Source: Candidatus Bathyarchaeota archaeon (GTDB taxonomy: Archaea > Thermoproteota > Bathyarchaeia > Hecatellales > Hecatellaceae). From it: a stretch of 64,000 bases of DNA. The translations under genes were made by a program, and so were the position numbers. Position 1 is the first letter of the stretch. Every line of letters starts with the position of its first letter. The notes under the pieces were generated by a model. The model did no database searches. It saw only the letters and a list, made by a program, of their open reading frames with translations, and was not told where the DNA came from. The stretch spans positions 64,001-128,000 of the forward strand of contig JBQPWD010000001.1 of the NCBI GenBank assembly GCA_052246995.1, read 5' to 3'. Of the stretch, positions 1 through 64,000 are shown one piece after another.

Positions 1-2
1 AA

Positions 3-899
3 TGGGCTTCTGGTCAAGCTCAAAAAAATCCTTTAGGTCCAACACAGTTTGACCCGTTTAGGCTTCTTCAAGGAGCTCAAGGCACCATGGGAATAGTTAC
101 ATGGGCAACAGTTAAATGTGAGCTATTACCTGAAATTAGAAGACTTTTCTTTGTTCCGTCTGATAACCTTGAAGAACTTTTAGATTTTACCTACATAATT
201 TTAAGACGTAGACTTGGTGATGAGCTTTTCATATTAAACCGTATGAATATGGCTGCACTACTATGTAAGAGTCAAGCTAATATCGAGAAATTAAGGAAAA
301 AATTGCCTGAATGGATTTTGATTATCTGTTTATCAGGTCGTGGAAGATTAGCTAAAGATGAAATAGAATATCTAGAGGGGGATGTTAGCGATATTGCTTA
401 CAAGACAGGAGTTAAACTAGTATCTGAAGTAGGTGGAATTTTAGATAAAGAGTTTTTAGTGGTTCTTGAAGTAGGTTGCGAAGACCCTTACTGGAAGTTG
501 AGGTTTAAAGGGGGTGGTCAAGAAATTTTCTTCCTAACCACGCTTAATAAAACACCTGACTTCTTTAAGGCTTTTGTTGAGGTAGCTAAAGAAGAAAGAT
601 ATCCTGAAGAGGATATTGGTGTTTACATCCAACCTTTAGTGCAGGGTTGTTATTGTCATTGCGAGTTTGACCTTTATTACGGGTTAACTAACCAGGCTGA
701 GATAAGTAAGGTATACTACCTTTATATGAGAGGTGGAGAGGTCTTACTTAAGAAAGGAGGCTTTTTTAGTAGACCTTACGGACCATTTGCTAAGCTTGTT
801 TATAAGTATTGCCCGTCTGAAACTGTTGAAGCTCTTAGAAAAGTTAAGAGGATTTTTGATCCTGAAAATTTGATGAATCCTGGAAAATTATGCTTTTGA
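3..899 (+). CDS. FAD-binding oxidoreductase (GlcD/VAO-PCMH-like), 5' truncated by the window edge
   Basis: Frame is open from base 3 (WASGQAQKNPLGPTQFDPFRLLQGAQGTMGIVT). Carries the GAQGTMGIVT and C-terminal KRIFDPENLMNPGK motifs of FAD-linked oxidases. Confidence 0.85.
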   Translation, partial: WASGQAQKNPLGPTQFDPFRLLQGAQGTMGIVTWATVKCELLPEIRRLFFVPSDNLEELLDFTYIILRRRLGDELFILNRMNMAALLCKSQANIEKLRKKLPEWILIICLSGRGRLAKDEIEYLEGDVSDIAYKTGVKLVSEVGGILDKEFLVVLEVGCEDPYWKLRFKGGGQEIFFLTTLNKTPDFFKAFVEVAKEERYPEEDIGVYIQPLVQGCYCHCEFDLYYGLTNQAEISKVYYLYMRGGEVLLKKGGFFSRPYGPFAKLVYKYCPSETVEALRKVKRIFDPENLMNPGKLCF

Positions 900-910
900 G
901 GTGTTAAATT

Positions 911-2185
911 ATGCAAAGCTTGAAAGATTATGAAAAGATCGTAGCCAGCTGTGTTAGATGTTCTAATTGTAAATTTATTCCAGCACTCCAAGTCAAGAGT
1001 CAAAGGTTCTCAACAGTCTGTCCTGCTATTGACCGCTATAATTTTCATGCCTACTCTGGGGGTGGAAAAATGATTATAGCTTACTCCCTCCTTAAAGGAA
1101 GGATCAGCTATAGTGACGAGCTTATCAAGGTAATATATAGGTGCACCCTTTGTGGAGGTTGTGATATTTCATGTAAATACTTCTTTGACTTGGAACCTCT
1201 TGAAGTAATAAGCGAGTTAAGGTTTCATTGTGTTGAAAATGAAGCAGGTCCAATGCCACAGCATAAAAGATGGATTACAAGCATTAAACAAAACCATAAT
1301 CCATACGGGGAATCACATGAAAAAAGATTTTCATGGATGCCCAGCGGAGTTAAGCCACGTAGCACCTCCGAAACTGTTTACTTTGTAGGTTGTACACCTT
1401 CCTATAGGAGGAATGAAATAGCTAGGGCAACTATCAAAATACTTGATGTCCTCGATGTTAACTACATGATTCTTGAAGCGGATGAGTATTGTTGTGGTAG
1501 TCCTATGTTTAGAGTTGGAGCGAAAAAAGAAGCTTTAAAACTGATGTCCCGAAATGTGGAAACCCTAAAAAAATATGGTATTAAAAGAATTATAACCAGT
1601 TGTGCTGGCTGCTACAGCATGTTTAAGGTTGAATATCCCAAGTACCTTAACACAAATTTTGAAGCTCTTCATGTTTCTGAATTACTTGACTTTATGATTA
1701 AGAGCGGGGAGTTAAAGTTTGTCAGGGATGTACCATTGAAGGTTACTTATCATGATCCTTGCCATTTAGGAAGGAACTCAGAACCTTATACGCCATGGAA
1801 GGGTGAGCTAGTGAAGGTGGTTTCACGTGTGTATATACCTGTTCCCCCTAAACCTATCAGGAGGGGTACAAATGGAGTATACGAAGCTCCAAGAAACATT
1901 CTTAGAAATATACCTGGCTTAAAGTTGATTGAAATGGAAAGGATAAGAGAATATGCCTACTGTTGTGGGGCGGGGGGAGGAGTTAAATCCGCTTTTCCTG
2001 ATTTTGCCTTATGGGTTGCGGGTAAAAGAATAGAGGAGGCTAAAGCCACAGGTGCTGAAGCATTAGTCTCATGTTGTCCTTTTTGTGCCACAAACTTTAA
2101 AGATGCTTTAAAGGAGAGAAGTGAAAAGATGAATTACTATGATATAACGGAACTTGTCTTAATGGCTATAGGAGGTGATGCTTAA
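911..2185 (+). CDS. Fe-S/CCG-domain protein (HdrD/GlcF-like)
   Basis: CVRCSNC and CTLCGGC ferredoxin-type motifs, two CCG domains (CCGSP...SCAGC; YHDPCHLGR...CCGAGGG...CCPFC), GAGGTG SD. Confidence 0.88.
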   Translation: MQSLKDYEKIVASCVRCSNCKFIPALQVKSQRFSTVCPAIDRYNFHAYSGGGKMIIAYSLLKGRISYSDELIKVIYRCTLCGGCDISCKYFFDLEPLEVISELRFHCVENEAGPMPQHKRWITSIKQNHNPYGESHEKRFSWMPSGVKPRSTSETVYFVGCTPSYRRNEIARATIKILDVLDVNYMILEADEYCCGSPMFRVGAKKEALKLMSRNVETLKKYGIKRIITSCAGCYSMFKVEYPKYLNTNFEALHVSELLDFMIKSGELKFVRDVPLKVTYHDPCHLGRNSEPYTPWKGELVKVVSRVYIPVPPKPIRRGTNGVYEAPRNILRNIPGLKLIEMERIREYAYCCGAGGGVKSAFPDFALWVAGKRIEEAKATGAEALVSCCPFCATNFKDALKERSEKMNYYDITELVLMAIGGDA

Positions 2186-3753
2186 TGTTAGAAAGAGAAG
2201 TTTATAAAGCCCTTGAGGAGATTGTTGGACCTGAAAATATAACAGATGAACCTGCCATCCTTGACACGTACGCTTACCAGTGGGGAATTGAGGTTGAAAG
2301 GGCGTTAAGAGGTGAAGAACCTTCACGCTTTGGCTATAGACCAGAAGCCGTTGTTCTTCCTTCATGCACCAGTGAAGTTCAAGCAGTTGTTAGGATTTGT
2401 AATAAGTTTGGTTTAAAATTTAAGGCCCACAGTACTGGTCTTGGGAATTGGGCGGCAGTATCTAGACAAGGTGTTATACTGCTTGACCTTAGAAGGATGA
2501 ATAGAATAATTAAAATAGATGAGAAAAACATGTATGCGGTAATAGAACCTTATGTAACAGGTGCTCAACTTCAAGCTGAGTTAATAAAAAGAGGTCTAAC
2601 TCATCATCTTCATGGAGCTGGTCCTCAAACATCTCCTTTAGCAAGTCATACTTCCATGTGTGGTCCAGGTTTTACCTCTGTAAGCACAGGGTTTAGTGGA
2701 AGAAACTTATTAGCCGTAGAATGGGTTCTTCCAACCGGGGATATTTTAAGGTTAGGGTCACTTAACCTTGGAGAGGAATGGTTCAGTGGGGATGGGCCTG
2801 GTCCAAGTCTTAGAGGGGTTATGAGAGGTTTTATGGGTACCCTCGGAGGACTTGGAGTGTTTACAAAGTGTGCCATCAAGGTTTATCCATGGCCTGGACC
2901 AAAAGAATGGGAGGTACGCGGAACCATTCCAAATTACGAGTTTGAGGTTCCACCTTACTGGGAAATGTACATAATAACCTACTCTGATTGGAGTAAACTA
3001 GAAGAAGCTTACTATAGGATTGGAGAAGCCGAAGTAGCTACAATAGCAAATTCAACCTCTCCTGAAGGAGTTGCAACAATGCTCTCCTCAACAAGGGATG
3101 AAGCCATAAGTAGAATTCTAGAGTATTCAGGTAAAATTCAGATGGCTATTGTGGTATTAGTAACAGCACATACTGAAAGAGAATTCAACTATAAAACTAG
3201 GGTAATGAGTGAAATAATAAAAGAAACAGGTGGAGTAGACCTTGTTGAGAAGGGAGAGGTAAAGATTAAGTCGATAAACTATGCTGAGGGTGTTAGAAAC
3301 ATGTGGGGAAGCGCAGCATTCCGTTTTACTTCATGTTTTCAAAGTACTCATGGAAGTATGGATACGACCGCTATGGCTTTAAAGATTGCTAAAGTAAACA
3401 AGGATATTAAGCTTAAGTACATTAGGAAGGAGCTCATAGGGGATGATAGAGGAGAAGGAATATGGACCACTATCTTTGAACATGGACACTTCCAACATTT
3501 AGAAGTTCCAACAATATATGATCCTACAGATCCGGAGTCATGTAGGGGGTTTGCAGAATACTTAAAAGAATGTAATGAAGCAGACGTAGAGCACAAACTC
3601 GGAGTTCCGTTCTTTATAATAGGAGATAATCTTCATAACTGGTTTGGTCCCTACTGTAATAACTACCAGATATGGCTTCGAAAAATTAAAAAAGAATTTG
3701 ACCCAAACAATACCTCTGACCCCGGACACTACGTATCCTCAGAGGAAAGCTAG
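2185..3753 (+). CDS. FAD-binding oxidoreductase (GlcD/PCMH-like)
   Basis: PEAVVLP...EVQAVV, LDLRRMNRII, EWVLPTGD, GGLGVFTK and KKEFDPNN motifs; 1-nt overlap with the upstream gene. Confidence 0.88.
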   Translation: MLEREVYKALEEIVGPENITDEPAILDTYAYQWGIEVERALRGEEPSRFGYRPEAVVLPSCTSEVQAVVRICNKFGLKFKAHSTGLGNWAAVSRQGVILLDLRRMNRIIKIDEKNMYAVIEPYVTGAQLQAELIKRGLTHHLHGAGPQTSPLASHTSMCGPGFTSVSTGFSGRNLLAVEWVLPTGDILRLGSLNLGEEWFSGDGPGPSLRGVMRGFMGTLGGLGVFTKCAIKVYPWPGPKEWEVRGTIPNYEFEVPPYWEMYIITYSDWSKLEEAYYRIGEAEVATIANSTSPEGVATMLSSTRDEAISRILEYSGKIQMAIVVLVTAHTEREFNYKTRVMSEIIKETGGVDLVEKGEVKIKSINYAEGVRNMWGSAAFRFTSCFQSTHGSMDTTAMALKIAKVNKDIKLKYIRKELIGDDRGEGIWTTIFEHGHFQHLEVPTIYDPTDPESCRGFAEYLKECNEADVEHKLGVPFFIIGDNLHNWFGPYCNNYQIWLRKIKKEFDPNNTSDPGHYVSSEES

Positions 3754-3963
3754 AAAGGTAAGGACAATACTACATTACCTGCCTGCATCATTAATACTCA
3801 AATTTTTACATAATCCGGTTTCTTAAACATCCTTCCATAATCGGCCCCGACCATGATTTTTGAGAGAGCCAAAATTTTTAGCTTTCAAGTTTAAATCTTT
3901 AAATAGATTGAAAATTTAATGGAATGAGGTCAACTTTTAAAGGCTTACTGTTAAGGTGGAAGT

Positions 3964-4638
3964 TTGAGAAAAAAGGTAAAGGTTAAGGCTGTACTTTTTG
4001 ATTTTGATGGTACAATAATGGATTCCATGGGCATATTATATGAAATATTTAATGCTGTTTTGAAGAAGTTTGGTTTACCGTCGATTACACCTCAACAGTT
4101 TTGTGAGAAAGCTGGTAGACCTGTTAGTGGCATTCTTAGAAAAACTGTTTTGAAAAATAGAAAAATTGATGATGCTTTTGTGAAAAGCTTTGAAAGCGAG
4201 TTTGTTAAAATGTATGTTGAGGAGGGTTTCAAAAATAGTAAACCTTTTCCCAATATATACAAAACATTAGATTTTTTGCGTCTTCACGGTATTAAAACTG
4301 CTGTTGTAACGGCAACGCCAAGAGCCTTTTTAGAAGACAACCTGAACAGGTTTAATTTAAAAAGATATTTTGATGTTGTTGTTGCAAGGGAGGATGTTAA
4401 AAATTTTAAGCCTGCTCCAGATGCTATTTTACAAGCTATTACACTTTTAAAGGTTAAACCTAATGAATGTGTAATCGTTGGAGATAGTCCTCTTGATATT
4501 AGAGCTGGAAAAAAAGCTAAGATTAAAACCATAGCGGTTTCTACTGGTTTATGCAGTAAAGAAAGGTTGCAAAAGGAAAAACCTACGTTGCTGATAGAAG
4601 ATATTTCAGAGCTTCTGGAAATTATCCAAAAAACGTAG
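3964..4638 (+). CDS. HAD-family hydrolase (phosphoglycolate phosphatase-like)
   Basis: FDFDGT, KPAPD and VGDSPLD HAD motifs. Confidence 0.88.
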   Translation: MRKKVKVKAVLFDFDGTIMDSMGILYEIFNAVLKKFGLPSITPQQFCEKAGRPVSGILRKTVLKNRKIDDAFVKSFESEFVKMYVEEGFKNSKPFPNIYKTLDFLRLHGIKTAVVTATPRAFLEDNLNRFNLKRYFDVVVAREDVKNFKPAPDAILQAITLLKVKPNECVIVGDSPLDIRAGKKAKIKTIAVSTGLCSKERLQKEKPTLLIEDISELLEIIQKT

Positions 4639-4799
4639 AGTACAAATAAAGGCTATTTCTCTATCCACTTCTTAGCATTTAACTTTTTATATTCGACAAA
4701 TGAGCATTATCAAACAGAATGTTTGTACATTTATCTTTTTACAAAAATTTTTTGACTAAAAGTTTTTATATAACTTCAAACCATCAGTTTTGATATGAT

Positions 4800-6197
4800 G
4801 TGCAATTTTCCTGGCAGAAAGGTGAAAGGTTGGTGGCAAAATTAAATCCAAAAAACTTTGAAGCTATCCTTGAAAAGCTTGAAGAAAAAAGAATGCTGCA
4901 AATTAGTTTAATAAGAAGTTTAACAAGTAGAGAATTTAACCCTGAAATGTGGGAAAAGCTTAAAGAATCGTTATACTACTACAAGCCTCTTAATGTTAAC
5001 GTTATAGTTGATGATACAACCTTACGAGAAGGTCTTCAAATGGCTGAACTTATAAGTCCAAACCCTTATGACATGTGTAAAATTGCATGTTTACTTAGGG
5101 ATATTGGTGTTGAAAGAATTGAAGTTATAACTTATACAAAGTCCGACCAAGATGCAATTAAACTTATGCATGATGAAGGCTTAGGGGAAATGTTGGCTGG
5201 TTGGTGTAGAGCAAGTAAAGATGATGTAGATTTGGCATTAAAGCTTGATTTTAAGCAAATAGGTATTTCTCATCCTGTATCTTACATTCACTTTGAAAAG
5301 TGGAAAGGTGAAAGACTGGATAAAATTGTTGAGGGTATTGCTGAAAGTGTTGAATATGCTGTAGACCATGGTTTAAAAGTTTTTTTCCATGGTGAAGATT
5401 GTACAAGAGCTGACTGGGAATTTGAAAAATTTGTTGTAAACGTTGTCGCTGAAGCTGGGGCAATGGTTTACAGGATATGCGACACAGTTGGTATAGGAAA
5501 TTCGGATCCTGGTTTTCCCTTACCTTCAGGAATCCCAACAAAGGTTAAAAAGCTTAAAGAGGAAACAAAAATTCCCTACCTTGAAATTCATGCGCATGAT
5601 GACCTTGGAAATGCTGTTGAAAATACCATGGCCGCCATAAGAGCTGCTTCAGGATTATATGATAAGTTTTACGTTAGCACTACCTTTTTAGGTATTGGGG
5701 AGAGGTGTGGAAATGCTGAAACCGAAAAAATAATTATGAATTGTTACATGCATCACAACATTAAAAAATGGAACCTAGGTCTTCTAAGATATACTGCAAA
5801 CTATATTGCCACAGCCTTAAACTACTACTTACCATTAAATAAAGCCATTGTTGGAGATGCAGCTTTCCAACATGAATCAGGAATACACCTTCAAGGGATA
5901 AAGAATTTATCATTAACCTATGAACTCTATCCTCCAGAACTTGTAGGTCAAAAAAGAAGAATAATTATAGGTAAAAGGTCAGGTAAACATGGTATCCATA
6001 TGAAGGTTGAAGAAAAAATCGGTAAAGTTGTAGAGGAAGATGACCCAAGATTAGCACAACTTGTTCAAATAGTTAAGGATAAGTATTCAGCTGGGGATAG
6101 AAGGTTTGCTCTAAGCGAAGACGAATTTATGGAGCTTTTAAAACAAGTAGGCTTTGTACAAAATAACATCGAAAAAGACACAACTCTAAAAACCTAA
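4800..6197 (+). CDS. DRE-TIM metallolyase (homocitrate/isopropylmalate/Re-citrate synthase family)
   Basis: DTTLREG, HAHDDLGNA, GIGERCGNA, HESGIH and IGKRSG motifs; true start probably TTG/GTG near 4830. Confidence 0.85.
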   Translation: MQFSWQKGERLVAKLNPKNFEAILEKLEEKRMLQISLIRSLTSREFNPEMWEKLKESLYYYKPLNVNVIVDDTTLREGLQMAELISPNPYDMCKIACLLRDIGVERIEVITYTKSDQDAIKLMHDEGLGEMLAGWCRASKDDVDLALKLDFKQIGISHPVSYIHFEKWKGERLDKIVEGIAESVEYAVDHGLKVFFHGEDCTRADWEFEKFVVNVVAEAGAMVYRICDTVGIGNSDPGFPLPSGIPTKVKKLKEETKIPYLEIHAHDDLGNAVENTMAAIRAASGLYDKFYVSTTFLGIGERCGNAETEKIIMNCYMHHNIKKWNLGLLRYTANYIATALNYYLPLNKAIVGDAAFQHESGIHLQGIKNLSLTYELYPPELVGQKRRIIIGKRSGKHGIHMKVEEKIGKVVEEDDPRLAQLVQIVKDKYSAGDRRFALSEDEFMELLKQVGFVQNNIEKDTTLKT

Positions 6198-6309
6198 ATG
6201 TCCTCTTTTAACACAAAAACTTCTGAAAATTTTCCCTCTTTTTTCTTGGAAAAGCTTTTCCTAACACTTATTAGAAAATTATCAGGTTTTAAATAGGTAG
6301 AACAAGTTT

Positions 6310-6804
6310 TTAGAGCTTTAAAGCCCATTCTACACCTTGTCCAGGTTTTTCTTCAATTATTACGGAAATGGTTTTGATATTTCCCATTTTAAATGCTCCA
6401 TCCATCTTAAGCTTGCTTATAAGCTTTAAGCAGAAATCCTTAGCTAAATTTTCACATGTAGAGTCTTCAACTTCAAGTTTAACAACATCTTCTAATGGGA
6501 AAACGTACCTTTTACCTTTAAATGTTTTAACTTCAACATAATCCTCATGTTCCTCTATTTTTAATAAAGGATTTAAAACTGGTAGTAAAAACTTATGGTC
6601 ATAATACTTACAAACGTTTAAAGCAGCCTTTTTTAGAGTTAAAAAGTTGATAATAACTCCTTGCAAAGGTTCACCATCAACATAAATCCTAACATGGTAA
6701 TTATGTCCATGCAAAGTTTCACAAAAATCTTTACCTGTTAAAAAGTGTGCTGAGGAAAAGTTTAAATTATCTCCTTCAATGATAAGTTTCAAGGTTTTCA
6801 CCAA
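6310..6804 (-). CDS. queD: 6-carboxytetrahydropterin synthase (6-pyruvoyl-tetrahydropterin synthase family)
   Basis: FSSAH, CETLHGHNY, DHKFL and STCENLA motifs. Confidence 0.85.
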   Translation of the reverse strand: MVKTLKLIIEGDNLNFSSAHFLTGKDFCETLHGHNYHVRIYVDGEPLQGVIINFLTLKKAALNVCKYYDHKFLLPVLNPLLKIEEHEDYVEVKTFKGKRYVFPLEDVVKLEVEDSTCENLAKDFCLKLISKLKMDGAFKMGNIKTISVIIEEKPGQGVEWALKL

Positions 6805-6966
6805 AATCGCGCTTAAGGTTAAGTTAGGTCCTTAACTGGTGATATTGGTAAGTTTCAAATAGTTATACTTATTGTTTCCTTTTATATGAAGCCAAAAAAG
6901 CTTTAGTTACACTACAGAACATAATAACTTTACAAGAACGAGCTAAATGTTAAGTAGTGGTAAAAA

Positions 6967-8760
6967 TTGGTTGAAAAAATACTACCTGATACTTCAGTTA
7001 TAATTAACGGTATGATGTTTAACCTTCTTGAATCAGAAAAATTTGAAGATGTTGAAATACTTATACCAACAATAGTTGTTGAAGAACTTCAGTCACAAGC
7101 TTCCAAGGGAAGAGAATCTGGTTTTATTGGTTTAAAAGAGCTTAAAAAACTTAGAGAATTATGTGAGAAAAAGGGTTTTCACATAATTTTTATCGGAGAA
7201 AGACCTAGCCTAGACGATATAAGGCTTGCTAAAAGTGGGCGTCTAGATGCTCTTATAATGGATATCGCTAAAAAGCTAGGATGTACTCTTTACACCTCTG
7301 ACTATGTTCAAGCTTTAACTTCTGAAGCTTATGGTGTTAAAGTTAGATACATTGTTTTTGAGGGTAAATCTAGAAAGCTTAAATTTGAAGAGTTTTTTAC
7401 ACCTGACACTTTAAGCATTCATCTTAAGGAGGATGTACCACCCCTAGCAAAAAGAGGTTTTCCAGGGAATTTTAAGCTTGTTAAAATTGGAAGTAAAGTT
7501 TTAACGGTGAAGGATGTTGAAGAGGTTATAAGTGAAATTTTTGAGGCTATGCGTAGTGGTGAAGGTTTTTACGAGATTAGTAGAAGTGGTGCAATGATTA
7601 TTCAGCTTAGGGATTACCGTATAGCAATATCAAGACCACCGTTTTCAGATGGTTTAGAGGTTACAATAGTTAAACCTATAGTAAAGCTTAAACTTGAAGA
7701 TTACAAGTTAAGCGAAAAACTTATGGCAAGGCTTAAAGAAAAAGCTGAGGGAATACTTATTGCAGGCCCTCCAGGTTCTGGCAAAACAACTTTTGCATCG
7801 TCGTTAGCTGAATTTTATATGTCTCAAGGAAAAATTGTAAAAACGTTGGAAGCTCCAAGAGACCTTCAGGTTGGGCCTGAAATAACCCAGTATAGACCTT
7901 TAGAAGGCAGTTTTGAGAAGGCTTCTGAAATTCTTTTACTTGTAAGGCCTGACTATACTATTTTTGATGAGCTTAGAAAAACTGAAGATTTTAATGTTTT
8001 TGCGGATATGAGGCTTGCAGGTGTTGGTATGGTTGGCGTTGTTCATGCAAGCAATCCTATAGATGCTATTCAAAGGTTTATTGGTAGAGTTGAACTTGGA
8101 ATGATACCTCATATAGTTGATACTTTAATATTTGTCCGTTATGGTAAGATAGAAAAGGTTTACGAGTTAACTTTAAAAGTTAAAATCCCAACAGGTATGA
8201 CAAGTGAAGACTTAGCAAGACCTGTTATTGAGGTTAGAGATTTTGAGTCAGGTAAACTTGAATACGAAATTTATACCTTTGGGAACGAAAATGCGGTTAT
8301 CCCGGTGGTTGGGGTTGAAGAAAAAACTCTAACTCAAAAACTTGCTGAAGAAAGAATTTTAAGCGAAATTAGAAGGTTTGACCCTTATGCTGAAATTGAA
8401 ATTAAAAATAATACTGCAGTTGTTAAGGTTTCTAGAAGAGTGATACCAAAGCTTGTTGGTAAAGGTGGAAAAACAATTTTAAGCTTAGAAAGAAAACTTG
8501 GAATTAAACTTGAAGTTCAGCCAAGAGAAAAACTTGAGAATGAAGTTAAATTTAAAATTGAAGAAACCGAGAACACCATTGACCTAGTTTTTGATGAAAA
8601 TTGTATTGGAAAAACGGTTTGTATCTATGTTGGTGATGAACTTCTTTTTCCCGTAACAGTTGGCAAGAACGCTCAAGTAAAAATATCAAAAAGAAGCATT
8701 ACTGGAAAAAAGTTGGCTGAGGCTTTAAATCAAGGAAGAACGATAAGGGTTACCATCTAA
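6967..8760 (+). CDS. PIN-domain ATPase with KH domain (PINA, Holliday-junction branch migration)
   Basis: N-terminal PIN (LPDTSVII), Walker A GPPGSGKT, RPDYTIFDE, KH motif LVGKGG. Confidence 0.9.
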   Translation: MVEKILPDTSVIINGMMFNLLESEKFEDVEILIPTIVVEELQSQASKGRESGFIGLKELKKLRELCEKKGFHIIFIGERPSLDDIRLAKSGRLDALIMDIAKKLGCTLYTSDYVQALTSEAYGVKVRYIVFEGKSRKLKFEEFFTPDTLSIHLKEDVPPLAKRGFPGNFKLVKIGSKVLTVKDVEEVISEIFEAMRSGEGFYEISRSGAMIIQLRDYRIAISRPPFSDGLEVTIVKPIVKLKLEDYKLSEKLMARLKEKAEGILIAGPPGSGKTTFASSLAEFYMSQGKIVKTLEAPRDLQVGPEITQYRPLEGSFEKASEILLLVRPDYTIFDELRKTEDFNVFADMRLAGVGMVGVVHASNPIDAIQRFIGRVELGMIPHIVDTLIFVRYGKIEKVYELTLKVKIPTGMTSEDLARPVIEVRDFESGKLEYEIYTFGNENAVIPVVGVEEKTLTQKLAEERILSEIRRFDPYAEIEIKNNTAVVKVSRRVIPKLVGKGGKTILSLERKLGIKLEVQPREKLENEVKFKIEETENTIDLVFDENCIGKTVCIYVGDELLFPVTVGKNAQVKISKRSITGKKLAEALNQGRTIRVTI

Positions 8761-8775
8761 ACTAAAAATTTATAT

Positions 8776-9255
8776 ATGGCATTCCAGGTAAAACCGATAA
8801 AATTGGTGGTTTCTTTGACAAGCGTCAAAGAAAAGAAAAGTTTAAAAATTTCTTCTATTCTGCTTGTGGTGTCTGCGCTTATCGCCATAATTTTTGGTTT
8901 AATATACTGTTTTACTCAAGACCTCATGTACTACCATCAGGATTATACAGGCCTTAAAATAGCTGACATAGCAAAATTTAACCCTAAATTTGCTTTCCTA
9001 ACAATGATTTTCCTAAGAGTTATTGGTGTTTACCTAATAGGTTACGGAATTTTGCTTACATTTATAGCGGTTAAGAGCTTTCTTAGAGCTGAAAAGTGGG
9101 CTTGGGGTGCTGTTCTAGTTGGAGGTTTAGCAACAAACATTCCAACATTAGTAATAACTTATACTGTTAAAGGTCCATGGATTGCTGCTCTTATAACCCT
9201 TATACTACTAGTGGTAGCATTAACCTTACCCGTGAAAGAGTTCTTTCGTAAGTAA
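8776..9255 (+). CDS. hypothetical membrane protein (about 4 TM)
   Basis: Four hydrophobic segments; start probably TTG near 8815. Confidence 0.7.
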   Translation: MAFQVKPIKLVVSLTSVKEKKSLKISSILLVVSALIAIIFGLIYCFTQDLMYYHQDYTGLKIADIAKFNPKFAFLTMIFLRVIGVYLIGYGILLTFIAVKSFLRAEKWAWGAVLVGGLATNIPTLVITYTVKGPWIAALITLILLVVALTLPVKEFFRK

Positions 9256-9395
9256 AAATGGGGATGTTTGTATCTAAAAGGCTTAAATTTTATCTATTTT
9301 TTTGAACGTCATGTTACCGATTAAAACCTTTTTTAACAGAAACAGATTTATTTTTCACCTAGGATAAGAAACCTCATAGGTGGTGGATAGCTAAA

Positions 9396-12068
9396 ATGCG
9401 TGTTTACCTTTTTGAGGAGGGTGGAGCTCATCTTAAAAACCTACTTGGAGGTAAAGGTGGAAATCTTGCTGAAATGGCTAGGATAGGTTTGCCAGTTCCA
9501 CCTGGAATAATAGTTACAACTGAAGCTTGCAGAGAATTTTTCGAGAAGAATGAAACTATGCCTGAAGGTTTAATGGAGGAAATTGTGGAAAAACTTAAAA
9601 TAGTTGAGAAGAAAGTTGGACAAAGATTTGGTGATCCCGAAAACCCTTTACTTGTTTCCGTCCGCTCAGGTGCGCCTGTTTCCATGCCTGGCATGATGGA
9701 AACGGTACTTAACCTTGGATTAAATGATGAAACAGTTAAAGGTTTGATTAAGAAGACTGGTGATGAGAGGTTTGCCTATGACTGCTATAGAAGATTTCTT
9801 CAAATGTTTGGTAGAGTTGTGCTTGGAATTAAAGGTGAGAAATTTGATGAAATTTTTGAGGATGTTAAAAGAAGGAAAGGAGTAAAATTTGATGTTGAGC
9901 TTGATGCAGAGGATCTTAAAGAAATAACTGAAAGGTTTAAGGAGCTTATTTTAAGGGAAACAGGCAAACCCATTCCCAGCAATCCTTGGGAACAGTTAAA
10001 ACTGGCTGTAATTGCTGTTTTTAAATCTTGGAATACTCCTAGAGCTATTGTGTATAGGAAGGCTAACAAAATTCCAGATAACCTTTACACCGCTGTAAAC
10101 ATTCAAGTAATGGTTTTTGGAAACCGAGGTTACCCCTCTGGTAGTGGTGTTGTTTTTACACGTAGCCCTGCTACAGGTGAAAAAGAACTTTATGGTGAAT
10201 ACTTGGATAATGCTCAAGGTGAGGATGTTGTTGCAGGAATAAGAACCCCTAAACCTATAAGTAAGCTTAAGAATGAGATGCCTTACCTTTACAATCAGCT
10301 TAAAGAGGTTGCTGAAAAACTTGAAAAACATTACAAGGATATGCAAGATGTTGAGTTTACAATTGAAGATGGTAAGCTTTACATTTTACAAACAAGAACA
10401 GGTAAACGTACGGCTTATGCTGCTGTAAAGATTGCTGTGGACATGGTTAATGAAGGTCTAATAAGTGTTGAAGATGCTTTAATGATGGTTGACCCTGCAC
10501 AATTAACCCAGCTTTTACATCCATCTTTAGATCCAAATGTTAAGGTTAAGCCTATTGCTAAAGGTCTCCCAGCATCTCCCGGTACAACATGTGGGAAGGT
10601 TATTTTCAATGTTGATGAAGCTGCTAAACTTGGAAGTGAAGGTGAAGATGTTATACTTGTTAGACCTGAAACAACACCTGAAGATATTCATGGTGTTATT
10701 GTTGCTAAAGGTATCCTGACAAGTCGCGGAGGTATGACAAGTCATGCCGCTGTTGTTGCTAGAGGGATGGGTAAACCTGCTATTGTTGGATGTGAATCTA
10801 TAAAAATTGATTTAGAGGCTGAAAAGTTTGTAGTGGGAGATGTTGAAGTTAGGAAGGGTGACATCATAACCATTGATGGAACATCAGGTTCTGTTATACT
10901 TGGAAAAGTTCCAATGGTTGAACCTCAAATATCAGGCGAACTGGAGAGACTTCTTAAATGGGCTGATGAAGTTAGAAGTTTAGGTGTACGTGCTAATGCT
11001 GATACCCCTGAAGCTGCAACTAAAGCTAGAATGTTTGGTGCAGAAGGTATTGGGTTGTGCAGAACTGAACGTATGTTCAATGCCCCTGATAGAATAGCAA
11101 TTGTTCAGGAAATGATTTTAGCAAGAACACGTGGGAAAGAGGAGATGAAAAAATATTTAGATAAACTTTTACCTATGCAAAAGGAAGATTTTAAGAGAAT
11201 ATTTAAGGCTATGGATGGTTACCCCGTGACAATTAGACTTCTAGACTTGCCACTTCACGAATTCCTACCCAAAATGGAGGAGCTTATCGAAGAAGTTACA
11301 AGGCTAAAAATAGAGGGTAGGGACTCCGAGAGGCTTAGTGAAAAGGAAAATATTCTTAAACATGTTTTACAGCTTGCTGAGCATAATCCTATGATGGGTC
11401 ATAGAGGTTGTAGGCTTGGTATAACCTACCCTGAGATATACGAAATGCAAACAAGAGCTATATTCGAGGCAGCAATTGAACTTTACAAGGAAGATGTTGA
11501 AGTTAAACCTGAAATAATGCTTCCACTTGTAGGTATGGGTGAAGAATTAGCAAGATTAAGGAAGGTTGTTGAAGAAACTGCGGAGAAAGTTATGACCGAG
11601 AGGGGTGTTAAAATAGAGTACCTCATTGGAACAATGGTTGAGGTTCCAAGAGCAGCTTTAACAGCTGATGAGATAGCTAAATACGCTGATTTCTTCTCGT
11701 TTGGAACTAATGACCTTACACAAACAGTTTTTGCTTTCAGTCGTGATGATGCGGAAGCAAAGTTTTTAAACGAATATCTTGAAAAGAAAATCTTAAAAGT
11801 TAACCCCTTTGAGGTCTTGGACAAAGAGGGTGTTGGAAAACTAATTGATATGGCTGTTAAACTTGGTAGAAGCACTAAGAAAGATTTAAAAATTGGTGTT
11901 TGTGGAGAGCATGGTGGAGAACCAGAATCTATAAACTTCTTCCATAGGGTTGGCGTTAACTATGTAAGCTGTTCTCCGTTTAGAATACCGGTAGCTAGGC
12001 TTGCAGCTGCCCAGGCTAAGCTTAAAGAGGGAAAAATTGTGGAGGAGAGGTGGAAAGCAACAGTTTAA
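9396..12068 (+). CDS. ppdK: pyruvate, phosphate dikinase
   Basis: LLGGKGGNL, SVRSGAPVSMPGMM, GGMTSHAAVVAR phospho-His motif, FSFGTNDL, GVCGEHGG. Confidence 0.97.
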   Translation: MRVYLFEEGGAHLKNLLGGKGGNLAEMARIGLPVPPGIIVTTEACREFFEKNETMPEGLMEEIVEKLKIVEKKVGQRFGDPENPLLVSVRSGAPVSMPGMMETVLNLGLNDETVKGLIKKTGDERFAYDCYRRFLQMFGRVVLGIKGEKFDEIFEDVKRRKGVKFDVELDAEDLKEITERFKELILRETGKPIPSNPWEQLKLAVIAVFKSWNTPRAIVYRKANKIPDNLYTAVNIQVMVFGNRGYPSGSGVVFTRSPATGEKELYGEYLDNAQGEDVVAGIRTPKPISKLKNEMPYLYNQLKEVAEKLEKHYKDMQDVEFTIEDGKLYILQTRTGKRTAYAAVKIAVDMVNEGLISVEDALMMVDPAQLTQLLHPSLDPNVKVKPIAKGLPASPGTTCGKVIFNVDEAAKLGSEGEDVILVRPETTPEDIHGVIVAKGILTSRGGMTSHAAVVARGMGKPAIVGCESIKIDLEAEKFVVGDVEVRKGDIITIDGTSGSVILGKVPMVEPQISGELERLLKWADEVRSLGVRANADTPEAATKARMFGAEGIGLCRTERMFNAPDRIAIVQEMILARTRGKEEMKKYLDKLLPMQKEDFKRIFKAMDGYPVTIRLLDLPLHEFLPKMEELIEEVTRLKIEGRDSERLSEKENILKHVLQLAEHNPMMGHRGCRLGITYPEIYEMQTRAIFEAAIELYKEDVEVKPEIMLPLVGMGEELARLRKVVEETAEKVMTERGVKIEYLIGTMVEVPRAALTADEIAKYADFFSFGTNDLTQTVFAFSRDDAEAKFLNEYLEKKILKVNPFEVLDKEGVGKLIDMAVKLGRSTKKDLKIGVCGEHGGEPESINFFHRVGVNYVSCSPFRIPVARLAAAQAKLKEGKIVEERWKATV

Positions 12069-12073
12069 TCTAA

Positions 12074-12101
12074 ACTTTATTTTACTTTAATTTTTTTTAT
12101 T
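12074..12101 (+). terminator. T-rich archaeal terminator-like tract after ppdK
   Basis: ctttattttactttaattttttttatt directly after the stop codon. Confidence 0.4.
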
Positions 12102-12115
12102 CTTGGAGCAGTAGA

Positions 12116-13126
12116 ATGAAGGTTAAACTTCTTTTTCCAGGATTATTCCAGATTAAACTACCTTTACCAAGTAATCCTTTAGGTTATGTAAACCTCTACC
12201 TTATAGAAGATGAAGGAAAACTTGCATTGATAGATGTAGGATTCAATAATAGGTGTGTGTTTAAGGAGTTATGTCTCCAGCTCAGCGAAGCAGGTTTTAG
12301 TATAAAAGATTTGGAGAAGGTTTTTGTTACACACTTTCACCCTGACCATTCAGGATTGCTGTTAAAGCTAAGAAGTATTCCAAACCTTAAGCTTATACTC
12401 CATACCGTGCAAATAAATGTCTTAAAAAGAAGACTTCTAGTTGGGAATGATTGGTATAGCAGTGGAAAATTTTTTATGGAGAACGGTTTTCCTAAAAAGC
12501 TTTTACTAAGTATGGGTTTAAAATTTAGGTTAGACCTGAAAAACGTTCTAGCTTATAAAAATCTTTTTAATCAACTAGCACATCCCCAGCTGACAATTAG
12601 AGATGACAATGTTAAAATTGGTAACTTTAAATTTAAAATTTTTTGGACACCTGGACATGCAAAAGAGCATGTATGTTTTTATGAAGCTGAAAAGCGGTTT
12701 ATAATTGTTGGAGACCATCTACTTCCAACCATAACTCCAAACATCTTTACATTTGCTAGAAATGAAAATCCGCTGTCTGACTATCTTAAAAGTCTAAGTC
12801 GCATTGAATTCTTCGACGTAGAACATGTTCTTCCTGGTCATGAAGAGGTTTTTAAAGCTTTTAAAGAAAGGATTCAGCAAACAAAAACACACTACATGCA
12901 AAGGTTAAATGAGGTTTTAAGCATTGTTAGTATGGGAAAATTTACCGCATACCATATCGCATCAGAAATTAGGTGGAATTTACCATATCTTTCATGGGAA
13001 AGTTATCCATTACTCCAAAAATTTCTAGCCATGGGTGAAACATTAGCCTACCTAAATTTTCTAAAAACTATGAACATGGTTGAGGAAGTAGTGGAAGGTG
13101 GTAAAATTTTCTATAAAGCCAAATAA
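12116..13126 (+). CDS. MBL-fold metallo-hydrolase
   Basis: THFHPDH, TPGHAKEH, GDHLL and PGHE motifs; C-terminal winged-helix-like tail. Confidence 0.88.
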   Translation: MKVKLLFPGLFQIKLPLPSNPLGYVNLYLIEDEGKLALIDVGFNNRCVFKELCLQLSEAGFSIKDLEKVFVTHFHPDHSGLLLKLRSIPNLKLILHTVQINVLKRRLLVGNDWYSSGKFFMENGFPKKLLLSMGLKFRLDLKNVLAYKNLFNQLAHPQLTIRDDNVKIGNFKFKIFWTPGHAKEHVCFYEAEKRFIIVGDHLLPTITPNIFTFARNENPLSDYLKSLSRIEFFDVEHVLPGHEEVFKAFKERIQQTKTHYMQRLNEVLSIVSMGKFTAYHIASEIRWNLPYLSWESYPLLQKFLAMGETLAYLNFLKTMNMVEEVVEGGKIFYKAK

Positions 13127-13410
13127 CGAAAGATTAAAGAAATTTTTACGGTAAGAAATAAGTACAAGAGCAGTGTTTATCTATATAGTATGTTGCAAGC
13201 AGAACACTTTTTGCTTCTTAATTTTTACTTAAGAAATAAAACTATACAGATTAGGTGTAGAAACCTAGTTAAAGCTGGGATTCTTAAACCCTACCTTGAA
13301 CATCCATGGTTAAAATTTCACCTCGGCAACATTCCCGCTAATGTTAAGATTCCTAGAAAAAATTTAATTAAATCTTTGAGAAAGTAGCTGAAATTATGGT
13401 GAAGTAAAGG

Positions 13411-14829
13411 TTGATGACGTTTTCAGGTAAAAGTTTAGATGTAGTTTTTTATCCAAAGTCTGTTGCACTTGTAGGGGCTTCGAGAGAAGTTGACTTTTAT
13501 ATAAATACCATTTCAGCCTCCAAGTTAAAGGAAAATTTTTTCCTTGTTAATCCCCGGTATAGTGAGGTTTTAGGGTTTAAATGTTATTCAAGCATTTTAG
13601 ACATCCCTAAACCTGTTGATTATGCTATTTTTGCAATTCCAGCCAGACTTATACCTAAAGTTTTGGAGGATTGCGGTAAAAAAGGTGTTAAGGTTGTTCA
13701 TATTTATTCTTCAGGTTTTAGTGAAACTGGACTTGAGGAGGGTAAAAGGCTTGAGGAAGAAATTTTAAACATAGCTAAAAGTTATGGAATTAGAATTATT
13801 GGCCCAAATTGTATGGGAGTTTACTGTCCAGAATCAGGTTTATTCTTTTCTCATGATTTACCTTCTGATGAGGGTTCTGTTGGATTTATATCTCAGAGTG
13901 GGGGTCAAGCTATTAGCTTCATATTTAAGGGAATGTTGAGAGGTTTTAGGTTTAGTAAAGTTATAAGCTATGGTAACGCTTTAGATATAGATTTTGTTGA
14001 ACTTATAGACTACCTAGCTGAGGACTCTAAGACAAGTGTTATTGGGGCGTATGTTGAAGGTTTAAGAAAAACTAAAGGCTTGCTTGAAACCTTAAAAAAA
14101 GCTTCAAAAATAAAACCTTTAGTTATTTTAAAGGGTGGGCAAACAGAAGATGGAGCTAGAGCCGCAGCCTCTCACACGGGTGTACTTGCAGGTTCAGCAA
14201 AAATCTGGGAGGGTTTCCTTAGACAAGTTAAAGCTATACAAGTTGAAAACTTTGATGAAATGGCTGACATTATTGTAGGTTTTCTTTACGCTTTCCCACC
14301 AAAAGGTAAAGGTGTAACTATTGTAACAACTTCAGGTGGTTCTGCCGTTATTCATACAGATTTATGTGTTAAGGTTGGATTAACTATTCCAAAGTTTTCT
14401 GAGGAAACCCAGAATAGGCTTAGAAAGTTTATTCCACTAGCTGGAACAAGCATAAAAAACCCTTTAGATGCTTGGCCAGCTTTTCAGTATGGAACATTAC
14501 CCGATGCTTTAAACGTTATATCCCAAGATGAAAATATTCATTCACTAATTATTGAGGTTCAACCTGAAGAGTTTAAAGCATACACAACCACCGACCCCAC
14601 CATTGTTGACAAGTTTACAGCGATAATAGGTAAAACATGTAAAACTATCATGAATGAACAAGGTAAACCTGTAATGATTGCTGTTACCAGAAGCATCTAC
14701 CCTGAGCTTGAAGCAAAAATTAAAACTCAACTTCAAAACATGAATCTTCCCGTTTACCATTCAGTTTATGATGCAGCAAAAACTCTCTCAGAGCTTTTTT
14801 CAAAGTTTACCTCAATCAACACTAGTTGA
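13411..14829 (+). CDS. acyl-CoA synthetase (ADP-forming) alpha subunit
   Basis: CoA-binding SVALVGAS, IIGPNCMG, SQSGG, phospho-His motif AAASHTGVLAGS, NPLD. Confidence 0.88.
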   Translation: MMTFSGKSLDVVFYPKSVALVGASREVDFYINTISASKLKENFFLVNPRYSEVLGFKCYSSILDIPKPVDYAIFAIPARLIPKVLEDCGKKGVKVVHIYSSGFSETGLEEGKRLEEEILNIAKSYGIRIIGPNCMGVYCPESGLFFSHDLPSDEGSVGFISQSGGQAISFIFKGMLRGFRFSKVISYGNALDIDFVELIDYLAEDSKTSVIGAYVEGLRKTKGLLETLKKASKIKPLVILKGGQTEDGARAAASHTGVLAGSAKIWEGFLRQVKAIQVENFDEMADIIVGFLYAFPPKGKGVTIVTTSGGSAVIHTDLCVKVGLTIPKFSEETQNRLRKFIPLAGTSIKNPLDAWPAFQYGTLPDALNVISQDENIHSLIIEVQPEEFKAYTTTDPTIVDKFTAIIGKTCKTIMNEQGKPVMIAVTRSIYPELEAKIKTQLQNMNLPVYHSVYDAAKTLSELFSKFTSINTS

Positions 14830-15088
14830 AAAGAAACTCAAATTCCAAGTATTAAAAACCGTTTAAGAAGATTTATGTTTCCGAAAAGCAAAATAAACAA
14901 ATTTGATGTATATCTGCCCTTATAGTTTTTAACTTCTTCTCTTGCACCCTGTTTATGACCGTCTCACATTAACTTTTAATTTTTCCGCTACAACTTCAAA
15001 ACCTGATTTTTCAGTAGTCCATTATGTAGACCTTTGGCCAGACCATATAGTTTACTTTCTTTCTAAAAAATATGAGAAGTGAATTGTT

Positions 15089-15166
15089 TGGTAGCGGGGC
15101 GTGGATTTGAACCACGGATCTCGGGGTTATGAGCCCCGCGGGTTAACCTGGCTACCCCACCCCGCT
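15089..15166 (-). tRNA. initiator tRNA-Met (CAT) with genomically encoded CCA
   Basis: Reverse complement AGCGGGGTGGGGTAGCCAGGTTAACCCGCGGGGCTCATAACCCCGAGATCCGTGGTTCAAATCCACGCCCCGCTACCA: cloverleaf, A1:U72 pair, consecutive G-C pairs in the anticodon stem, no intron. Confidence 0.96.
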
Positions 15167-15221
15167 TCTCTTGAGGCTTCTTTTTCTAAACCTTTTGTCA
15201 GTTAATTAACTAGACGACTGT

Positions 15222-15236
15222 TTTATAAATTTTACT
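15222..15236 (-). promoter_or_regulatory. BRE/TATA promoter of the tRNA-iMet gene
   Basis: Minus strand reads AGTAAAATTTATAAA, about 56 nt upstream of the mature 5' end. Confidence 0.55.
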
Positions 15237-15324
15237 TAGTGAGGTTTTTCAAAACAATTTATTTAAAAGTTATCTAAAATAGGGTTACTGTAAGGGGTAA
15301 GTTCTTAAGTGTAAGCAAGTAATT

Positions 15325-15681
15325 ATGACATCAAAGAAGTGGTTGTTGAAGGACAGAGCTTTCACAGCTGTGGGAGGTTGTTTAGGCATGGAGTATATGT
15401 GGTATGTAATAGGCTTCGCCGGAGCCTGTTTAACAATGTTTGGTTTTGTTCCACAGGTTGTTAGAATGTTTAAGACTAAATCAGTAAACGACGTGAGCTT
15501 TCTAACTTTGCTCCAGATAAGTGTAGGTGCATTACTTTGGATACTTTATGGTTTACATATACGTGATGTTGTCGTCGTAACTGCAAACATAGTTACTTTA
15601 ACTACGTTAATCATGACAATAACCCTTTATTTACGCTATAGAAAACCTTGTAAACATACAAAGAATTTTGAACGGAGTTAA
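15325..15681 (+). CDS. SemiSWEET/PQ-loop transporter
   Basis: FGFVPQV, SVNDVS, LLWILYG, 3 TM segments; true start probably ATG 15388 or 15397. Confidence 0.85.
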   Translation: MTSKKWLLKDRAFTAVGGCLGMEYMWYVIGFAGACLTMFGFVPQVVRMFKTKSVNDVSFLTLLQISVGALLWILYGLHIRDVVVVTANIVTLTTLIMTITLYLRYRKPCKHTKNFERS

Positions 15682-15751
15682 TTTTTTAAGTGAAACTCAA
15701 TTGGGTTGGTGAATAATTGGTGGGAGAATAGCGGAAACACTCTTTATTTTT

Positions 15752-16042
15752 TCAATATCTAATCTCAAAATCTTTAAACTCTCCTTTATACTCCTCCCAT
15801 GAAACTTTGATGTCTTTAACTTTTGCAAGGGGTGGGCCTTTACGGCAAAATTTTATCATTTCTTCAACATCTTCTTTTTCACCCTCAAAAACAGCTTCAA
15901 CCTCTCCGTTAGGTAAATTTCTAACCCAACCTTTAACCCCCCTTTTTAAAGCTTCTTTTTTGGTTTCATGCCGAAAAAATACGCCTTGAACTCTTCCACT
16001 TACAACAACATGAGCTCTAACTTTCAACTTGTTAGCCTCCAA
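15752..16042 (-). CDS. acyP: acylphosphatase
   Basis: [23 protein letters not shown] and GPPLAKV motifs. Confidence 0.95.
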
Positions 16043-16171
16043 ATTTTAGGTTCTCATGTTACTCTAACACATTAACTATCTTCCTTTTTTATTTTTAATT
16101 TTTAGAAGCTAAAAAAATAAATAACAGATGCTTACTATTTTGTAAGCGGATGGTTAAAGGGGGTTGAGTGG

Positions 16172-17185
16172 ATTCCCAGCTATAAGAAGATTAGGGCGGA
16201 TAGAGTTAAAGATTTTCTTGAAAGTTTAACTAACGAGTATAAGGTTTATGTTCCAGTAAATCGAGGAAACATTTACGTATTTGAAGAGTTTTCTAGTGGA
16301 AAAAAATTTGAGATTATATACCCAAAAACCATGGTTTCAGCTAAGAAACTTTTTTTACCTCCAGAAGAAGAAGTTCTAGAGTTTAAAGGGTTAAGAGTTA
16401 AAGAAAAAGTTGTAACCGAGAAAAGAGTTTTGTTTGGGGTTCATTCCTGCGATATCAATGCTTTACATATTCTTAATAAAGCATATAGTTTTAGGTATAA
16501 AGACTCTTATTACCTAGCTAGAAGAAAAAATACTTTAATTATTGGCGTAGAATGTCAACCATCTGAAACATGCTTCTGCAAGTCTATGGATGCATTCACT
16601 GTGAACAAAGGTTACGACTTGTTTTTAAGAAAGTTGAACGAGGAATATTACTGTGTTGATATAGCTTCAAAACTTGGTGAAAAGCTTACAGAATCACCTA
16701 TTTTTGAAGATGTAGATTCAGCATTAGCTAGAGAAGCTAAAAAACGCTTTTTTGAGAAAGTTAAAGAAAAAGTTCCAGTAAAAATTGAGGGTTTACCTGA
16801 AAAAATGGATATATGTTTCGCAGACGAAAAAATATGGAGTGATATTGCAAAAAGATGTCTTGGATGTGGAAATTGCACAATGGTTTGTCCTGTCTGTTGC
16901 TGCTTTAATTTTGTGGATACGGTTGACATTGATTTTAAAACTGGTAAACGTGTTAGGAAATGGGACGCTTGCGTTCTTCCAAACTTTTCAGTTGTTGCAG
17001 GAGGAATCAACTTTAGACCAACAATCCAGCATCGAATAAGAAACTGGTTTTATGACAAGTTTAAAGTATTTGTTGACCAAGTGGGAGTTCCTGGTTGTGT
17101 TGGTTGTGGTAGATGTGTAGCTTATTGTCCGGCAAAAATAGACCTAAGAGAGGAAATTAAAAAAATTTGGGAGAGGTTTCCATGA
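16172..17185 (+). CDS. hydB: group 3b NiFe (sulf)hydrogenase beta subunit (AsrA-like Fe-S protein)
   Basis: GVHSCD, CFC, CLGCGNCTMVCPVC and CVGCGRCVAYCP motifs. The frame is open upstream of the track ATG (16331) and encodes the family N-terminus; probable ATT start at 16172. Confidence 0.88.
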   Translation: MPSYKKIRADRVKDFLESLTNEYKVYVPVNRGNIYVFEEFSSGKKFEIIYPKTMVSAKKLFLPPEEEVLEFKGLRVKEKVVTEKRVLFGVHSCDINALHILNKAYSFRYKDSYYLARRKNTLIIGVECQPSETCFCKSMDAFTVNKGYDLFLRKLNEEYYCVDIASKLGEKLTESPIFEDVDSALAREAKKRFFEKVKEKVPVKIEGLPEKMDICFADEKIWSDIAKRCLGCGNCTMVCPVCCCFNFVDTVDIDFKTGKRVRKWDACVLPNFSVVAGGINFRPTIQHRIRNWFYDKFKVFVDQVGVPGCVGCGRCVAYCPAKIDLREEIKKIWERFP

Positions 17186-18027
17186 ATAAAAATCCATATA
17201 TTCCCAATCCAGCGGTGATAGTGGACGTAGTTGATGAAGCTCCAAGGATTAAAACTTTTACCTTAAAATTTAAAAATAAAAAAGTGCAGGAAAAGTTTAT
17301 TTTTTCCCCTGGGCAGTTTGTTCAGCTTGCTATACCTGGTGTTGGAGAAGCACCAATAAGTTTATCTTCATCTCCAACAGAAAAAGAGCATTTTAAGCTT
17401 TGTGTCAGGGCTGTTGGAAATGTTACAAATGTCTTACATAAGCTGAATGTTGGCGATATTGTATGGATTAGAGGTCCTTATGGTAGAGGCTTTAACATGG
17501 ATGATTTTAGGGGAAAAAATCTTGTATTTGTTGCAGGAGGAATAGGTTTGGCACCTTTAAGGTCAGCTATAAACATGGTTGTAAACCTTAGAGAAAATTA
17601 TGGTGATGTTAAAATTCTTTATGGTGATAGGACACCACAACACCTCCTTTTCGCAAAAGAACGTGAATTGTGGCGTAAAACCTGCGAAGTATGCCTAACA
17701 GTTGACGTTCCAGATGAAAGTTGGAGTGGATGTGTTGGTGTTGTTACAAAACTTTTTGACATTGTAAAAGTAACTCCAAATAATAGTGTTGCTCTAGTTT
17801 GCGGCCCGGTTGTTATGTACAGGTTTGTTGTTAAAAAGCTTCTAGAATTAGGTTTTACTGAAGATTCAATTTATCTCTCACTTGAAAGACGTATGAAGTG
17901 TGGTGTTGGAAATTGCAGGCACTGTATGATTGGCTCAAAGTTTGTTTGTCTTGATGGACCTGTTTTCACGTTTAAAGAGCTTAAAAACATCCCTCTTGAA
18001 GAAGTTCCCGAGGCGAAGCTTCCATGA
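17182..18027 (+). CDS. hydG: group 3b hydrogenase gamma subunit (FAD/NAD-binding)
   Basis: PGQFV, RGPYGRGF, AGGIGLAPLR, CGPVVM, LERRMKCGVGNCRHC; ATG overlaps the hydB stop. Confidence 0.92.
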   Translation: MNKNPYIPNPAVIVDVVDEAPRIKTFTLKFKNKKVQEKFIFSPGQFVQLAIPGVGEAPISLSSSPTEKEHFKLCVRAVGNVTNVLHKLNVGDIVWIRGPYGRGFNMDDFRGKNLVFVAGGIGLAPLRSAINMVVNLRENYGDVKILYGDRTPQHLLFAKERELWRKTCEVCLTVDVPDESWSGCVGVVTKLFDIVKVTPNNSVALVCGPVVMYRFVVKKLLELGFTEDSIYLSLERRMKCGVGNCRHCMIGSKFVCLDGPVFTFKELKNIPLEEVPEAKLP

Positions 18028-18803
18028 GTGGGAAAATTGGCTTTAAAAAAGTTAAACCTGTAGTCGGTATTTTTGACTTAACAGATTGTAATGGTTGTTT
18101 ATGGGCTTTTGCTAATCATCCTGAATCTTTAAGCATACTTAAAATGGTGAAAATTAAAAGTTTTAGGCTTGTATCAGATGGCAAGCTTCGTGGACGTTAC
18201 GATGTTTCTATTGTTGAAGGTTATCCTGGAGACGAAGAGGAAGTTGAGATTCTTAAAAGAATTAGAGAAAGTTCTGACATCCTTATTGCCTTAGGTGCAT
18301 GTGCATGTACTGGAGGTATACAAACCATACGTAACTTTTTAAATCTAGGCGAAGTTAAAAACTACGTTTATCCTGGTAACACCTCTATTAAGCTTGTTGA
18401 AGCAAAACCTGTGGATGCTTATGTTAAGGTAGACTTTTATATTCCAGGTTGTCCTGTAAATGGAGGAGAAGTTGTTGAAGCTTTAAAAGCTCTTATTTTA
18501 GGTAAAACTCCCGAAGTTCCAAACTATGCTGTTTGTGTTGAATGTAAAATGAGAGAAACTGAATGTATGCTTATTAAAGGTTCTCCCTGTCTTGGACCTG
18601 TAACTCGTGGCGGTTGCAACGCACCGTGTCCTGCCGCAGGCTATGTTTGTGATGGTTGTAGAGGACCTTTAAGCGAAGCTAATTTTGCATCTGAAGCTGA
18701 GATTTTAAAGCAAATTGTCAAGGAGAAAGATTTAACCCTTCTTTTTAGGAGATATGCTGGCTTAATGGAAGGTTTTAAAAAAATTGCTGAAGGTGGAATG
18801 TAA
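18024..18803 (+). CDS. hydD: group 3b hydrogenase delta (small) subunit
   Basis: CNGC, GACACTGG, IPGCP, CVEC, CLGPVTRGGCNAPCP and CDGCRG motifs. Confidence 0.92.
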   Translation: MSGKIGFKKVKPVVGIFDLTDCNGCLWAFANHPESLSILKMVKIKSFRLVSDGKLRGRYDVSIVEGYPGDEEEVEILKRIRESSDILIALGACACTGGIQTIRNFLNLGEVKNYVYPGNTSIKLVEAKPVDAYVKVDFYIPGCPVNGGEVVEALKALILGKTPEVPNYAVCVECKMRETECMLIKGSPCLGPVTRGGCNAPCPAAGYVCDGCRGPLSEANFASEAEILKQIVKEKDLTLLFRRYAGLMEGFKKIAEGGM

Positions 18804-18806
18804 AAA

Positions 18807-20078
18807 ATGGGTAAAAGTAAGATAATAGAGTTTGGCTATCTTCCAAGAGTTGAAGGCCACATGTCGTACACTGTTAACTTTAAGACTGGCAACGTTCGTG
18901 TTGAAGTTTTAGAGGGTGTTAGACTTTTTGAGGGGTTTATTAGAGGCAGAAAATTTGATGAAGTAATATACTTTGTCTCCAGAATTTGCGGTATATGCCC
19001 ATCTTCACATAATTTGTGTTCAATTAAGGCTGTTGAAGATGCATTTGAAATTCAACCCTCGGAACAAACTATCAAATTAAGAAAGCTTATGCACTTCGGC
19101 GAAATCATTCAAAGCCACATAGGCCACTTATACTTTTTAGCTTTACCCGACCTTCTTGGTTTTAAAGATGTTTTCCAGCTATTAAAAAAATACTCTGAAG
19201 AGGTTAAAGCAGCTTTAAGGCTTAGAGAGGTAGCAAATAGCTTGGTCGATGTTGTTGGAGGTAGAGCGGTTCATCCTGTAAGCACTACAATAAATGGTTT
19301 TCGTAAGCTTCCATCAGAAACACAGCTTAAAATACTGCTGGGTAAGCTTAAAGAGGTAAGAAGTGATGTTGTTAAAACCGTTGAACTTTTTACAAAACTT
19401 AGTATACCTGACTTTGAGAGAAACACAGAGTATACTGCGCTGAAGAACGAGGTTGAATATGGGTTGTATGATGGTTATATTGTCTCAAGTACTGGTTTAA
19501 AAATTGAACCTAAAAACTATAAAGATACTCTTATGGAGGTTGTAAAGCCATATTCCACAGCAAAATTTAGCTTTAGAAATGGTAAACCATTCTGTGTAGG
19601 TGCTCTTGCAAGATTAAACATAAATAAAGGTCAACTCAATAATGAAGCTAAAAAGGTTGTGGATAATGCTGGAGTAAAGTTTCCAAGCCATAATCCCTAC
19701 CGTTATAACATAGCTCAGGCAGTAGAAGTTGTCCATTGTGTTGAAGAATCCATTAAAATCATCGAAGAACTTTTGAGTGTAGGTTTAAAGGATGAACGAA
19801 CAGATTTTAAGGTTAAAGCTGGAGTTGGTGCAAGTGTTATTGAAGCCCCAAGAGGAATCCTATACCATAGGTATAATATTGATAAAGATGGGTTTGTCAG
19901 GGAGGCAGACATTTTAACCCCAACAGCCCAAAATGTTGCAAACATGGAAGAGGATATAAGGGTAATGCTGCCTACGCTTGTAAACCTTCCAAGGAAGCAG
20001 GCAGTAGCGAGAATAGAATCACTTATAAGAGCGTATGATCCATGTATTTCATGTTCTGTTCATATTTTTGAAGGTTAA
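18807..20078 (+). CDS. hydA: group 3b NiFe hydrogenase large (alpha) subunit
   Basis: RVEGH, L1 motif RICGICPSSH, EAPRG, L2 motif DPCISCSVH. Confidence 0.95.
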   Translation: MGKSKIIEFGYLPRVEGHMSYTVNFKTGNVRVEVLEGVRLFEGFIRGRKFDEVIYFVSRICGICPSSHNLCSIKAVEDAFEIQPSEQTIKLRKLMHFGEIIQSHIGHLYFLALPDLLGFKDVFQLLKKYSEEVKAALRLREVANSLVDVVGGRAVHPVSTTINGFRKLPSETQLKILLGKLKEVRSDVVKTVELFTKLSIPDFERNTEYTALKNEVEYGLYDGYIVSSTGLKIEPKNYKDTLMEVVKPYSTAKFSFRNGKPFCVGALARLNINKGQLNNEAKKVVDNAGVKFPSHNPYRYNIAQAVEVVHCVEESIKIIEELLSVGLKDERTDFKVKAGVGASVIEAPRGILYHRYNIDKDGFVREADILTPTAQNVANMEEDIRVMLPTLVNLPRKQAVARIESLIRAYDPCISCSVHIFEG

Positions 20079-20142
20079 ATAAGTTTTTAAGTAAAAAAGA
20101 TTAACATTTTTAACTTGTTTTTTCTTAATGCCTTGATGAGTA

Positions 20143-20661
20143 TTGTCATTGTTAACACCTATACAGCTTATACTTACATTCTTTTTTGCAGGAATCTCGT
20201 TAAAAATTGCGGATTATCTAGGTGAAAAAGGGTTAAAGTTAAAAGCTTATTCAGCTTCAGTAGTTTCAGCCTTTCTTTTCTGGATGCTTATAAAAAATGA
20301 TCCGCAAAGTTCAACAATAGTTTCTTCGATAATTTTTGGATGCTTATTGTCATTTAAAGTTGATAAGCCAAATCTTTTCTTAGGAGTACTCTTAATTTTT
20401 GCCTTATCTATTTTTTTAGGGTTTTCTACACCTATTTTTTGGCTTTTAGCTATACTTACATCTACAGCTATGCTAGATGAATTTATGCATGAAAAGTTTA
20501 CAGGAAAGGGAATGTTTAGCATATTTTTTAGATTTAGGTTTATTCTTAAAATAGGAGTTCTAACAGCGTTTTTTGCTAGCGTATTATCATTAATTCATTT
20601 AATAGGCTTTTTTCTTTTTGACCTATCCTATGACCTTTTAAGCCTATACCTTAAAGAATAA
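20143..20661 (+). CDS. hypothetical membrane protein
   Basis: 172-aa ORF with 5-6 hydrophobic segments. Confidence 0.65.
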   Translation: MSLLTPIQLILTFFFAGISLKIADYLGEKGLKLKAYSASVVSAFLFWMLIKNDPQSSTIVSSIIFGCLLSFKVDKPNLFLGVLLIFALSIFLGFSTPIFWLLAILTSTAMLDEFMHEKFTGKGMFSIFFRFRFILKIGVLTAFFASVLSLIHLIGFFLFDLSYDLLSLYLKE

Positions 20662-20690
20662 ACAAAAACCAATAATTTTCCTTATTTTTG

Positions 20691-21158
20691 CTACATTCCA
20701 TTAACTTTTACTTTAAATAGTTCATTTTCAGGTTTTGCTAAAACCTTGTAGGCAAGTTTTTCCTCATCTTCGGTTGTTGAGGTTTTAATTGTAAATTCAT
20801 CCATAAACTTTAAAAAGTTTATAGGCCTAATTATCACAGTTGTACGCTTTTCTTCTTCAAGTTTAAATTTGAAATTGATGTTTCGACTTGAATTTCTTAT
20901 CTTCAACCTTTTATTTCCAATTGTACATGAAGTTGAGACTTGAATTCCGTCAAGAATACAGGATATTGGAGTTTTATATGGTAAACTTACACTTACACGA
21001 AGGTTAGGATCACCTTTTCTTTTTCCTAACTCCCTAAGACCAATCAACCCCACCCTTAAACCATACGCAAGAAATGGACCAAAATGGGAGTGAAGCTTTT
21101 TAGCGTCATCTACAAGATTTAACAGCTCCTGGGGAATGCTTTCCATCATCCTCACCAC
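20691..21158 (-). CDS. FmdE-family protein
   Basis: LHSHFGPFLAYGLR and SCILDGIQVSTSCTIGN motifs. Confidence 0.85.
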   Translation of the reverse strand: MVRMMESIPQELLNLVDDAKKLHSHFGPFLAYGLRVGLIGLRELGKRKGDPNLRVSVSLPYKTPISCILDGIQVSTSCTIGNKRLKIRNSSRNINFKFKLEEEKRTTVIIRPINFLKFMDEFTIKTSTTEDEEKLAYKVLAKPENELFKVKVNGM

Positions 21159-21421
21159 TAACTTATGTACACTCTTAAAGTCAGATAGATGGTATATTTA
21201 TTTTATGGAAAAATTCGGTAAGGTTCTGTTGAATCCATGGTATGCTTAATTTTTGATTAATGAAGTATTGCTAGAGGTGGCATTTTCACTCTAACGCGTA
21301 AAGCTTTCTCATAACATTTTTCCCTTCGTAAAGGCTTATATTTTGACGTAATAAATACTGATTGAGGACGAAGTATGGGTAGCAGAATGAAATCTAAAAG
21401 TGGGTATTGGTGAATACGAAT

Positions 21422-21502
21422 ATGAATATGATAACCTTACTCGGATTGCTACTAATAGCCCTAGCAGTTGTAGACTCAATCGCGTATTGGAGGAGTGAGT
21501 GA
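21422..21502 (+). CDS. small single-TM peptide (26 aa), missing from the ORF track
   Basis: MNMITLLGLLLIALAVVDSIAYWRSE*; its TGA overlaps the next ATG (TGATG); alternative in-frame starts at 21407 and 21410. Confidence 0.5.
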   Translation: MNMITLLGLLLIALAVVDSIAYWRSE

Positions 21503-22038
21503 TGAACGAGAAAGAGAGGTTAGAAAGAATTCGTAAAGAAGCGGGGTTGCTTGAGAAAATCTTAAGCTACATTCCTGGGTATCGTGGATACAAGGAAAAG
21601 GAGCTACGTAGGGAGACTGATAGGCTTGTTAGAATGGAAATCGTTAATAGGCTTAGATTCGCTAAGGACAGTGTAAGAAAAAGTCTGACTAACCCGGTTG
21701 TAGCACAGAAAATTTCCAGCGAGGATGTTTGGAGGCTCGATACACTGTTATCTCGTCTAGATAGGATAACACAGCGCATAGATAAGGCTGTTGCTGGATA
21801 TGCAGGAATGTTTGATATCACTAAAGTTAGGGAGGATAAGCTTGATAGGGTTACTCAGCACGACTTAAGCTTACTGGAGAAGGCAGAAGCAATTAAGGCA
21901 AGCATTGAATCCCTAGCTAAAACAGATCCTGGAAAAGAGGAGTGGCGAAGAATAATAGATGTCTTAACATTAAAGACTGAAGAGTTAGAGGTGCTGGTTG
22001 ACAGGAGGGTTGAAATTCTTAGGGGGTTGGTGGATTAG
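21499..22038 (+). CDS. conserved alpha-helical/coiled-coil hypothetical protein (SPFH-associated)
   Basis: IPGYRGYKEKELRRETD and AGYAGMFD motifs; abuts the SPFH gene. Confidence 0.75.
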   Translation: MMNEKERLERIRKEAGLLEKILSYIPGYRGYKEKELRRETDRLVRMEIVNRLRFAKDSVRKSLTNPVVAQKISSEDVWRLDTLLSRLDRITQRIDKAVAGYAGMFDITKVREDKLDRVTQHDLSLLEKAEAIKASIESLAKTDPGKEEWRRIIDVLTLKTEELEVLVDRRVEILRGLVD

Positions 22039-23082
22039 ATGCCTAAGGTTATTGAATGGGTTGGTGCGAGAGAGGGCGACATAGTTTGGAGATATCCGAA
22101 TGAGGAGATCGTCTGGGGGGACAACCTAATAGTTCATGAGTATGAGGCCGCCGTCTTCTTTAGGGATGGTAAAGCATATGATGTCTTCAGAGCTGGAAGA
22201 CATGTACTAACAACAGCAAACCTGCCACTACTTACAAAGGTATTATCGGTAATGGCTGGATTCGATAAGGTTCCATTTAGAGCAACGATAATATTCGTTT
22301 CACTTAAGCAGTTCCAAGGAAGGTTTGGAGCTCAAAGCCAAACGAAGGAGCTTGCCCCAATAAAGTTCTTTGGAAGCTTCTGGTTTAGGGTTGAGGAGAT
22401 AAACCTTTTTGTAAATGAGGTTGTGGGAGGACAAAGTGTCTATACAACTGAGAGGCTACAAGAATTTCTAAGAGGATACCTTAGCGAGAGATTAATCGAC
22501 ACTCTAAGTCAATACTCACTTGTCGAGGTATATGGTAAGCTGGATGAAACCAGCTTCCTAGCTAAGAACGCCCTATACGATGCCTTTAAGAGAATAGGCT
22601 TAGAGCTGATTGATGTAAAGTTTGAAGGGATAGATACAACACCAGAGTGGAGAGATAGAATCTTTTATATAAGAACGGGGGTATTAGCCCCAGAAGTCTT
22701 GAGAATGGAAACTATTCAGAAGTCTGCTGAGAGCCTATCAAAAAGCCCTGGAGCGGCTGTAGGTGCCGGTGTAGCTATAATCCCGCCATTATTCCAGCAG
22801 CCAGCAGCCCAGACTGTTCCAGCTCAACCTATGGTGCTATGTCCAAAGTGTGGTCTCCAGAATCCGCAAACGGCAAAATTCTGTAGCAACTGTGGGACAC
22901 AATTACAAGCAACTGGCATAGCATGTCCGAGGTGTGGAACAACAAATCCAACCGGAGCGAAGTTCTGCATAAATTGTGGTACTCTACTGTCATCTTTAAT
23001 TAAATGTCCAAAGTGTGGAATTGATGTGCAACAAGGGTCAAAATTCTGTCCAAACTGCGGAGAGAAGCTAGTTTCTCAGTAA
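22039..23082 (+). CDS. SPFH/Band-7 protein (YdjI-like) with three C-terminal zinc ribbons
   Basis: IVWRYP, LIVHEYEAAVFFRDG, GRHVLTTANLP; three CPxCG...FCxNCG repeats. Confidence 0.88.
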   Translation: MPKVIEWVGAREGDIVWRYPNEEIVWGDNLIVHEYEAAVFFRDGKAYDVFRAGRHVLTTANLPLLTKVLSVMAGFDKVPFRATIIFVSLKQFQGRFGAQSQTKELAPIKFFGSFWFRVEEINLFVNEVVGGQSVYTTERLQEFLRGYLSERLIDTLSQYSLVEVYGKLDETSFLAKNALYDAFKRIGLELIDVKFEGIDTTPEWRDRIFYIRTGVLAPEVLRMETIQKSAESLSKSPGAAVGAGVAIIPPLFQQPAAQTVPAQPMVLCPKCGLQNPQTAKFCSNCGTQLQATGIACPRCGTTNPTGAKFCINCGTLLSSLIKCPKCGIDVQQGSKFCPNCGEKLVSQ

Positions 23083-23211
23083 AATCCCAATTTTACCTTT
23101 TATTCATTTAAAGATATTTCTCTTCCCCAGAATTTTTATATGGTTAATACATTGTTGCAACAAAAATGAAAAAATTGGTTAGAGTTTTAATAGAGGTCAA
23201 CTAACTATGAT

Positions 23212-23823
23212 TTAAGCCGTTCTCTTAGCTCCACAGTTTGGGCAAGCTGTCTCAGTTTGTGGGAATAACGTTCCACAGTACTTGCATGGAACCATCACTA
23301 CCTCTCGAATTATCTCCTTCTCCTTGACTATGGGTGTAGCCGCTGGCTGAGCGATTTGAATTTCCAGAGTTGGGCTTGTTGCATCCGGTCTGCCCTTAAC
23401 GGCTACAACCCCCTTAATCAACCACGTAACCTTCCTGTCAATTCCCTTATAGGTAGGCTTCATCGTGATTGGAATGTTTATACTGAATGGAAAACTTCCT
23501 GTGAAGCTTTTTGATATATGAGTTTGAGGGCTAATGGGAGGTTTAATGGAATATAGCGTTGCCGTTTCCCAAACCTCTCTTACAACCTCACGCTTTAAAT
23601 GCGAATCATAAAATCTTTTTTGAACCTTCGCTGACTCAATACATTGAAGTTCGCATCTTATCTCATCGGCATCAAACTCATCATTGGAAAACAGGGTTAA
23701 TTCACCCTCAATGTTCTCGCCAAGAAAATATGTATCTTTTTTAAGGTTTAATTTTAAGTTGACTTTTGGCGGTGTGGCTTTTTCGGCTAGCTTTTTTAAA
23801 AAAGACAAGCCATTACCCCTCAT
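23212..23823 (-). CDS. Spo0M/arrestin-N-like beta-sandwich protein with C-terminal zinc ribbon
   Basis: SFLKKL...YFLGENIEGELTL...FPFSINIP...PTY...VTWLIKG pattern, CKYCG...CPNCG; likely start TTG 23808. Confidence 0.7.
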   Translation of the reverse strand: MRGNGLSFLKKLAEKATPPKVNLKLNLKKDTYFLGENIEGELTLFSNDEFDADEIRCELQCIESAKVQKRFYDSHLKREVVREVWETATLYSIKPPISPQTHISKSFTGSFPFSINIPITMKPTYKGIDRKVTWLIKGVVAVKGRPDATSPTLEIQIAQPAATPIVKEKEIIREVVMVPCKYCGTLFPQTETACPNCGAKRTA

Positions 23824-24002
23824 GAGATATTAACGTTATGTCTAGCTATAGATATTAACTCTTCGGGGCTAATAATATATATTATTGTGGAAAAAACATG
23901 ATTGTCTTGAGCATTTTTTGCAAATGAAACACTTAAAAATTCCCTAAACTTTTTGGTTGAAAGCCGCCAACGTTATTTAAATCTATCCTCTAAACTTCAC
24001 AA

Positions 24003-24222
24003 GCATATACCTCCAACACCCTTAGACATGTTTTCCATACACAGTTTGTATGTTCAAAACTTGGAATAGGCTCTAAGCTAAGAATGACTAGGCCCCGCAG
24101 AACAGGAATAATGTTACCTGCTTTAATTTGGAAGCTAGCTTGGTGCTGTTTTAAACTTGGTATGGTGAAGCCTCTAGCTGAAAAACCGAGAATCTTTCAG
24201 CTTTAGTCGTAGGAAGCGTTAA
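24003..24222 (+). mobile_element. degenerate IS200/IS605 (tnpB) 3' remnant, copy 1
   Basis: Decayed AYTSNT and FVCSKLG fragments resembling the TnpB zinc finger, then a GAGAATCTTTCAGCTTTAGTCGTAGGAAGCGTTAA right-end-like motif; homologous to 60280-60454. Confidence 0.6.
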
Positions 24223-25567
24223 AGTATCCTAAACCCCAAAAATTTTTTGGTTGGATTTTTTTGTTCTCTTTAAGAGTAGATGTTTTTTCTTGACCATACC
24301 TTTCATATGGCTTTGTTAGGTGTCTTTGGGATCTTGGAGGAGGAATGTAGAATGTTGGCTTAATGTTTCTTTCAACTTCAACTAAAACCTTTTTTGCCAT
24401 AGGGTTTCTGTAGCCACATTTTTCACATTTAAATCCCTTGTTCAAGCCGAGTGAAGTCATCCTTTTGTTACAGATAGGGCATGGTGGATTTTTCTCCTCA
24501 ACTTTTTTAGCTAAACTCAAAATCTCAATTTTTTCTAGGTTTACTGTTGTAGGTGTGGTTGGTGATGCTTTTCTAAGCCCACCATAAACCCTAACTTTAT
24601 CACCCACAATAAGACTTCTGACAACGTTTCTGAATTTTCCAGTAGGCTCGTAAGCAGCACAGTATATTTCACCTGTTTCATCTTTAAGTTTAAAGATAAC
24701 ATGACCTCCTACAACCGTCAAAGGTTGACTTGAAACATATCCCTCTAAAATAATGGTACTGTAAGGTTTAACTTCACAAATTTTACATACTTTTCTTAGA
24801 TGTGCATCTGTGCCCTGATTTGACCTAAATATGGTCCAACGTTCAACAGGTTCATAAACTTTGATAAGCCTCATAGCATATTTAACAATGCTAGAATTTT
24901 CCCCACGGACACCATATAAAACAGGGTCTCCTCCTCGAGGAGTTATAAGCACCCTTCCTGTTTCATAGTCAATGTTGTTAAACGTTAATGGCTTGGTTAG
25001 TTTATCCATTTCCCAAACAGAGTTTAAATCAATTCTTCTAGGTTTACCTCTATTCTCAATTCTCCTGTAGGTTAAAACTTCATAGGTATGGTCTTCATCA
25101 AGAGTTTCACCAATAGCAGCTAAAGCTCCAACAATACCTTTAACATCATTAAACCAGTAAACTTTACACTTAACACTTCTAGCAACTCTTAAAGCTTCAT
25201 CTATACTAATCATTCTCCATAAAGCTTCGGATGAAAAATTTTTAAGAGTTGTGGGTACTTCTCCCTCTAAAAAAGCAACTCCAGGGTTTGTTTCCTCATC
25301 CCTCTCAAAATTTTTTTCAACAAAATCTATGATAACATCTTCAACATTAGTATAATCATCTTTAGAGTTAATGTTTAACCTTAAGCATGTAGCGCCATTC
25401 CCCCTAGTTTTCCAAGTAATATTAGGGTTTAACCTGATAAGATTAGGAAAATCCAAAAAATCTGTATAACCTTTTTTATGCAAAACCTCAATTAAGCATG
25501 ATGTGATATAGGTTGTACATCCACTTTTAACCGAATCAGTATCATCTAACCCAACGTGAAGCTGCAA
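24203..25567 (-). CDS. tiaS: tRNA(Ile2) 2-agmatinylcytidine synthetase
   Basis: GLDDTDS, RLNPNITWKTRGNGA, FRSNQGTDAH, AAYEPT, zinc ribbon, RHLTKP. Confidence 0.95.
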   Translation of the reverse strand: MQLHVGLDDTDSVKSGCTTYITSCLIEVLHKKGYTDFLDFPNLIRLNPNITWKTRGNGATCLRLNINSKDDYTNVEDVIIDFVEKNFERDEETNPGVAFLEGEVPTTLKNFSSEALWRMISIDEALRVARSVKCKVYWFNDVKGIVGALAAIGETLDEDHTYEVLTYRRIENRGKPRRIDLNSVWEMDKLTKPLTFNNIDYETGRVLITPRGGDPVLYGVRGENSSIVKYAMRLIKVYEPVERWTIFRSNQGTDAHLRKVCKICEVKPYSTIILEGYVSSQPLTVVGGHVIFKLKDETGEIYCAAYEPTGKFRNVVRSLIVGDKVRVYGGLRKASPTTPTTVNLEKIEILSLAKKVEEKNPPCPICNKRMTSLGLNKGFKCEKCGYRNPMAKKVLVEVERNIKPTFYIPPPRSQRHLTKPYERYGQEKTSTLKENKKIQPKNFWGLGYFNASYD

Positions 25568-25579
25568 AGTTAAAGATAC

Positions 25580-25816
25580 CTAGGTTTCTTCAATAACAAT
25601 CATTGTAAGGGTTGAACGTACTTTATCCAGTTTCCTAATATTCCATGTAACACATTCTTTAAGCTTATCCAGCGATTCTGCTTGAACTTTGGCTATAATG
25701 TCATATGTTCCGTAAACAGTGTATGCTTCAATAACATTCTTTATTTTTCTAATCTCTTTAAGAACAACACTCTCCGCTCCAATTTCGGTATTAATTAATA
25801 CATAGGCTATTGGCAT
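25580..25816 (-). CDS. Lrp/AsnC ligand-binding (RAM) domain protein
   Basis: AYVLINTE, VYGTYDIIAKV and VRSTLTMIV motifs. Confidence 0.88.
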   Translation of the reverse strand: MPIAYVLINTEIGAESVVLKEIRKIKNVIEAYTVYGTYDIIAKVQAESLDKLKECVTWNIRKLDKVRSTLTMIVIEET

Positions 25817-26032
25817 TTTTCTCCCCCAAATTTATATTAGTTTTTAAAGATATTAAATCTAACCTAAACTTTAGCGTGTAATGTTAAGGCCTTTATGATA
25901 ATCAGGGAAATTTTTTATTTTGAAGGATTTTAAATTTTTATTTTCGTTGGTATTCTGTATGACCATGATTATGTTTTTTTTTTAAAAAACGGAAAAATCT
26001 TATTTTCACTTTTACACATTTCATTTTTAAGA

Positions 26033-26341
26033 TTAGATGGTCAACTCCATGATTGGAATGTGTTGTTGTGCACCATAAACATCTGTTGTATAAACTTCAT
26101 CTGATGCTGTCTTCTTAATTATAGTTACCTTTATGCCCAAAACGTTGTCAACAAAAAATATTCCTTCAATATTTTCCTCTGGTACGCAGTAGACTTTTGC
26201 AATCTTCTTTTTTGTAAGTATTTTGGAGTTTTTAACAAGCATATACTTATCTTTGTTGTCAAAGAATAGGTCTATGGTAAGCTTAAATGGACTTGCGTTT
26301 TTACTTCTAACAATTTTAACAACATCCTTAAGTTTAACCAT
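26033..26341 (-). CDS. DUF4387-family protein (AtuA partner)
   Basis: VRSKNASPFKLTIDLFF and DVYGAQQH motifs; ATG at 26341. Confidence 0.85.
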   Translation of the reverse strand: MVKLKDVVKIVRSKNASPFKLTIDLFFDNKDKYMLVKNSKILTKKKIAKVYCVPEENIEGIFFVDNVLGIKVTIIKKTASDEVYTTDVYGAQQHIPIMELTI

Positions 26342-26983
26342 AAACCTTTCCCACCATTTTATTTGGAAACTCAACAATTCTAATTTTGAACGGTTCGCAT
26401 GGATTTTCAAGCTTAATTTTATGCCAGACGCTAAAAATGTAAACCGGGCCTACAGGTATATCTGAAGGTGAAAATGGAAACGCCAGATTTCCTGCAGTTG
26501 TTTTTCTGCCTTCAAACCCAAAATGTAGAAGGCTTGACCTTAAAAAGGCACATACAGTACTGGCTAGGCTTTGCTCTTTAGCTACAACATCAATAATTAT
26601 GCATAATTCCTTGCTCTTCAAACTTTTCTTAGGCTCGTTTTCACCCATAACTCCATTCTTAACTTTAAATTTTCCTCGCTAGAAATTTCGTTAACAAGTT
26701 TAAGTACCCTTTCAACATGAACATCTGCTCCAGCACCACCAACAGAGCATATAAAAGGTATTCTTAAGCTTTTTGCTGAGGAAATAATTGGCTTTAAATC
26801 CCTTTTAACATTTGCATCATCAGTATAAGATGTACCTGAACCAAGATAAAATGGTCCGGGGTCTGTTGAGGTTCCCTGTGCAACAATCACATGAGGATTC
26901 CATTTTAAAGCTTGCTTTAAAGATTCTTTTGGAAAACCATAACCAACATGTGTTGTAGCATCATAAATACGGATTTCATCCAA
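26334..26983 (-). pseudogene. AtuA (DUF1446)-family gene with a large internal deletion and frameshift
   Basis: N-terminal part (VGYGFP, GTSTDPGPFYLGSG, GGAG) is joined out of frame to the C-terminal part (NGVMGENEP, LLHFGFEGRKTTAGNLAFPFSPSD); about 220 aa remain versus roughly 450 expected. Confidence 0.8.
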
Positions 26984-27041
26984 AAATAAACCCCCAAAAC
27001 CAGTTTTTATTTTGTATTTTTAATACACTTCTACTTAAAAG

Positions 27042-27560
27042 TTAAACTGGAAAATATTCTTTCTCTAACCTTAAAATATCTTCTACGCTTTTAGCCGTAG
27101 AGTAGTCTTCTAACAATTCCTTGTTTAACGCTAAAAAAACTTCCCCCCACTTGTATATTGATACAACTTCCTCAGCATATTTCTTAAACCCTGAAATGTA
27201 GAGAGCTGCAGCCAAAGCTTCAAGTGAACTTAACTTTCCAACATGACCATAGTTTACCGGGTTTGCTGGAATAAGTAGCGGAAGACGTCGATTTAAACCT
27301 TTAAACCTCCAATGAAAAACCTCTTTAACTTTTTTCCATGAGCAGTCAATAGAAACTACACCAAACCTTGTAACATATTCTCTATCTAATGGTGTTAAAA
27401 CAACATCTACAAACGGATTAAGCAGGATAGCCTTACTAGGTACCTCAACTTTATACTTTATTACCCTAGCTAAACCAAAGTGTTGAAGTTTTCTCGCAGT
27501 ACACTTTTTAGGGTCATCTTGGTTAAGACAGTAAACGTAAAGGTTAGGTTTACTCCTCAT
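27042..27560 (-). CDS. tsr3: 16S rRNA aminocarboxypropyltransferase
   Basis: QDDPKKCTARKL, IDCSW, RRLPLLIPANPVNYG and LSSLEALAAAL motifs. Confidence 0.93.
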   Translation of the reverse strand: MRSKPNLYVYCLNQDDPKKCTARKLQHFGLARVIKYKVEVPSKAILLNPFVDVVLTPLDREYVTRFGVVSIDCSWKKVKEVFHWRFKGLNRRLPLLIPANPVNYGHVGKLSSLEALAAALYISGFKKYAEEVVSIYKWGEVFLALNKELLEDYSTAKSVEDILRLEKEYFPV

Positions 27561-27580
27561 GAAAGAGACAACTATAACTG

Positions 27581-28048
27581 TTAATTTCCCACGGTTGTCA
27601 TCTTACATAGTTTAATCCCGAAGTTTATAGCTTCATTTTTATCAATCCTATTTATGAACAAAAATTTTCCGCCAAAAACTTTATCCGCTGTAACCGAGAC
27701 CTTAACATAACTTTTTAGCTTTTTTAGGTATTCTTCACCTTTTGAAAGTCTTATACAAACTACAAATAGTACAATACTTTTAAGCTTTAAATTTTCCACT
27801 TCTTTTTCAAAAAAGTTTAAGATGCTTTCCATGGGTTTTCCACCGTATATTGGCGAACCTACAACAATCACATCTGCTTTGGTAACATCCTCAGAAGTAA
27901 CGTTTACAACACGTTTAATGCCTAGAATATTAACATTTTTACATGTTTCCATTAATCCTTCGCTAATCCATCTACAAATCTCACCTGTTACACTTTTTTT
28001 CCTCATAGAGTCGTAAACGAAAAGGTAATTCAAGATTGTATTGATCAC
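27581..28048 (-). CDS. flavodoxin-domain protein
   Basis: VYDS...T, DVIVVGSPIYGG, FGGK; likely start TTG 28033. Confidence 0.75.
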   Translation of the reverse strand: MINTILNYLFVYDSMRKKSVTGEICRWISEGLMETCKNVNILGIKRVVNVTSEDVTKADVIVVGSPIYGGKPMESILNFFEKEVENLKLKSIVLFVVCIRLSKGEEYLKKLKSYVKVSVTADKVFGGKFLFINRIDKNEAINFGIKLCKMTTVGN

Positions 28049-28095
28049 CTCAAAAAAGAGAGGTTTACTGGTTAAATTTTAACTTTTAAAAAATT

Positions 28096-28761
28096 TTAAA
28101 TTGTTGATTTAACAGCTTCTTGTTGAACTTCACCATAAAGCATAGTTATAGACCTAGCTACAAAAACTGCAAATAGCGGTGTAGCAAACATTAGAATTAT
28201 CCAGCCGATAAACGGTATACTCCCGATCGCAGAAACAGCAATTCCAATTATAAAAACTACAATCAGCCAAATAAGGTATTTACCCCACCCTATCCTACCT
28301 ATTACTCCTATAATTTCACTAACAGCAAATGCTTTGGAAAAATTGTCCGTTTTAACCATGTGAACGATTCCTATGCTCATAACTATTGAAAAGATAAAAG
28401 CCAATGCTAAGCCAACTAAAAATAAAACACTGCTGAAGATAAAGGAAAGTATAGATTGATAAACTGTAAATACCGTTGGTGTTAATCCCGCCACTACCAT
28501 AATTATTAATGGTATTATCATGTAGACTATACTTACAATTACAATCTTTAAACCGTCAATCCACATTTTTAAAAATCCTTCAAATTTAGGCGGGGTGTTG
28601 CTTGTCGGAGTCTGTCTTATAACGTTACATGCGTAACCTAAAACAACAAAATTTACTACTGGTATAATACTTAAAATTGCGAGAATAATAAGTCTACCAA
28701 CATCCTTACTAAAATCTCTGGTGTAGTTAAAAGCTTCGCTAAAAGTTTCTTCAATCCTCAA
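28096..28761 (-). CDS. DUF4013-family membrane protein
   Basis: IIPVVNFVVLGY, MWIDGLK and AF...EI motifs; 4-5 TM. Confidence 0.85.
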   Translation of the reverse strand: MRIEETFSEAFNYTRDFSKDVGRLIILAILSIIPVVNFVVLGYACNVIRQTPTSNTPPKFEGFLKMWIDGLKIVIVSIVYMIIPLIIMVVAGLTPTVFTVYQSILSFIFSSVLFLVGLALAFIFSIVMSIGIVHMVKTDNFSKAFAVSEIIGVIGRIGWGKYLIWLIVVFIIGIAVSAIGSIPFIGWIILMFATPLFAVFVARSITMLYGEVQQEAVKSTI

Positions 28762-28763
28762 CT

Positions 28764-29513
28764 TTAACTCACCTCAACAGTTTTACCTCTCTTAGCTCTT
28801 CCAGTTCTTCTTGCAGCGATTAATCCGACCTTTTGTCCTGGTGGTGCGTGGCGTGAAACAGTTGAAGGTTTGCCTACATGCCTATGCCTGCCTCCGCCAA
28901 ATGGATGTGAGGCTGCAACCATAGCTACTCCTCTAACTCTTGGCCACTTTCTTCCTCGTGACCTCATAAGGTAATATTTCTCTCCAGCCTTCATGAATGG
29001 TTTATCAGTTCTACCTGAACCTGCAACAACACCTATTGTTGCTAAAGCATTGTTGTTAACTATGGCAGTTTTTCCGGATGTAAGCTTAATAGTAGTTCCG
29101 TAAGGCGTGTGAGCAATTATAATGGCGTAGCTACCTGAGGCTCTAGCAAATTTTCCACCATCCATCGGTAGTTTTTCAACATTACATACAATGGTTCCCT
29201 CGGGTATTTGTGATACTGGTAGAATGTTTCCAACCTCCAAACGGTCACCACCGATATAGATTTCCTGTCCTTCGTACATTCCCTCGCATGCAACATTGTA
29301 AAATACCCTGCCATCCTCACATCTAATCATTGCTAAAGGTGCTCCCCTACCAGGATCGTGAAGAAGTTTTTCAACAAAACCACGGATAGGCTGCTTGGTA
29401 GCTATGCTTAATAAAGCCGGAGGGTATTCTACAGAAGCAACCCTGTAGATGGTGTGAGCTCTAAATGTGAATGTTCCTCTTCCCCTACGTTGAACGAGAA
29501 TTTTTTTACCCAT
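28764..29513 (-). CDS. rpl2: 50S ribosomal protein uL2
   Basis: MGKKILVQRRGRG, HDPGRGAPLA, VRGVAM...HPFGGG, PPGQKVGLIAARRTG. Confidence 0.97.
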   Translation of the reverse strand: MGKKILVQRRGRGTFTFRAHTIYRVASVEYPPALLSIATKQPIRGFVEKLLHDPGRGAPLAMIRCEDGRVFYNVACEGMYEGQEIYIGGDRLEVGNILPVSQIPEGTIVCNVEKLPMDGGKFARASGSYAIIIAHTPYGTTIKLTSGKTAIVNNNALATIGVVAGSGRTDKPFMKAGEKYYLMRSRGRKWPRVRGVAMVAASHPFGGGRHRHVGKPSTVSRHAPPGQKVGLIAARRTGRAKRGKTVEVS

Positions 29514-29662
29514 TTTCTATAACCCAGGATTTCATTAAGGTAGTGTTCAACACCACTATAACCATTACGCGATTTAATAAGAGCAGATTGGGGTATAAAA
29601 GTTTAGCTATCAAATCAGAACATTTATTATCTAAAACTCTAAACAATATTGGTTGAAGTTTT

Positions 29663-30748
29663 ATGAGTAAGGCTACTTTGGAACTTTTAGATGTTAGAGA
29701 GGCACTTAAGAAACTTGCATTAACAAGGCATAAACTGATTGAACCTTTAAAACCTGTCTCCAACCTTCACCAACCAGTTTTCTGGAGTGAAAATGCCGCT
29801 CTTTACGAGTACTCTGCCTACTTAGCCTTATACTCTAGGGAGTTTAAAAAAGCCGGGGAATTCTTTTATAATGCTTACACATGTTACGCTTTGGCCACTC
29901 ATCTTGCTAAAGCAATGTGGAATCCAAAGCTGGCTTGGGATTTTTACCAAAAACTTGCTGAATGCTATAGTTTATATGTTGATGTTTGTAGGAAAATTGG
30001 TCTGCACAACATAGAAAAGGTTTACTTTAGTAGTGAAGGTTTAAAACTTACAGGATACCTTCATATTCCAACAACTGCCAGAAAAAACTATCCTGCTGTT
30101 ATTCTATGTCATGGTGCAGCAGGATGTAAAGATTCGCGTATAATTGAAAGTATTGCAAAGTTCTTAAATGAAAACAATATTGCCGCTTTCCGCATTGACA
30201 TTAGAGGTCACGGAGAAAGCGAAGGTGTTTTTAGCCTTAAAGGTTGGTTGGAAGATATTAACTCGGCTATCCTTTACTTAACCAAAAGAATTGAAATAGA
30301 TCCTGAGAGGATAGGTTTACTTGGTCATAGTCTTGGCGGAAGTTTGGGTCTGGTTAGTGCTGTAAAAAATCAAGCTATAAAGGCTTACGCAGGCTTAGCT
30401 CCAGCATCAAACCTTAAACCCATAATTCCATTTGTAATTGCAAGCTACAAACTAAAGGAATTTAAATTTTCCGATGACATCACACCAGAAAATGTTGAGA
30501 AGTTTGTTGAGGAAAATAATCCTATAAACCTTGTTAATAAACTTCAAAAACCCATCCTACTAACCTACGGAGACAATGACGAATTTCTACATGTTTTAAA
30601 AATCAATGAACTTTTTGAGAAAGCTAATGAACCTAAAGAATTAAAAGTTGTTAAGGATGCAGACCATGTTTTTCTAAACCCCGATAAGATGGAGGAGTGT
30701 TCACGTTTTATAGCTGAATGGTTTAAAAAAACCTTAAGTGTAAATTAG
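29663..30748 (+). CDS. alpha/beta hydrolase with helical N-terminal domain (FrsA/DHPON-hydrolase-like)
   Basis: CHG, GHSLGG nucleophile elbow, YGDNDE, DADH catalytic His. Confidence 0.85.
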   Translation: MSKATLELLDVREALKKLALTRHKLIEPLKPVSNLHQPVFWSENAALYEYSAYLALYSREFKKAGEFFYNAYTCYALATHLAKAMWNPKLAWDFYQKLAECYSLYVDVCRKIGLHNIEKVYFSSEGLKLTGYLHIPTTARKNYPAVILCHGAAGCKDSRIIESIAKFLNENNIAAFRIDIRGHGESEGVFSLKGWLEDINSAILYLTKRIEIDPERIGLLGHSLGGSLGLVSAVKNQAIKAYAGLAPASNLKPIIPFVIASYKLKEFKFSDDITPENVEKFVEENNPINLVNKLQKPILLTYGDNDEFLHVLKINELFEKANEPKELKVVKDADHVFLNPDKMEECSRFIAEWFKKTLSVN

Positions 30749-30758
30749 AGGAAAAGGT

Positions 30759-31040
30759 TTAAAGTATTCCCACCTTTATTGCTAACTCTGAAGCCTTATA
30801 ATCTGGCTTAAGCTTGATAAAAGCTTTTTTCTCGCCTTTAGGGGTTATCAGTATGTTAACCTTTTCAACCTTAACATTGTAAAGTTTTTCAAATACCTGC
30901 TTAATCTCTTTTTTAGAGGCTTTCTTATCAACTATAAAAATAAGCTTGTTTTCTGTTTCTATAAGGTTTATAGCATCTTCTGTTACAACAGGATAGAATA
31001 TTATTTTCCCGGCTTTTTCCAACTCAACAGTCTCGCTCAT
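30759..31040 (-). CDS. rpl23: 50S ribosomal protein uL23
   Basis: PVVTEDA, ENKLIFIVD, KVN...KKAFIKL. Confidence 0.96.
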   Translation of the reverse strand: MSETVELEKAGKIIFYPVVTEDAINLIETENKLIFIVDKKASKKEIKQVFEKLYNVKVEKVNILITPKGEKKAFIKLKPDYKASELAIKVGIL

Positions 31041-31054
31041 TAGCCAATCCTCCT

Positions 31055-31873
31055 TTAACTTAAGATTTCATCTAAAATCTTTATTGCAGGTTCACTCCAA
31101 ATAGTTAACCTTCCAACATGTGTTCCAGGTGCAAATAACTCTACATTAAGGCTTTTAACTAAAGCAACGTCTACACCAGAAATGTTTGCCGCAGCCTTAC
31201 TAATACCTTTATCCTCTTTAACAACTATTAGAGGCCCTTTAGCTTGTTTAATTCTTCTACCTCTCATTTTACCCTTACCCGCTCTAACTCTCCTACTATT
31301 CTTAACCCTTTCCAACTCTTCCTCAAGTTTTAAGTTTTTTAAAACTTCAAAAAGTCTTCCAGCATTTTTAATCTCCTCAATTTTACCATCAACAACAACC
31401 GGAAGGACAGGTATGCCGTCAACTTTATGTCCTCGCTTCAAAACTAAATCTTTTTTAGCTGTTGCTGCTATGGCTGACTTTAAAGCAAGCTTTTTTTCTT
31501 TCTTATTAATCTTTTTAATAATCCTTTTTTCAGGAGTTGGTGGATGGGCCAGTCTGCCGCCAACAGTTCCAGGTGCAAAAGCACCTTGACCTGCTTTAGG
31601 ATAACCTGAACCCTTAACTCTTGGGATTCTTGCTATCCCTAAACCAACCCCCCTAGATTCCGCTGTTGTTTTTTTACCAGCCATAGGGTCTCTACCTTTA
31701 GGTTGAAGTCTCATGGATTGAATAGAAAGAATTGCTTTCCTAACTAGGTCTGGTCTTACAGGTGTTTTAAAAATTGATGAAATCTTTACATTTCCAATAA
31801 TCTCTCCATTTAAACCATATACTGGTACCTCGCTTAACTCATTAAATTTTTCAGTTTCTTCACTGGTGCTCAT
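31055..31873 (-). CDS. rpl4: 50S ribosomal protein uL4
   Basis: RPDLV, AESRGVGLGIARIPR, RAGKGKMRGRR, APGTHVGRLTIWS. Confidence 0.97.
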   Translation of the reverse strand: MSTSEETEKFNELSEVPVYGLNGEIIGNVKISSIFKTPVRPDLVRKAILSIQSMRLQPKGRDPMAGKKTTAESRGVGLGIARIPRVKGSGYPKAGQGAFAPGTVGGRLAHPPTPEKRIIKKINKKEKKLALKSAIAATAKKDLVLKRGHKVDGIPVLPVVVDGKIEEIKNAGRLFEVLKNLKLEEELERVKNSRRVRAGKGKMRGRRIKQAKGPLIVVKEDKGISKAAANISGVDVALVKSLNVELFAPGTHVGRLTIWSEPAIKILDEILS

Positions 31874-31885
31874 TAAACTTTACAC

Positions 31886-32869
31886 CTAAACATGGACGTA
31901 GGTTAAATTTGGAGTTTTAGCCTCCATAGACTGTCTAATGGAGTATCTTAAAACTATTAAACGTTTAACGGATCCTGGAACACTTCCCTTAACAAGTAAA
32001 TATTGACTTCTGATTACACCATACCTTTTAAGCCCACCTTTGGGTGTAATCTCTGAACCATTTTTACCTATCTTGACTATTCTCTTATTAAATTCTGTTC
32101 TTTGATGAAAGCCGAGCTGACCTGGTCTTGGAACACTCCACATAACGTCATGAGGACTCCAAGGTCCGATACATCCAACTCCTCTTTTCGTTTTACGTGA
32201 CTTATGTTGAAGACGACGTACACCAAAACGCTTTATTGGCCCCTGAAAACCCTTACCCTTACTAACCGCAATAACATCTACATACTGTCCTTCACTAAAA
32301 ACATCTGCAACTGTTACACGCTTACCCAGTATACTTTTAGCATATTCAAACTTCTCCTTAATATTCTCCCCTCCAATAGCAACCTCCAAAATATCAGGCT
32401 TCTTTTTCGGCAATCCTGCTTCTCTTGGGATAGTTGCAACTAAAACCCTGATTTCAGCAATTTTATCGATGTTTTCCTCTATTTTTTTAAGTTTTTCTTC
32501 ACTATCATGATTTTTAGGTGGTTTTAAAGCTCTATGAACATCTTCTGGAACTTCTTTACTCCAAACTTCTGTAAACGTTTTTAAACCGTCAAAGGTTTTT
32601 TCATATGTTCTTAAGGCAATAACCCAGAGAGGTGGAGTTTCTACTATTGTTAAAGGACAGAAAACTTCCTTACCATAGTTAGGTGAAAACTTGTTATCTT
32701 CAATAATAAAACCATAAGTCATTCCAGCCTTATACCCTGCAAAACATAAAAGCGTGCATTTTTTAGCTTCAGGCCAAGACCTAACCCTAGGCACAATACT
32801 CCTGGTACGCTTCCTAGGGTAAAATGCTAAGCTTCCCCTTCTTGGCGCATGTGTTCTTCTATGTCCCAT
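31886..32869 (-). CDS. rpl3: 50S ribosomal protein uL3
   Basis: MGHRRTHAPRRGSL, GYKAGMT, KGKGFQGPIKRFG, GQLGFHQRTEFNK; start at ATG 32869. Confidence 0.97.
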   Translation of the reverse strand: MGHRRTHAPRRGSLAFYPRKRTRSIVPRVRSWPEAKKCTLLCFAGYKAGMTYGFIIEDNKFSPNYGKEVFCPLTIVETPPLWVIALRTYEKTFDGLKTFTEVWSKEVPEDVHRALKPPKNHDSEEKLKKIEENIDKIAEIRVLVATIPREAGLPKKKPDILEVAIGGENIKEKFEYAKSILGKRVTVADVFSEGQYVDVIAVSKGKGFQGPIKRFGVRRLQHKSRKTKRGVGCIGPWSPHDVMWSVPRPGQLGFHQRTEFNKRIVKIGKNGSEITPKGGLKRYGVIRSQYLLVKGSVPGSVKRLIVLRYSIRQSMEAKTPNLTYVHV

Positions 32870-32921
32870 ACCAGCCCACTGTTGATTTTGCTGCAAAACA
32901 ACACATTAAAACTGTTAATAT

Positions 32922-33209
32922 TTAAGCTTTACCAAAATCCATTAAAAAGGTTGTTGGTGTAGACAAGCCTTTTAGACTTTCAACGTAAAAAAAGATGTAA
33001 AGTAGTTCTTTAAAAAAAGCTACAATTGCTAATAAAACGACTAAAACACCAATCCACGTGGCAATATCTGATACGATTAATGGCTTACCTTGAAATAAAA
33101 GCTTAACTAACGGTAAATAAAATTTTGCTAAAAGCCAGCTTGTAGCAAGGAACGTTACCCAAAAAAATGTTATAAGCAGAAAAAGCCTTAAAACTCTACC
33201 TTTAACCAT
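32922..33209 (-). CDS. small hypothetical membrane protein (2 TM)
   Basis: Two hydrophobic helices; 1 nt from the aglH stop. Confidence 0.6.
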   Translation of the reverse strand: MVKGRVLRLFLLITFFWVTFLATSWLLAKFYLPLVKLLFQGKPLIVSDIATWIGVLVVLLAIVAFFKELLYIFFYVESLKGLSTPTTFLMDFGKA

Positions 33210-33210
33210 C

Positions 33211-34209
33211 TTAACCTACCATAAAAATAGCTGTTAAAATTGTAAGAAAACCTGAAAAAACATGTAAAATTATGATAACTTTTACAATTTCAACCTCTTT
33301 TAATGGTGTTTCTGCAACAATTATCCTTGTTAATGTTACTGGTGCTTTTAAACTTAAACTTGAAGATAAAAGTTCACCCTTAATTAGAATAGTTGGTCTA
33401 TCTTTAATTTCCCTTCTCTCTTTGAAACCACCTAAGCTTGAGACTATAAGTAAACTATTTATAAGAGATGGTATAAAGATAATCAACGTTAAGATTTCTA
33501 ACTCTCCAATTATAGCTGTAAGCGCAAAGGCTACACCTAAGGTTAAGCTTCCAACATCACCAGCAAAAACTTTTGCCGGATGCTTGTTGTAGATGTAAAA
33601 GGCGTAACTTGTTAATGTTAGTGAAAGATATAAAGGTAAAACCTCAAACTTACCAAGAATCGTTGAAATTAAAGCCAGAAATCCTGCTGAAACCGTTGAA
33701 ACCCCAGCCATTGACCCGTTAACAACATCTATCATGTTTAACGTGTTTCCAAGAATGGTCACGAGGGCTGGGATAACTATCAATGGGTAGATTATGGTTA
33801 ACCTAATTTTACCAATAAAAGGTAAAGCTGGATATGGTTGGTATTCTCCAAGCAAAATAAATGGTATTGATGTTAAAGCTACAAGAAAAACTTTTTGTAA
33901 AGCATTCAACGGCTTAAACCAGTCAACAACCCCTAAGATAGCGGCTAAAATTAAAGTTAAAAGTAAAGATAAAAGCTTTAAAACGTCTGCAGAAAAAATT
34001 GTTAAAGTCACTAGTGAAGCAGTTAACCCTAAAAATATTGATAACCCGCACATTTCTGGAATCTTACTTTTAGATTCTTTGTGAACGTCAATCCCAACAA
34101 TTCCTCTTTTACGCATAAAATCAGCTATTTTTGGGGTAAAAAAGTAAACAGTAATAAAGCTTACAACTCCAGATGTAATTGCTTGGATGGCAACATTCTG
34201 GTTTACCAA
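33211..34209 (-). CDS. aglH: UDP-GlcNAc:dolichol-phosphate GlcNAc-1-P transferase (MraY/GPT family)
   Basis: GIDVHK, IPEMCG, NTLNMIDVVNG, PAKVFAGDVG; multi-TM. Confidence 0.85.
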   Translation of the reverse strand: MVNQNVAIQAITSGVVSFITVYFFTPKIADFMRKRGIVGIDVHKESKSKIPEMCGLSIFLGLTASLVTLTIFSADVLKLLSLLLTLILAAILGVVDWFKPLNALQKVFLVALTSIPFILLGEYQPYPALPFIGKIRLTIIYPLIVIPALVTILGNTLNMIDVVNGSMAGVSTVSAGFLALISTILGKFEVLPLYLSLTLTSYAFYIYNKHPAKVFAGDVGSLTLGVAFALTAIIGELEILTLIIFIPSLINSLLIVSSLGGFKERREIKDRPTILIKGELLSSSLSLKAPVTLTRIIVAETPLKEVEIVKVIIILHVFSGFLTILTAIFMVG

Positions 34210-34211
34210 TC

Positions 34212-34757
34212 TTAACCATCAAGCCTCTTGATTAATTCTTCAACATTGGTTTTTTTAACTAAAAAAAGGTCTAAAATCTTTAATGTTGCCTCATGATTTT
34301 CCTTTGATGGTGATGCAATACAATCTACTGGAAGAATAATTTCATATCCTAATTCCAAACCGTCCATGATTGTTTTTAGTACACATCCTTCAGTTCTTAT
34401 TCCTGAAATAATAAGAGTTTTTATCATTTTGTATCTTAGAAGGAAATCTAAGTTTGAAGCATAAAACGCGCTAAGCCTTGGCTTTTCAACTATAATATCC
34501 TCTTTTTCTGGTGAAAGCTCATCTATTATCCCCCATCCACTTGTTCCTTTTATTGTGTGTGGGGGGAGGTTAAACCTTGTAAACATAGGGTCATCTCTAA
34601 GTCTTGTATCGCAAACATAAATGACAGGGAAACCTTTTTCCCGAGCTTTTTCGGTCAAGATTTTAATTTTTGAAATTATGTGCAAACAGAATCTTCCAAC
34701 ATTATCTTTTTGCATATCTATAACTAAAACAGCGTTTCTACTCATGTTCATCAACAA
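34212..34757 (-). CDS. cysteine hydrolase (isochorismatase/nicotinamidase family)
   Basis: VIDMQ, EKPRLSAF and GIRTEGCV motifs. Confidence 0.9.
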   Translation of the reverse strand: MLMNMSRNAVLVIDMQKDNVGRFCLHIISKIKILTEKAREKGFPVIYVCDTRLRDDPMFTRFNLPPHTIKGTSGWGIIDELSPEKEDIIVEKPRLSAFYASNLDFLLRYKMIKTLIISGIRTEGCVLKTIMDGLELGYEIILPVDCIASPSKENHEATLKILDLFLVKKTNVEELIKRLDG

Positions 34758-34837
34758 GCTTAATAAGATTAATATTTAATTTAGTATGGTAGGTTTTTTA
34801 ATCCTTACCTCTTCCTGTAAAATATGTGGGGTAAAAA

Positions 34838-35941
34838 ATGGAGATATCCCTAGCTGGCTTAGATAGCTTAAGGAAGTATTTTCGCGAGGTTTATGGACCT
34901 AACACAGAGATACTTAGAATTTTGGAGATGACTTCTGGCAGGGAGAAACGTGGTGAGGAGATTAAGGGCTTTGGCTATGGTGTCCCATACTTGATTGAGG
35001 TTTCAGTTGATGGTGAGGTTAAGAAGGTTGTCCTTGAAACTATTAGGCCGAGCGGGTTTGGACATGAGCATTTCTCAGATAGGGCGCAGATACTTCTCTG
35101 GCAACACTCAGCCTTCAACAACCTTCCAAGACATGTTAAGTCAATCGATGTTGGAGCATTTACAACCAGCGGAAACCTCAAGTCTCTTGGAAACTGTAAA
35201 GAATTCTTTGTAGTAACGGAGTTTGTCGAGGGAAAACTATACTACTTAGACCTAGAAGCCATAAAAACACGTGGTGAACTGTTACGCCTTGATGTTGAAC
35301 GATGCATAACGCTATCCAACTATCTTGTTGAGGTTCACTCAGTTAAGGGTTTAGGCTTAGAATCGCTTTACGTCAGACGTGTTAGGGATCTTGTTGGACA
35401 TGGAGAGTGTATAATGGGTTTGATAGACAGCTATCCATCCGGGCTTAACTATGTAGACGAGAAAACTTTAATGGAGATTGAACGTAGGTGTGTTGAGTGG
35501 CGTTGGAAACTTAAGAAGAAAGCCTATAGGTGTGCTAGGGTTCACGGAGACTTCCACCCTTTTAACGTGTTATTTAGGGAAGGAACTGACTTTACAGTTC
35601 TCGACCGTAGCAGAGGTGAATGGGGTGAACCTGCCGACGATGTTGCAGCAATGAGCATAAACTACATATTTTATAGTTTGCTAACTTATGGTGAGCTGAG
35701 CGGTCCTTTTAAAGAGTTGTACGAATCCTTCATATGGAGTTATGTTGAACGTACAGGTGATAAAGAGCTGTTCAGCGTAATCCAACCATTCTACGCTTGG
35801 CGTGGCTTAGTTCTAGCTAGTCCAATATGGTATCCAAGTATTTCAAACGAGATAAGACACAAGCTTTTCCGCTTTATAGTTAACGTTCTGAACCAAGAGT
35901 TTTTCAAGCCCGATAAAATTAACGAGTACTGTTCTTGTTAA
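34838..35941 (+). CDS. aminoglycoside-phosphotransferase/choline-kinase-like (APH-fold) kinase
   Basis: Brenner motif HGDFHPFN, LDRSRGEWGEPADD. Confidence 0.85.
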   Translation: MEISLAGLDSLRKYFREVYGPNTEILRILEMTSGREKRGEEIKGFGYGVPYLIEVSVDGEVKKVVLETIRPSGFGHEHFSDRAQILLWQHSAFNNLPRHVKSIDVGAFTTSGNLKSLGNCKEFFVVTEFVEGKLYYLDLEAIKTRGELLRLDVERCITLSNYLVEVHSVKGLGLESLYVRRVRDLVGHGECIMGLIDSYPSGLNYVDEKTLMEIERRCVEWRWKLKKKAYRCARVHGDFHPFNVLFREGTDFTVLDRSRGEWGEPADDVAAMSINYIFYSLLTYGELSGPFKELYESFIWSYVERTGDKELFSVIQPFYAWRGLVLASPIWYPSISNEIRHKLFRFIVNVLNQEFFKPDKINEYCSC

Positions 35942-36363
35942 GAAACCAGAGAAACCCTGACAAGCTCGGTTAAAAATTCATTTACAGACAACACGTCTAA
36001 CTCAATTCTAATCTTTCCTTTACATGTAAGAAAAGATGAAATTTTTGGAAAATCTTACTCAACTCTTTTTTCATAAATGTTTCAGTTAAAGCAAAACTAT
36101 ATCTACTTTTTACAAACAAAAAATACCCGTCTAGAAAAACTACAAAGTAGGAAGGTTGGATGGTATCAGTATAATAAAAATATCCCTAGAATAATGAAAT
36201 AAAATCCCTGCTAAACCTTTTTTAACGATATTTATTCTAAGCTTTCCACCATTTTCATGAACAAAACTATCGGCTTTGTTGTTTGAAAGAGTATGTAGTG
36301 TTTTCTTCCTCTAAAGGTAAAAAGTTAAGAAACGCGGTTTACCCTAGTCAAAACTTTTTTAGG

Positions 36364-36933
36364 TTAAACTGTTTCATTAAACCTAACCTTAAGAAATTTT
36401 TTCTCTAAAACAGAGTAGATTTTTTCAACACATTTTTTTAGTGTTAACTTGTCAGTTTCAACTATAACTTCCGGGTTTAATGGTTCCTCGTAGGGTGAAC
36501 CTAAACCTGGAACTGTTTTACTTTCTCCTTTAAAAGCTTTATCGTAGATTTTTGGTGGTGCACCAAATCTTCCTTCCCTCTTTCTTTCTCTTTCAATACA
36601 AACATGAAGAGGACATTTAACATAAACTTCCATAAATTTTTCAACTTCTTTCCTAGCCTTTTCCCTGTATTTTCTTTTATTTCCTGTGGCGTCTATCAAA
36701 ACGTTAACCTCATTATTAGTTAAAATTTTCACAACAAAAACAAGAACATCATAAACCAGGTCTCTCTCTTCCTCACTATAAGTAGGATTTGGAGTTAAAA
36801 CTCTTCTAAGCATATCTAAAGATAAAACTTGAACATTTACCCCTTTTTTCATAAGTTTCTTAGCTAAAAGATTTGTTAAAGTTGACTTTCCAGAGCCTGG
36901 TAAACCTGTAAGCCATACCGCCCACCCGTTCAT
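36364..36933 (-). CDS. adenylyl-sulfate kinase-like P-loop kinase
   Basis: WLTGLPGSGKST, EVYVKCPL...R and YEEPLNPE motifs; the usual LDGD reads LSLD. Confidence 0.8.
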   Translation of the reverse strand: MNGWAVWLTGLPGSGKSTLTNLLAKKLMKKGVNVQVLSLDMLRRVLTPNPTYSEEERDLVYDVLVFVVKILTNNEVNVLIDATGNKRKYREKARKEVEKFMEVYVKCPLHVCIERERKREGRFGAPPKIYDKAFKGESKTVPGLGSPYEEPLNPEVIVETDKLTLKKCVEKIYSVLEKKFLKVRFNETV

Positions 36934-37011
36934 AATATTCCACCAACCAAAGAGATTATTATTTATTTAGTTACATTTTCATTTATATCTAAACGTTAAA
37001 GGTGTTAAAAT

Positions 37012-38178
37012 TTGGACTTTGAACTTACCTCTGAACAAAAAATGATCATAGATGTTGCCGCAGAAATAGCAAAAAAATTTGGTCCTGAATATTGGAGAGA
37101 AAAGGACAGGAAACACGAGTTTGGTGAAGAATTCTGGAGGACTCTTGTTGATGCGGGTATTGTTGGATTGATGTTTCCAGAGGAGTACGGTGGTGGTAAT
37201 TTGGGTATGTTGGAAATGGCTTTAGCAATGGAAACATTGGCTGCTGAAGGTTGTGGACTTGCTGGGCCCTGGTATCTTGTTCTTACATCCATCTTTGGTG
37301 GGGTTACCCTGCTTAAACATGGAAGTAAGGAGCAAAAAGAAAAATATCTTCCAATGATGGCTAAGGGTGGCGAATTTTGTATGGCTTTAACAGAACCTGA
37401 TGCGGGTACTAACACGTTTAATATTAAAACTTTTGCCAGACAAGAAGGAGACAAGTATATTATCAATGGACAGAAAATTTTTATTTCGGGAGCTGACCGT
37501 GCTAAAGGTATGCTTATTGTAGCTAGAACAACCCCCCCTGAGAAAGCTCCTAAAAGAAGTCTGGGAATAACTCTTTTTGTTGTAGACTTACCAAATCCGG
37601 CGGTTGAGGTTATTCCTATAGAAAAGCATGGAATACATTACTCGAACAGCTGTGAAGTGTACGTTAATGAGCTTGAAGTTTCCAAAGAAAACATAGTTGG
37701 GGAGAAGGATAGAGGTTGGTACAATTTACTGGATACGTTAAATACTGAACGTATAACCTTTTCAGTTGCTTGCGTAGGTATTGGATTATTAGCGTTAAAA
37801 AAAGCCGCTGAATACGCAAAAGTCAGAAATGTTTTTGGAGTTCCTATAGGTGCTCACCAGGGAGTGCAGTTCCCGCTAGCCGCATCAAGGTCAAAACTTG
37901 AGGCTGCTAGACTTTTAACCTACAAGGCCGCTAAACTTTTTGATGAAAATAAGCCCTGTGGTGCTGAAACAAATATGGCTAAGGTTGTTGCTGTTGAAGC
38001 AGGCATTGAAGCCGTATACCACTCTATGCAAACATTTGGAGGTTATGGTTATGCTGTGGAATATGATGTTGAACGTTGGTGGAGGGAGATAAACTTAGTC
38101 CGGCTTGCACCCATAACCCATCAAATGGCTTTAGCTTTTGTAGGTGAACATGTTTTAGGTTTACCAAAATCCTACTAA
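37012..38178 (+). CDS. acyl-CoA dehydrogenase
   Basis: ALTEPDAGT, INGQKIFIS, LNTER, QTFGGYGY motifs. Confidence 0.93.
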   Translation: MDFELTSEQKMIIDVAAEIAKKFGPEYWREKDRKHEFGEEFWRTLVDAGIVGLMFPEEYGGGNLGMLEMALAMETLAAEGCGLAGPWYLVLTSIFGGVTLLKHGSKEQKEKYLPMMAKGGEFCMALTEPDAGTNTFNIKTFARQEGDKYIINGQKIFISGADRAKGMLIVARTTPPEKAPKRSLGITLFVVDLPNPAVEVIPIEKHGIHYSNSCEVYVNELEVSKENIVGEKDRGWYNLLDTLNTERITFSVACVGIGLLALKKAAEYAKVRNVFGVPIGAHQGVQFPLAASRSKLEAARLLTYKAAKLFDENKPCGAETNMAKVVAVEAGIEAVYHSMQTFGGYGYAVEYDVERWWREINLVRLAPITHQMALAFVGEHVLGLPKSY

Positions 38179-38191
38179 AATGGCATGGCTT

Positions 38192-39139
38192 CTAAAAAAG
38201 CTTGGCTATGGATGCCAACTCGTACCCTGTTAAAGTTTTTGCTAGGTTAACAATCTCTAGGTAGGCTGCGTACATGTTAAAATATGGTGGCCCCTTCCTG
38301 GAAAAAACTGTTAAAACTTTACCGTTATGATTTAACTTTACACCTAAACATGGTTCATGGCCACGTATAACAACTTTTGCATTAACTTTCTCCAAAAACC
38401 TCTTTGTTACATCCTCTCCAAAAATGAACCCTGCACCTCTGGGTGAAGGATGAACACCAGCTATATCATCATCTGGATCGTTCCACAAGATTTCTTCTAA
38501 AAAGTTTTTTGACGGATGCATCTGGCTTGCATATACAACATCTTCTAATTTATTAGCTTTGCTTGGAACTCCACCATGGAGAAAAATGTATTTACCGTCT
38601 ATTATGCCCGCATAAGGCATTTTATCAAAAATGCTTAAAATTAGACTATAGGCTTCTTCCCATTTTTCTCCAAACCTTCTTCTAAACTGATAAGGTAAAT
38701 CATGAGGATAAGCTAGTAAGTCTGGTGGTCCTTCATGGTTTCCTCTTAAGAGGATGATGTTATCATGTAGATTAATTTTTAACCATAGAATGGTATAATA
38801 AACTTCAGCAGAATACTCTCCTCTGTCTCCATAATCTCCAAGAAAAACTATAACAACGTCTTCACCATTTTTAACTTTGTTTATAAATCGTGAGTCTTTT
38901 AAAATGTAAGCTAAGCTTTCGATATCTGCATGAATGTCCCCAACAACGATAACTTTTCTAACATTATCGGTTAACTTTATAAGCCCGCCTTCAACACTAA
39001 AATTTTTGAAAACCCTTCCTTTTTCCTCTTTAAACACCCAGCATGCTTTTTCCAGTAACTTTATAAATTCTGATGCGTTCACTTTAAACGCTTGACTAAT
39101 GAGGTTTTCAACGTTCTCCAAGCGGGGGACCTCTAACAT
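38192..39139 (-). CDS. PPP-family Ser/Thr protein phosphatase
   Basis: GDIHAD, GDYGDRG, LRGNHE, HGG, LWNDP, SPRG and IRGHE motifs. Confidence 0.9.
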   Translation of the reverse strand: MLEVPRLENVENLISQAFKVNASEFIKLLEKACWVFKEEKGRVFKNFSVEGGLIKLTDNVRKVIVVGDIHADIESLAYILKDSRFINKVKNGEDVVIVFLGDYGDRGEYSAEVYYTILWLKINLHDNIILLRGNHEGPPDLLAYPHDLPYQFRRRFGEKWEEAYSLILSIFDKMPYAGIIDGKYIFLHGGVPSKANKLEDVVYASQMHPSKNFLEEILWNDPDDDIAGVHPSPRGAGFIFGEDVTKRFLEKVNAKVVIRGHEPCLGVKLNHNGKVLTVFSRKGPPYFNMYAAYLEIVNLAKTLTGYELASIAKLF

Positions 39140-39211
39140 CTAACATAGTTAACTTTATTTAATAATTTAGCCTAAATCATATTTTAACATAAAACATGAA
39201 GGTGCAAAATT

Positions 39212-39526
39212 TTGAGTCTGGAGTTGCTTTCCCCTCTTATAGTACAGCTGGGATTCGGCGGAGTTGCAGGCTTCATTGTTGGCTATGCACTTAAAAAACT
39301 CCTAAAAATTCTCTTAGTGTTTTTAGGATTAGGTTTTATGGCTTTACTTTACCTTTCGTACATGGAAATCATTACAATTAATCACAGTAAAATTTCAAGC
39401 TCTTTTCAAGATTTTTTTAAAAAAATTGCAGGTGGAGACTTGACATTGCCAACAATGTTAGCTGCGAATGTACCGTTTATTGGAAGTTTTATTGTTGGCT
39501 TAGGGTTAGGTTTTAAATTTGGGTAA
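39212..39526 (+). CDS. FUN14-family membrane protein
   Basis: QLGFGGVAGFIVGYALKK...GSFIVGLGLGFK. Confidence 0.88.
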   Translation: MSLELLSPLIVQLGFGGVAGFIVGYALKKLLKILLVFLGLGFMALLYLSYMEIITINHSKISSSFQDFFKKIAGGDLTLPTMLAANVPFIGSFIVGLGLGFKFG

Positions 39527-39569
39527 GCTAAACCTACTTTGATTGTAGATAAAATCTAAGGTTTCTGGG

Positions 39570-40271
39570 TTGGGAGTAAACACATCGTCTAAGCCTAAAA
39601 AAATACCCTCAGGTTGTTTATGTCTTGATAGATTACTTCAAGGGGGTTTACCTGAAGGTCAAATTTCAACTTTTTATGGTGAAGCTTCATCTGGAAAAAC
39701 GACAATAGCTCTTCAATGTTCTATTATTTGTGCAAGAAGCGGATTTTATGTCTTATACGTGGATTCAGACCTTTCGTTTTCGGTTGAAAGGGTATTTCAG
39801 ATGGCTCCAGACTTTGAGGAGGTTGCTTCGTATATAAAAATCTTTACACCAAAAAACTTTTTTGAACAAACAGTTCTTATAGAAAATTTTGAAACACATA
39901 TAAACTCTACAACAGGCTTAATAGTTTTTGACACTATAAATGGTCTTTACAGAATTGCTTTGGAATCTTCTGAAAAAAATTTTCTTTTAAACAAGGAATT
40001 AAACAGACAAATAGCTTACCTCTTCTATTATGCGCAAAAACATAGTCTACCAGTGTTGTTAACAAGCCAAGTTCATGGAGTTATAGGCGAGAAAGGTGAA
40101 CTCGTTAAACCTGTTGCAACAAGAATTCTAGAGTTTTGGTCTCAAAATATTGTAAGATTAAGTTTAACAGGTAAACCCGGCTTAAGAAGAGCTTACTTAG
40201 AAAAAATTGGCGGAAGATTTGTTTCAAACGTTTTTTGCCAATATAGCTTAACAAGTAGCGGTGTTGAATAA
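39570..40271 (+). CDS. radB: DNA repair protein RadB
   Basis: LDRLLQGG, Walker A GEASSGKT, VFDTINGLYR, LTSQV; no N-terminal HhH domain. Confidence 0.82.
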   Translation: MGVNTSSKPKKIPSGCLCLDRLLQGGLPEGQISTFYGEASSGKTTIALQCSIICARSGFYVLYVDSDLSFSVERVFQMAPDFEEVASYIKIFTPKNFFEQTVLIENFETHINSTTGLIVFDTINGLYRIALESSEKNFLLNKELNRQIAYLFYYAQKHSLPVLLTSQVHGVIGEKGELVKPVATRILEFWSQNIVRLSLTGKPGLRRAYLEKIGGRFVSNVFCQYSLTSSGVE

Positions 40272-40277
40272 ACTTTC

Positions 40278-41159
40278 CTATTTACTGTAGTATATAACTA
40301 GTATACTGAAGAAAACTGTTAATGCTCCTATAAGTTGTAGGAGTTCAAGTCTTTCACCAAGTACAATGTATGCTAACGTGAGAGCTGAAATTACCTCTGA
40401 GGTTGTATAAACCCCCGCTTTACTTGCTTCAACATTTTTAAGCCCAAAAATAAAGAATGTAAATGCTAAAACTGTTGGTATAATTGCTAAGAGTAATGTT
40501 AAAAACCAGAATTCCGCGTCTAGTATAATAGGAGTTTTTCCGGTTAAAATGTTAATTATTAAAAGAATCATACCTCCAAAACCTAATGTATAAAGTGTAA
40601 TGTTTTCCTCGCTGGTACTGTTAAGCATAAACCTACTAAGGATGGTGTAAAACGTAAAGGAAAAGCTTGAAACAAGGCCCATTAAGATGCCTGCAAAATT
40701 TAATTGAGTAGTAGACAAATCGTAACCTCTAACCGTTAAAAAACATCCGATAAACACTAAAACTGCTGCTAAGACCTTTAATTGTATAATTTTCTCACCT
40801 AAAAATTTTTTGGAGAATATTAAAACAAAAACAGGGTAAGTATAAAGTAAAATAACAGCAATTGACGCTGAAACAAGTTTAACGGCGTAGAAGTATGCAG
40901 TAGTTCCAAGCGCAACACCAACTGTTCCACCTAAAGCTAGGAGTATTAACTGATGTTTTTTAACCTTTAACAAGCTAAATTTGAAAATTAAAAAAATTAG
41001 AAATAAAAGTATAAACCCTAGCAAAATTCTATACATTGCAACAACTTCTGGTGGAAACCCAATACTCATAACAAGTTTACTTAAAACTCCAGCAGATCCC
41101 CAGCAAATGCCCGCCATGAAAACCAGAATAAACCCTAACTTTTTTCTAGGCAACATCAT
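40278..41159 (-). CDS. EamA/DMT-family transporter
   Basis: About 10 TM; CWG, LLYTYP, ASKAG and GERL motifs. Confidence 0.9.
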   Translation of the reverse strand: MMLPRKKLGFILVFMAGICWGSAGVLSKLVMSIGFPPEVVAMYRILLGFILLFLIFLIFKFSLLKVKKHQLILLALGGTVGVALGTTAYFYAVKLVSASIAVILLYTYPVFVLIFSKKFLGEKIIQLKVLAAVLVFIGCFLTVRGYDLSTTQLNFAGILMGLVSSFSFTFYTILSRFMLNSTSEENITLYTLGFGGMILLIINILTGKTPIILDAEFWFLTLLLAIIPTVLAFTFFIFGLKNVEASKAGVYTTSEVISALTLAYIVLGERLELLQLIGALTVFFSILVIYYSK

Positions 41160-41269
41160 TTTATTCTAATTGTTTCTTCCTCACTTTAGAATTTTGCTGC
41201 TATTTAAGACTACGTAAACAACAAAAAATTGAATTCTTGGTCTACTACGGTATAGTAGAAGGTCTTCAG

Positions 41270-41767
41270 TTAGTATTCTTCCTTATCCCACTCTTCTTCA
41301 CTAGTTGCTTCTGTAGTTTCCTCGGTTTCTTTTAGTAATGCTGATTTTTCTATTGAAGCTCTTTCCATAACATTTTCTGCAACGTAGATGTCAGCTCCCG
41401 CTCTTACCGTAAGCGCTATAATATCACTTGGTCTACCTTCAACTTCAACTTCTCCTTTGCTGGATTCAACAATAAGTTTTGCCAAAAATCTATTTGATTG
41501 AAGGTCGTAAACTTCTCCTTTTTTAACTTTAATGTTTAATCCGTCAAGTACTTTCATCATAAAGTCATGGGTATTTGGTACTGGTAATTGGATACCTCTG
41601 ATAGCAGCAGCTATTGATGAAGCTTCTATATCGCCTACAATTATAATTAAAATTCTTTCTCTACTATCCTCAAGAAGAAGGGCTGATGCTGGGCCATAAG
41701 GAGTATTGACTTGAGCAATCCCTGAAATTTGAACCTTAACAAATTCTTCCATAACGCTTAGTCCCAC
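41270..41767 (-). CDS. bifunctional nuclease family protein (DUF151)
   Basis: EASSIA, PNTHD and RPSDIIALTVR motifs; acidic tail. Confidence 0.88.
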   Translation of the reverse strand: MGLSVMEEFVKVQISGIAQVNTPYGPASALLLEDSRERILIIIVGDIEASSIAAAIRGIQLPVPNTHDFMMKVLDGLNIKVKKGEVYDLQSNRFLAKLIVESSKGEVEVEGRPSDIIALTVRAGADIYVAENVMERASIEKSALLKETEETTEATSEEEWDKEEY

Positions 41768-41859
41768 TTTGTAGTTACTATATTCTCATCTTGCTAGGTT
41801 ATATATGTTTGGGTTTTAGGTTAAAGTTTAAAGTCTTTAAAGTTTAGAAATAGCTTGTT

Positions 41860-42309
41860 GTGAGGCATATGTCTATGGTTGATATATCTAAAAAACCTCA
41901 AATTTACAGGGAGGCTACAGCTAAAGGTTTTATTAGACTTAAGCCAGAAACTGTTAGAGTTATTGTTGAAGGAAAAGCTGAAAAAGGAAATCCTCTTGAA
42001 ATAGCAAAAATAGCCGGAATAATGGCTGCTAAAAACACAAGCAATCTTATACCGTTATGTCACCCTATCCACCCAACTCATATCAAAATTGACACAAAAA
42101 TTGTAGGTGAGAACATGGTTGAGGTTAGGGCAAACGTTAAAACTGAAGCTAAAACAGGTGTTGAAATGGAGGCTTTAACAGCAGCAACCATAGCCCTTTT
42201 AACACTTTTTGACATGCTTAAACAATACGAGAAAGATGAAGATGGACAATATCCTTCAACAGAAATTTTGTCTATTAAGGTTAAATCAAAAATAAAGCAG
42301 AAAGATTAA
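41860..42309 (+). CDS. moaC: cyclic pyranopterin monophosphate synthase
   Basis: MVDISKK, LIPLCHP, TGVEMEALT and DMLK motifs. Confidence 0.95.
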   Translation: MRHMSMVDISKKPQIYREATAKGFIRLKPETVRVIVEGKAEKGNPLEIAKIAGIMAAKNTSNLIPLCHPIHPTHIKIDTKIVGENMVEVRANVKTEAKTGVEMEALTAATIALLTLFDMLKQYEKDEDGQYPSTEILSIKVKSKIKQKD

Positions 42310-42361
42310 CCCAAAACTCTAATTAGGATGGGTATGCTATAATAGTATGGTGTGTTAAAAA

Positions 42362-42889
42362 TTGTCTGAAGTAGAATCTTCAATGTTTCTTCTTCTTCCT
42401 CTTATATTGTTATGCTGTCTTCTTCCAATGTTAATGAGAGGTGGAATGGGGCGATCAGTAGAAATTCCAAGAGAAGTTGATGTTTGGACTACTCCGCAAA
42501 GAATAGAGAACGTTTTTGATACAATAGTTCGAGAAGTTGAAAGTTGGAGAGAAAAAGTTCTTACGAAACCACAAAAACGTTCCTTTCCATTCTTAAAGGG
42601 TGGAAAAGAAGCGAGAGGAAGATTTGAGATTTTTCAATCTATTCCCCCTCGACTTCTTAAAATCGTAGACCGACAAGAAGGTGAAATGGTTTTTGAGCTT
42701 ACAGAAATTGAGGGTGGAGGCACATCTGTTAGAGCTTCTTTCTCTCCCTATGCAAAACAAAGAATTCAAACATTTAAAGCTCAACTTCCAGCAAAAATAA
42801 TGATTGGATGGCAAGCTTGTCCATATTGTGGTAAACCTACACTTTCAGATTACAATTTATGTCCTTACTGTGGCCAAAAATTAAAGTAG
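42362..42889 (+). CDS. membrane-anchored zinc-ribbon protein
   Basis: N-terminal hydrophobic LLLPLILLCCLLP; C-terminal CPYCG...CPYCG. Confidence 0.75.
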   Translation: MSEVESSMFLLLPLILLCCLLPMLMRGGMGRSVEIPREVDVWTTPQRIENVFDTIVREVESWREKVLTKPQKRSFPFLKGGKEARGRFEIFQSIPPRLLKIVDRQEGEMVFELTEIEGGGTSVRASFSPYAKQRIQTFKAQLPAKIMIGWQACPYCGKPTLSDYNLCPYCGQKLK

Positions 42890-42904
42890 AGAGTTAGAAA
42901 TAAG

Positions 42905-43333
42905 ATGAAAAAGTTTAACTGGGAAGTTTTATTTTCTCATAACCATTGGATAACCTTAAAAATCAAAGAGAAAAGATTTAAGATTTGTGCAAGGTGCTTA
43001 GGTGTTGTTGCAGGTTTTCTTACTTTTACATTAGCTGTAACATTTTTCAGTTTTCCATTTTTTCATGAACTATCTTTCCCATACCAGCTTGTTATATGTC
43101 TAATTTTAGTTTCACCAGCAATTTTTGATTGGATAACCCAGAGGTGGGGTCTTAGAGAAAGTAATAACTCTCTACGAATTTTTACAGGTTTTTTTGAGGG
43201 TTCAAGTGTTGTTTTCCTATATCTAACAAATGTTTCCTTCATTCAAAAAATCGTTATTATCTTATTTATTGGAGCATTAACTTTAAACATAGGTTTTGCA
43301 GGAGAAAGGCTCTTAAAAAGAAAAGTTGCTTAA
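42905..43333 (+). CDS. DUF2085-family membrane protein
   Basis: ICARCLG, DWITQ and RESNNSLRIFTG motifs. Confidence 0.85.
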   Translation: MKKFNWEVLFSHNHWITLKIKEKRFKICARCLGVVAGFLTFTLAVTFFSFPFFHELSFPYQLVICLILVSPAIFDWITQRWGLRESNNSLRIFTGFFEGSSVVFLYLTNVSFIQKIVIILFIGALTLNIGFAGERLLKRKVA

Positions 43334-43361
43334 AAAGCAACTTCTGTAAACAGGTTAAAAT

Positions 43362-44300
43362 TTACTTAAAGTAAGGTTCTCTAGATAATACTGTTTTTAG
43401 AAAAATTTCATGTAACCTTTTTTCTGGAGCATTTTTACGTACGTAGGATATAATATCTACAAGGTTATCGTTTCTCATTAGACATGGTTTAAGTTTTCCT
43501 GATGCTGTGACCCTAAGCCTGCTACAATTTATGCAAAAACTTGAATTATGAAAAGGTCTAACAAGTTCAACCCTAATCTTTCTACCACTTTCATTAAGAT
43601 AGTAAACTTTTCGATTATGGAGACTTCGGATCTCAACTTTTTCTGCTTTTGAGGCTAGTTGCTTTTCTACATCATCAAGACTAAAATAATATTTGTCATA
43701 AAGTTTTTTTGCGTCGCCAAGTTTTTCTAGCTCTATAAGTTGTAACGTTAAATCTTTGTTTGCTAGATAGTTTATCATATCCCATACTTCTTCGTCATTT
43801 AAAGATTTAAGAACAACCATGTTTACCTTGACAGGGTTTAAGCCTGCTTCACAAGCTTTCTCTATACCTTCCTCAACGTTTTTAACATAATCCTTTCCAG
43901 TAATAGCCTTATAAGTACTTTTTTTCTTTGATGGAAAATTCACATTAACCCGGCTTAAACCTGCCTCCTTAAGCCACTTAACCTTTCCAGCTAAAAGTGT
44001 ACCGTTAGTTGTCATTGAAATTTCAGTTATCCCTTTTATACTTTTAATTTTTGAGATAACATCAAAAATATCGTTTCTTAGTAAAGGTTCTCCACCAGTT
44101 AATTTAACCTTTGAAACTCCAAAATAAGATGCAACTTTAACAATTTTTTCAATTTCTCCACTTGTCATCTCATTATTTTCCTTTACCTCTCCCTCTTTAT
44201 GACAATAAAAACATTTAAGATTGCACTTTTGTGTTAGCGAAATTCTTAAACTTGTGATAGGTCTTCCAAATCCATCTTTTATCAACATTTTAAGCCTCAA
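43362..44300 (-). CDS. moaA: GTP 3',8-cyclase
   Basis: LRISLTQKCNLKCFYC, TGGEPLLR and FCINCSRLRVT...KPCL motifs. Confidence 0.95.
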   Translation of the reverse strand: MRLKMLIKDGFGRPITSLRISLTQKCNLKCFYCHKEGEVKENNEMTSGEIEKIVKVASYFGVSKVKLTGGEPLLRNDIFDVISKIKSIKGITEISMTTNGTLLAGKVKWLKEAGLSRVNVNFPSKKKSTYKAITGKDYVKNVEEGIEKACEAGLNPVKVNMVVLKSLNDEEVWDMINYLANKDLTLQLIELEKLGDAKKLYDKYYFSLDDVEKQLASKAEKVEIRSLHNRKVYYLNESGRKIRVELVRPFHNSSFCINCSRLRVTASGKLKPCLMRNDNLVDIISYVRKNAPEKRLHEIFLKTVLSREPYFK

Positions 44301-44369
44301 AAATGGGCTTAAAGATTGCTTAACGTAGTTTTGGAGTAGTGTGCATAAAAATTTTTCTACAAATTTGTT

Positions 44370-44969
44370 TTAGGATGAATTTTTTTCTATTTTTCTTTCT
44401 TTAAATTCAAATTTTTCTCTTTCCCGTGAAAATATTATTTCAAGTTGTTTTTTCATCAATTTTTGGTCGCGGCTTAGGTTAAAATAATCTGAGAATGTTT
44501 CTGTTGTTCTGAGAATGTATGTTTTACCCATTTTTTCACGTGAAATAAATCCCATGTCAAGAAGTTTCCTAATGTGGTCATATGCCTGCCTTCCACGGAT
44601 AGCGATAACTTTGGCTAATGCTACTGGTTGTCTATAAGCAATATAAGAAAGGGTTTTTAAGGGCCCTTCTGTTAATAGAGGTCTAAGCGATAGTCTTCTA
44701 ACCTTATCAACGTATTGGGGTTTAAGTTGCATAACAAATCTTTCATTTTCAAGCTCGACAATTTCAAGTGTAGTTTCTCTAGAAGCATAATCTTCAACAA
44801 GCGATTTAACTATTTCACAAACTTTTTTCTTTGAATAGATTTGTGTAATTGAACATAAAGTTTTAAGTTCTAAAGGATAACCTGCCGCGTAAAGAGCAGC
44901 CTCAATTAACATCTTCTTCTTTTTAAGCTCTTCATCGCTAAGAACTTTATCCTTTTGTTGGTTCTTCAT
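44370..44969 (-). CDS. scpB: SMC-Scp complex subunit ScpB
   Basis: IEAALY, LKTLSYIAYRQPV, IRG and TTETFSDYF motifs. Confidence 0.92.
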   Translation of the reverse strand: MKNQQKDKVLSDEELKKKKMLIEAALYAAGYPLELKTLCSITQIYSKKKVCEIVKSLVEDYASRETTLEIVELENERFVMQLKPQYVDKVRRLSLRPLLTEGPLKTLSYIAYRQPVALAKVIAIRGRQAYDHIRKLLDMGFISREKMGKTYILRTTETFSDYFNLSRDQKLMKKQLEIIFSREREKFEFKERKIEKNSS

Positions 44970-45648
44970 GCTTCTGTGTCCCTGCAGTTATGACTACATA
45001 AATTTCCCCAAAATTTTCTTCTTGGTAAAGTTCAACTAAACCCTTAGATGCCAGAAAAAGTAGGAATAAAAATATCCTTACAATTTCATGTTTTGTTTTT
45101 CCCTCTACAATGCTGGAGAAGGCAATATGTTTTTCTCCGTGTTTATATTTAAGGATCTCGTAAAATTCCTCTATTTTAGCTTCAATTTCAGCCATAAACT
45201 CGTTATAATCTTTAAAAAACTCTGGTGGTGGACTTTCTACTGGTATAAGTCTGACATTATGTCTAACAAAGTTTTTTTCGTTTTCTAATGTTTCTTTTAA
45301 AGTTTCAAGAAGCTGGCTTAAAGTGGTAGCTGAAATTCCAACTCTAAGCGGAATTTTTAATGGTGGAGGGATGTAGTCTTGAATAACTGTAACCTCTTTA
45401 GGTTTAACTGGTTTTTCAAGTTCTAAAATATGTTCAGATTGTAAGCGTAAAACTATGCTTGACGAAAGTAACGCTGTACCTGAAGCTGCAAAATCAATAT
45501 AACCCTTGTTTCGCATTTCACTTAAAAAGGATGATAAAAGATAGGCAATATCTAGACTCCAAGGCTGAATCTTGTACAGTTTTACTAGGTCAAAAAGAAT
45601 CTGCCATGGATGCCTTAAATAAAAAGGTTTCTCTGCTTGACTATTCAC
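44947..45648 (-). CDS. scpA: kleisin ScpA
   Basis: PWSLDI N-terminal motif, FLFLLFL...VELYQEENFGEI C-terminal wHTH; lies between smc and scpB. Confidence 0.9.
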   Translation of the reverse strand: MNSQAEKPFYLRHPWQILFDLVKLYKIQPWSLDIAYLLSSFLSEMRNKGYIDFAASGTALLSSSIVLRLQSEHILELEKPVKPKEVTVIQDYIPPPLKIPLRVGISATTLSQLLETLKETLENEKNFVRHNVRLIPVESPPPEFFKDYNEFMAEIEAKIEEFYEILKYKHGEKHIAFSSIVEGKTKHEIVRIFLFLLFLASKGLVELYQEENFGEIYVVITAGTQKHEEPTKG

Positions 45649-48600
45649 TTTCCCAACCCTTGCAAAGGTAATGAATAAAGATGAGATACTCCATCCTTTA
45701 AATATATGCCAAAAATTCTGTCAGCTTTTACTGCTACAGGCTCCTTAAAGGATATAACAATTACTTGAGAGTTTTTTGCCTCCCTGGATAAAAGTTCAGC
45801 TAATCTTTGAGTATTTACAGGATCAAGGTGAGCATCAACCTCATCAAAAATATAGAATGAGGGTGTTTTTGTTAAACTTTGAAGTGCAAAAATGTAACAT
45901 ATAGCAACAATGGATCTCTCACCTCCACTTGCCGCTGTAATAGGCATGAGGTTTTTTCCAGGAAATTCGACGATAATATCAAGTCCACTTGAGAACGGAT
46001 CATCAGGATTTTGTAGTTGAATCCAACCTTTCCCTCCGGTTATGCTGTGGAACATTTCAGAAAATTTTGCATTTACTTTTTCTAACGCATCGAAAAAAGT
46101 TTCCTTTTTCTCTTTTTCGATCTCATCCATAAACCTTAAAATTTCCCTTTTTTCAGCTTCAAGTTGATTTATTCTAATTGAGAGCTCTTTATAATTATTT
46201 TTTTGAGGTTCATAAAGTGATAAAGCATTCATGTTTACCTTGCCGGCCAAATCATCATATTCTCTTTTAAGCTTTTCAAACAATCTTTCCTCAAACTCTC
46301 CCTCCTCAAGATTTAATGGTTCTTCGTATCCTAATTCTTTAAGCTCTTTAAAGTGTTGTTCAAGCTCTAGTTGTTTCCTTAAAAGATCCTGTTTAAGGTT
46401 ATTCACGTTTTGAAGTTTATTTTCAATTTCACTATTAACAACTTTAATTTGTTTATCAATCTCCTCTAACACGTTTATAAACATTTTTTGTTTTTCTTTT
46501 TTATTGGCAAGTTCTGTTAGAATTTTTTCTTTTTCTTTTTCAAGCTCTTTAAGTTTCTCCTTTAAATCCTTAACTTTTTCTCTTGATTCTTCAGCACTCC
46601 TTCTAACTGTTCTAATAGTTTTATTTAAATTTATAATTTCCTTTTTAATTGATTCTATAGAAGGAAGAAGCATGTTGTTGATGTTCAACTCATCAGTCAA
46701 TATTCTATTGTTAATTTCATTAAGCCTACGTTGAATCTCGTTTATTTCAGCTTCTAGTTTTGCATTTTTGCTTTCTAAAAGTGTTAAATGCTCTGGTTTA
46801 AGTTTATGCTTAAATGTTGAAGCTTCGCTTCTTACACTGTGAAGTTCCTCCAAAATTTGTTTTTTCCTGTCTTCAGCTTCATTAATCCAGCTTTTTGAGC
46901 TTTCATACTCATTTTTTAGCTTTCTAATTCTCTTATCGATCTCTACAATATTTTTTTGGATTCTCTCAATATTTTCTCTTATGGTTGAAAGGTCTTTTTC
47001 AAAAAATTTTACGGCATCTTCATGTAAAACTCTCTCGTTTTCAAGTCTTAAAAGTTCTCTGTTTAAACGTGTAAGTTCGTTTTTCTTACTTTCAATAAGT
47101 TTTTCAAATGAGCTGATTACCTGAGTCACTTCTTTAATAACGTTGTCGCTTGGTAGAAAATCTGATAAATCTACCTTTTCCCTATAAAACCCAACTTCGA
47201 ATTTTAATCCCGGCTGGAAAACTTCACCATCTAGTGTTACAACCCTATATCCCTGAAGTGAAGCCTTTAATGCTGAATCTTCCTCCTCAGCGAGAAGGGT
47301 ATCTCCGAAAATAAAGTTCACCGCAGGACTGTACTTTGCTGGGCTTTTAATAAATGATGCCAACACTCCAAGGATTCCTGGAATCCTTGGCGGTTGAAGA
47401 GTTTTAATATGCTGGATAGATTGTAAAGGTATAAGCTTTATTCTGCCTATTTTAGCTTTTTTTAACGCTCCTGCACATGCTTTAACGGTGTCTAAATTTT
47501 CAACAATTAATGCTTGAAGCCATCCATCAGAAGCTGCTTCAACAGCTTTCCTATATTTTTCGTCAACGTGGATTTTTTGTTTAACTCTTCCATAAATCCC
47601 TGTTAAAGCTTTAATGCTTGCAAGATTTTCAATATACTCTAGTGCTTTTTCTTCTGAAATTAACATATTGGCAAGGTCTTTTCGTGATGTAAACTCAGCT
47701 ATAGTTGCTCTAATCTGTTTGGCTTTTTTTTCAGAGTTTATGATTTCTTTTTCAGTAATTTCTATTCTTTGTTTAATTTTTTCTACGGTTTTAACGGTTT
47801 TCTCCAGTAAATCTTGTTCCTTTTCCTTTAACTCTTCAAGCATTTTAAATCTTTCAATAAAATTTTCATAAAGATTTCTGAATGCCTCTCTCCTACTTTC
47901 TAGAGATTTTATTTGGTCCTCAAAAATTTCACAGCTCTTTTTTTCAGCATTAATTTTTATTTCAAGTTTTCCATTTTCTTTTTCTAATTTGCTTATTTTC
48001 TCTTCTAATGTTGAAAGTTTTTCAAGGTTTTCATCTGCAAATTTTCTTATTTTTTCTATTCTTTCTAAAATTTCTCTTCTTTCTTTTTCTTTTTCTTTAA
48101 TTACTTCTTCTGCTTCGTTTTTTAGCTTCTTAGATTTTTTAAGTTCTTCATTAATGGTGGCAAGCTGTTTTCTAAGTGATTTGAAGGTTTCTATTTTCTT
48201 AATTCTTACCTCATCATAAGATTTTAAAACTGATTCTGCTGAAGAAATTAAAGTTTTAAGTTCAGCAACTCTTGAGTTTAAGTTTCCTATCTCATTTTGT
48301 ATGGTGAGAAGTCTATCTTCACCTTTATCAACCACGTTAAAGGTGTAATCCTTCCACTTTTTCTCCTCGCTTGAGTATAATTTTTCAAGTTCTTCGGATT
48401 TTTCCCTAAGCTTTCCAAGTTCCGTCTCTTTAACTTTAAGTTCTTCACTAATTTCTTCAGCCTCAAGTTGGAGCTTTCTAATCGTTTTTGATAGTTTAAT
48501 GGCGTTTAGCCTTTTAAGTTCATTTTTAACGTAGTTATATCTTAAAAGAATGTTTCTCTCTACCTCAAGTTCTATTAAACGTTTTTTAACTTCTTCAAAT

Positions 48601-49175
48601 TTGCCAGTAGCTGCCTTTAAGTTTAATTCTGCCTCCCTTAATTGTGCTTTAGCTTCTTCTTTTTTTCTATCGTATTCAGCTATCCCTATTATGCCTTCAA
48701 CATGTTTTCTTCTATCTTCAGGGCTAAAGTCTGAAATCTTAAGTATTGTTCCCTGAGTAACAACATTCATCCCTATGGATGCATGCCTTATCATATCAAC
48801 TAAGATTCCTCTAGGGTACCTTTTACCATTAACCTTGTAAAGACTGCTTCCATCAGAGCCCAAATAACGTGAAATAACAACAACATCAGAGTCTACTGGA
48901 ATTTTTCTTTCAGCGTTGTCAAGATGTACCGTTACAACAGCATATTTTGCCTTTTGAAAGTTACTATTTCCATGCCATAAAAGTTGTGAAAAATTTGTTG
49001 CTCTTAAACTTCTGATACTAAGTTCTCCAAAAACAAAACTTATAGCGTCAACTATGTTTGTTTTTCCACTTCCATTTGGACCCATAATAACGTTTAATCC
49101 TTTGTCAAAAGGAATAACAGTTTTTTTTGCGAATGTTTTAAAATTGTAAATTTCAAGTTTTTTAATAAAAACCAT
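45645..49175 (-). CDS. smc: chromosome segregation protein SMC
   Basis: Walker A GPNGSGKT, coiled coils, hinge (GIYG, GRIKLIPL, VTLDG), ASGGE, DEVDAHLD. Confidence 0.96.
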   Translation of the reverse strand: MVFIKKLEIYNFKTFAKKTVIPFDKGLNVIMGPNGSGKTNIVDAISFVFGELSIRSLRATNFSQLLWHGNSNFQKAKYAVVTVHLDNAERKIPVDSDVVVISRYLGSDGSSLYKVNGKRYPRGILVDMIRHASIGMNVVTQGTILKISDFSPEDRRKHVEGIIGIAEYDRKKEEAKAQLREAELNLKAATGKFEEVKKRLIELEVERNILLRYNYVKNELKRLNAIKLSKTIRKLQLEAEEISEELKVKETELGKLREKSEELEKLYSSEEKKWKDYTFNVVDKGEDRLLTIQNEIGNLNSRVAELKTLISSAESVLKSYDEVRIKKIETFKSLRKQLATINEELKKSKKLKNEAEEVIKEKEKERREILERIEKIRKFADENLEKLSTLEEKISKLEKENGKLEIKINAEKKSCEIFEDQIKSLESRREAFRNLYENFIERFKMLEELKEKEQDLLEKTVKTVEKIKQRIEITEKEIINSEKKAKQIRATIAEFTSRKDLANMLISEEKALEYIENLASIKALTGIYGRVKQKIHVDEKYRKAVEAASDGWLQALIVENLDTVKACAGALKKAKIGRIKLIPLQSIQHIKTLQPPRIPGILGVLASFIKSPAKYSPAVNFIFGDTLLAEEEDSALKASLQGYRVVTLDGEVFQPGLKFEVGFYREKVDLSDFLPSDNVIKEVTQVISSFEKLIESKKNELTRLNRELLRLENERVLHEDAVKFFEKDLSTIRENIERIQKNIVEIDKRIRKLKNEYESSKSWINEAEDRKKQILEELHSVRSEASTFKHKLKPEHLTLLESKNAKLEAEINEIQRRLNEINNRILTDELNINNMLLPSIESIKKEIINLNKTIRTVRRSAEESREKVKDLKEKLKELEKEKEKILTELANKKEKQKMFINVLEEIDKQIKVVNSEIENKLQNVNNLKQDLLRKQLELEQHFKELKELGYEEPLNLEEGEFEERLFEKLKREYDDLAGKVNMNALSLYEPQKNNYKELSIRINQLEAEKREILRFMDEIEKEKKETFFDALEKVNAKFSEMFHSITGGKGWIQLQNPDDPFSSGLDIIVEFPGKNLMPITAASGGERSIVAICYIFALQSLTKTPSFYIFDEVDAHLDPVNTQRLAELLSREAKNSQVIVISFKEPVAVKADRIFGIYLKDGVSHLYSLPLQGLGK

Positions 49176-49396
49176 TACGTCATTTCCTCCACTACTTAAA
49201 CAACGAGTGTTCTGTATCGTCTCTCCTTAATATTTTTCAATCTGCTTTTAAAACTAAAAAAACTAAGTTACATGTTAACTTAAAAATGCTTAAAAATTTT
49301 TTAACATATTTCTATCTTCCAGATAAAAGTTGAAGGGTTAGCTGTGGTTTTAATTTTTCAACCTAATTTCTTTAGGTTAGAAGGAGTTGTGCAATA

Positions 49397-50494
49397 TTGT
49401 TTAGTGGCATGGTTAAACATCTTAGTGCTAGGAGAATTAATGCCTTAAAAAATATGATGGAAAAATTAAAGTTTGATTGTTATGTTTGTAAATTTTCTCC
49501 AAATATTCAATATCTCTTGGCTAATAGTCAAGTTGATGGTGAAGGTTTTGCTTTAATTGTTTTTTTAGATGATAAGTTGCCTATCCTTTATATTCCAAAA
49601 CTTGAGGAAACGCGTGTTAAATTTGAAGTTAAGAATGCGGATATAAGGCTTCTTACTCGCACGAGATTTGAGGAAAACCTGCTAGAAACTTTCTTAGAAA
49701 AGAAAGTCAAAAATGTTTACTTTGACAGTTTATCTTTAACAGAACTGGAGTTCTTTAAAAAAAGACTTAAAAATGCATATTTTAAGCTTTTTCCCAGCAT
49801 TCTGATAAACCTTAGGGAAATTAAAGATGAATTGGAAGTTAAGCTTATTGAAAAAGCAACACAAATTTCTGCTATGGGGGTTAAAGTAGGATTAGAGTTT
49901 TTAAGAGTTGGTGTTAAAGAATTTGAAGTTGCTGCTGAAATTGAATATGAGATGAGAAAAAAAGGTGCTGAAAGTTTGGCATTTAAAACTATAGTGGCTT
50001 CAGGCTTTAGGTCAAGCTTTCCCCATGCGGTTTCAACTGAGAAAAAAATTAAAAGCGGTGACCCTGTAGTTATTGATGTTGGCGCTAAATTTATGGGTTA
50101 TGTTTCAGATATAACTAGAACTAGCTACGTGGGTAAACCCTCTACTACGTATCAAAAAATTTACGACATAGTTGTTTCAGCTCAATTTAAAGCGATAAAA
50201 GCTATAAAGGCAGGTTTAAAGGGATTTGAAGCTGACAACATTGCCAGAAATGTTATTGTTGACGGAGGTTATGGTGAATATTTTCCGCATGGGCTTGGTC
50301 ATGGTTTAGGATTAGAAATTCATGAGTCTCCTAGGCTTTCAGCTACAAGTGAAGATGTTTTAAAAAATATGCAAGTTGTCACAGTCGAGCCAGGCATATA
50401 TCTACCATACAAGTTTGGGGTTAGAATTGAAGATGTTTGTTTGGTAACCAATAAGGGATTAAAAGTTATATCTAAAAAGTATATTCAACTTTAA
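49397..50494 (+). CDS. Xaa-Pro peptidase (M24)
   Basis: [28 protein letters not shown] and GVRIED motifs. Confidence 0.93.
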
Positions 50495-50620
50495 GCGTTT
50501 AAGACAAGTAGTTAACTAATTGAGAAATACGGATTGTTAGGGTATCGTTCATAAAGTATTTAATGCAAAGTGGTTAGGAATCTTCAGTATTTTTGATAAA
50601 TTGGAGTAAAAACCTTTAAA

Positions 50621-50788
50621 GAAACCCCTAGAAAAGGGTTTTCAATACGGGTTTGTTCGAAATTCTTATTAAACCCTACCCCCTTCCTCATAAATGAAGG
50701 GCTAATTGAGCCTCGGCATGAGGCGTTATACCTCGTGATGTCTGAAAAAATTCCACAGCACTCCCGAATAGTTTTAACTGATAAACTA
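50621..50788 (+). ncRNA. candidate structured RNA (hairpin cluster) upstream of trkA
   Basis: Five short inverted repeats in about 170 nt, two of them mutually exclusive; no family recognised. Confidence 0.3.
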
Positions 50789-50859
50789 AAACATGATAGA
50801 CGTTTTTCCCAGAATTTACTTTCTATTTTATTTAAAAGTAGGAGGGTATAAAAAGTAGG

Positions 50860-51594
50860 TTGTATGTCATCATTGTTGGGTTAAGTGGTGTAGGTCAAGC
50901 ACTTGCAAAAATACTCGCCACGCGTAAACATGATACTGTGGTTATTGACAAAAATGAGGAAGTATGTAAAAAGTTTGCATCAGAAGCTGACGTGTTGGTA
51001 ATTCATGGTGATGCTTCTGATAAAGAAACCCTTCTAAACGCCGGAATAGAGAAAGCAGACGCTTTAATTGCTGCAACAAATGATGACTCTGTAAATCTTA
51101 TGGTTAGTTACATGTCTAAAGATTTTGGTGTTAAAAATATACTCGTAATTCTTAGAGATCCGGATCATGAAAAGGTTTTTAAAAATATTGGTGTCAAAAC
51201 GGTTTCTCCAGATGATATTGTTGCTGAACATATCTACCAAAGATTGCTCAATGTTGAAGACTTTCTTCTGATAGATAGTTACAATGTTAATGAGAAAATT
51301 AAAGGTAAATTAAGGTGTGAGGTTTTCTACGTTAGAGCTGAAGAGGATACCAATGTTATTGGTAAAGGAGTTAAGGACGTTTCCCTACCAAATGGATACA
51401 AAATCCTTGGAATTTTAAAGAAAGGCGAATTCTTCTCTGAGGAAGAAAATCCGATAATAGAGGTTGGAGATGGCGTTATACTTTACACCAGTAACGCCGA
51501 GGATTCCGGAACAATTAAACACGTGGTTGATAACTTTACAGGAAAAAGAAAACATAAAGGGAAGGTAGAAAGAAAAGTAGAACAAATAACTTAA
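50860..51594 (+). CDS. trkA: TrkA-family potassium uptake regulatory (RCK) protein
   Basis: IIVGLSGVG Rossmann motif, IHGDAS, AGIEKADALIAATNDD; RCK-C domain. Confidence 0.9.
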   Translation: MYVIIVGLSGVGQALAKILATRKHDTVVIDKNEEVCKKFASEADVLVIHGDASDKETLLNAGIEKADALIAATNDDSVNLMVSYMSKDFGVKNILVILRDPDHEKVFKNIGVKTVSPDDIVAEHIYQRLLNVEDFLLIDSYNVNEKIKGKLRCEVFYVRAEEDTNVIGKGVKDVSLPNGYKILGILKKGEFFSEEENPIIEVGDGVILYTSNAEDSGTIKHVVDNFTGKRKHKGKVERKVEQIT

Positions 51595-51612
51595 AAATTA
51601 AAATTTAAAACT

Positions 51613-53067
51613 TTAGAGAGTTTTTCCACCTTTAAGTCTTATAACTTCCTTCCATGTACTTGGCATAAGAAGAATGAGAACAGGGATTACTTCAAGCCTT
51701 CCAGCCCACATACCAAAGATGAGTACAGCTTTTACAAGCTCGGGAAGAGTGTTACTTATCCCCATAAAGCAAGGTCCAACAGTTGCTTGAGCTGAGAGAG
51801 TAGCAGAAAACGCCTCAAAAGTTTCAAACCCATGAAACGTTATAATACTTCCCAAAACTCCAGCTAAGAGGAAGTATGCAACAAAGAAGCCAAAAACCCT
51901 TATAATTGATTCCTCGCTAACAACCTGTTTTTCTATTCTCAGTATTTTTACGGTTCCTGGTGGAAGAATACTTTTTGTTAACATGTAATGTAGAATTTTC
52001 ATGAAGAGTATTACACGCATTATCTTTACCCCCCCAGCTGTTGACCCCATACTCCCCCCTATTACCATAAAAAATGTCAGTATCGTCTTTGTTAGCGGTG
52101 GAAGCTTCAGTACATTTACAGTTGTGTATCCTGTGGTGGTTAAAATTGATGTAGTTTGAAAAATTGACACCCTTAAAGCTTCCATGAAGTTTTGCTGGTT
52201 ATATGTTACAAGTTCAAATGAGATGATAATTGAAGAAATTAGGATCAATGTAAGCATAATTTTTATTTCAATATCCCTGAAAATTGCTTTAGGCTCCTTT
52301 CCGAAAAATACTTTTACGTGTGTTAAAAAGTTTGTAGCTCCTAGGATCATGAAAATAATGAGGGCAATCTCTACGTAGAAATTATTGTACTCTCTAATGC
52401 TAAGGTTGTTGGTTGAAAAACCCCCTGTTGATAGGCATGTAAAAGCGTGTGTTAAAGCCTCAAAAGGGTCAATCCCTAAAATCCAAAGTAAAGTTGCACA
52501 AGCAAGCGTGTAAATGAGGTATATTGCCCAGACTCTTCTTACCGTACCTATAACTCCGTATCGAAGTCTTTCCTCTCTTCCTTCAGCTCTATAAAGTCTT
52601 AAAATTCCAACACCAAGTCCTTCTTCGGTTATGAAACTGATAAATAGAAGAATTATACCTATTCCTCCAATCCACTGTGTAAAAGCCCTCCAAAATAGGA
52701 GAGAATGGGGTAGGCTTGGAATATTTCCTATTAACGTCATACCAGTTGTAGTGAAACCTGACATGGCTTCAAAATATGCATCGAGTAGAGGCATTTTAGC
52801 CGCTAAAACGTAGGGCAATGCGCCTACAAGTGAAACCATAAACCATGTAAGTGAGGATATAATCATAGCTTCAATTAGTGTTACCCCTACCAGTGGTTTA
52901 AATTTAAGTCTAAAAAAAAGACCGACGAAGATAGCCATAATTGCAATCTGCAGGAAACAAAATGCCTCATAGTACTCCCTGTAGATAAGGGCAACCGCTA
53001 CCGGTATAGTTAGGGTTAATCCGATAACAAGAATTATGCTGCCAAGATGCCATAAAATAACCCTCAT
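51613..53067 (-). CDS. trkH: TrkH-family potassium uptake membrane protein
   Basis: FEAMSGFTTTG, QWIGGIG, STGGF, GSTAGGVK and GRLE motifs. Confidence 0.95.
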   Translation of the reverse strand: MRVILWHLGSIILVIGLTLTIPVAVALIYREYYEAFCFLQIAIMAIFVGLFFRLKFKPLVGVTLIEAMIISSLTWFMVSLVGALPYVLAAKMPLLDAYFEAMSGFTTTGMTLIGNIPSLPHSLLFWRAFTQWIGGIGIILLFISFITEEGLGVGILRLYRAEGREERLRYGVIGTVRRVWAIYLIYTLACATLLWILGIDPFEALTHAFTCLSTGGFSTNNLSIREYNNFYVEIALIIFMILGATNFLTHVKVFFGKEPKAIFRDIEIKIMLTLILISSIIISFELVTYNQQNFMEALRVSIFQTTSILTTTGYTTVNVLKLPPLTKTILTFFMVIGGSMGSTAGGVKIMRVILFMKILHYMLTKSILPPGTVKILRIEKQVVSEESIIRVFGFFVAYFLLAGVLGSIITFHGFETFEAFSATLSAQATVGPCFMGISNTLPELVKAVLIFGMWAGRLEVIPVLILLMPSTWKEVIRLKGGKTL

Positions 53068-53193
53068 TTACTCACCAACCGTAGCAAGGCTACCTAAATA
53101 ACAAGTTACTGAATGTTTAAAGCTTTAAACCGGGATGGTATTATATTTTTCTCTTAAAGCCTTAAAGATTTATTTTGTCTTCTGAAGACATGT

Positions 53194-54969
53194 TTAAGTT
53201 TCAGCTATCTTTTTCAACTGTCTTTGATACATTTCTATTACCTCCGTTTCTGTTGTTGCATCTTCCGGGGCTTTGTCGTTCCTCCATTTACCAGTAAATC
53301 TTGGAAATCTTATAGCTAAACCACTTCCCTCTCTGATAACGTTTCTGGCAGTTGTATGAACAGGGCTTAAAGTTATTTCAGCTCCAATAACTTCTAAAAC
53401 AACTTTAGGTACAAACCAAACATCAGCCTTAATCTCCGAGTAAACTCTTGCATGACTATGCTGAATTATTAAATCCTTAAACATGTCGGGCATGGATGCT
53501 AAATCTTCATCCGTAAACCCTGAACCACACTTGCAAATAGTCTTAAACACATCGTTTTTATCATCATAAACTGCTAAAAGAAGTGCTCCATATGTTCCAA
53601 CCCTTTTTCCTCTACCATAAAACGCTCCAACAGCGACAAGGTCAAGAGTGTCTGTGAGAAGGGCTTGGTAATCTCTTTTATACTTTATCCATAACCATCC
53701 TCTAGCTCCAGCTTTATAAACCGAGTCTGGGGTTATAGCTTTCACCATAAGACCTTCACACCCCTCTTCAACAGCTTCTTGGAAGAATTTTTCAAGCTCT
53801 TTAATGTTATCCGTAACTATGGCTTTTGCAATTTTAACTCTATCAGACTCTTCAACAATTTCTTTAAGTTTTTCTCTTCTTTCAGGGTAAGGTTTAAGAG
53901 TATAGTCTTTTCCATTCACGTATAACAAGTCAAACATAAAAAGTGAAATAGGATAAAGCTTCATAGCTTCTTCTATATCGTACTTTCTTCTCCTATGCAT
54001 AAGCTCTTGGAAAGGCATCATTTCACCATTGTCAAGGTTGACTGCAACAGCTTCGCACTCAACAATGGCTTCAGAAGCTTTAACATGTCTTCTTACAAGT
54101 TCACAAGCATCTGGATAATGATGAGTAATATTCTCTAATCTGCGCGAGAAAAGCATAACCTCACCATTCGAGTTTTTGTGTGCCTGAATTCTTTCACCGT
54201 CATACTTGTATTCTGCTGCACACTTTCCAAGTTTTTCCAAAATTTCCTCAGCAGATGGTAGTCTTTCAGCAAGCATAGGCCTAACAGGTTTACCGACAGT
54301 AATTTTAAACTTTTTAATACCTTCTAAACCCTCCTCAGCTACAGATTTGGCAACCTCACCAAGGTCTGACGTTAAGTTGTAGGCTCTTTCAAGCTCTGGT
54401 CTAAGATCTTTAGAGCCGCAAAATGCTGCTGCAAGTCCATCCAGAATAGTCATATCTGCTACTCCAAGCCTAAGTTTCCCTGTAGCCATTCTTACAATAT
54501 ACTTGGCTTCAGCAGGGCTTGCGTGTGTAAGAAGACTTTGTAAAAGCTTAATTTTAACATCTTGAGACCCCTCACCAGTTGTTTTTGCAATTTTATCAAA
54601 TGTTTCATAAACCTTCTCTACAGTTAATTTTTCATCCTTGAATTCAAAAAGCTTTGTTTGAGTTTTTTTCTTGCTTATTAAATGGCTTGCAGCTTCACCT
54701 ATATCTCCCAGTCTTTGAAGCTCGCTATTTACAACTTTCTCACTTAAACCAGTAACCATTGCTATGGCTTTAATAGCCAGTTTTTCAGCTATTCCTAACT
54801 CAATGCCATAGTAATCCGGGTAGAGTTTACCCTGAGTTAGATAGACAACTTTGTCTATAATTTCTTTAGGTGTTTTTTTGAAGAGTTCTTCAAGATAGTC
54901 TGTTATTTCAAGTCTTTTCGTTGTGGACCCTATCTTCTCGTATACGTCAACTATTAGGGAATAATCCAT
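53194..54969 (-). CDS. lig: ATP-dependent DNA ligase
   Basis: EYKYDGER, FDLLY, EGLMVK, WIKYKRDY and IRFPRF motifs. Confidence 0.97.
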   Translation of the reverse strand: MDYSLIVDVYEKIGSTTKRLEITDYLEELFKKTPKEIIDKVVYLTQGKLYPDYYGIELGIAEKLAIKAIAMVTGLSEKVVNSELQRLGDIGEAASHLISKKKTQTKLFEFKDEKLTVEKVYETFDKIAKTTGEGSQDVKIKLLQSLLTHASPAEAKYIVRMATGKLRLGVADMTILDGLAAAFCGSKDLRPELERAYNLTSDLGEVAKSVAEEGLEGIKKFKITVGKPVRPMLAERLPSAEEILEKLGKCAAEYKYDGERIQAHKNSNGEVMLFSRRLENITHHYPDACELVRRHVKASEAIVECEAVAVNLDNGEMMPFQELMHRRRKYDIEEAMKLYPISLFMFDLLYVNGKDYTLKPYPERREKLKEIVEESDRVKIAKAIVTDNIKELEKFFQEAVEEGCEGLMVKAITPDSVYKAGARGWLWIKYKRDYQALLTDTLDLVAVGAFYGRGKRVGTYGALLLAVYDDKNDVFKTICKCGSGFTDEDLASMPDMFKDLIIQHSHARVYSEIKADVWFVPKVVLEVIGAEITLSPVHTTARNVIREGSGLAIRFPRFTGKWRNDKAPEDATTETEVIEMYQRQLKKIAET

Positions 54970-55020
54970 TGTAAGCCTCGTGTAGATTATTTAAACCAGA
55001 ATAAATAAACTTTCCCGAAA

Positions 55021-55542
55021 TTAAAACTTTTCAAAATGAACAACTTGAGCAAGTTTTCTTCTTGAAGGTTTTAACGGCTTATGTGCTGGATAACCTAAAG
55101 GTATTAAAGCTACAGGTCTAAAATCTTCAGGAATACCTAAAATCCTTTTTACTTTTTCTTCATGAAACGCTCCAACCCAGCATGTGGCAAGGCTAAGACT
55201 ATAAGCCGCTAAAAGCATATTTTGGATAGCCGCCGCACTATCCTGTAAACAATATAGATTCCTACCTCTCTCACCATATGCTCTTTCAGCTTTTTTAAGG
55301 TCTACACATACAACAATCACAACTGGTGCTTCAGCCACAAATTCCTGGTTTAAAGCTGCTTCAGCCAACTTTTCCTTTAACTCTTTACTTCTTACAACTA
55401 TAACCTCCCATGGTTGAACATTTCCAGCTGATGGTGCCCATCTACCTGCTTCAAGTATTTTTTTCAAATCTTCCTCGGAAACATCTTTCTCGGTAAACTT
55501 TCTTATACTTCTTCTTTCAAATATTGCTTCAAAAACATCCAT
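55021..55542 (-). CDS. nitroreductase-family protein
   Basis: RRSIRKF, APSAGNVQPW, QNMLLAA and LGYP motifs; start ATG 55542. Confidence 0.92.
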   Translation of the reverse strand: MDVFEAIFERRSIRKFTEKDVSEEDLKKILEAGRWAPSAGNVQPWEVIVVRSKELKEKLAEAALNQEFVAEAPVVIVVCVDLKKAERAYGERGRNLYCLQDSAAAIQNMLLAAYSLSLATCWVGAFHEEKVKRILGIPEDFRPVALIPLGYPAHKPLKPSRRKLAQVVHFEKF

Positions 55543-55677
55543 CTTGCCCACCCCAGTAATCATGTTTCTGTTTACTCTTTAATTTCCATTAAACTTTTCC
55601 TAATTGTTTCAAGAAAATCTTATAGGTGTTTACCAAGTAAGTTTAAGTGATAAAGTGAGTATTAAAGGGTTTATCTG

Positions 55678-56334
55678 TTGAATGAACACGAGTTTTTTAG
55701 AATTCTTAAAAAGGTTTTAAAAAGCAAGGGTGGGCCACCACTAACCTTTACTCTTTTCCACGTTATTGAAGCATTAGAGATTATTGGAAACGAAAATAAT
55801 ATTGGAAGGGTTAAACTTGCGAAAAAGCTTGGTTTAGGTGAGGGTGCAACCAGAACCCTTCTAAAACATTTGAAAGAAAATAAACTTATAACTGTTCATC
55901 CAGCTTTTGGTTGTAGATTAACGGAAGCTGGTAAAAAGCTTTATAAAATTATTAACTCTAATCTTTCAAGAGTTGTTGAACTCCCAAAAACCTCGTTATC
56001 CGTGGGTAAGTATAGTACCGCTATACTTGTAAAAAATGCTGGCAAGGTTATAAGTTACGGTTTGGAGCAACGTGATGCCGCTATAAAGGCTGGTGGTGTT
56101 GGTGCGACAACATTAATCTATAGTGATGGTAAATTTATAATGCCTGGTTTTAAGGCTGAAGAATACATAAAAGATGATGAAATTTCTAGATTGCTTATCT
56201 CCAACCTTCAACCATCAAATGGTGATGTAGTAATCATTGGAGGAGGTTTAGATAAGTATACCGCAAAGATAGCTGCTAAAATGGCTGCTATTGAAACTTT
56301 AAAAAGTATGCTTAAAGAAGATACTTCTGAATAG
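55678..56334 (+). CDS. winged-helix protein (DUF4443-like)
   Basis: IGRVKLAKKLGLGEGATRTLL HTH, GLEQRDAAIKAG motif. Confidence 0.78.
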   Translation: MNEHEFFRILKKVLKSKGGPPLTFTLFHVIEALEIIGNENNIGRVKLAKKLGLGEGATRTLLKHLKENKLITVHPAFGCRLTEAGKKLYKIINSNLSRVVELPKTSLSVGKYSTAILVKNAGKVISYGLEQRDAAIKAGGVGATTLIYSDGKFIMPGFKAEEYIKDDEISRLLISNLQPSNGDVVIIGGGLDKYTAKIAAKMAAIETLKSMLKEDTSE

Positions 56335-56344
56335 GTTTAATGTT

Positions 56345-57139
56345 ATGAGTGTTATTGAACGTTTATCTACAGGAATTCCTGATTTTGATAAACTTGTTGA
56401 TGGTGGCATTCCCAGAGGCTTTGTTGTTGCTATAACGGGAGAGCCTGGAACGGGTAAAACAATTTTCTCAATACATTTCGTTGCTCAGGGTATTAAGGAC
56501 AAGGATACATGCATTTATGTAACAACAGAGGAATCCCGCGAATCAATTATTGTACAGGCTAAGCAGTTTGGTATCGACTTTTCATCAGCTGTTGAAAAAA
56601 GAAGGTTAATTATTATTGACGCATTAATGGGCTTAGAAGACCAGTGGTCTCTTAAAAGTCTTGACGTTGAAGAGCTACTTAACAAGGTTATTGGGGCAAA
56701 AAAATCTTTAGGCTATGGTAGGTCTAGGCTTGTGATAGACAGCTTATCTGCCTTCTGGCTTGATAAACCTGCAATGGCTAGAAGGTACTCTTATCTTGTT
56801 AAGAAGGTTTTATCTAAATGGGATTTCACTGTTTTTGCTGTTTCACAGTATGCCATCACAACCTCTGATGCTTTTGGATTTGGCTTAGAACATATTGCTG
56901 AGGGCATAGTAAGGTTTAGAAGGTTTGTTCGTGGAGGAGTTTTAAGAAGATATATTTTAGTTGAGAAAATGAGGCAGACAAGTCACTCCTTGGTGATGCA
57001 TGAAGTGTCTGTTGTTGATGGTAAAGGTTTAGTTGTTTTAGGTCCTGTAAAAGAGCGAAAAGAAGATATTTCTCTCCCTGAAAGTATTGCAAGAAAGATG
57101 GTTAAAGCTAAGGATGAAAAAGAAGGTGAATTACCATAG
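56345..57139 (+). CDS. single-domain KaiC-like ATPase
   Basis: RLSTGI, GEPGTGKT, YVTTEES, LVIDSLSAFWLDKPAMAR and VEKMRQT motifs. Confidence 0.9.
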   Translation: MSVIERLSTGIPDFDKLVDGGIPRGFVVAITGEPGTGKTIFSIHFVAQGIKDKDTCIYVTTEESRESIIVQAKQFGIDFSSAVEKRRLIIIDALMGLEDQWSLKSLDVEELLNKVIGAKKSLGYGRSRLVIDSLSAFWLDKPAMARRYSYLVKKVLSKWDFTVFAVSQYAITTSDAFGFGLEHIAEGIVRFRRFVRGGVLRRYILVEKMRQTSHSLVMHEVSVVDGKGLVVLGPVKERKEDISLPESIARKMVKAKDEKEGELP

Positions 57140-57151
57140 AGAAGTTGTATA

Positions 57152-58090
57152 ATGTTAAATTCTTCTTTCCAAACTTTTAATTATAGATGTGTAGTGAATA
57201 ATCTAATTTTTGAGCATTACAACAAGCTTGAAGTTAAATCTGAAATTGTAGAATTCTGCAAAAACAGGTGGGTTGGACTTCACTGTGAAGGTAAGGATGA
57301 AAAGGGTAGAAAAGTTTTAGTTAGATATCTTGGTTCTAAGAAACATCCGCTACGAATTTCTTCTATAAAAGAGCTGGAGAAACTCTTTTCATTTTTTAGC
57401 AAACTTAAACCTAGAACAGTTTATGCAACAGCAAACATATACAGTAAACTTAGGTTCTTAGAGGACCTTTACGATTCTTCAAACATTTCGGCGTGTATGC
57501 CTACATTAGACATTGATAACGCTCTGGAAGATTGGGATGCAACCGTTAAAGCTGTTTATGAAGTTATTTCAACTTTAGAGGCTAATGGCGTCCTTAAATC
57601 CTTTTTTATCAAGTTTAGCGGTAATGGTGTCCATGTTCATGTTCATCCTTACGCAATTTCTGAGGATGTTAGAAAAAGGTTTAATCCGCTAGACATAGCT
57701 TGGACAATTTCTGAATATGTTAAAGAGAAAGTTTCACCAAAAGTTTTAGATATTGCCTTAAAGTTTAATGCTGAAAAACTAAAAATTGAGAATGTTATAG
57801 ATCCTCAACGACTCTTTACGGCGCCCCTTTCAATTCATAGGGAAAAGCCAAAAGTTACTGTTTGTATAAATCCTAATAAGATTGATGACTTTAACCCTTT
57901 ACATGATGCAAACCTAAAAAATTTTAAACATTTCTTCAATTGGAAGGAATATGTTAAAGGTGAAGCTGATGAACTAGCATTAAAAGCATACCAGAATATT
58001 TGCTTTTTTCCGTTTAAAAGAAGAAGATGGAGGAAACATCCCCCACTAGATAAACAAGTAATGAAGTTTATAAAAAACAACCAAGTTTAA
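57152..58090 (+). CDS. AEP-superfamily (primase-polymerase-like) protein
   Basis: Motif I LDID, motif II KFSGNGVHVH, motif III IDPQRLFTAPLSIH. Confidence 0.72.
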   Translation: MLNSSFQTFNYRCVVNNLIFEHYNKLEVKSEIVEFCKNRWVGLHCEGKDEKGRKVLVRYLGSKKHPLRISSIKELEKLFSFFSKLKPRTVYATANIYSKLRFLEDLYDSSNISACMPTLDIDNALEDWDATVKAVYEVISTLEANGVLKSFFIKFSGNGVHVHVHPYAISEDVRKRFNPLDIAWTISEYVKEKVSPKVLDIALKFNAEKLKIENVIDPQRLFTAPLSIHREKPKVTVCINPNKIDDFNPLHDANLKNFKHFFNWKEYVKGEADELALKAYQNICFFPFKRRRWRKHPPLDKQVMKFIKNNQV

Positions 58091-58112
58091 TTGAAAATTT
58101 AGCCTAGAGTTT

Positions 58113-58451
58113 TTATTTATATTCATCTAAAAGCTTAAGAATTTTTTTAAGTTTTTCTGGTTCAATAACTTTATGCCTAGGAAAGAAAACTCGAAGTTCT
58201 TCTACACTTTTAGGCATACAGTTTACTATCTGTATAGCTTCCTTGATATTAACATCAAACTCCTCGGTGATCTTTTTTGTAAGTTCTTTAGCTTTTTCTC
58301 CATCAAGCTTTGAAAACATTAAAGTATATTCTAAGGTTTTTCTTTGGAAATGGTTTAGTTCTCTGTTAAGATTTTTAAGTAGATCTCTAACCTCGTGGAT
58401 TGTTATGGGCTTGCTTTCAACTTTTTTTAAAGGTACTTTTCCCCACCTCAA
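58113..58451 (-). CDS. rpoF: RNA polymerase subunit Rpo4 (RpoF)
   Basis: QRKTLEY...FSK and AIQIVNCMPKSVEELR motifs; conserved position after rpl21e. Confidence 0.92.
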   Translation of the reverse strand: MRWGKVPLKKVESKPITIHEVRDLLKNLNRELNHFQRKTLEYTLMFSKLDGEKAKELTKKITEEFDVNIKEAIQIVNCMPKSVEELRVFFPRHKVIEPEKLKKILKLLDEYK

Positions 58452-58744
58452 ACTTTAACTTCTCTTAAATGTTCGGGTAAGGTAATGATTTTTCTTTCCT
58501 TTCCCCCGTCCATAACCTTAACAATATACGCCTTACCTCGCCTTCCCAAAACTACCCCTATCTTGCCATGGTAGCGTCTATGAGGTTCTCCTTTATGGGT
58601 TGTTGGATCTATAAGAATTTGCACTTTATCTCCAGTTTTATACTCAACCAGGAGGTATCCTAGAGGTCTTAATCCTCTTTCTCTACGCTTTTTTCTTAAA
58701 AGTAACCTTGTTTGAGAGCGAAAACCCTTAGATTTTTGCACCAT
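58448..58744 (-). CDS. rpl21e: 50S ribosomal protein eL21
   Basis: SKGFRSQTR, GDKV, HKGEPHRRYHGKIG, PEHL. Confidence 0.97.
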   Translation of the reverse strand: MVQKSKGFRSQTRLLLRKKRRERGLRPLGYLLVEYKTGDKVQILIDPTTHKGEPHRRYHGKIGVVLGRRGKAYIVKVMDGGKERKIITLPEHLREVKV

Positions 58745-58756
58745 TGTCTCTCTACC

Positions 58757-60079
58757 CTAACAGCTTATATTTAAAACGGTTAACTCCAAACACTTTAACT
58801 TTTTCCCTAAAACTTCTGAGATGTTTGGTTTTGTTCTTCCTTCATCTCCATCAATAAGCTCTTTAACATAAAGCCCTCCTTGACACTCGATCTTCAACTT
58901 TAATCTTTTAGGTGTAAGTTTGTCCACTTCAACAGAGTAAACACGTTTTACTCTAACCTTATCAACTCTTCTATGCATAACCCTTTTAGGAGTTTGCTGA
59001 TAAACATCCACATCCTTAAACTTTTCTCCAAGAATTTTTAAGTCTTCATCGGTTATCTCTCTGTTTTCAGTTTCAACAATGGCTTCATAGATCTTTTTTG
59101 CATGTTCAAGAAGCTTGATTTTTCTTACTGTTTCTCTATCAGCAAAATATAAGTCTTCGACTTCGACTTTACCTGTTTTGTTAACTTCATCTTCAACCTT
59201 CTTAAGGTTAATACTTCTTCTTTTAGGATTTTTAACCTCAATTATAAACGGTCTACCGTTACCTAAAACTAATGCGTCAACATCTTCCCTTCCACTAGCA
59301 TGAAACTTGGTGTTTTCCCCTAGTGTTTCATTTAAAATGGGTTTTTCTATTATTTCTTGAACGGATTCCTCGTACATTTTACCCTTCCAGTTACAACGTT
59401 TGCAACCAATTCCTTTACACTTTTTACACATCCACTTTGATTGAGGAATACCCCTAACAAGTTTTTTATATTTTCCGCCAACAAACAACGGGTTAACCTG
59501 AACTTTAACTTCCTCACTAAACGGGTTAAATAGAATAACAATATCAGGTTTTTTATATTCAACGCTTTTTCCAGTAATTTTTGATAAAATCTTTCCAACT
59601 TCCCTTGTAAACTCGCTTTTAATTGTTTCTCCCCAACTTATTTTATACCTAGCTCTTAAAGAATCTTCGGCTTCAATGACATCTTTTGGTACTTCAACCC
59701 CGACAAGAAAATTGTTAAACTCATAATCACCAACCTCTTTTAAACATTTTTCAGCTATTAAGTTAAGCTCCTGAAATTTTCCCCTGCAAATTACACATAA
59801 ACTTTTGTTTTCTTTTAAAGGGTAACCAAGCTTTTTTAATGTGTTTTTTGCTGTTAGAAACATGCCGTTTAATGCTATTTTTCTTAAAATCTCAACTCCA
59901 ACTTTTTCCTTTTCAAGCGTAAGTTTATGAGCCTTCATAGTTAAAATATTTTTTAAGCTTCTACCTCTTTCAGCATTATCCAAACCATAACCTAAGGTTG
60001 CAAATTGTCTACCTAAGCAATTGTCACATAAACAATTTTCCATTAAAAGTTTTTCTGCATTTTCCAAAATGTCTTCCAT
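58757..60079 (-). CDS. pus10: tRNA pseudouridine(54/55) synthase Pus10
   Basis: LCDNCLGRQF, GIPQSKW, SGREDVD, QQTPKRV, GGLYVKELIDGD. Confidence 0.95.
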   Translation of the reverse strand: MEDILENAEKLLMENCLCDNCLGRQFATLGYGLDNAERGRSLKNILTMKAHKLTLEKEKVGVEILRKIALNGMFLTAKNTLKKLGYPLKENKSLCVICRGKFQELNLIAEKCLKEVGDYEFNNFLVGVEVPKDVIEAEDSLRARYKISWGETIKSEFTREVGKILSKITGKSVEYKKPDIVILFNPFSEEVKVQVNPLFVGGKYKKLVRGIPQSKWMCKKCKGIGCKRCNWKGKMYEESVQEIIEKPILNETLGENTKFHASGREDVDALVLGNGRPFIIEVKNPKRRSINLKKVEDEVNKTGKVEVEDLYFADRETVRKIKLLEHAKKIYEAIVETENREITDEDLKILGEKFKDVDVYQQTPKRVMHRRVDKVRVKRVYSVEVDKLTPKRLKLKIECQGGLYVKELIDGDEGRTKPNISEVLGKKLKCLELTVLNISC

Positions 60080-60279
60080 AACTCATCAGAAACTAGAGTT
60101 TTCCCAAGCTAATGTATAAGGATAAAGAATTAAAATTAAGTTTATTATGTAAATTTTATGGTGTTCGGTCTATTTTACAGTAACCTGACAAGAAAATCCA
60201 ACAGTTTTAACTTTGAGGGTCACGGCAGATTTGAATAGGATAGTTTTTTCTTGTTTGGATAAGTTTGTCTATATGGTGC

Positions 60280-60454
60280 TTTAGGTGTTTAAAGGTTGGA
60301 GCAAAGCTTCAAGCTAAGATGGGCTTTCCCAAAGCGGGATACAGCTGTAATGGCTTATCTAAAAAATGCCTTAACACGGTACAAAACTTGGGTAGGGTGA
60401 AACATTAAGCGGGGAAAATGAAAATCTTTTAGCTTTAGCTATGGAAAGTATTAG
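60280..60454 (+). mobile_element. degenerate IS200/IS605 (tnpB) 3' remnant, copy 2
   Basis: FRCLKVGAKLQA zinc-finger-like fragment; AAAATCTTTTAGCTTTAGCTATGGAAAGTATTAG end motif aligns with copy 1. Confidence 0.55.
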
Positions 60455-60469
60455 ATTGAAGAATTCTTA

Positions 60470-62179
60470 CTAGTCTTGTCTAATTAATCCTTGTGGGAAT
60501 ATTATTGGTTTAACGTCTTCCTTATAAGATATAGGGACATCAATAATCGTTGTTACATCACTTTTTAATGAATCTTTTACTGCTTTTCTGAGCTCATCAT
60601 AAGATTCAACTCTTACTCCAACAGCTCCATATGCTTCAGCTAGTTTAACAAAATCAGGGCTTTTACCTAGGAAGACGTTAGAATATCTCCTACTATAAAG
60701 TGCTCTTTGCCATTGAGCAACCATGCCCAAAACTCTATTTTCCAGTATGATTACTGTTACCGGAATTTTCTCCTCAATGGATGTTGCAAGCTCACGTTCA
60801 TTCATGAGGAAACTACCATCTCCCGCAATATCCACAACGGGCACATCAGGTTTAGCTATCTTTGCTCCTAATGCTGCTGGAAAACCGAATCCCATTGTTC
60901 CAAGCCCCCCTGAACTTATAAAGGTTCTTGGATGGTAAATCTTAAAGTATAATGCAGCCCACATTTGGTTTTGTCCAACTTCTGTTGTTACTATGGATTT
61001 TTCAGGTAAAATTTTTCTTAACTCTTTCATTATGTTCGGCGGTTTTAGGTATCCTTCACTTTCTTTATCTTCCTCAGCCTCAATTTTAATTTCACTTTTT
61101 AGCTTTTTTATGTAGCTTTCTCTCTCCAAAACTTTACTTTGATTGTTTATGCTCCTATTTTTTACTTCCTTAAGCATTAATGTTAAAACGACTTTTAAAT
61201 CTCCAAGTATGGGGAGCTTCGTTTTTACATTTTTTCCAAGCTCAGTTGCATCAACATCAACATGAATTATTGCTGCTTTTTCATCTATTCTTCCACCAAT
61301 ATTTACAGATCTATCTGAAAACCTACATCCAACAGCAAGTATAACATCAGCTTCTTTCATCATATAGTTGGCATGAGGTGTTCCGTGGATTCCTACCATG
61401 CCTAAGGCTAAAGGATGGTCTTCTCTTACACAACCCTTACCCATAAGAGTAGTTGCAACTGGAATTTTAAGAGTTTCAGCTAAATTTAAAACTTCTTGAC
61501 AAGCTTCAGCTCCTATAACTCCTCCTCCAGCTAATATTACAGGTTTTTCAGCCTTTAACAGTAGGTTGACCGCCTCTTTTATTTTTTCTTCTGAAAATTT
61601 TTCATATGGAGCCTTCGTAAACGAAAGTTTAACATCTTCCATAAAATCTGATGGTAAAATATCCGTTACCTCGGTTTGCACATCTCTTGGAAAATCTATT
61701 AAAACAGGCCCCTTCCTATCGCTTGAGGCAAGCCAAAAAGCAAATTTAATAATTGAGGGTATTTCCTTAGGATTTCTAATTTGGTAATTATACTTCACAA
61801 TGTTTGAAGTAATTCCTATGATATCTATTTCTTGAAATGCATCCCTACCAATAAGCGGTTTCGCAACCTGACCTGTAATAGCGATTATTGGCGAGGAATC
61901 CATGTATGCTGTGGCTATACCCGTTACAAGGTTTGTTGAGCCTGGACCTGAGGTTGCCATACAAACTCCAACTTTACCACTAGCCCTAGCGTAACCATCT
62001 GCCATATGCGCGGCAGCTTGTTCATGACGTGTAAGGATATGCCTAATGCCCGAATCTAAGAGTTCATCGTACACTGGTAATATTGCTCCACCCGGGATTC
62101 CAAAGATAACTTTAACATTTTCTTTTTTAAGAGATTCAATTAGAATCTTTGCTCCAGACATTGCAGGCAAAATTAACAC
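60470..62179 (-). CDS. ilvB: acetolactate synthase large subunit
   Basis: FGIPGGAILP, RHEQAAAHMADGYAR, TSGPG, SGGLGTMGFG and GDGSF motifs. Confidence 0.95.
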   Translation of the reverse strand: MLILPAMSGAKILIESLKKENVKVIFGIPGGAILPVYDELLDSGIRHILTRHEQAAAHMADGYARASGKVGVCMATSGPGSTNLVTGIATAYMDSSPIIAITGQVAKPLIGRDAFQEIDIIGITSNIVKYNYQIRNPKEIPSIIKFAFWLASSDRKGPVLIDFPRDVQTEVTDILPSDFMEDVKLSFTKAPYEKFSEEKIKEAVNLLLKAEKPVILAGGGVIGAEACQEVLNLAETLKIPVATTLMGKGCVREDHPLALGMVGIHGTPHANYMMKEADVILAVGCRFSDRSVNIGGRIDEKAAIIHVDVDATELGKNVKTKLPILGDLKVVLTLMLKEVKNRSINNQSKVLERESYIKKLKSEIKIEAEEDKESEGYLKPPNIMKELRKILPEKSIVTTEVGQNQMWAALYFKIYHPRTFISSGGLGTMGFGFPAALGAKIAKPDVPVVDIAGDGSFLMNERELATSIEEKIPVTVIILENRVLGMVAQWQRALYSRRYSNVFLGKSPDFVKLAEAYGAVGVRVESYDELRKAVKDSLKSDVTTIIDVPISYKEDVKPIIFPQGLIRQD

Positions 62180-62627
62180 CTAAGGCTAATACACCACTTT
62201 GGAGTGTTTCCAATCTTCAAACTCTAGTAATTTACCGATGTAATCAAGTAGAAGTTAAAATTAAATCTTTCGGTTAAATTTGGCTTTTATACAGCCTATT
62301 TTTAAGATTACCAGTAATGTAGACTTTTTTGAAGAGAAATGCGTTATATGCTGATTAAATCATTAAGAATAGCGAGTTGACAAGATCAGAGTTTTCTCAA
62401 TTTAGGCTGAAACAGTAGCTGTTAATTTATCTTAAACATTAAAATTAAAACAATAGAGTCGTCTCGTTGATTAACTAAGTTTTATAAAGCTGGTAACAAT
62501 GGTAGGTGCTTATTTTACATTCTTTTTTTACATTCATCATGTAACAAAATGTTTTTAATTGATTCTATCCTAATACTTCTCAAGAGGCTTTATAGTTAGA
62601 AACTTTTAAAGGGAAGCAAAACGTAAG

Positions 62628-63173
62628 TTGAATTCATCATACAAGTTTACCTGTTCTGTTTGCAGAAACGGAGAAGTTAAAGTTTCTCAGGTAGTTGAGA
62701 GAATCCCGTATTTTGGTGCTGTAGCAATTATAACGTTTATCTGCAAATCTTGTGATTTCAAAATGAATGATGTTGTTTGTTTAGAGCTTCAAGAACCGAG
62801 GGAATATGTTTTACATGTTAAAAGCCCTGAAGATTTAAAAGCAAAAATTATAAAATCAAACACTGGTTTTATAGAAATCCCTGAACTTAAAGTTGAAGTT
62901 AGACCTGGCCCCGCCTCTCAAGGCTTTATATCCAACGTAGAGGGGTTGCTTACCCGTGTTGAAGAGGCTGCCAAAGTATTAGCTTCTGAAGGTGATGCTT
63001 ATGAAAACTTTATTTTAAAACTTAAAGATGCAAAAGAAGCTAAGATACCTTTTACTGTAATTTTAAAGGATCCGTACGGTAATAGCGCAATAATTTCAGA
63101 AGGAAAAAATCTTAAGGTAAGAAGGCTTTCAGATTTGGAGGTTGAAAGGTTAAAGGAATTTTTAATAGGTTAA
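62628..63173 (+). CDS. ZPR1 zinc-finger protein
   Basis: CSVC, IPYFG, CKSC, IPEL, PGPASQGFISNVEG and DPYGNS motifs. Confidence 0.92.
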   Translation: MNSSYKFTCSVCRNGEVKVSQVVERIPYFGAVAIITFICKSCDFKMNDVVCLELQEPREYVLHVKSPEDLKAKIIKSNTGFIEIPELKVEVRPGPASQGFISNVEGLLTRVEEAAKVLASEGDAYENFILKLKDAKEAKIPFTVILKDPYGNSAIISEGKNLKVRRLSDLEVERLKEFLIG

Positions 63174-63188
63174 TGGTGGTTAAAAACT

Positions 63189-63467
63189 ATGAGCGAGTCC
63201 TCAGTTAGCCCAACAATTTTCCACTTTCTTGAGAAGAATATTGGTCGAAGAGTTGTGGTTGTGGTTGACCGAGATTTTGGTTACGAAGGTGAGGTTGCAG
63301 CTGTTTCCCACATTCCTCCTGGTATATGGCTAAGTAACTCTGAAGCTGTTGTTATGCGTACAACGGTGGCAAATCCAATACCTAGAATTGTTTCAAGGGA
63401 GAAGAAGAGTGAAATATTTATACATCTAAACTCTGTTCAGCGTATAGAAGTACTTCAACATAAATAA
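63189..63467 (+). CDS. divergent Sm/LSm-fold protein
   Basis: Helix + IGRRVVVVV...YEGEV...IWLSNSE...EIFIHLNSVQRIE follows the Sm1/Sm2 pattern. Confidence 0.55.
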   Translation: MSESSVSPTIFHFLEKNIGRRVVVVVDRDFGYEGEVAAVSHIPPGIWLSNSEAVVMRTTVANPIPRIVSREKKSEIFIHLNSVQRIEVLQHK

Positions 63468-63496
63468 GCCTAGGGTATGCTAAAGATTTTTTAGCT

Positions 63497-63682
63497 TTAT
63501 AAACTTAGCAATCTTGGTATAAGCGTCACGAGTAGGATTAACATTATTGCTGCTGTAACTACTATTTCAGGTCTAATCTTTATACCGACACTTTCTTCCT
63601 CGTAAAAACGAAGAAGACCTGCTGCCGCTGAAGGCATAGGGGCTTCTTCTCTACGTCTTTTCTCCCTACTCAAAGTTCCCAC
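63497..63682 (-). CDS. preprotein translocase subunit Sec61beta
   Basis: AGLLRFYEEE...IKIRPEIV followed by a C-terminal TM helix. Confidence 0.92.
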   Translation of the reverse strand: MGTLSREKRRREEAPMPSAAAGLLRFYEEESVGIKIRPEIVVTAAIMLILLVTLIPRLLSL

Positions 63683-63757
63683 TCTAGAAAAATTTAATGT
63701 TTTTGGAGGTATTTATTTCTTATTTGAATCATAAAGTTTTACCTTGGGAATATAAAC

Positions 63758-64000
63758 TTGACCTTAAAAGTCTACTGGGATAATGGTGTTATTGTTAAGC
63801 TTAAGGATTTTACGCTATGTTTTGACCCTCAAACATCAAAAACAAGTTATAGGCATGTTTTAGTATCTCATGCACATCAAGACCATACTGCGGGTTTAAA
63901 TGCTTGGGGTCCTTTAAAGTATTTAACAAATCCAACGTTAAAAATTTTTAAAGCCTATACTCAAAGAAAACCTGTTAAGGTTGTAGAAGCTAACTATGGA
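63758..64000 (+). CDS. MBL-fold hydrolase/nuclease, 3' truncated (missing from the ORF track)
   Basis: TTG start; MTLKVYWDNGVIVKLKDFTLCFDP...VSHAHQDH; open to the window end. Confidence 0.8.
   Translation, partial: MTLKVYWDNGVIVKLKDFTLCFDPQTSKTSYRHVLVSHAHQDHTAGLNAWGPLKYLTNPTLKIFKAYTQRKPVKVVEANYG

Follow-up and report, generated by a model that had tools for sequence, protein, structure and literature searches.

The segment at 21145–24226 of the window, the 64,000-nucleotide stretch of Bathyarchaeia DNA analysed here, is on balance a horizontally acquired islet that encodes a reduced sub-membrane SPFH module of the SamGHI kind, which includes a new family of partner proteins; its mode of action is inferred below. 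Four open reading frames make up the module, where the first-pass annotation had placed them (21407–21502 (+), 21499/21502–22038 (+), 22039–23082 (+) and 23212–23823 (−)), and they encode a micropeptide, T31, a helical protein, H, an SPFH protein, S, and an arrestin-like protein, A. All four frames are conserved in other genomes and are therefore not chance ORFs. The tight coupling described for the plus-strand genes is also present: the micropeptide stop (TGA, 21500–21502) shares one base with the following ATG (21502–21504), and 0 nt separate the stop of H from the start of S.

The boundaries of the islet are defined by comparison with relatives. In the same-genus genome G001, the flanking FmdE-like and TiaS genes are ∼58 bp apart, against 3,082 bp in the window; because the flanks are directly joined in G001, 21145–24226 is an insert, without counterpart in that genome. 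Its edges derive from a blastn alignment of window 15000–30000 (query) to L091 (target), in which 15745–21144 matches at 84.6% and 24227–25867 at 86.4%, ending at neighbouring L091 positions (8385/8326). The GC content of the islet is 0.404 compared with 0.365 for the genome, within the top 3.75% of 2,962 equal-length windows, and the contrast first noticed in a few sampled lines extends to the module (0.40–0.45) against its flanks (0.29–0.37). A scan of codon usage, which the first-pass annotation had proposed, gives GC3 values of 0.417 for H, 0.385 for S and 0.397 for A, all among the highest ∼5% of the genome and above its 95th percentile (0.381; reference 0.279±0.048, n=877 long ORFs of this hot-spring archaeon). 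None of 13 same-family genomes was found to contain H, whose distribution in the class is patchy (135 of 301 genomes). TiaS is closer to G001 (83% identity) than to G030 (51%), and S shows the opposite relation, with 85% identity to the G030 copy and no S found in G001 or G002 except for a zinc-ribbon-only match in G002 (E 9.8e-4). The joined flanks of G001, the absence of H from the same-family genomes and the GC3 values thus support the horizontal acquisition suggested from the sequence at first sight.

No integrase or bounding repeats were found at the islet edges. In the left non-coding arm (21145–21406, +), stretches rich in A/T that resemble TATA elements precede the operon; they were identified by eye only. 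The right arm (23824–24226) contains the A upstream region and a degenerate copy (23937–23959; repeat D3, 78%) of the junction sequence 24231–24253. The tnpB remnant that had been placed to the right of the islet does not hold up, as the gene located there is TiaS (NCBIfam, 3.9e-135). In a whole-genome search at E≤10, the TnpB models PF07282 and NF040570 have no match in window 23824–24202, and the nearest PF07282 match (E 0.235) falls within the zinc ribbon of TiaS. The two short ORFs of 23824–24202 show no relevant Pfam match and the DNA of this region is unique within the genome; no remnant of TnpB or IS200/IS605 was found.

SPFH proteins are universal, and their mechanical role is poorly understood. 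S (22039–23082, +), cytosolic and 347 residues long, is assigned to the Band_7_1 (YdjI/SamI) type of SPFH proteins by its match to PF13421 (E 4.8e-27, 95.4 bits, gathering cut-off 24), with the best Pfam stretch at residues 16–203 (22084–22647, +). The SPFH domain is followed by a conserved Gly/Ala/Pro-rich low-complexity linker (residues ∼236–263; 22744–22827, +), in which 32 sequences share G238, G242 and G244 without exception and P249 almost without exception, and by three tandem CPxCG...FCxNCG zinc ribbons (residues ∼268–289, 293–315 and 320–344; 22840–23070, +). Pfam models DZR, Zn_Ribbon_1 and Zn_ribbon_3 each match three stretches of this region, and a 15-nt CPKCG-coding word recurs at 22839, 22923, 23004 and 23046. 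A simple hydropathy test detects no transmembrane (TM) segment in S, the top 19-residue Kyte–Doolittle mean being 1.31, below the 1.6 threshold. The initial description of S as a TM-less SPFH protein of YdjI/SamI type is therefore upheld by domain, ribbons and hydropathy, as is that of zinc ribbons on two of the products: S has three by Pfam, and A has one weak match and a CxxC...CxxC pattern.

To our knowledge, the one studied Band_7_1 member is SamI of B. subtilis, whose partner is PspA. SamI, formerly YdjI, is the SPFH component of the PspA-SamGHI system, formerly pspA-ydjGHI; it belongs to the same Pfam family as S, and PF13421 is also found in the B. subtilis control genome. According to the excerpted text of PMC13713150, S and SamI share an SPFH domain, a low-complexity linker, a C-terminal zinc ribbon and the lack of a TM anchor; S carries three ribbons where SamI has one. 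SamGHI and the window operon are both encoded with small membrane and zinc-ribbon proteins. The window module differs, however, in its attached arrestin-like gene, its archaeal host and its membrane partner, a four-TM protein without Pfam family. No TPM-domain SamH-like or SamG-like (zinc ribbon (ZnR), YpeB-like domain and TM) partner is present in the window. PspA itself is scarce: the best PF04012 match in the genome, located on another contig, reaches 15.9 bits where the cut-off is 33.9, and of 201 genomes of the phylum two were found to encode PspA.

A (23212–23808, −) is a 198-residue protein composed of an arrestin-N-like lobe and a C-terminal zinc ribbon. Alignment with 35 relatives and database gene calls place its start at TTG 23808, which is residue 6 of a longer ATG-started ORF extending to 23823. 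The predicted β-sandwich lobe (residues ∼15–153; 23350–23766, −; Pfam and AF2) matches Pfam Arrestin_N above cut-off (E 2.2e-8, 34.7 bits, cut-off 24.9), and the AF2 model (pLDDT 88.6) retrieves in Foldseek the N-lobe of ARRDC3 (E 1.1e-9, probability 1.00, target-normalised TM-score (TMt) 0.72–0.74) together with Spo0M (5cl2, E 3.7e-8), TXNIP-N and Vps26. A thus shares with α-arrestin N-lobes (ARRDC3, TXNIP), Spo0M and Vps26 both an Arrestin_N match and a superposable predicted lobe, in agreement with the arrestin/Spo0M-like fold proposed earlier. Arrestins, Vps26 and Spo0M have two lobes, whereas A has one lobe plus the zinc ribbon (23215–23295, −; weak match); a weak hit to Arrestin_C (E 0.015) falls on residues already matched by Arrestin_N. 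A has no match to Spo0M PF07070 at E≤0.1. Some JGI records name relatives of A ‘spo0M'.

The proposal that A belongs with the SPFH pair, which had been made to depend on the two co-occurring in other genomes, stands in part. Of 80 related archaeal loci, 18 have A next to the operon: it is convergent and downstream in 11, divergent and upstream in 6 and co-directional in 1. Most of these loci belong to one clade, however: 18 of 19 A-linked H sequences are members of a single 20-sequence group (SH-aLRT 80), which spans records labelled Bathyarchaeota, Nitrososphaerota and Nezhaarchaeota, so that the adjacency is largely one evolutionary event. In a class-wide sample, moreover, only 10 of the 30 genomes with full-length A have it beside H; in the other 20, A lies 19–112 kb from H (3), on another contig (13) or in a genome without H match (4), and non-linked copies adjoin genes for a glycosyltransferase, a ParA-like ATPase, a GNAT protein and an HtrA-like protease. 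A might then be an unrelated neighbour in one lineage that acts on other targets, a reading that is possible although we doubt it. Against it, the adjacency survives three arrangements inside the clade and recurs outside the operon's close relatives. In G138, 85 bp (ORF boundaries) separate a distant H–S pair from a divergent A, and in all six genomes of genus g61 that were examined an A homologue lies ≤2.3 kb from a canonical Band_7 gene with a TM anchor, directly adjacent in two of them and with the Band_7 gene in pieces in one. A and Z250, an upstream zinc-ribbon protein of ∼250 residues, also occur together in 0 of 80 loci, as if they were alternatives at the operon. Z250 shows a PepSY/YpeB match in 3 of 25 members from relatives (best E 0.01), and its C-terminal domain model has no match in the genome at E≤10.

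The neighbourhood analysis that the first-pass annotation called for shows that H and S are kept together over large distances. In the 80 related archaeal loci, H is followed by S 76 times, and the four misses correspond to two N runs at the expected S site and two contig ends. In 80 distant metagenome loci the same order is seen 70 times; of the ten misses, seven end ≤160 nt from H and three end past an intervening ZnR-Toastrack gene. HMMs of T, the full-length relative of the micropeptide, and of A found neither protein in the 80 distant metagenome loci; only the H–S pair is therefore general. H–S is the invariant core, T precedes it in Bathyarchaeia and other Thermoproteota, and A flanks it in one clade that includes the window.

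Toastrack is a known partner domain in the PSP network. Distant H–S loci encode ZnR-Toastrack homologues in 16 of 80 cases (DUF4097, 1.5e-10), with H and S on either side of the gene in exemplar L127, as well as a 172-residue zinc-ribbon protein (15/80), response-regulator receivers (9/80) and a TM-ZnR protein (5/80). Such associations, and the influence of SamGHI on differentiation programmes in B. subtilis that part of PMC13713150 describes, would suit an H–S pair acting chiefly as a signalling device that passes signals from the membrane or envelope on to a changing set of output or input proteins. We regard this as unlikely: the archaeal loci contain none of these signalling partners, and no kinase, DNA-binding domain or nucleotide-second-messenger enzyme is seen in the window module. 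PspA-free Toastrack contexts have been put forward as analogues of PSP (Ravi et al. 2024, PMC11237479, as excerpted); distant H–S loci share ZnR-Toastrack with them, whereas the window copy has no Toastrack gene, and no mention of the H family or the H–S operon was found in the excerpted text of that source.

T31 (21407–21502, +; possible starts TTG 21407, ATG 21422 and ATG 21428) comprises 31 codons and one hydrophobic segment (Kyte–Doolittle). The first-pass annotation took it for a dedicated small anchor, a view that comparison with relatives contradicts. T is a conserved protein of ∼115 residues with four hydrophobic segments and without Pfam family, which lies ahead of H in 77 of the 80 related archaeal loci (at least 100 residues long in 73 of 80), and its stop overlaps the start of H in relatives, an overlap retained in the window. 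The last 24 residues of T31 are 42–62% identical to the C-terminal helix of T in nine relatives, and T31 shares 36% identity over 28 residues with a tenth T protein (L052). Judged by these alignments, T31 is a truncated remnant that keeps the predicted last TM helix of T. No trace of the three missing N-terminal TM helices was found in the left arm by tblastn and three-frame translation, and T31 is the sole T-like sequence of the whole genome (E 1.2e-5). As the window copy lacks a full T and the genome has no second T-like gene, an anchoring step may fail to operate here. T is also reduced to 54 residues in G030, the closest relative, and none was detected in L055, L064 and L079; being short or missing in several relatives, T may be dispensable.

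The loss of most of T, its erosion in G030 and the absence of the module from the 13 same-family genomes, which marks it as dispensable for the lineage, might indicate that the islet is the decaying leftover of a transfer, an operon that has lost its membrane partner and is non-functional in this genome. This seems quite unlikely. The H, S and A genes remain intact at full length and can be aligned with their relatives from end to end, and comparison with G030 yields a dN/dS of 0.15 (H) and 0.064 (S), values that cover the whole divergence from G030, the branch after transfer not being isolated. Assembled RNA-seq contigs of one library, which may contain DNA, span T31, H and S (21393–22225) and cover further parts of S and A. 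In addition, the four T31 differences among those listed against a related strain (run X6) are all synonymous third-position changes.

H (21502–22038, +) is a 178-residue predicted helical-bundle protein of an unnamed family. Relatives and database gene calls support ATG 21502 as its start over the alternative GTG 21499. The conserved N-terminal motif is PGYRGYKEKELRRE, residues P26, R38, R45, D122 and R170 are invariant in 82 sequences, and the family comprises 1,010 cluster representatives at E≤0.001 (clusters at 50% identity). The only library model that recognizes H is NCBIfam NF047596, LIMLP_15305_fam (E 6.2e-16, residues 6–173 of 179), a Leptospira hypothetical protein family without described function; with 58.8 bits, below the equivalog cut-off of 210, H is therefore a distant relative and not a member. 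No experiment on any member of the H family was found, and the single paper found to mention LIMLP_15305 just lists it next to a small RNA.

The first-pass annotation regarded H as a PspA-analogous partner, and in its fuller form this reading makes H a PspA/ESCRT-III-type remodeller and the module an equivalent of PspA-YdjGHI with the micropeptide as dedicated anchor. Its appeal lies in gene context: the B. subtilis Band_7_1-ZnR protein is described as acting with PspA (parts of PMC13713150 and PMC11237479), Toastrack of the PSP network accompanies some distant H–S pairs, and the scarcity of PspA in the phylum leaves the role open. We consider it very unlikely. Pfam PspA_IM30 and Snf7 have no match in H at E≤0.1, and hhalign of an 82-sequence H profile against four same-phylum PspA sequences yields a probability of 0.7% (E 0.076, 36 columns); at the level of sequence profiles, H is not PspA-like. 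The AF2 model of H (pLDDT 87.6, pTM 0.80) displays main helices at residues 4–24, 33–63, 74–95, 112–140 and 147–178 and short ones at 66–71 and 100–104, which form a compact bundle with helices of ∼30 residues rather than a long hairpin. This predicted fold resembles generic helical bundles only (best VIA Z 12.2, within the noise range stated by the tool for helical proteins), and no ESCRT-III hairpin fold is among the matches listed (Foldseek, none at E≤0.001; VIA wide, best 50). The micropeptide, being a truncated four-TM protein, has no family of its own. What stands of the PspA analogy is thus the gene context. The Snf7 genes of the genome are on another contig.

An anti-virus defence cargo, which a small, patchily distributed acquired islet might bring to mind, is highly improbable, as none of the PADLOC models has a match in the four proteins (H, S, A and T) at E≤0.01, nuclease, ATPase and toxin-like domains were not found, and integrase and repeats are absent from the islet bounds.

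We return to the SamGHI-like module. Gene identities and families, gene order, islet bounds and predicted folds are as observed above; for binding, membrane association and physiological role, a mechanism is proposed because of the analogy with B. subtilis SamGHI and the gene context. By this analogy, S would oligomerize into a scaffold beneath the membrane, tethered by a small integral membrane partner, which would be T elsewhere and here at most the one-helix T31. H would be a stoichiometric partner positioned by S, taking the place that PspA has in B. subtilis while being unrelated to PspA, and zinc-ribbon accessory proteins (A here, Z250 or ZnR-Toastrack elsewhere) would dock on or regulate the scaffold. 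A comparable association, in a setting of membrane remodelling that is likewise conserved, is known in methanogens, where ‘Meth_adaptin' ESCRT loci carry SPFH-coiled-coil-zinc-ribbon proteins that are likewise linked to YdjI in the excerpted text of Makarova et al. 2024 (PMC10936438). Those loci centre on Vps4/ESCRT and adaptin-appendage proteins, according to the same text, whereas the window has none.

In the host genome, the module is a small acquired islet that probably operates in reduced form. More broadly, and only tentatively, the H–S pair, which is widespread but undescribed, may form the core of a sub-membrane system that archaea and bacteria share and that does not depend on PspA. 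H would be a new effector positioned by an SPFH scaffold, to which interchangeable zinc-ribbon adaptors (A, YpeB-like Z250, ZnR-Toastrack and ZnR-TM) would attach by contacts of their ribbons. H is now defined as a protein family that no Pfam model covers. Its linkage to S ties Band_7_1-type SPFH proteins to another helical protein, across ∼1,000 clusters and where PspA is rare, and provides a second, independent partner set for asking what Band_7_1 scaffolds do. An arrestin-fold protein is linked to SPFH genes in three archaeal gene contexts; if the proposal is true, A would be a prokaryotic arrestin-fold protein serving a membrane-microdomain scaffold.

An islet of 3,082 bp (window 21145-24226), flanked by an FmdE-like gene at 20691-21158 (Pfam FmdE, 3e-19) and by TiaS at 24203-25567 (NCBIfam TiaS, 3.9e-135), both on the minus strand, contains four open reading frames. 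Three are on the plus strand: T31, a 31-codon ORF with one hydrophobic helix (21407-21502), H, a helical protein of 178 or 179 residues (start at 21502 or 21499, end at 22038), and S, a 347-residue SPFH protein (22039-23082); the fourth, A, a 198- or 203-residue arrestin-like protein (23212-23808 or 23823, minus strand), is convergent. The TGA stop of T31 and the ATG start of H have one A in common, the gap between H and S is 0 nt, and the GC content of the module is 0.40-0.45 against 0.29-0.37 in the adjoining DNA. The first-pass annotation had described the four ORFs, the overlap, the abutment and the raised GC, all borne out by the ORF positions and GC figures. Taken as a whole, its observations stand in part, as does its interpretation; the tnpB remnant that it placed to the right of the islet falls away, as two TnpB models searched against the whole genome at E≤10 gave no match in 23824-24202. 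The nearest faint PF07282 match to that interval is the zinc ribbon of TiaS itself, its short ORFs have no relevant match, and its DNA occurs just once in the genome. The genome's one TnpB-like sequence, a C-terminal fragment, lies at the very start of contig 8 (G000:C8:14-265; PF07282, 2.9e-16; NF040570, 1.4e-16, model positions 301-387), far from the window. An Rfam search of 20500-25000 returned a single match, a snoRNA at chance level within TiaS. Further left, at 16331-20078, four co-directional genes resemble, by their translations, a [NiFe] hydrogenase with Fe-S and FAD/NAD-binding subunits (sulfhydrogenase-like).

The 1.53-Mb genome (17 contigs) belongs to Bathyarchaeia to judge from the names under which its homologues are recorded, and its comparison with a congeneric one, G001, delimits the islet: window segments 15745-21144 and 24227-25867 align at 84.6% and 86.4%, respectively, to adjoining G001 positions, leaving about 58 bp in G001 against 3,082 bp in the window. 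H is absent from searches of all 13 genomes in the window's own family, and present in 135 of the 301 genomes sampled across the class. Third-position GC is 0.417 for H, 0.385 for S and 0.397 for A, the genome value over 877 long ORFs being 0.279 ± 0.048 (95th percentile 0.381), and the GC of the whole islet lies in the top 3.75% of equal-sized genome windows. TiaS is 83% identical to its G001 counterpart and 51-52% identical to those of three other genomes (G030, G177 and G040); the same three have counterparts of S at 80-85% identity, and no S was found in G001. The simplest reading is that the islet was gained by horizontal transfer. Its loss from G001 is compatible with the synteny taken alone but leaves the composition of the islet unexplained. 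Under horizontal gain, G030, the nearest sampled copy, is not a recent donor, since dS exceeds 1. The dN/dS ratios against G030 (H 0.15, S 0.064) indicate that both genes are under purifying selection across this divergence.

No integrase, tRNA or convincing direct or inverted repeat was found at the two junctions. A 23-nt stretch of the right arm (23937-23959) is 78% identical to right-junction sequence overlapping the TiaS 3′ end (24231-24253), a likeness that may be an insertion footprint; a 12-nt core, TTTTTGGTTGAA, at 23950-23961 matches the G001 junction exactly. G001 also carries, about 1 kb upstream of its full TiaS gene, a second copy of the TiaS N-terminus (G001:C19:11841-11993; 51 codons, 88% identical to the window's TiaS). 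One DNA contig from X6, a sequencing run of a related strain in another study, lacks the 2,233 nt between 21185 and 23419 (depth 5.4, side 39); as a single low-depth contig from a metagenome, possibly of another organism, it is too weak to represent a module-less variant.

H, S and their neighbours were compared in 80 related genome loci and in 80 metagenome loci whose H is 29-40% identical to the query. In 76 of the genome loci H is followed by S, the remaining four comprising two contig ends and two with runs of N at the expected position of S. A Band_7_1-type SPFH gene likewise follows H in 70 of the metagenome loci; in the other ten the contig breaks off, in seven of them within 160 nt of H and in three beyond an intervening gene. 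As S trails H in both sets, the H-S pair constitutes an invariant core, and the accessory genes, which differ between the sets, indicate that the membrane partner and the zinc-ribbon accessories vary by lineage. The anatomy of the locus, its islet character and this conserved core, taken together, are held with high confidence.

H has no Pfam family, and its sole library match, NCBIfam LIMLP_15305_fam (58.8 bits, below the cut-off of 210), has no functional description that we found in the literature. An exhaustive search at E≤0.001 yielded 1,010 cluster representatives, with named members in Bathyarchaeia, Nezhaarchaeota, Nitrososphaerota, Pyrobaculum, Zestosphaera, Thermofilum and Thermoplasmata; a protein-atlas search gave 30 hits, all to clusters without a Pfam family and labelled Bathyarchaeota, Methanobacteriota or Chloroflexota. 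One representative (P0180, 329 residues) has the H domain at residues 6-160, so fused forms may exist. The AlphaFold model of H, built with confidence from 82 sequences (pLDDT 87.6, pTM 0.80), has a helix at the N-terminus, a conserved loop (PGYRGYKEKELRRE; P26, R38 and R45 are invariant) and four helices of about 30 residues packed into a compact bundle. Foldseek against the PDB gave no match at E≤0.001 (best TM-score 0.52, IncA soluble domain), and a wide VIA search gave Z values of up to 12.2 to assorted bundles of helices (NLR coiled-coil domains, IncA, THATCH, talin rods), within that tool's noise range for helical proteins; these are only generic helical bundles, and no function is drawn from them. 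PDB sequence searches with profiles of H and of Z250, a zinc-ribbon accessory protein, returned only designed coiled coils and zinc-ribbon proteins. The proposed analogy of H to PspA does not extend to descent: a profile-profile comparison with PspA sequences of the same phylum gave a probability of 0.7%, and H is no relative of PspA by any test run.

S is a typical representative of an established family, scoring 95.4 bits against Pfam Band_7_1 (PF13421; cut-off 24). The same model also matches in the B. subtilis control genome, where YdjI (SamI) is the known member. S has no hydrophobic segment at transmembrane strength and carries a conserved Gly/Ala/Pro-rich linker and three tandem CPxCG...FCxNCG zinc ribbons, a layout that is also that of SamI, which is cytosolic and combines a low-complexity region with a zinc finger at its C-terminus (PMC13713150). 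A prediction of the S-H complex from their own alignments gave no answer in either direction (score 0.06, mark 0.32).

T31, taken by the first-pass annotation for a micropeptide that anchors the SPFH scaffold, proves to be the last helix of a longer protein, T, which precedes H in 77 of the 80 related loci, usually with a 4-nt stop/start overlap, and has at least 100 residues in 73; an exemplar of 115 residues (L011) has four hydrophobic segments. A separate micropeptide family was accordingly rejected, T31 aligning solely to this helix, at 42-62% identity over 24 residues for nine of ten T proteins and 36% over 28 residues for the tenth. No frame upstream of T31 encodes anything like helices one to three of T, and no further T-like gene was found in the rest of the genome. 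The closest relative, G030, has a T of 54 residues with two helices; other members of its genus have a full T, save one in which none is detectable. Among the differences listed between T31 of the window and of the related strain, all four are synonymous, and the remnant may still be translated. Another low-depth X6 contig, from a metagenome and possibly of another organism, has an extra G at 21406, directly before the TTG of T31.

A belongs to the arrestin clan but has a single lobe. It scores above the cut-off for Pfam Arrestin_N, and its confident model (pLDDT 88.6) has a single beta-sandwich lobe, then a linker that is disordered and, at the C-terminus, a zinc ribbon, with ARRDC3 N-lobe (E 1.1e-9), Spo0M (3.7e-8), TXNIP N-domain and Vps26 as top Foldseek matches; having no PF07070 match, it falls outside the Spo0M family. 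Archaeal proteins of this clan were already known (PMC2515105). Full-length A occurs in 30 of the 301 class-wide genomes, at most 1.3 kb from H in 10, 19-112 kb away in 3, on another contig in 13 and with no H match in 4. It lies inside the fetched flank in 18 of the 80 related loci (11 convergent downstream, 6 divergent upstream, 1 co-directional). A rapid maximum-likelihood phylogeny of H places 18 of the 19 sequences linked to A, that of the window among them, together in a single 20-row group (SH-aLRT 80), so the A-linked form is mostly one operon lineage; the records in this group carry the labels Bathyarchaeota, Nitrososphaerota and Nezhaarchaeota, and the rows nearest to the window's H are one Nitrososphaeria and one Nezhaarchaeota record. 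A lineage spanning several phylum labels in the records fits repeated transfer. That A is genuinely linked to SPFH genes finds support in two other settings. In G138, a distant H-S pair (H 31% identical) has A divergent at 85 bp by ORF boundaries, and in the genus g61 a homologue of A lies within 2.3 kb of a membrane-anchored canonical Band_7 gene (PF01145, 3.3e-18) in six of six genomes examined (L094 3915-5551; L099 3171-4805; L100-L103); as these are closely related, they amount to a single event. Two of these six pairs are directly adjacent, and the Band_7 gene of G198 (L101) is in four overlapping pieces.

Zinc ribbons recur among the other accessory proteins, two of which, both uncharacterised, go with the operon in Bathyarchaeia. 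Z250 (about 250 residues, N-terminal ribbon; L007 4814-5566) is encoded upstream of T in 31 of the 80 related loci (L010-L089), never together with A, and Z410 (about 410 residues, internal ribbon near residue 140; L016 8534-9778) between H and S in 19. The two have a common C-terminal domain ending in a PxWF..Y...DG.tG motif, and Z410 looks like a paralogue of Z250. A faint PepSY/YpeB match of Z250 recalls B. subtilis YdjG (SamG); found in just 3 of 25 members, it leaves homology a lead. Models of T and A have no matches in the 80 metagenome loci. Sixteen of these encode a zinc-ribbon-Toastrack homologue (DUF4097, 1.5e-10), placed between H and the SPFH gene in L127 (5538-6701) and also present in L109, L113, L124, L126, L128, L129, L131, L140, L142, L143, L147, L157, L160, L162 and L174; it shows no similarity to Z410. 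A 172-residue zinc-ribbon protein without a Pfam family occurs in 15 (upstream of H where its position was printed), a response-regulator receiver in nine and a transmembrane-plus-zinc-ribbon protein in five. Toastrack is a domain known from PSP/Lia envelope-stress networks, and these neighbours tie the H-S pair to it.

A membrane-recruited cytosolic SPFH scaffold is an established idea for SamGHI. According to PMC13713150, the integral proteins SamG, with a cytoplasmic zinc finger, and SamH bring SamI to the membrane, and PspA membrane foci require SamI in B. subtilis. By analogy, S would oligomerise into a scaffold at the membrane's inner face, anchored by T, and would position H as its partner, which probably binds through its conserved N-terminal motif, a part modelled less confidently. 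The T/H overlap and H/S abutment suggest that translation is coupled and the stoichiometry fixed. Docking may be the role of the zinc ribbons found in S, A, Z250 and the accessory proteins of bacteria, and A could act as an adaptor that engages a membrane protein or a lipid surface through its arrestin-like lobe. PspA is not detected above the cut-off in the window's genome and occurs in 2 of 201 genomes of the phylum, and the Snf7-type genes lie elsewhere in the genome, which suggests that H occupies the place that PspA has in Firmicutes, without relationship to it. In the window copy, where the anchor is down to one helix, that helix may suffice, S may reach the membrane by another route, or the module may be less effective. 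PADLOC gave no match for H, S, A or T. In one RNA-seq library from another study, a contig (21393-22225) covers T31-H-S in one piece and others cover parts of S and A, with no cover at 21173-21392 and 23751-24607; as RNA libraries can hold DNA and the contigs show neither ends nor strand, they weakly support expression. The scaffold-anchor-adaptor mechanism is put forward tentatively, and the explanation as a whole is slightly favoured.

In the literature searched, which covered passages of PMC11237479, PMC10936438 and the preprint of Popp et al., no description was found of the H family, of its near-obligate pairing with Band_7_1-zinc-ribbon proteins, of the four-helix membrane partner or of the arrestin-like accessory gene; supplementary neighbourhood tables of PMC11237479 and of that preprint may list this gene context. 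What the window carries is a reduced copy that was transferred; the point of interest, beyond that copy, is the general H-S system.
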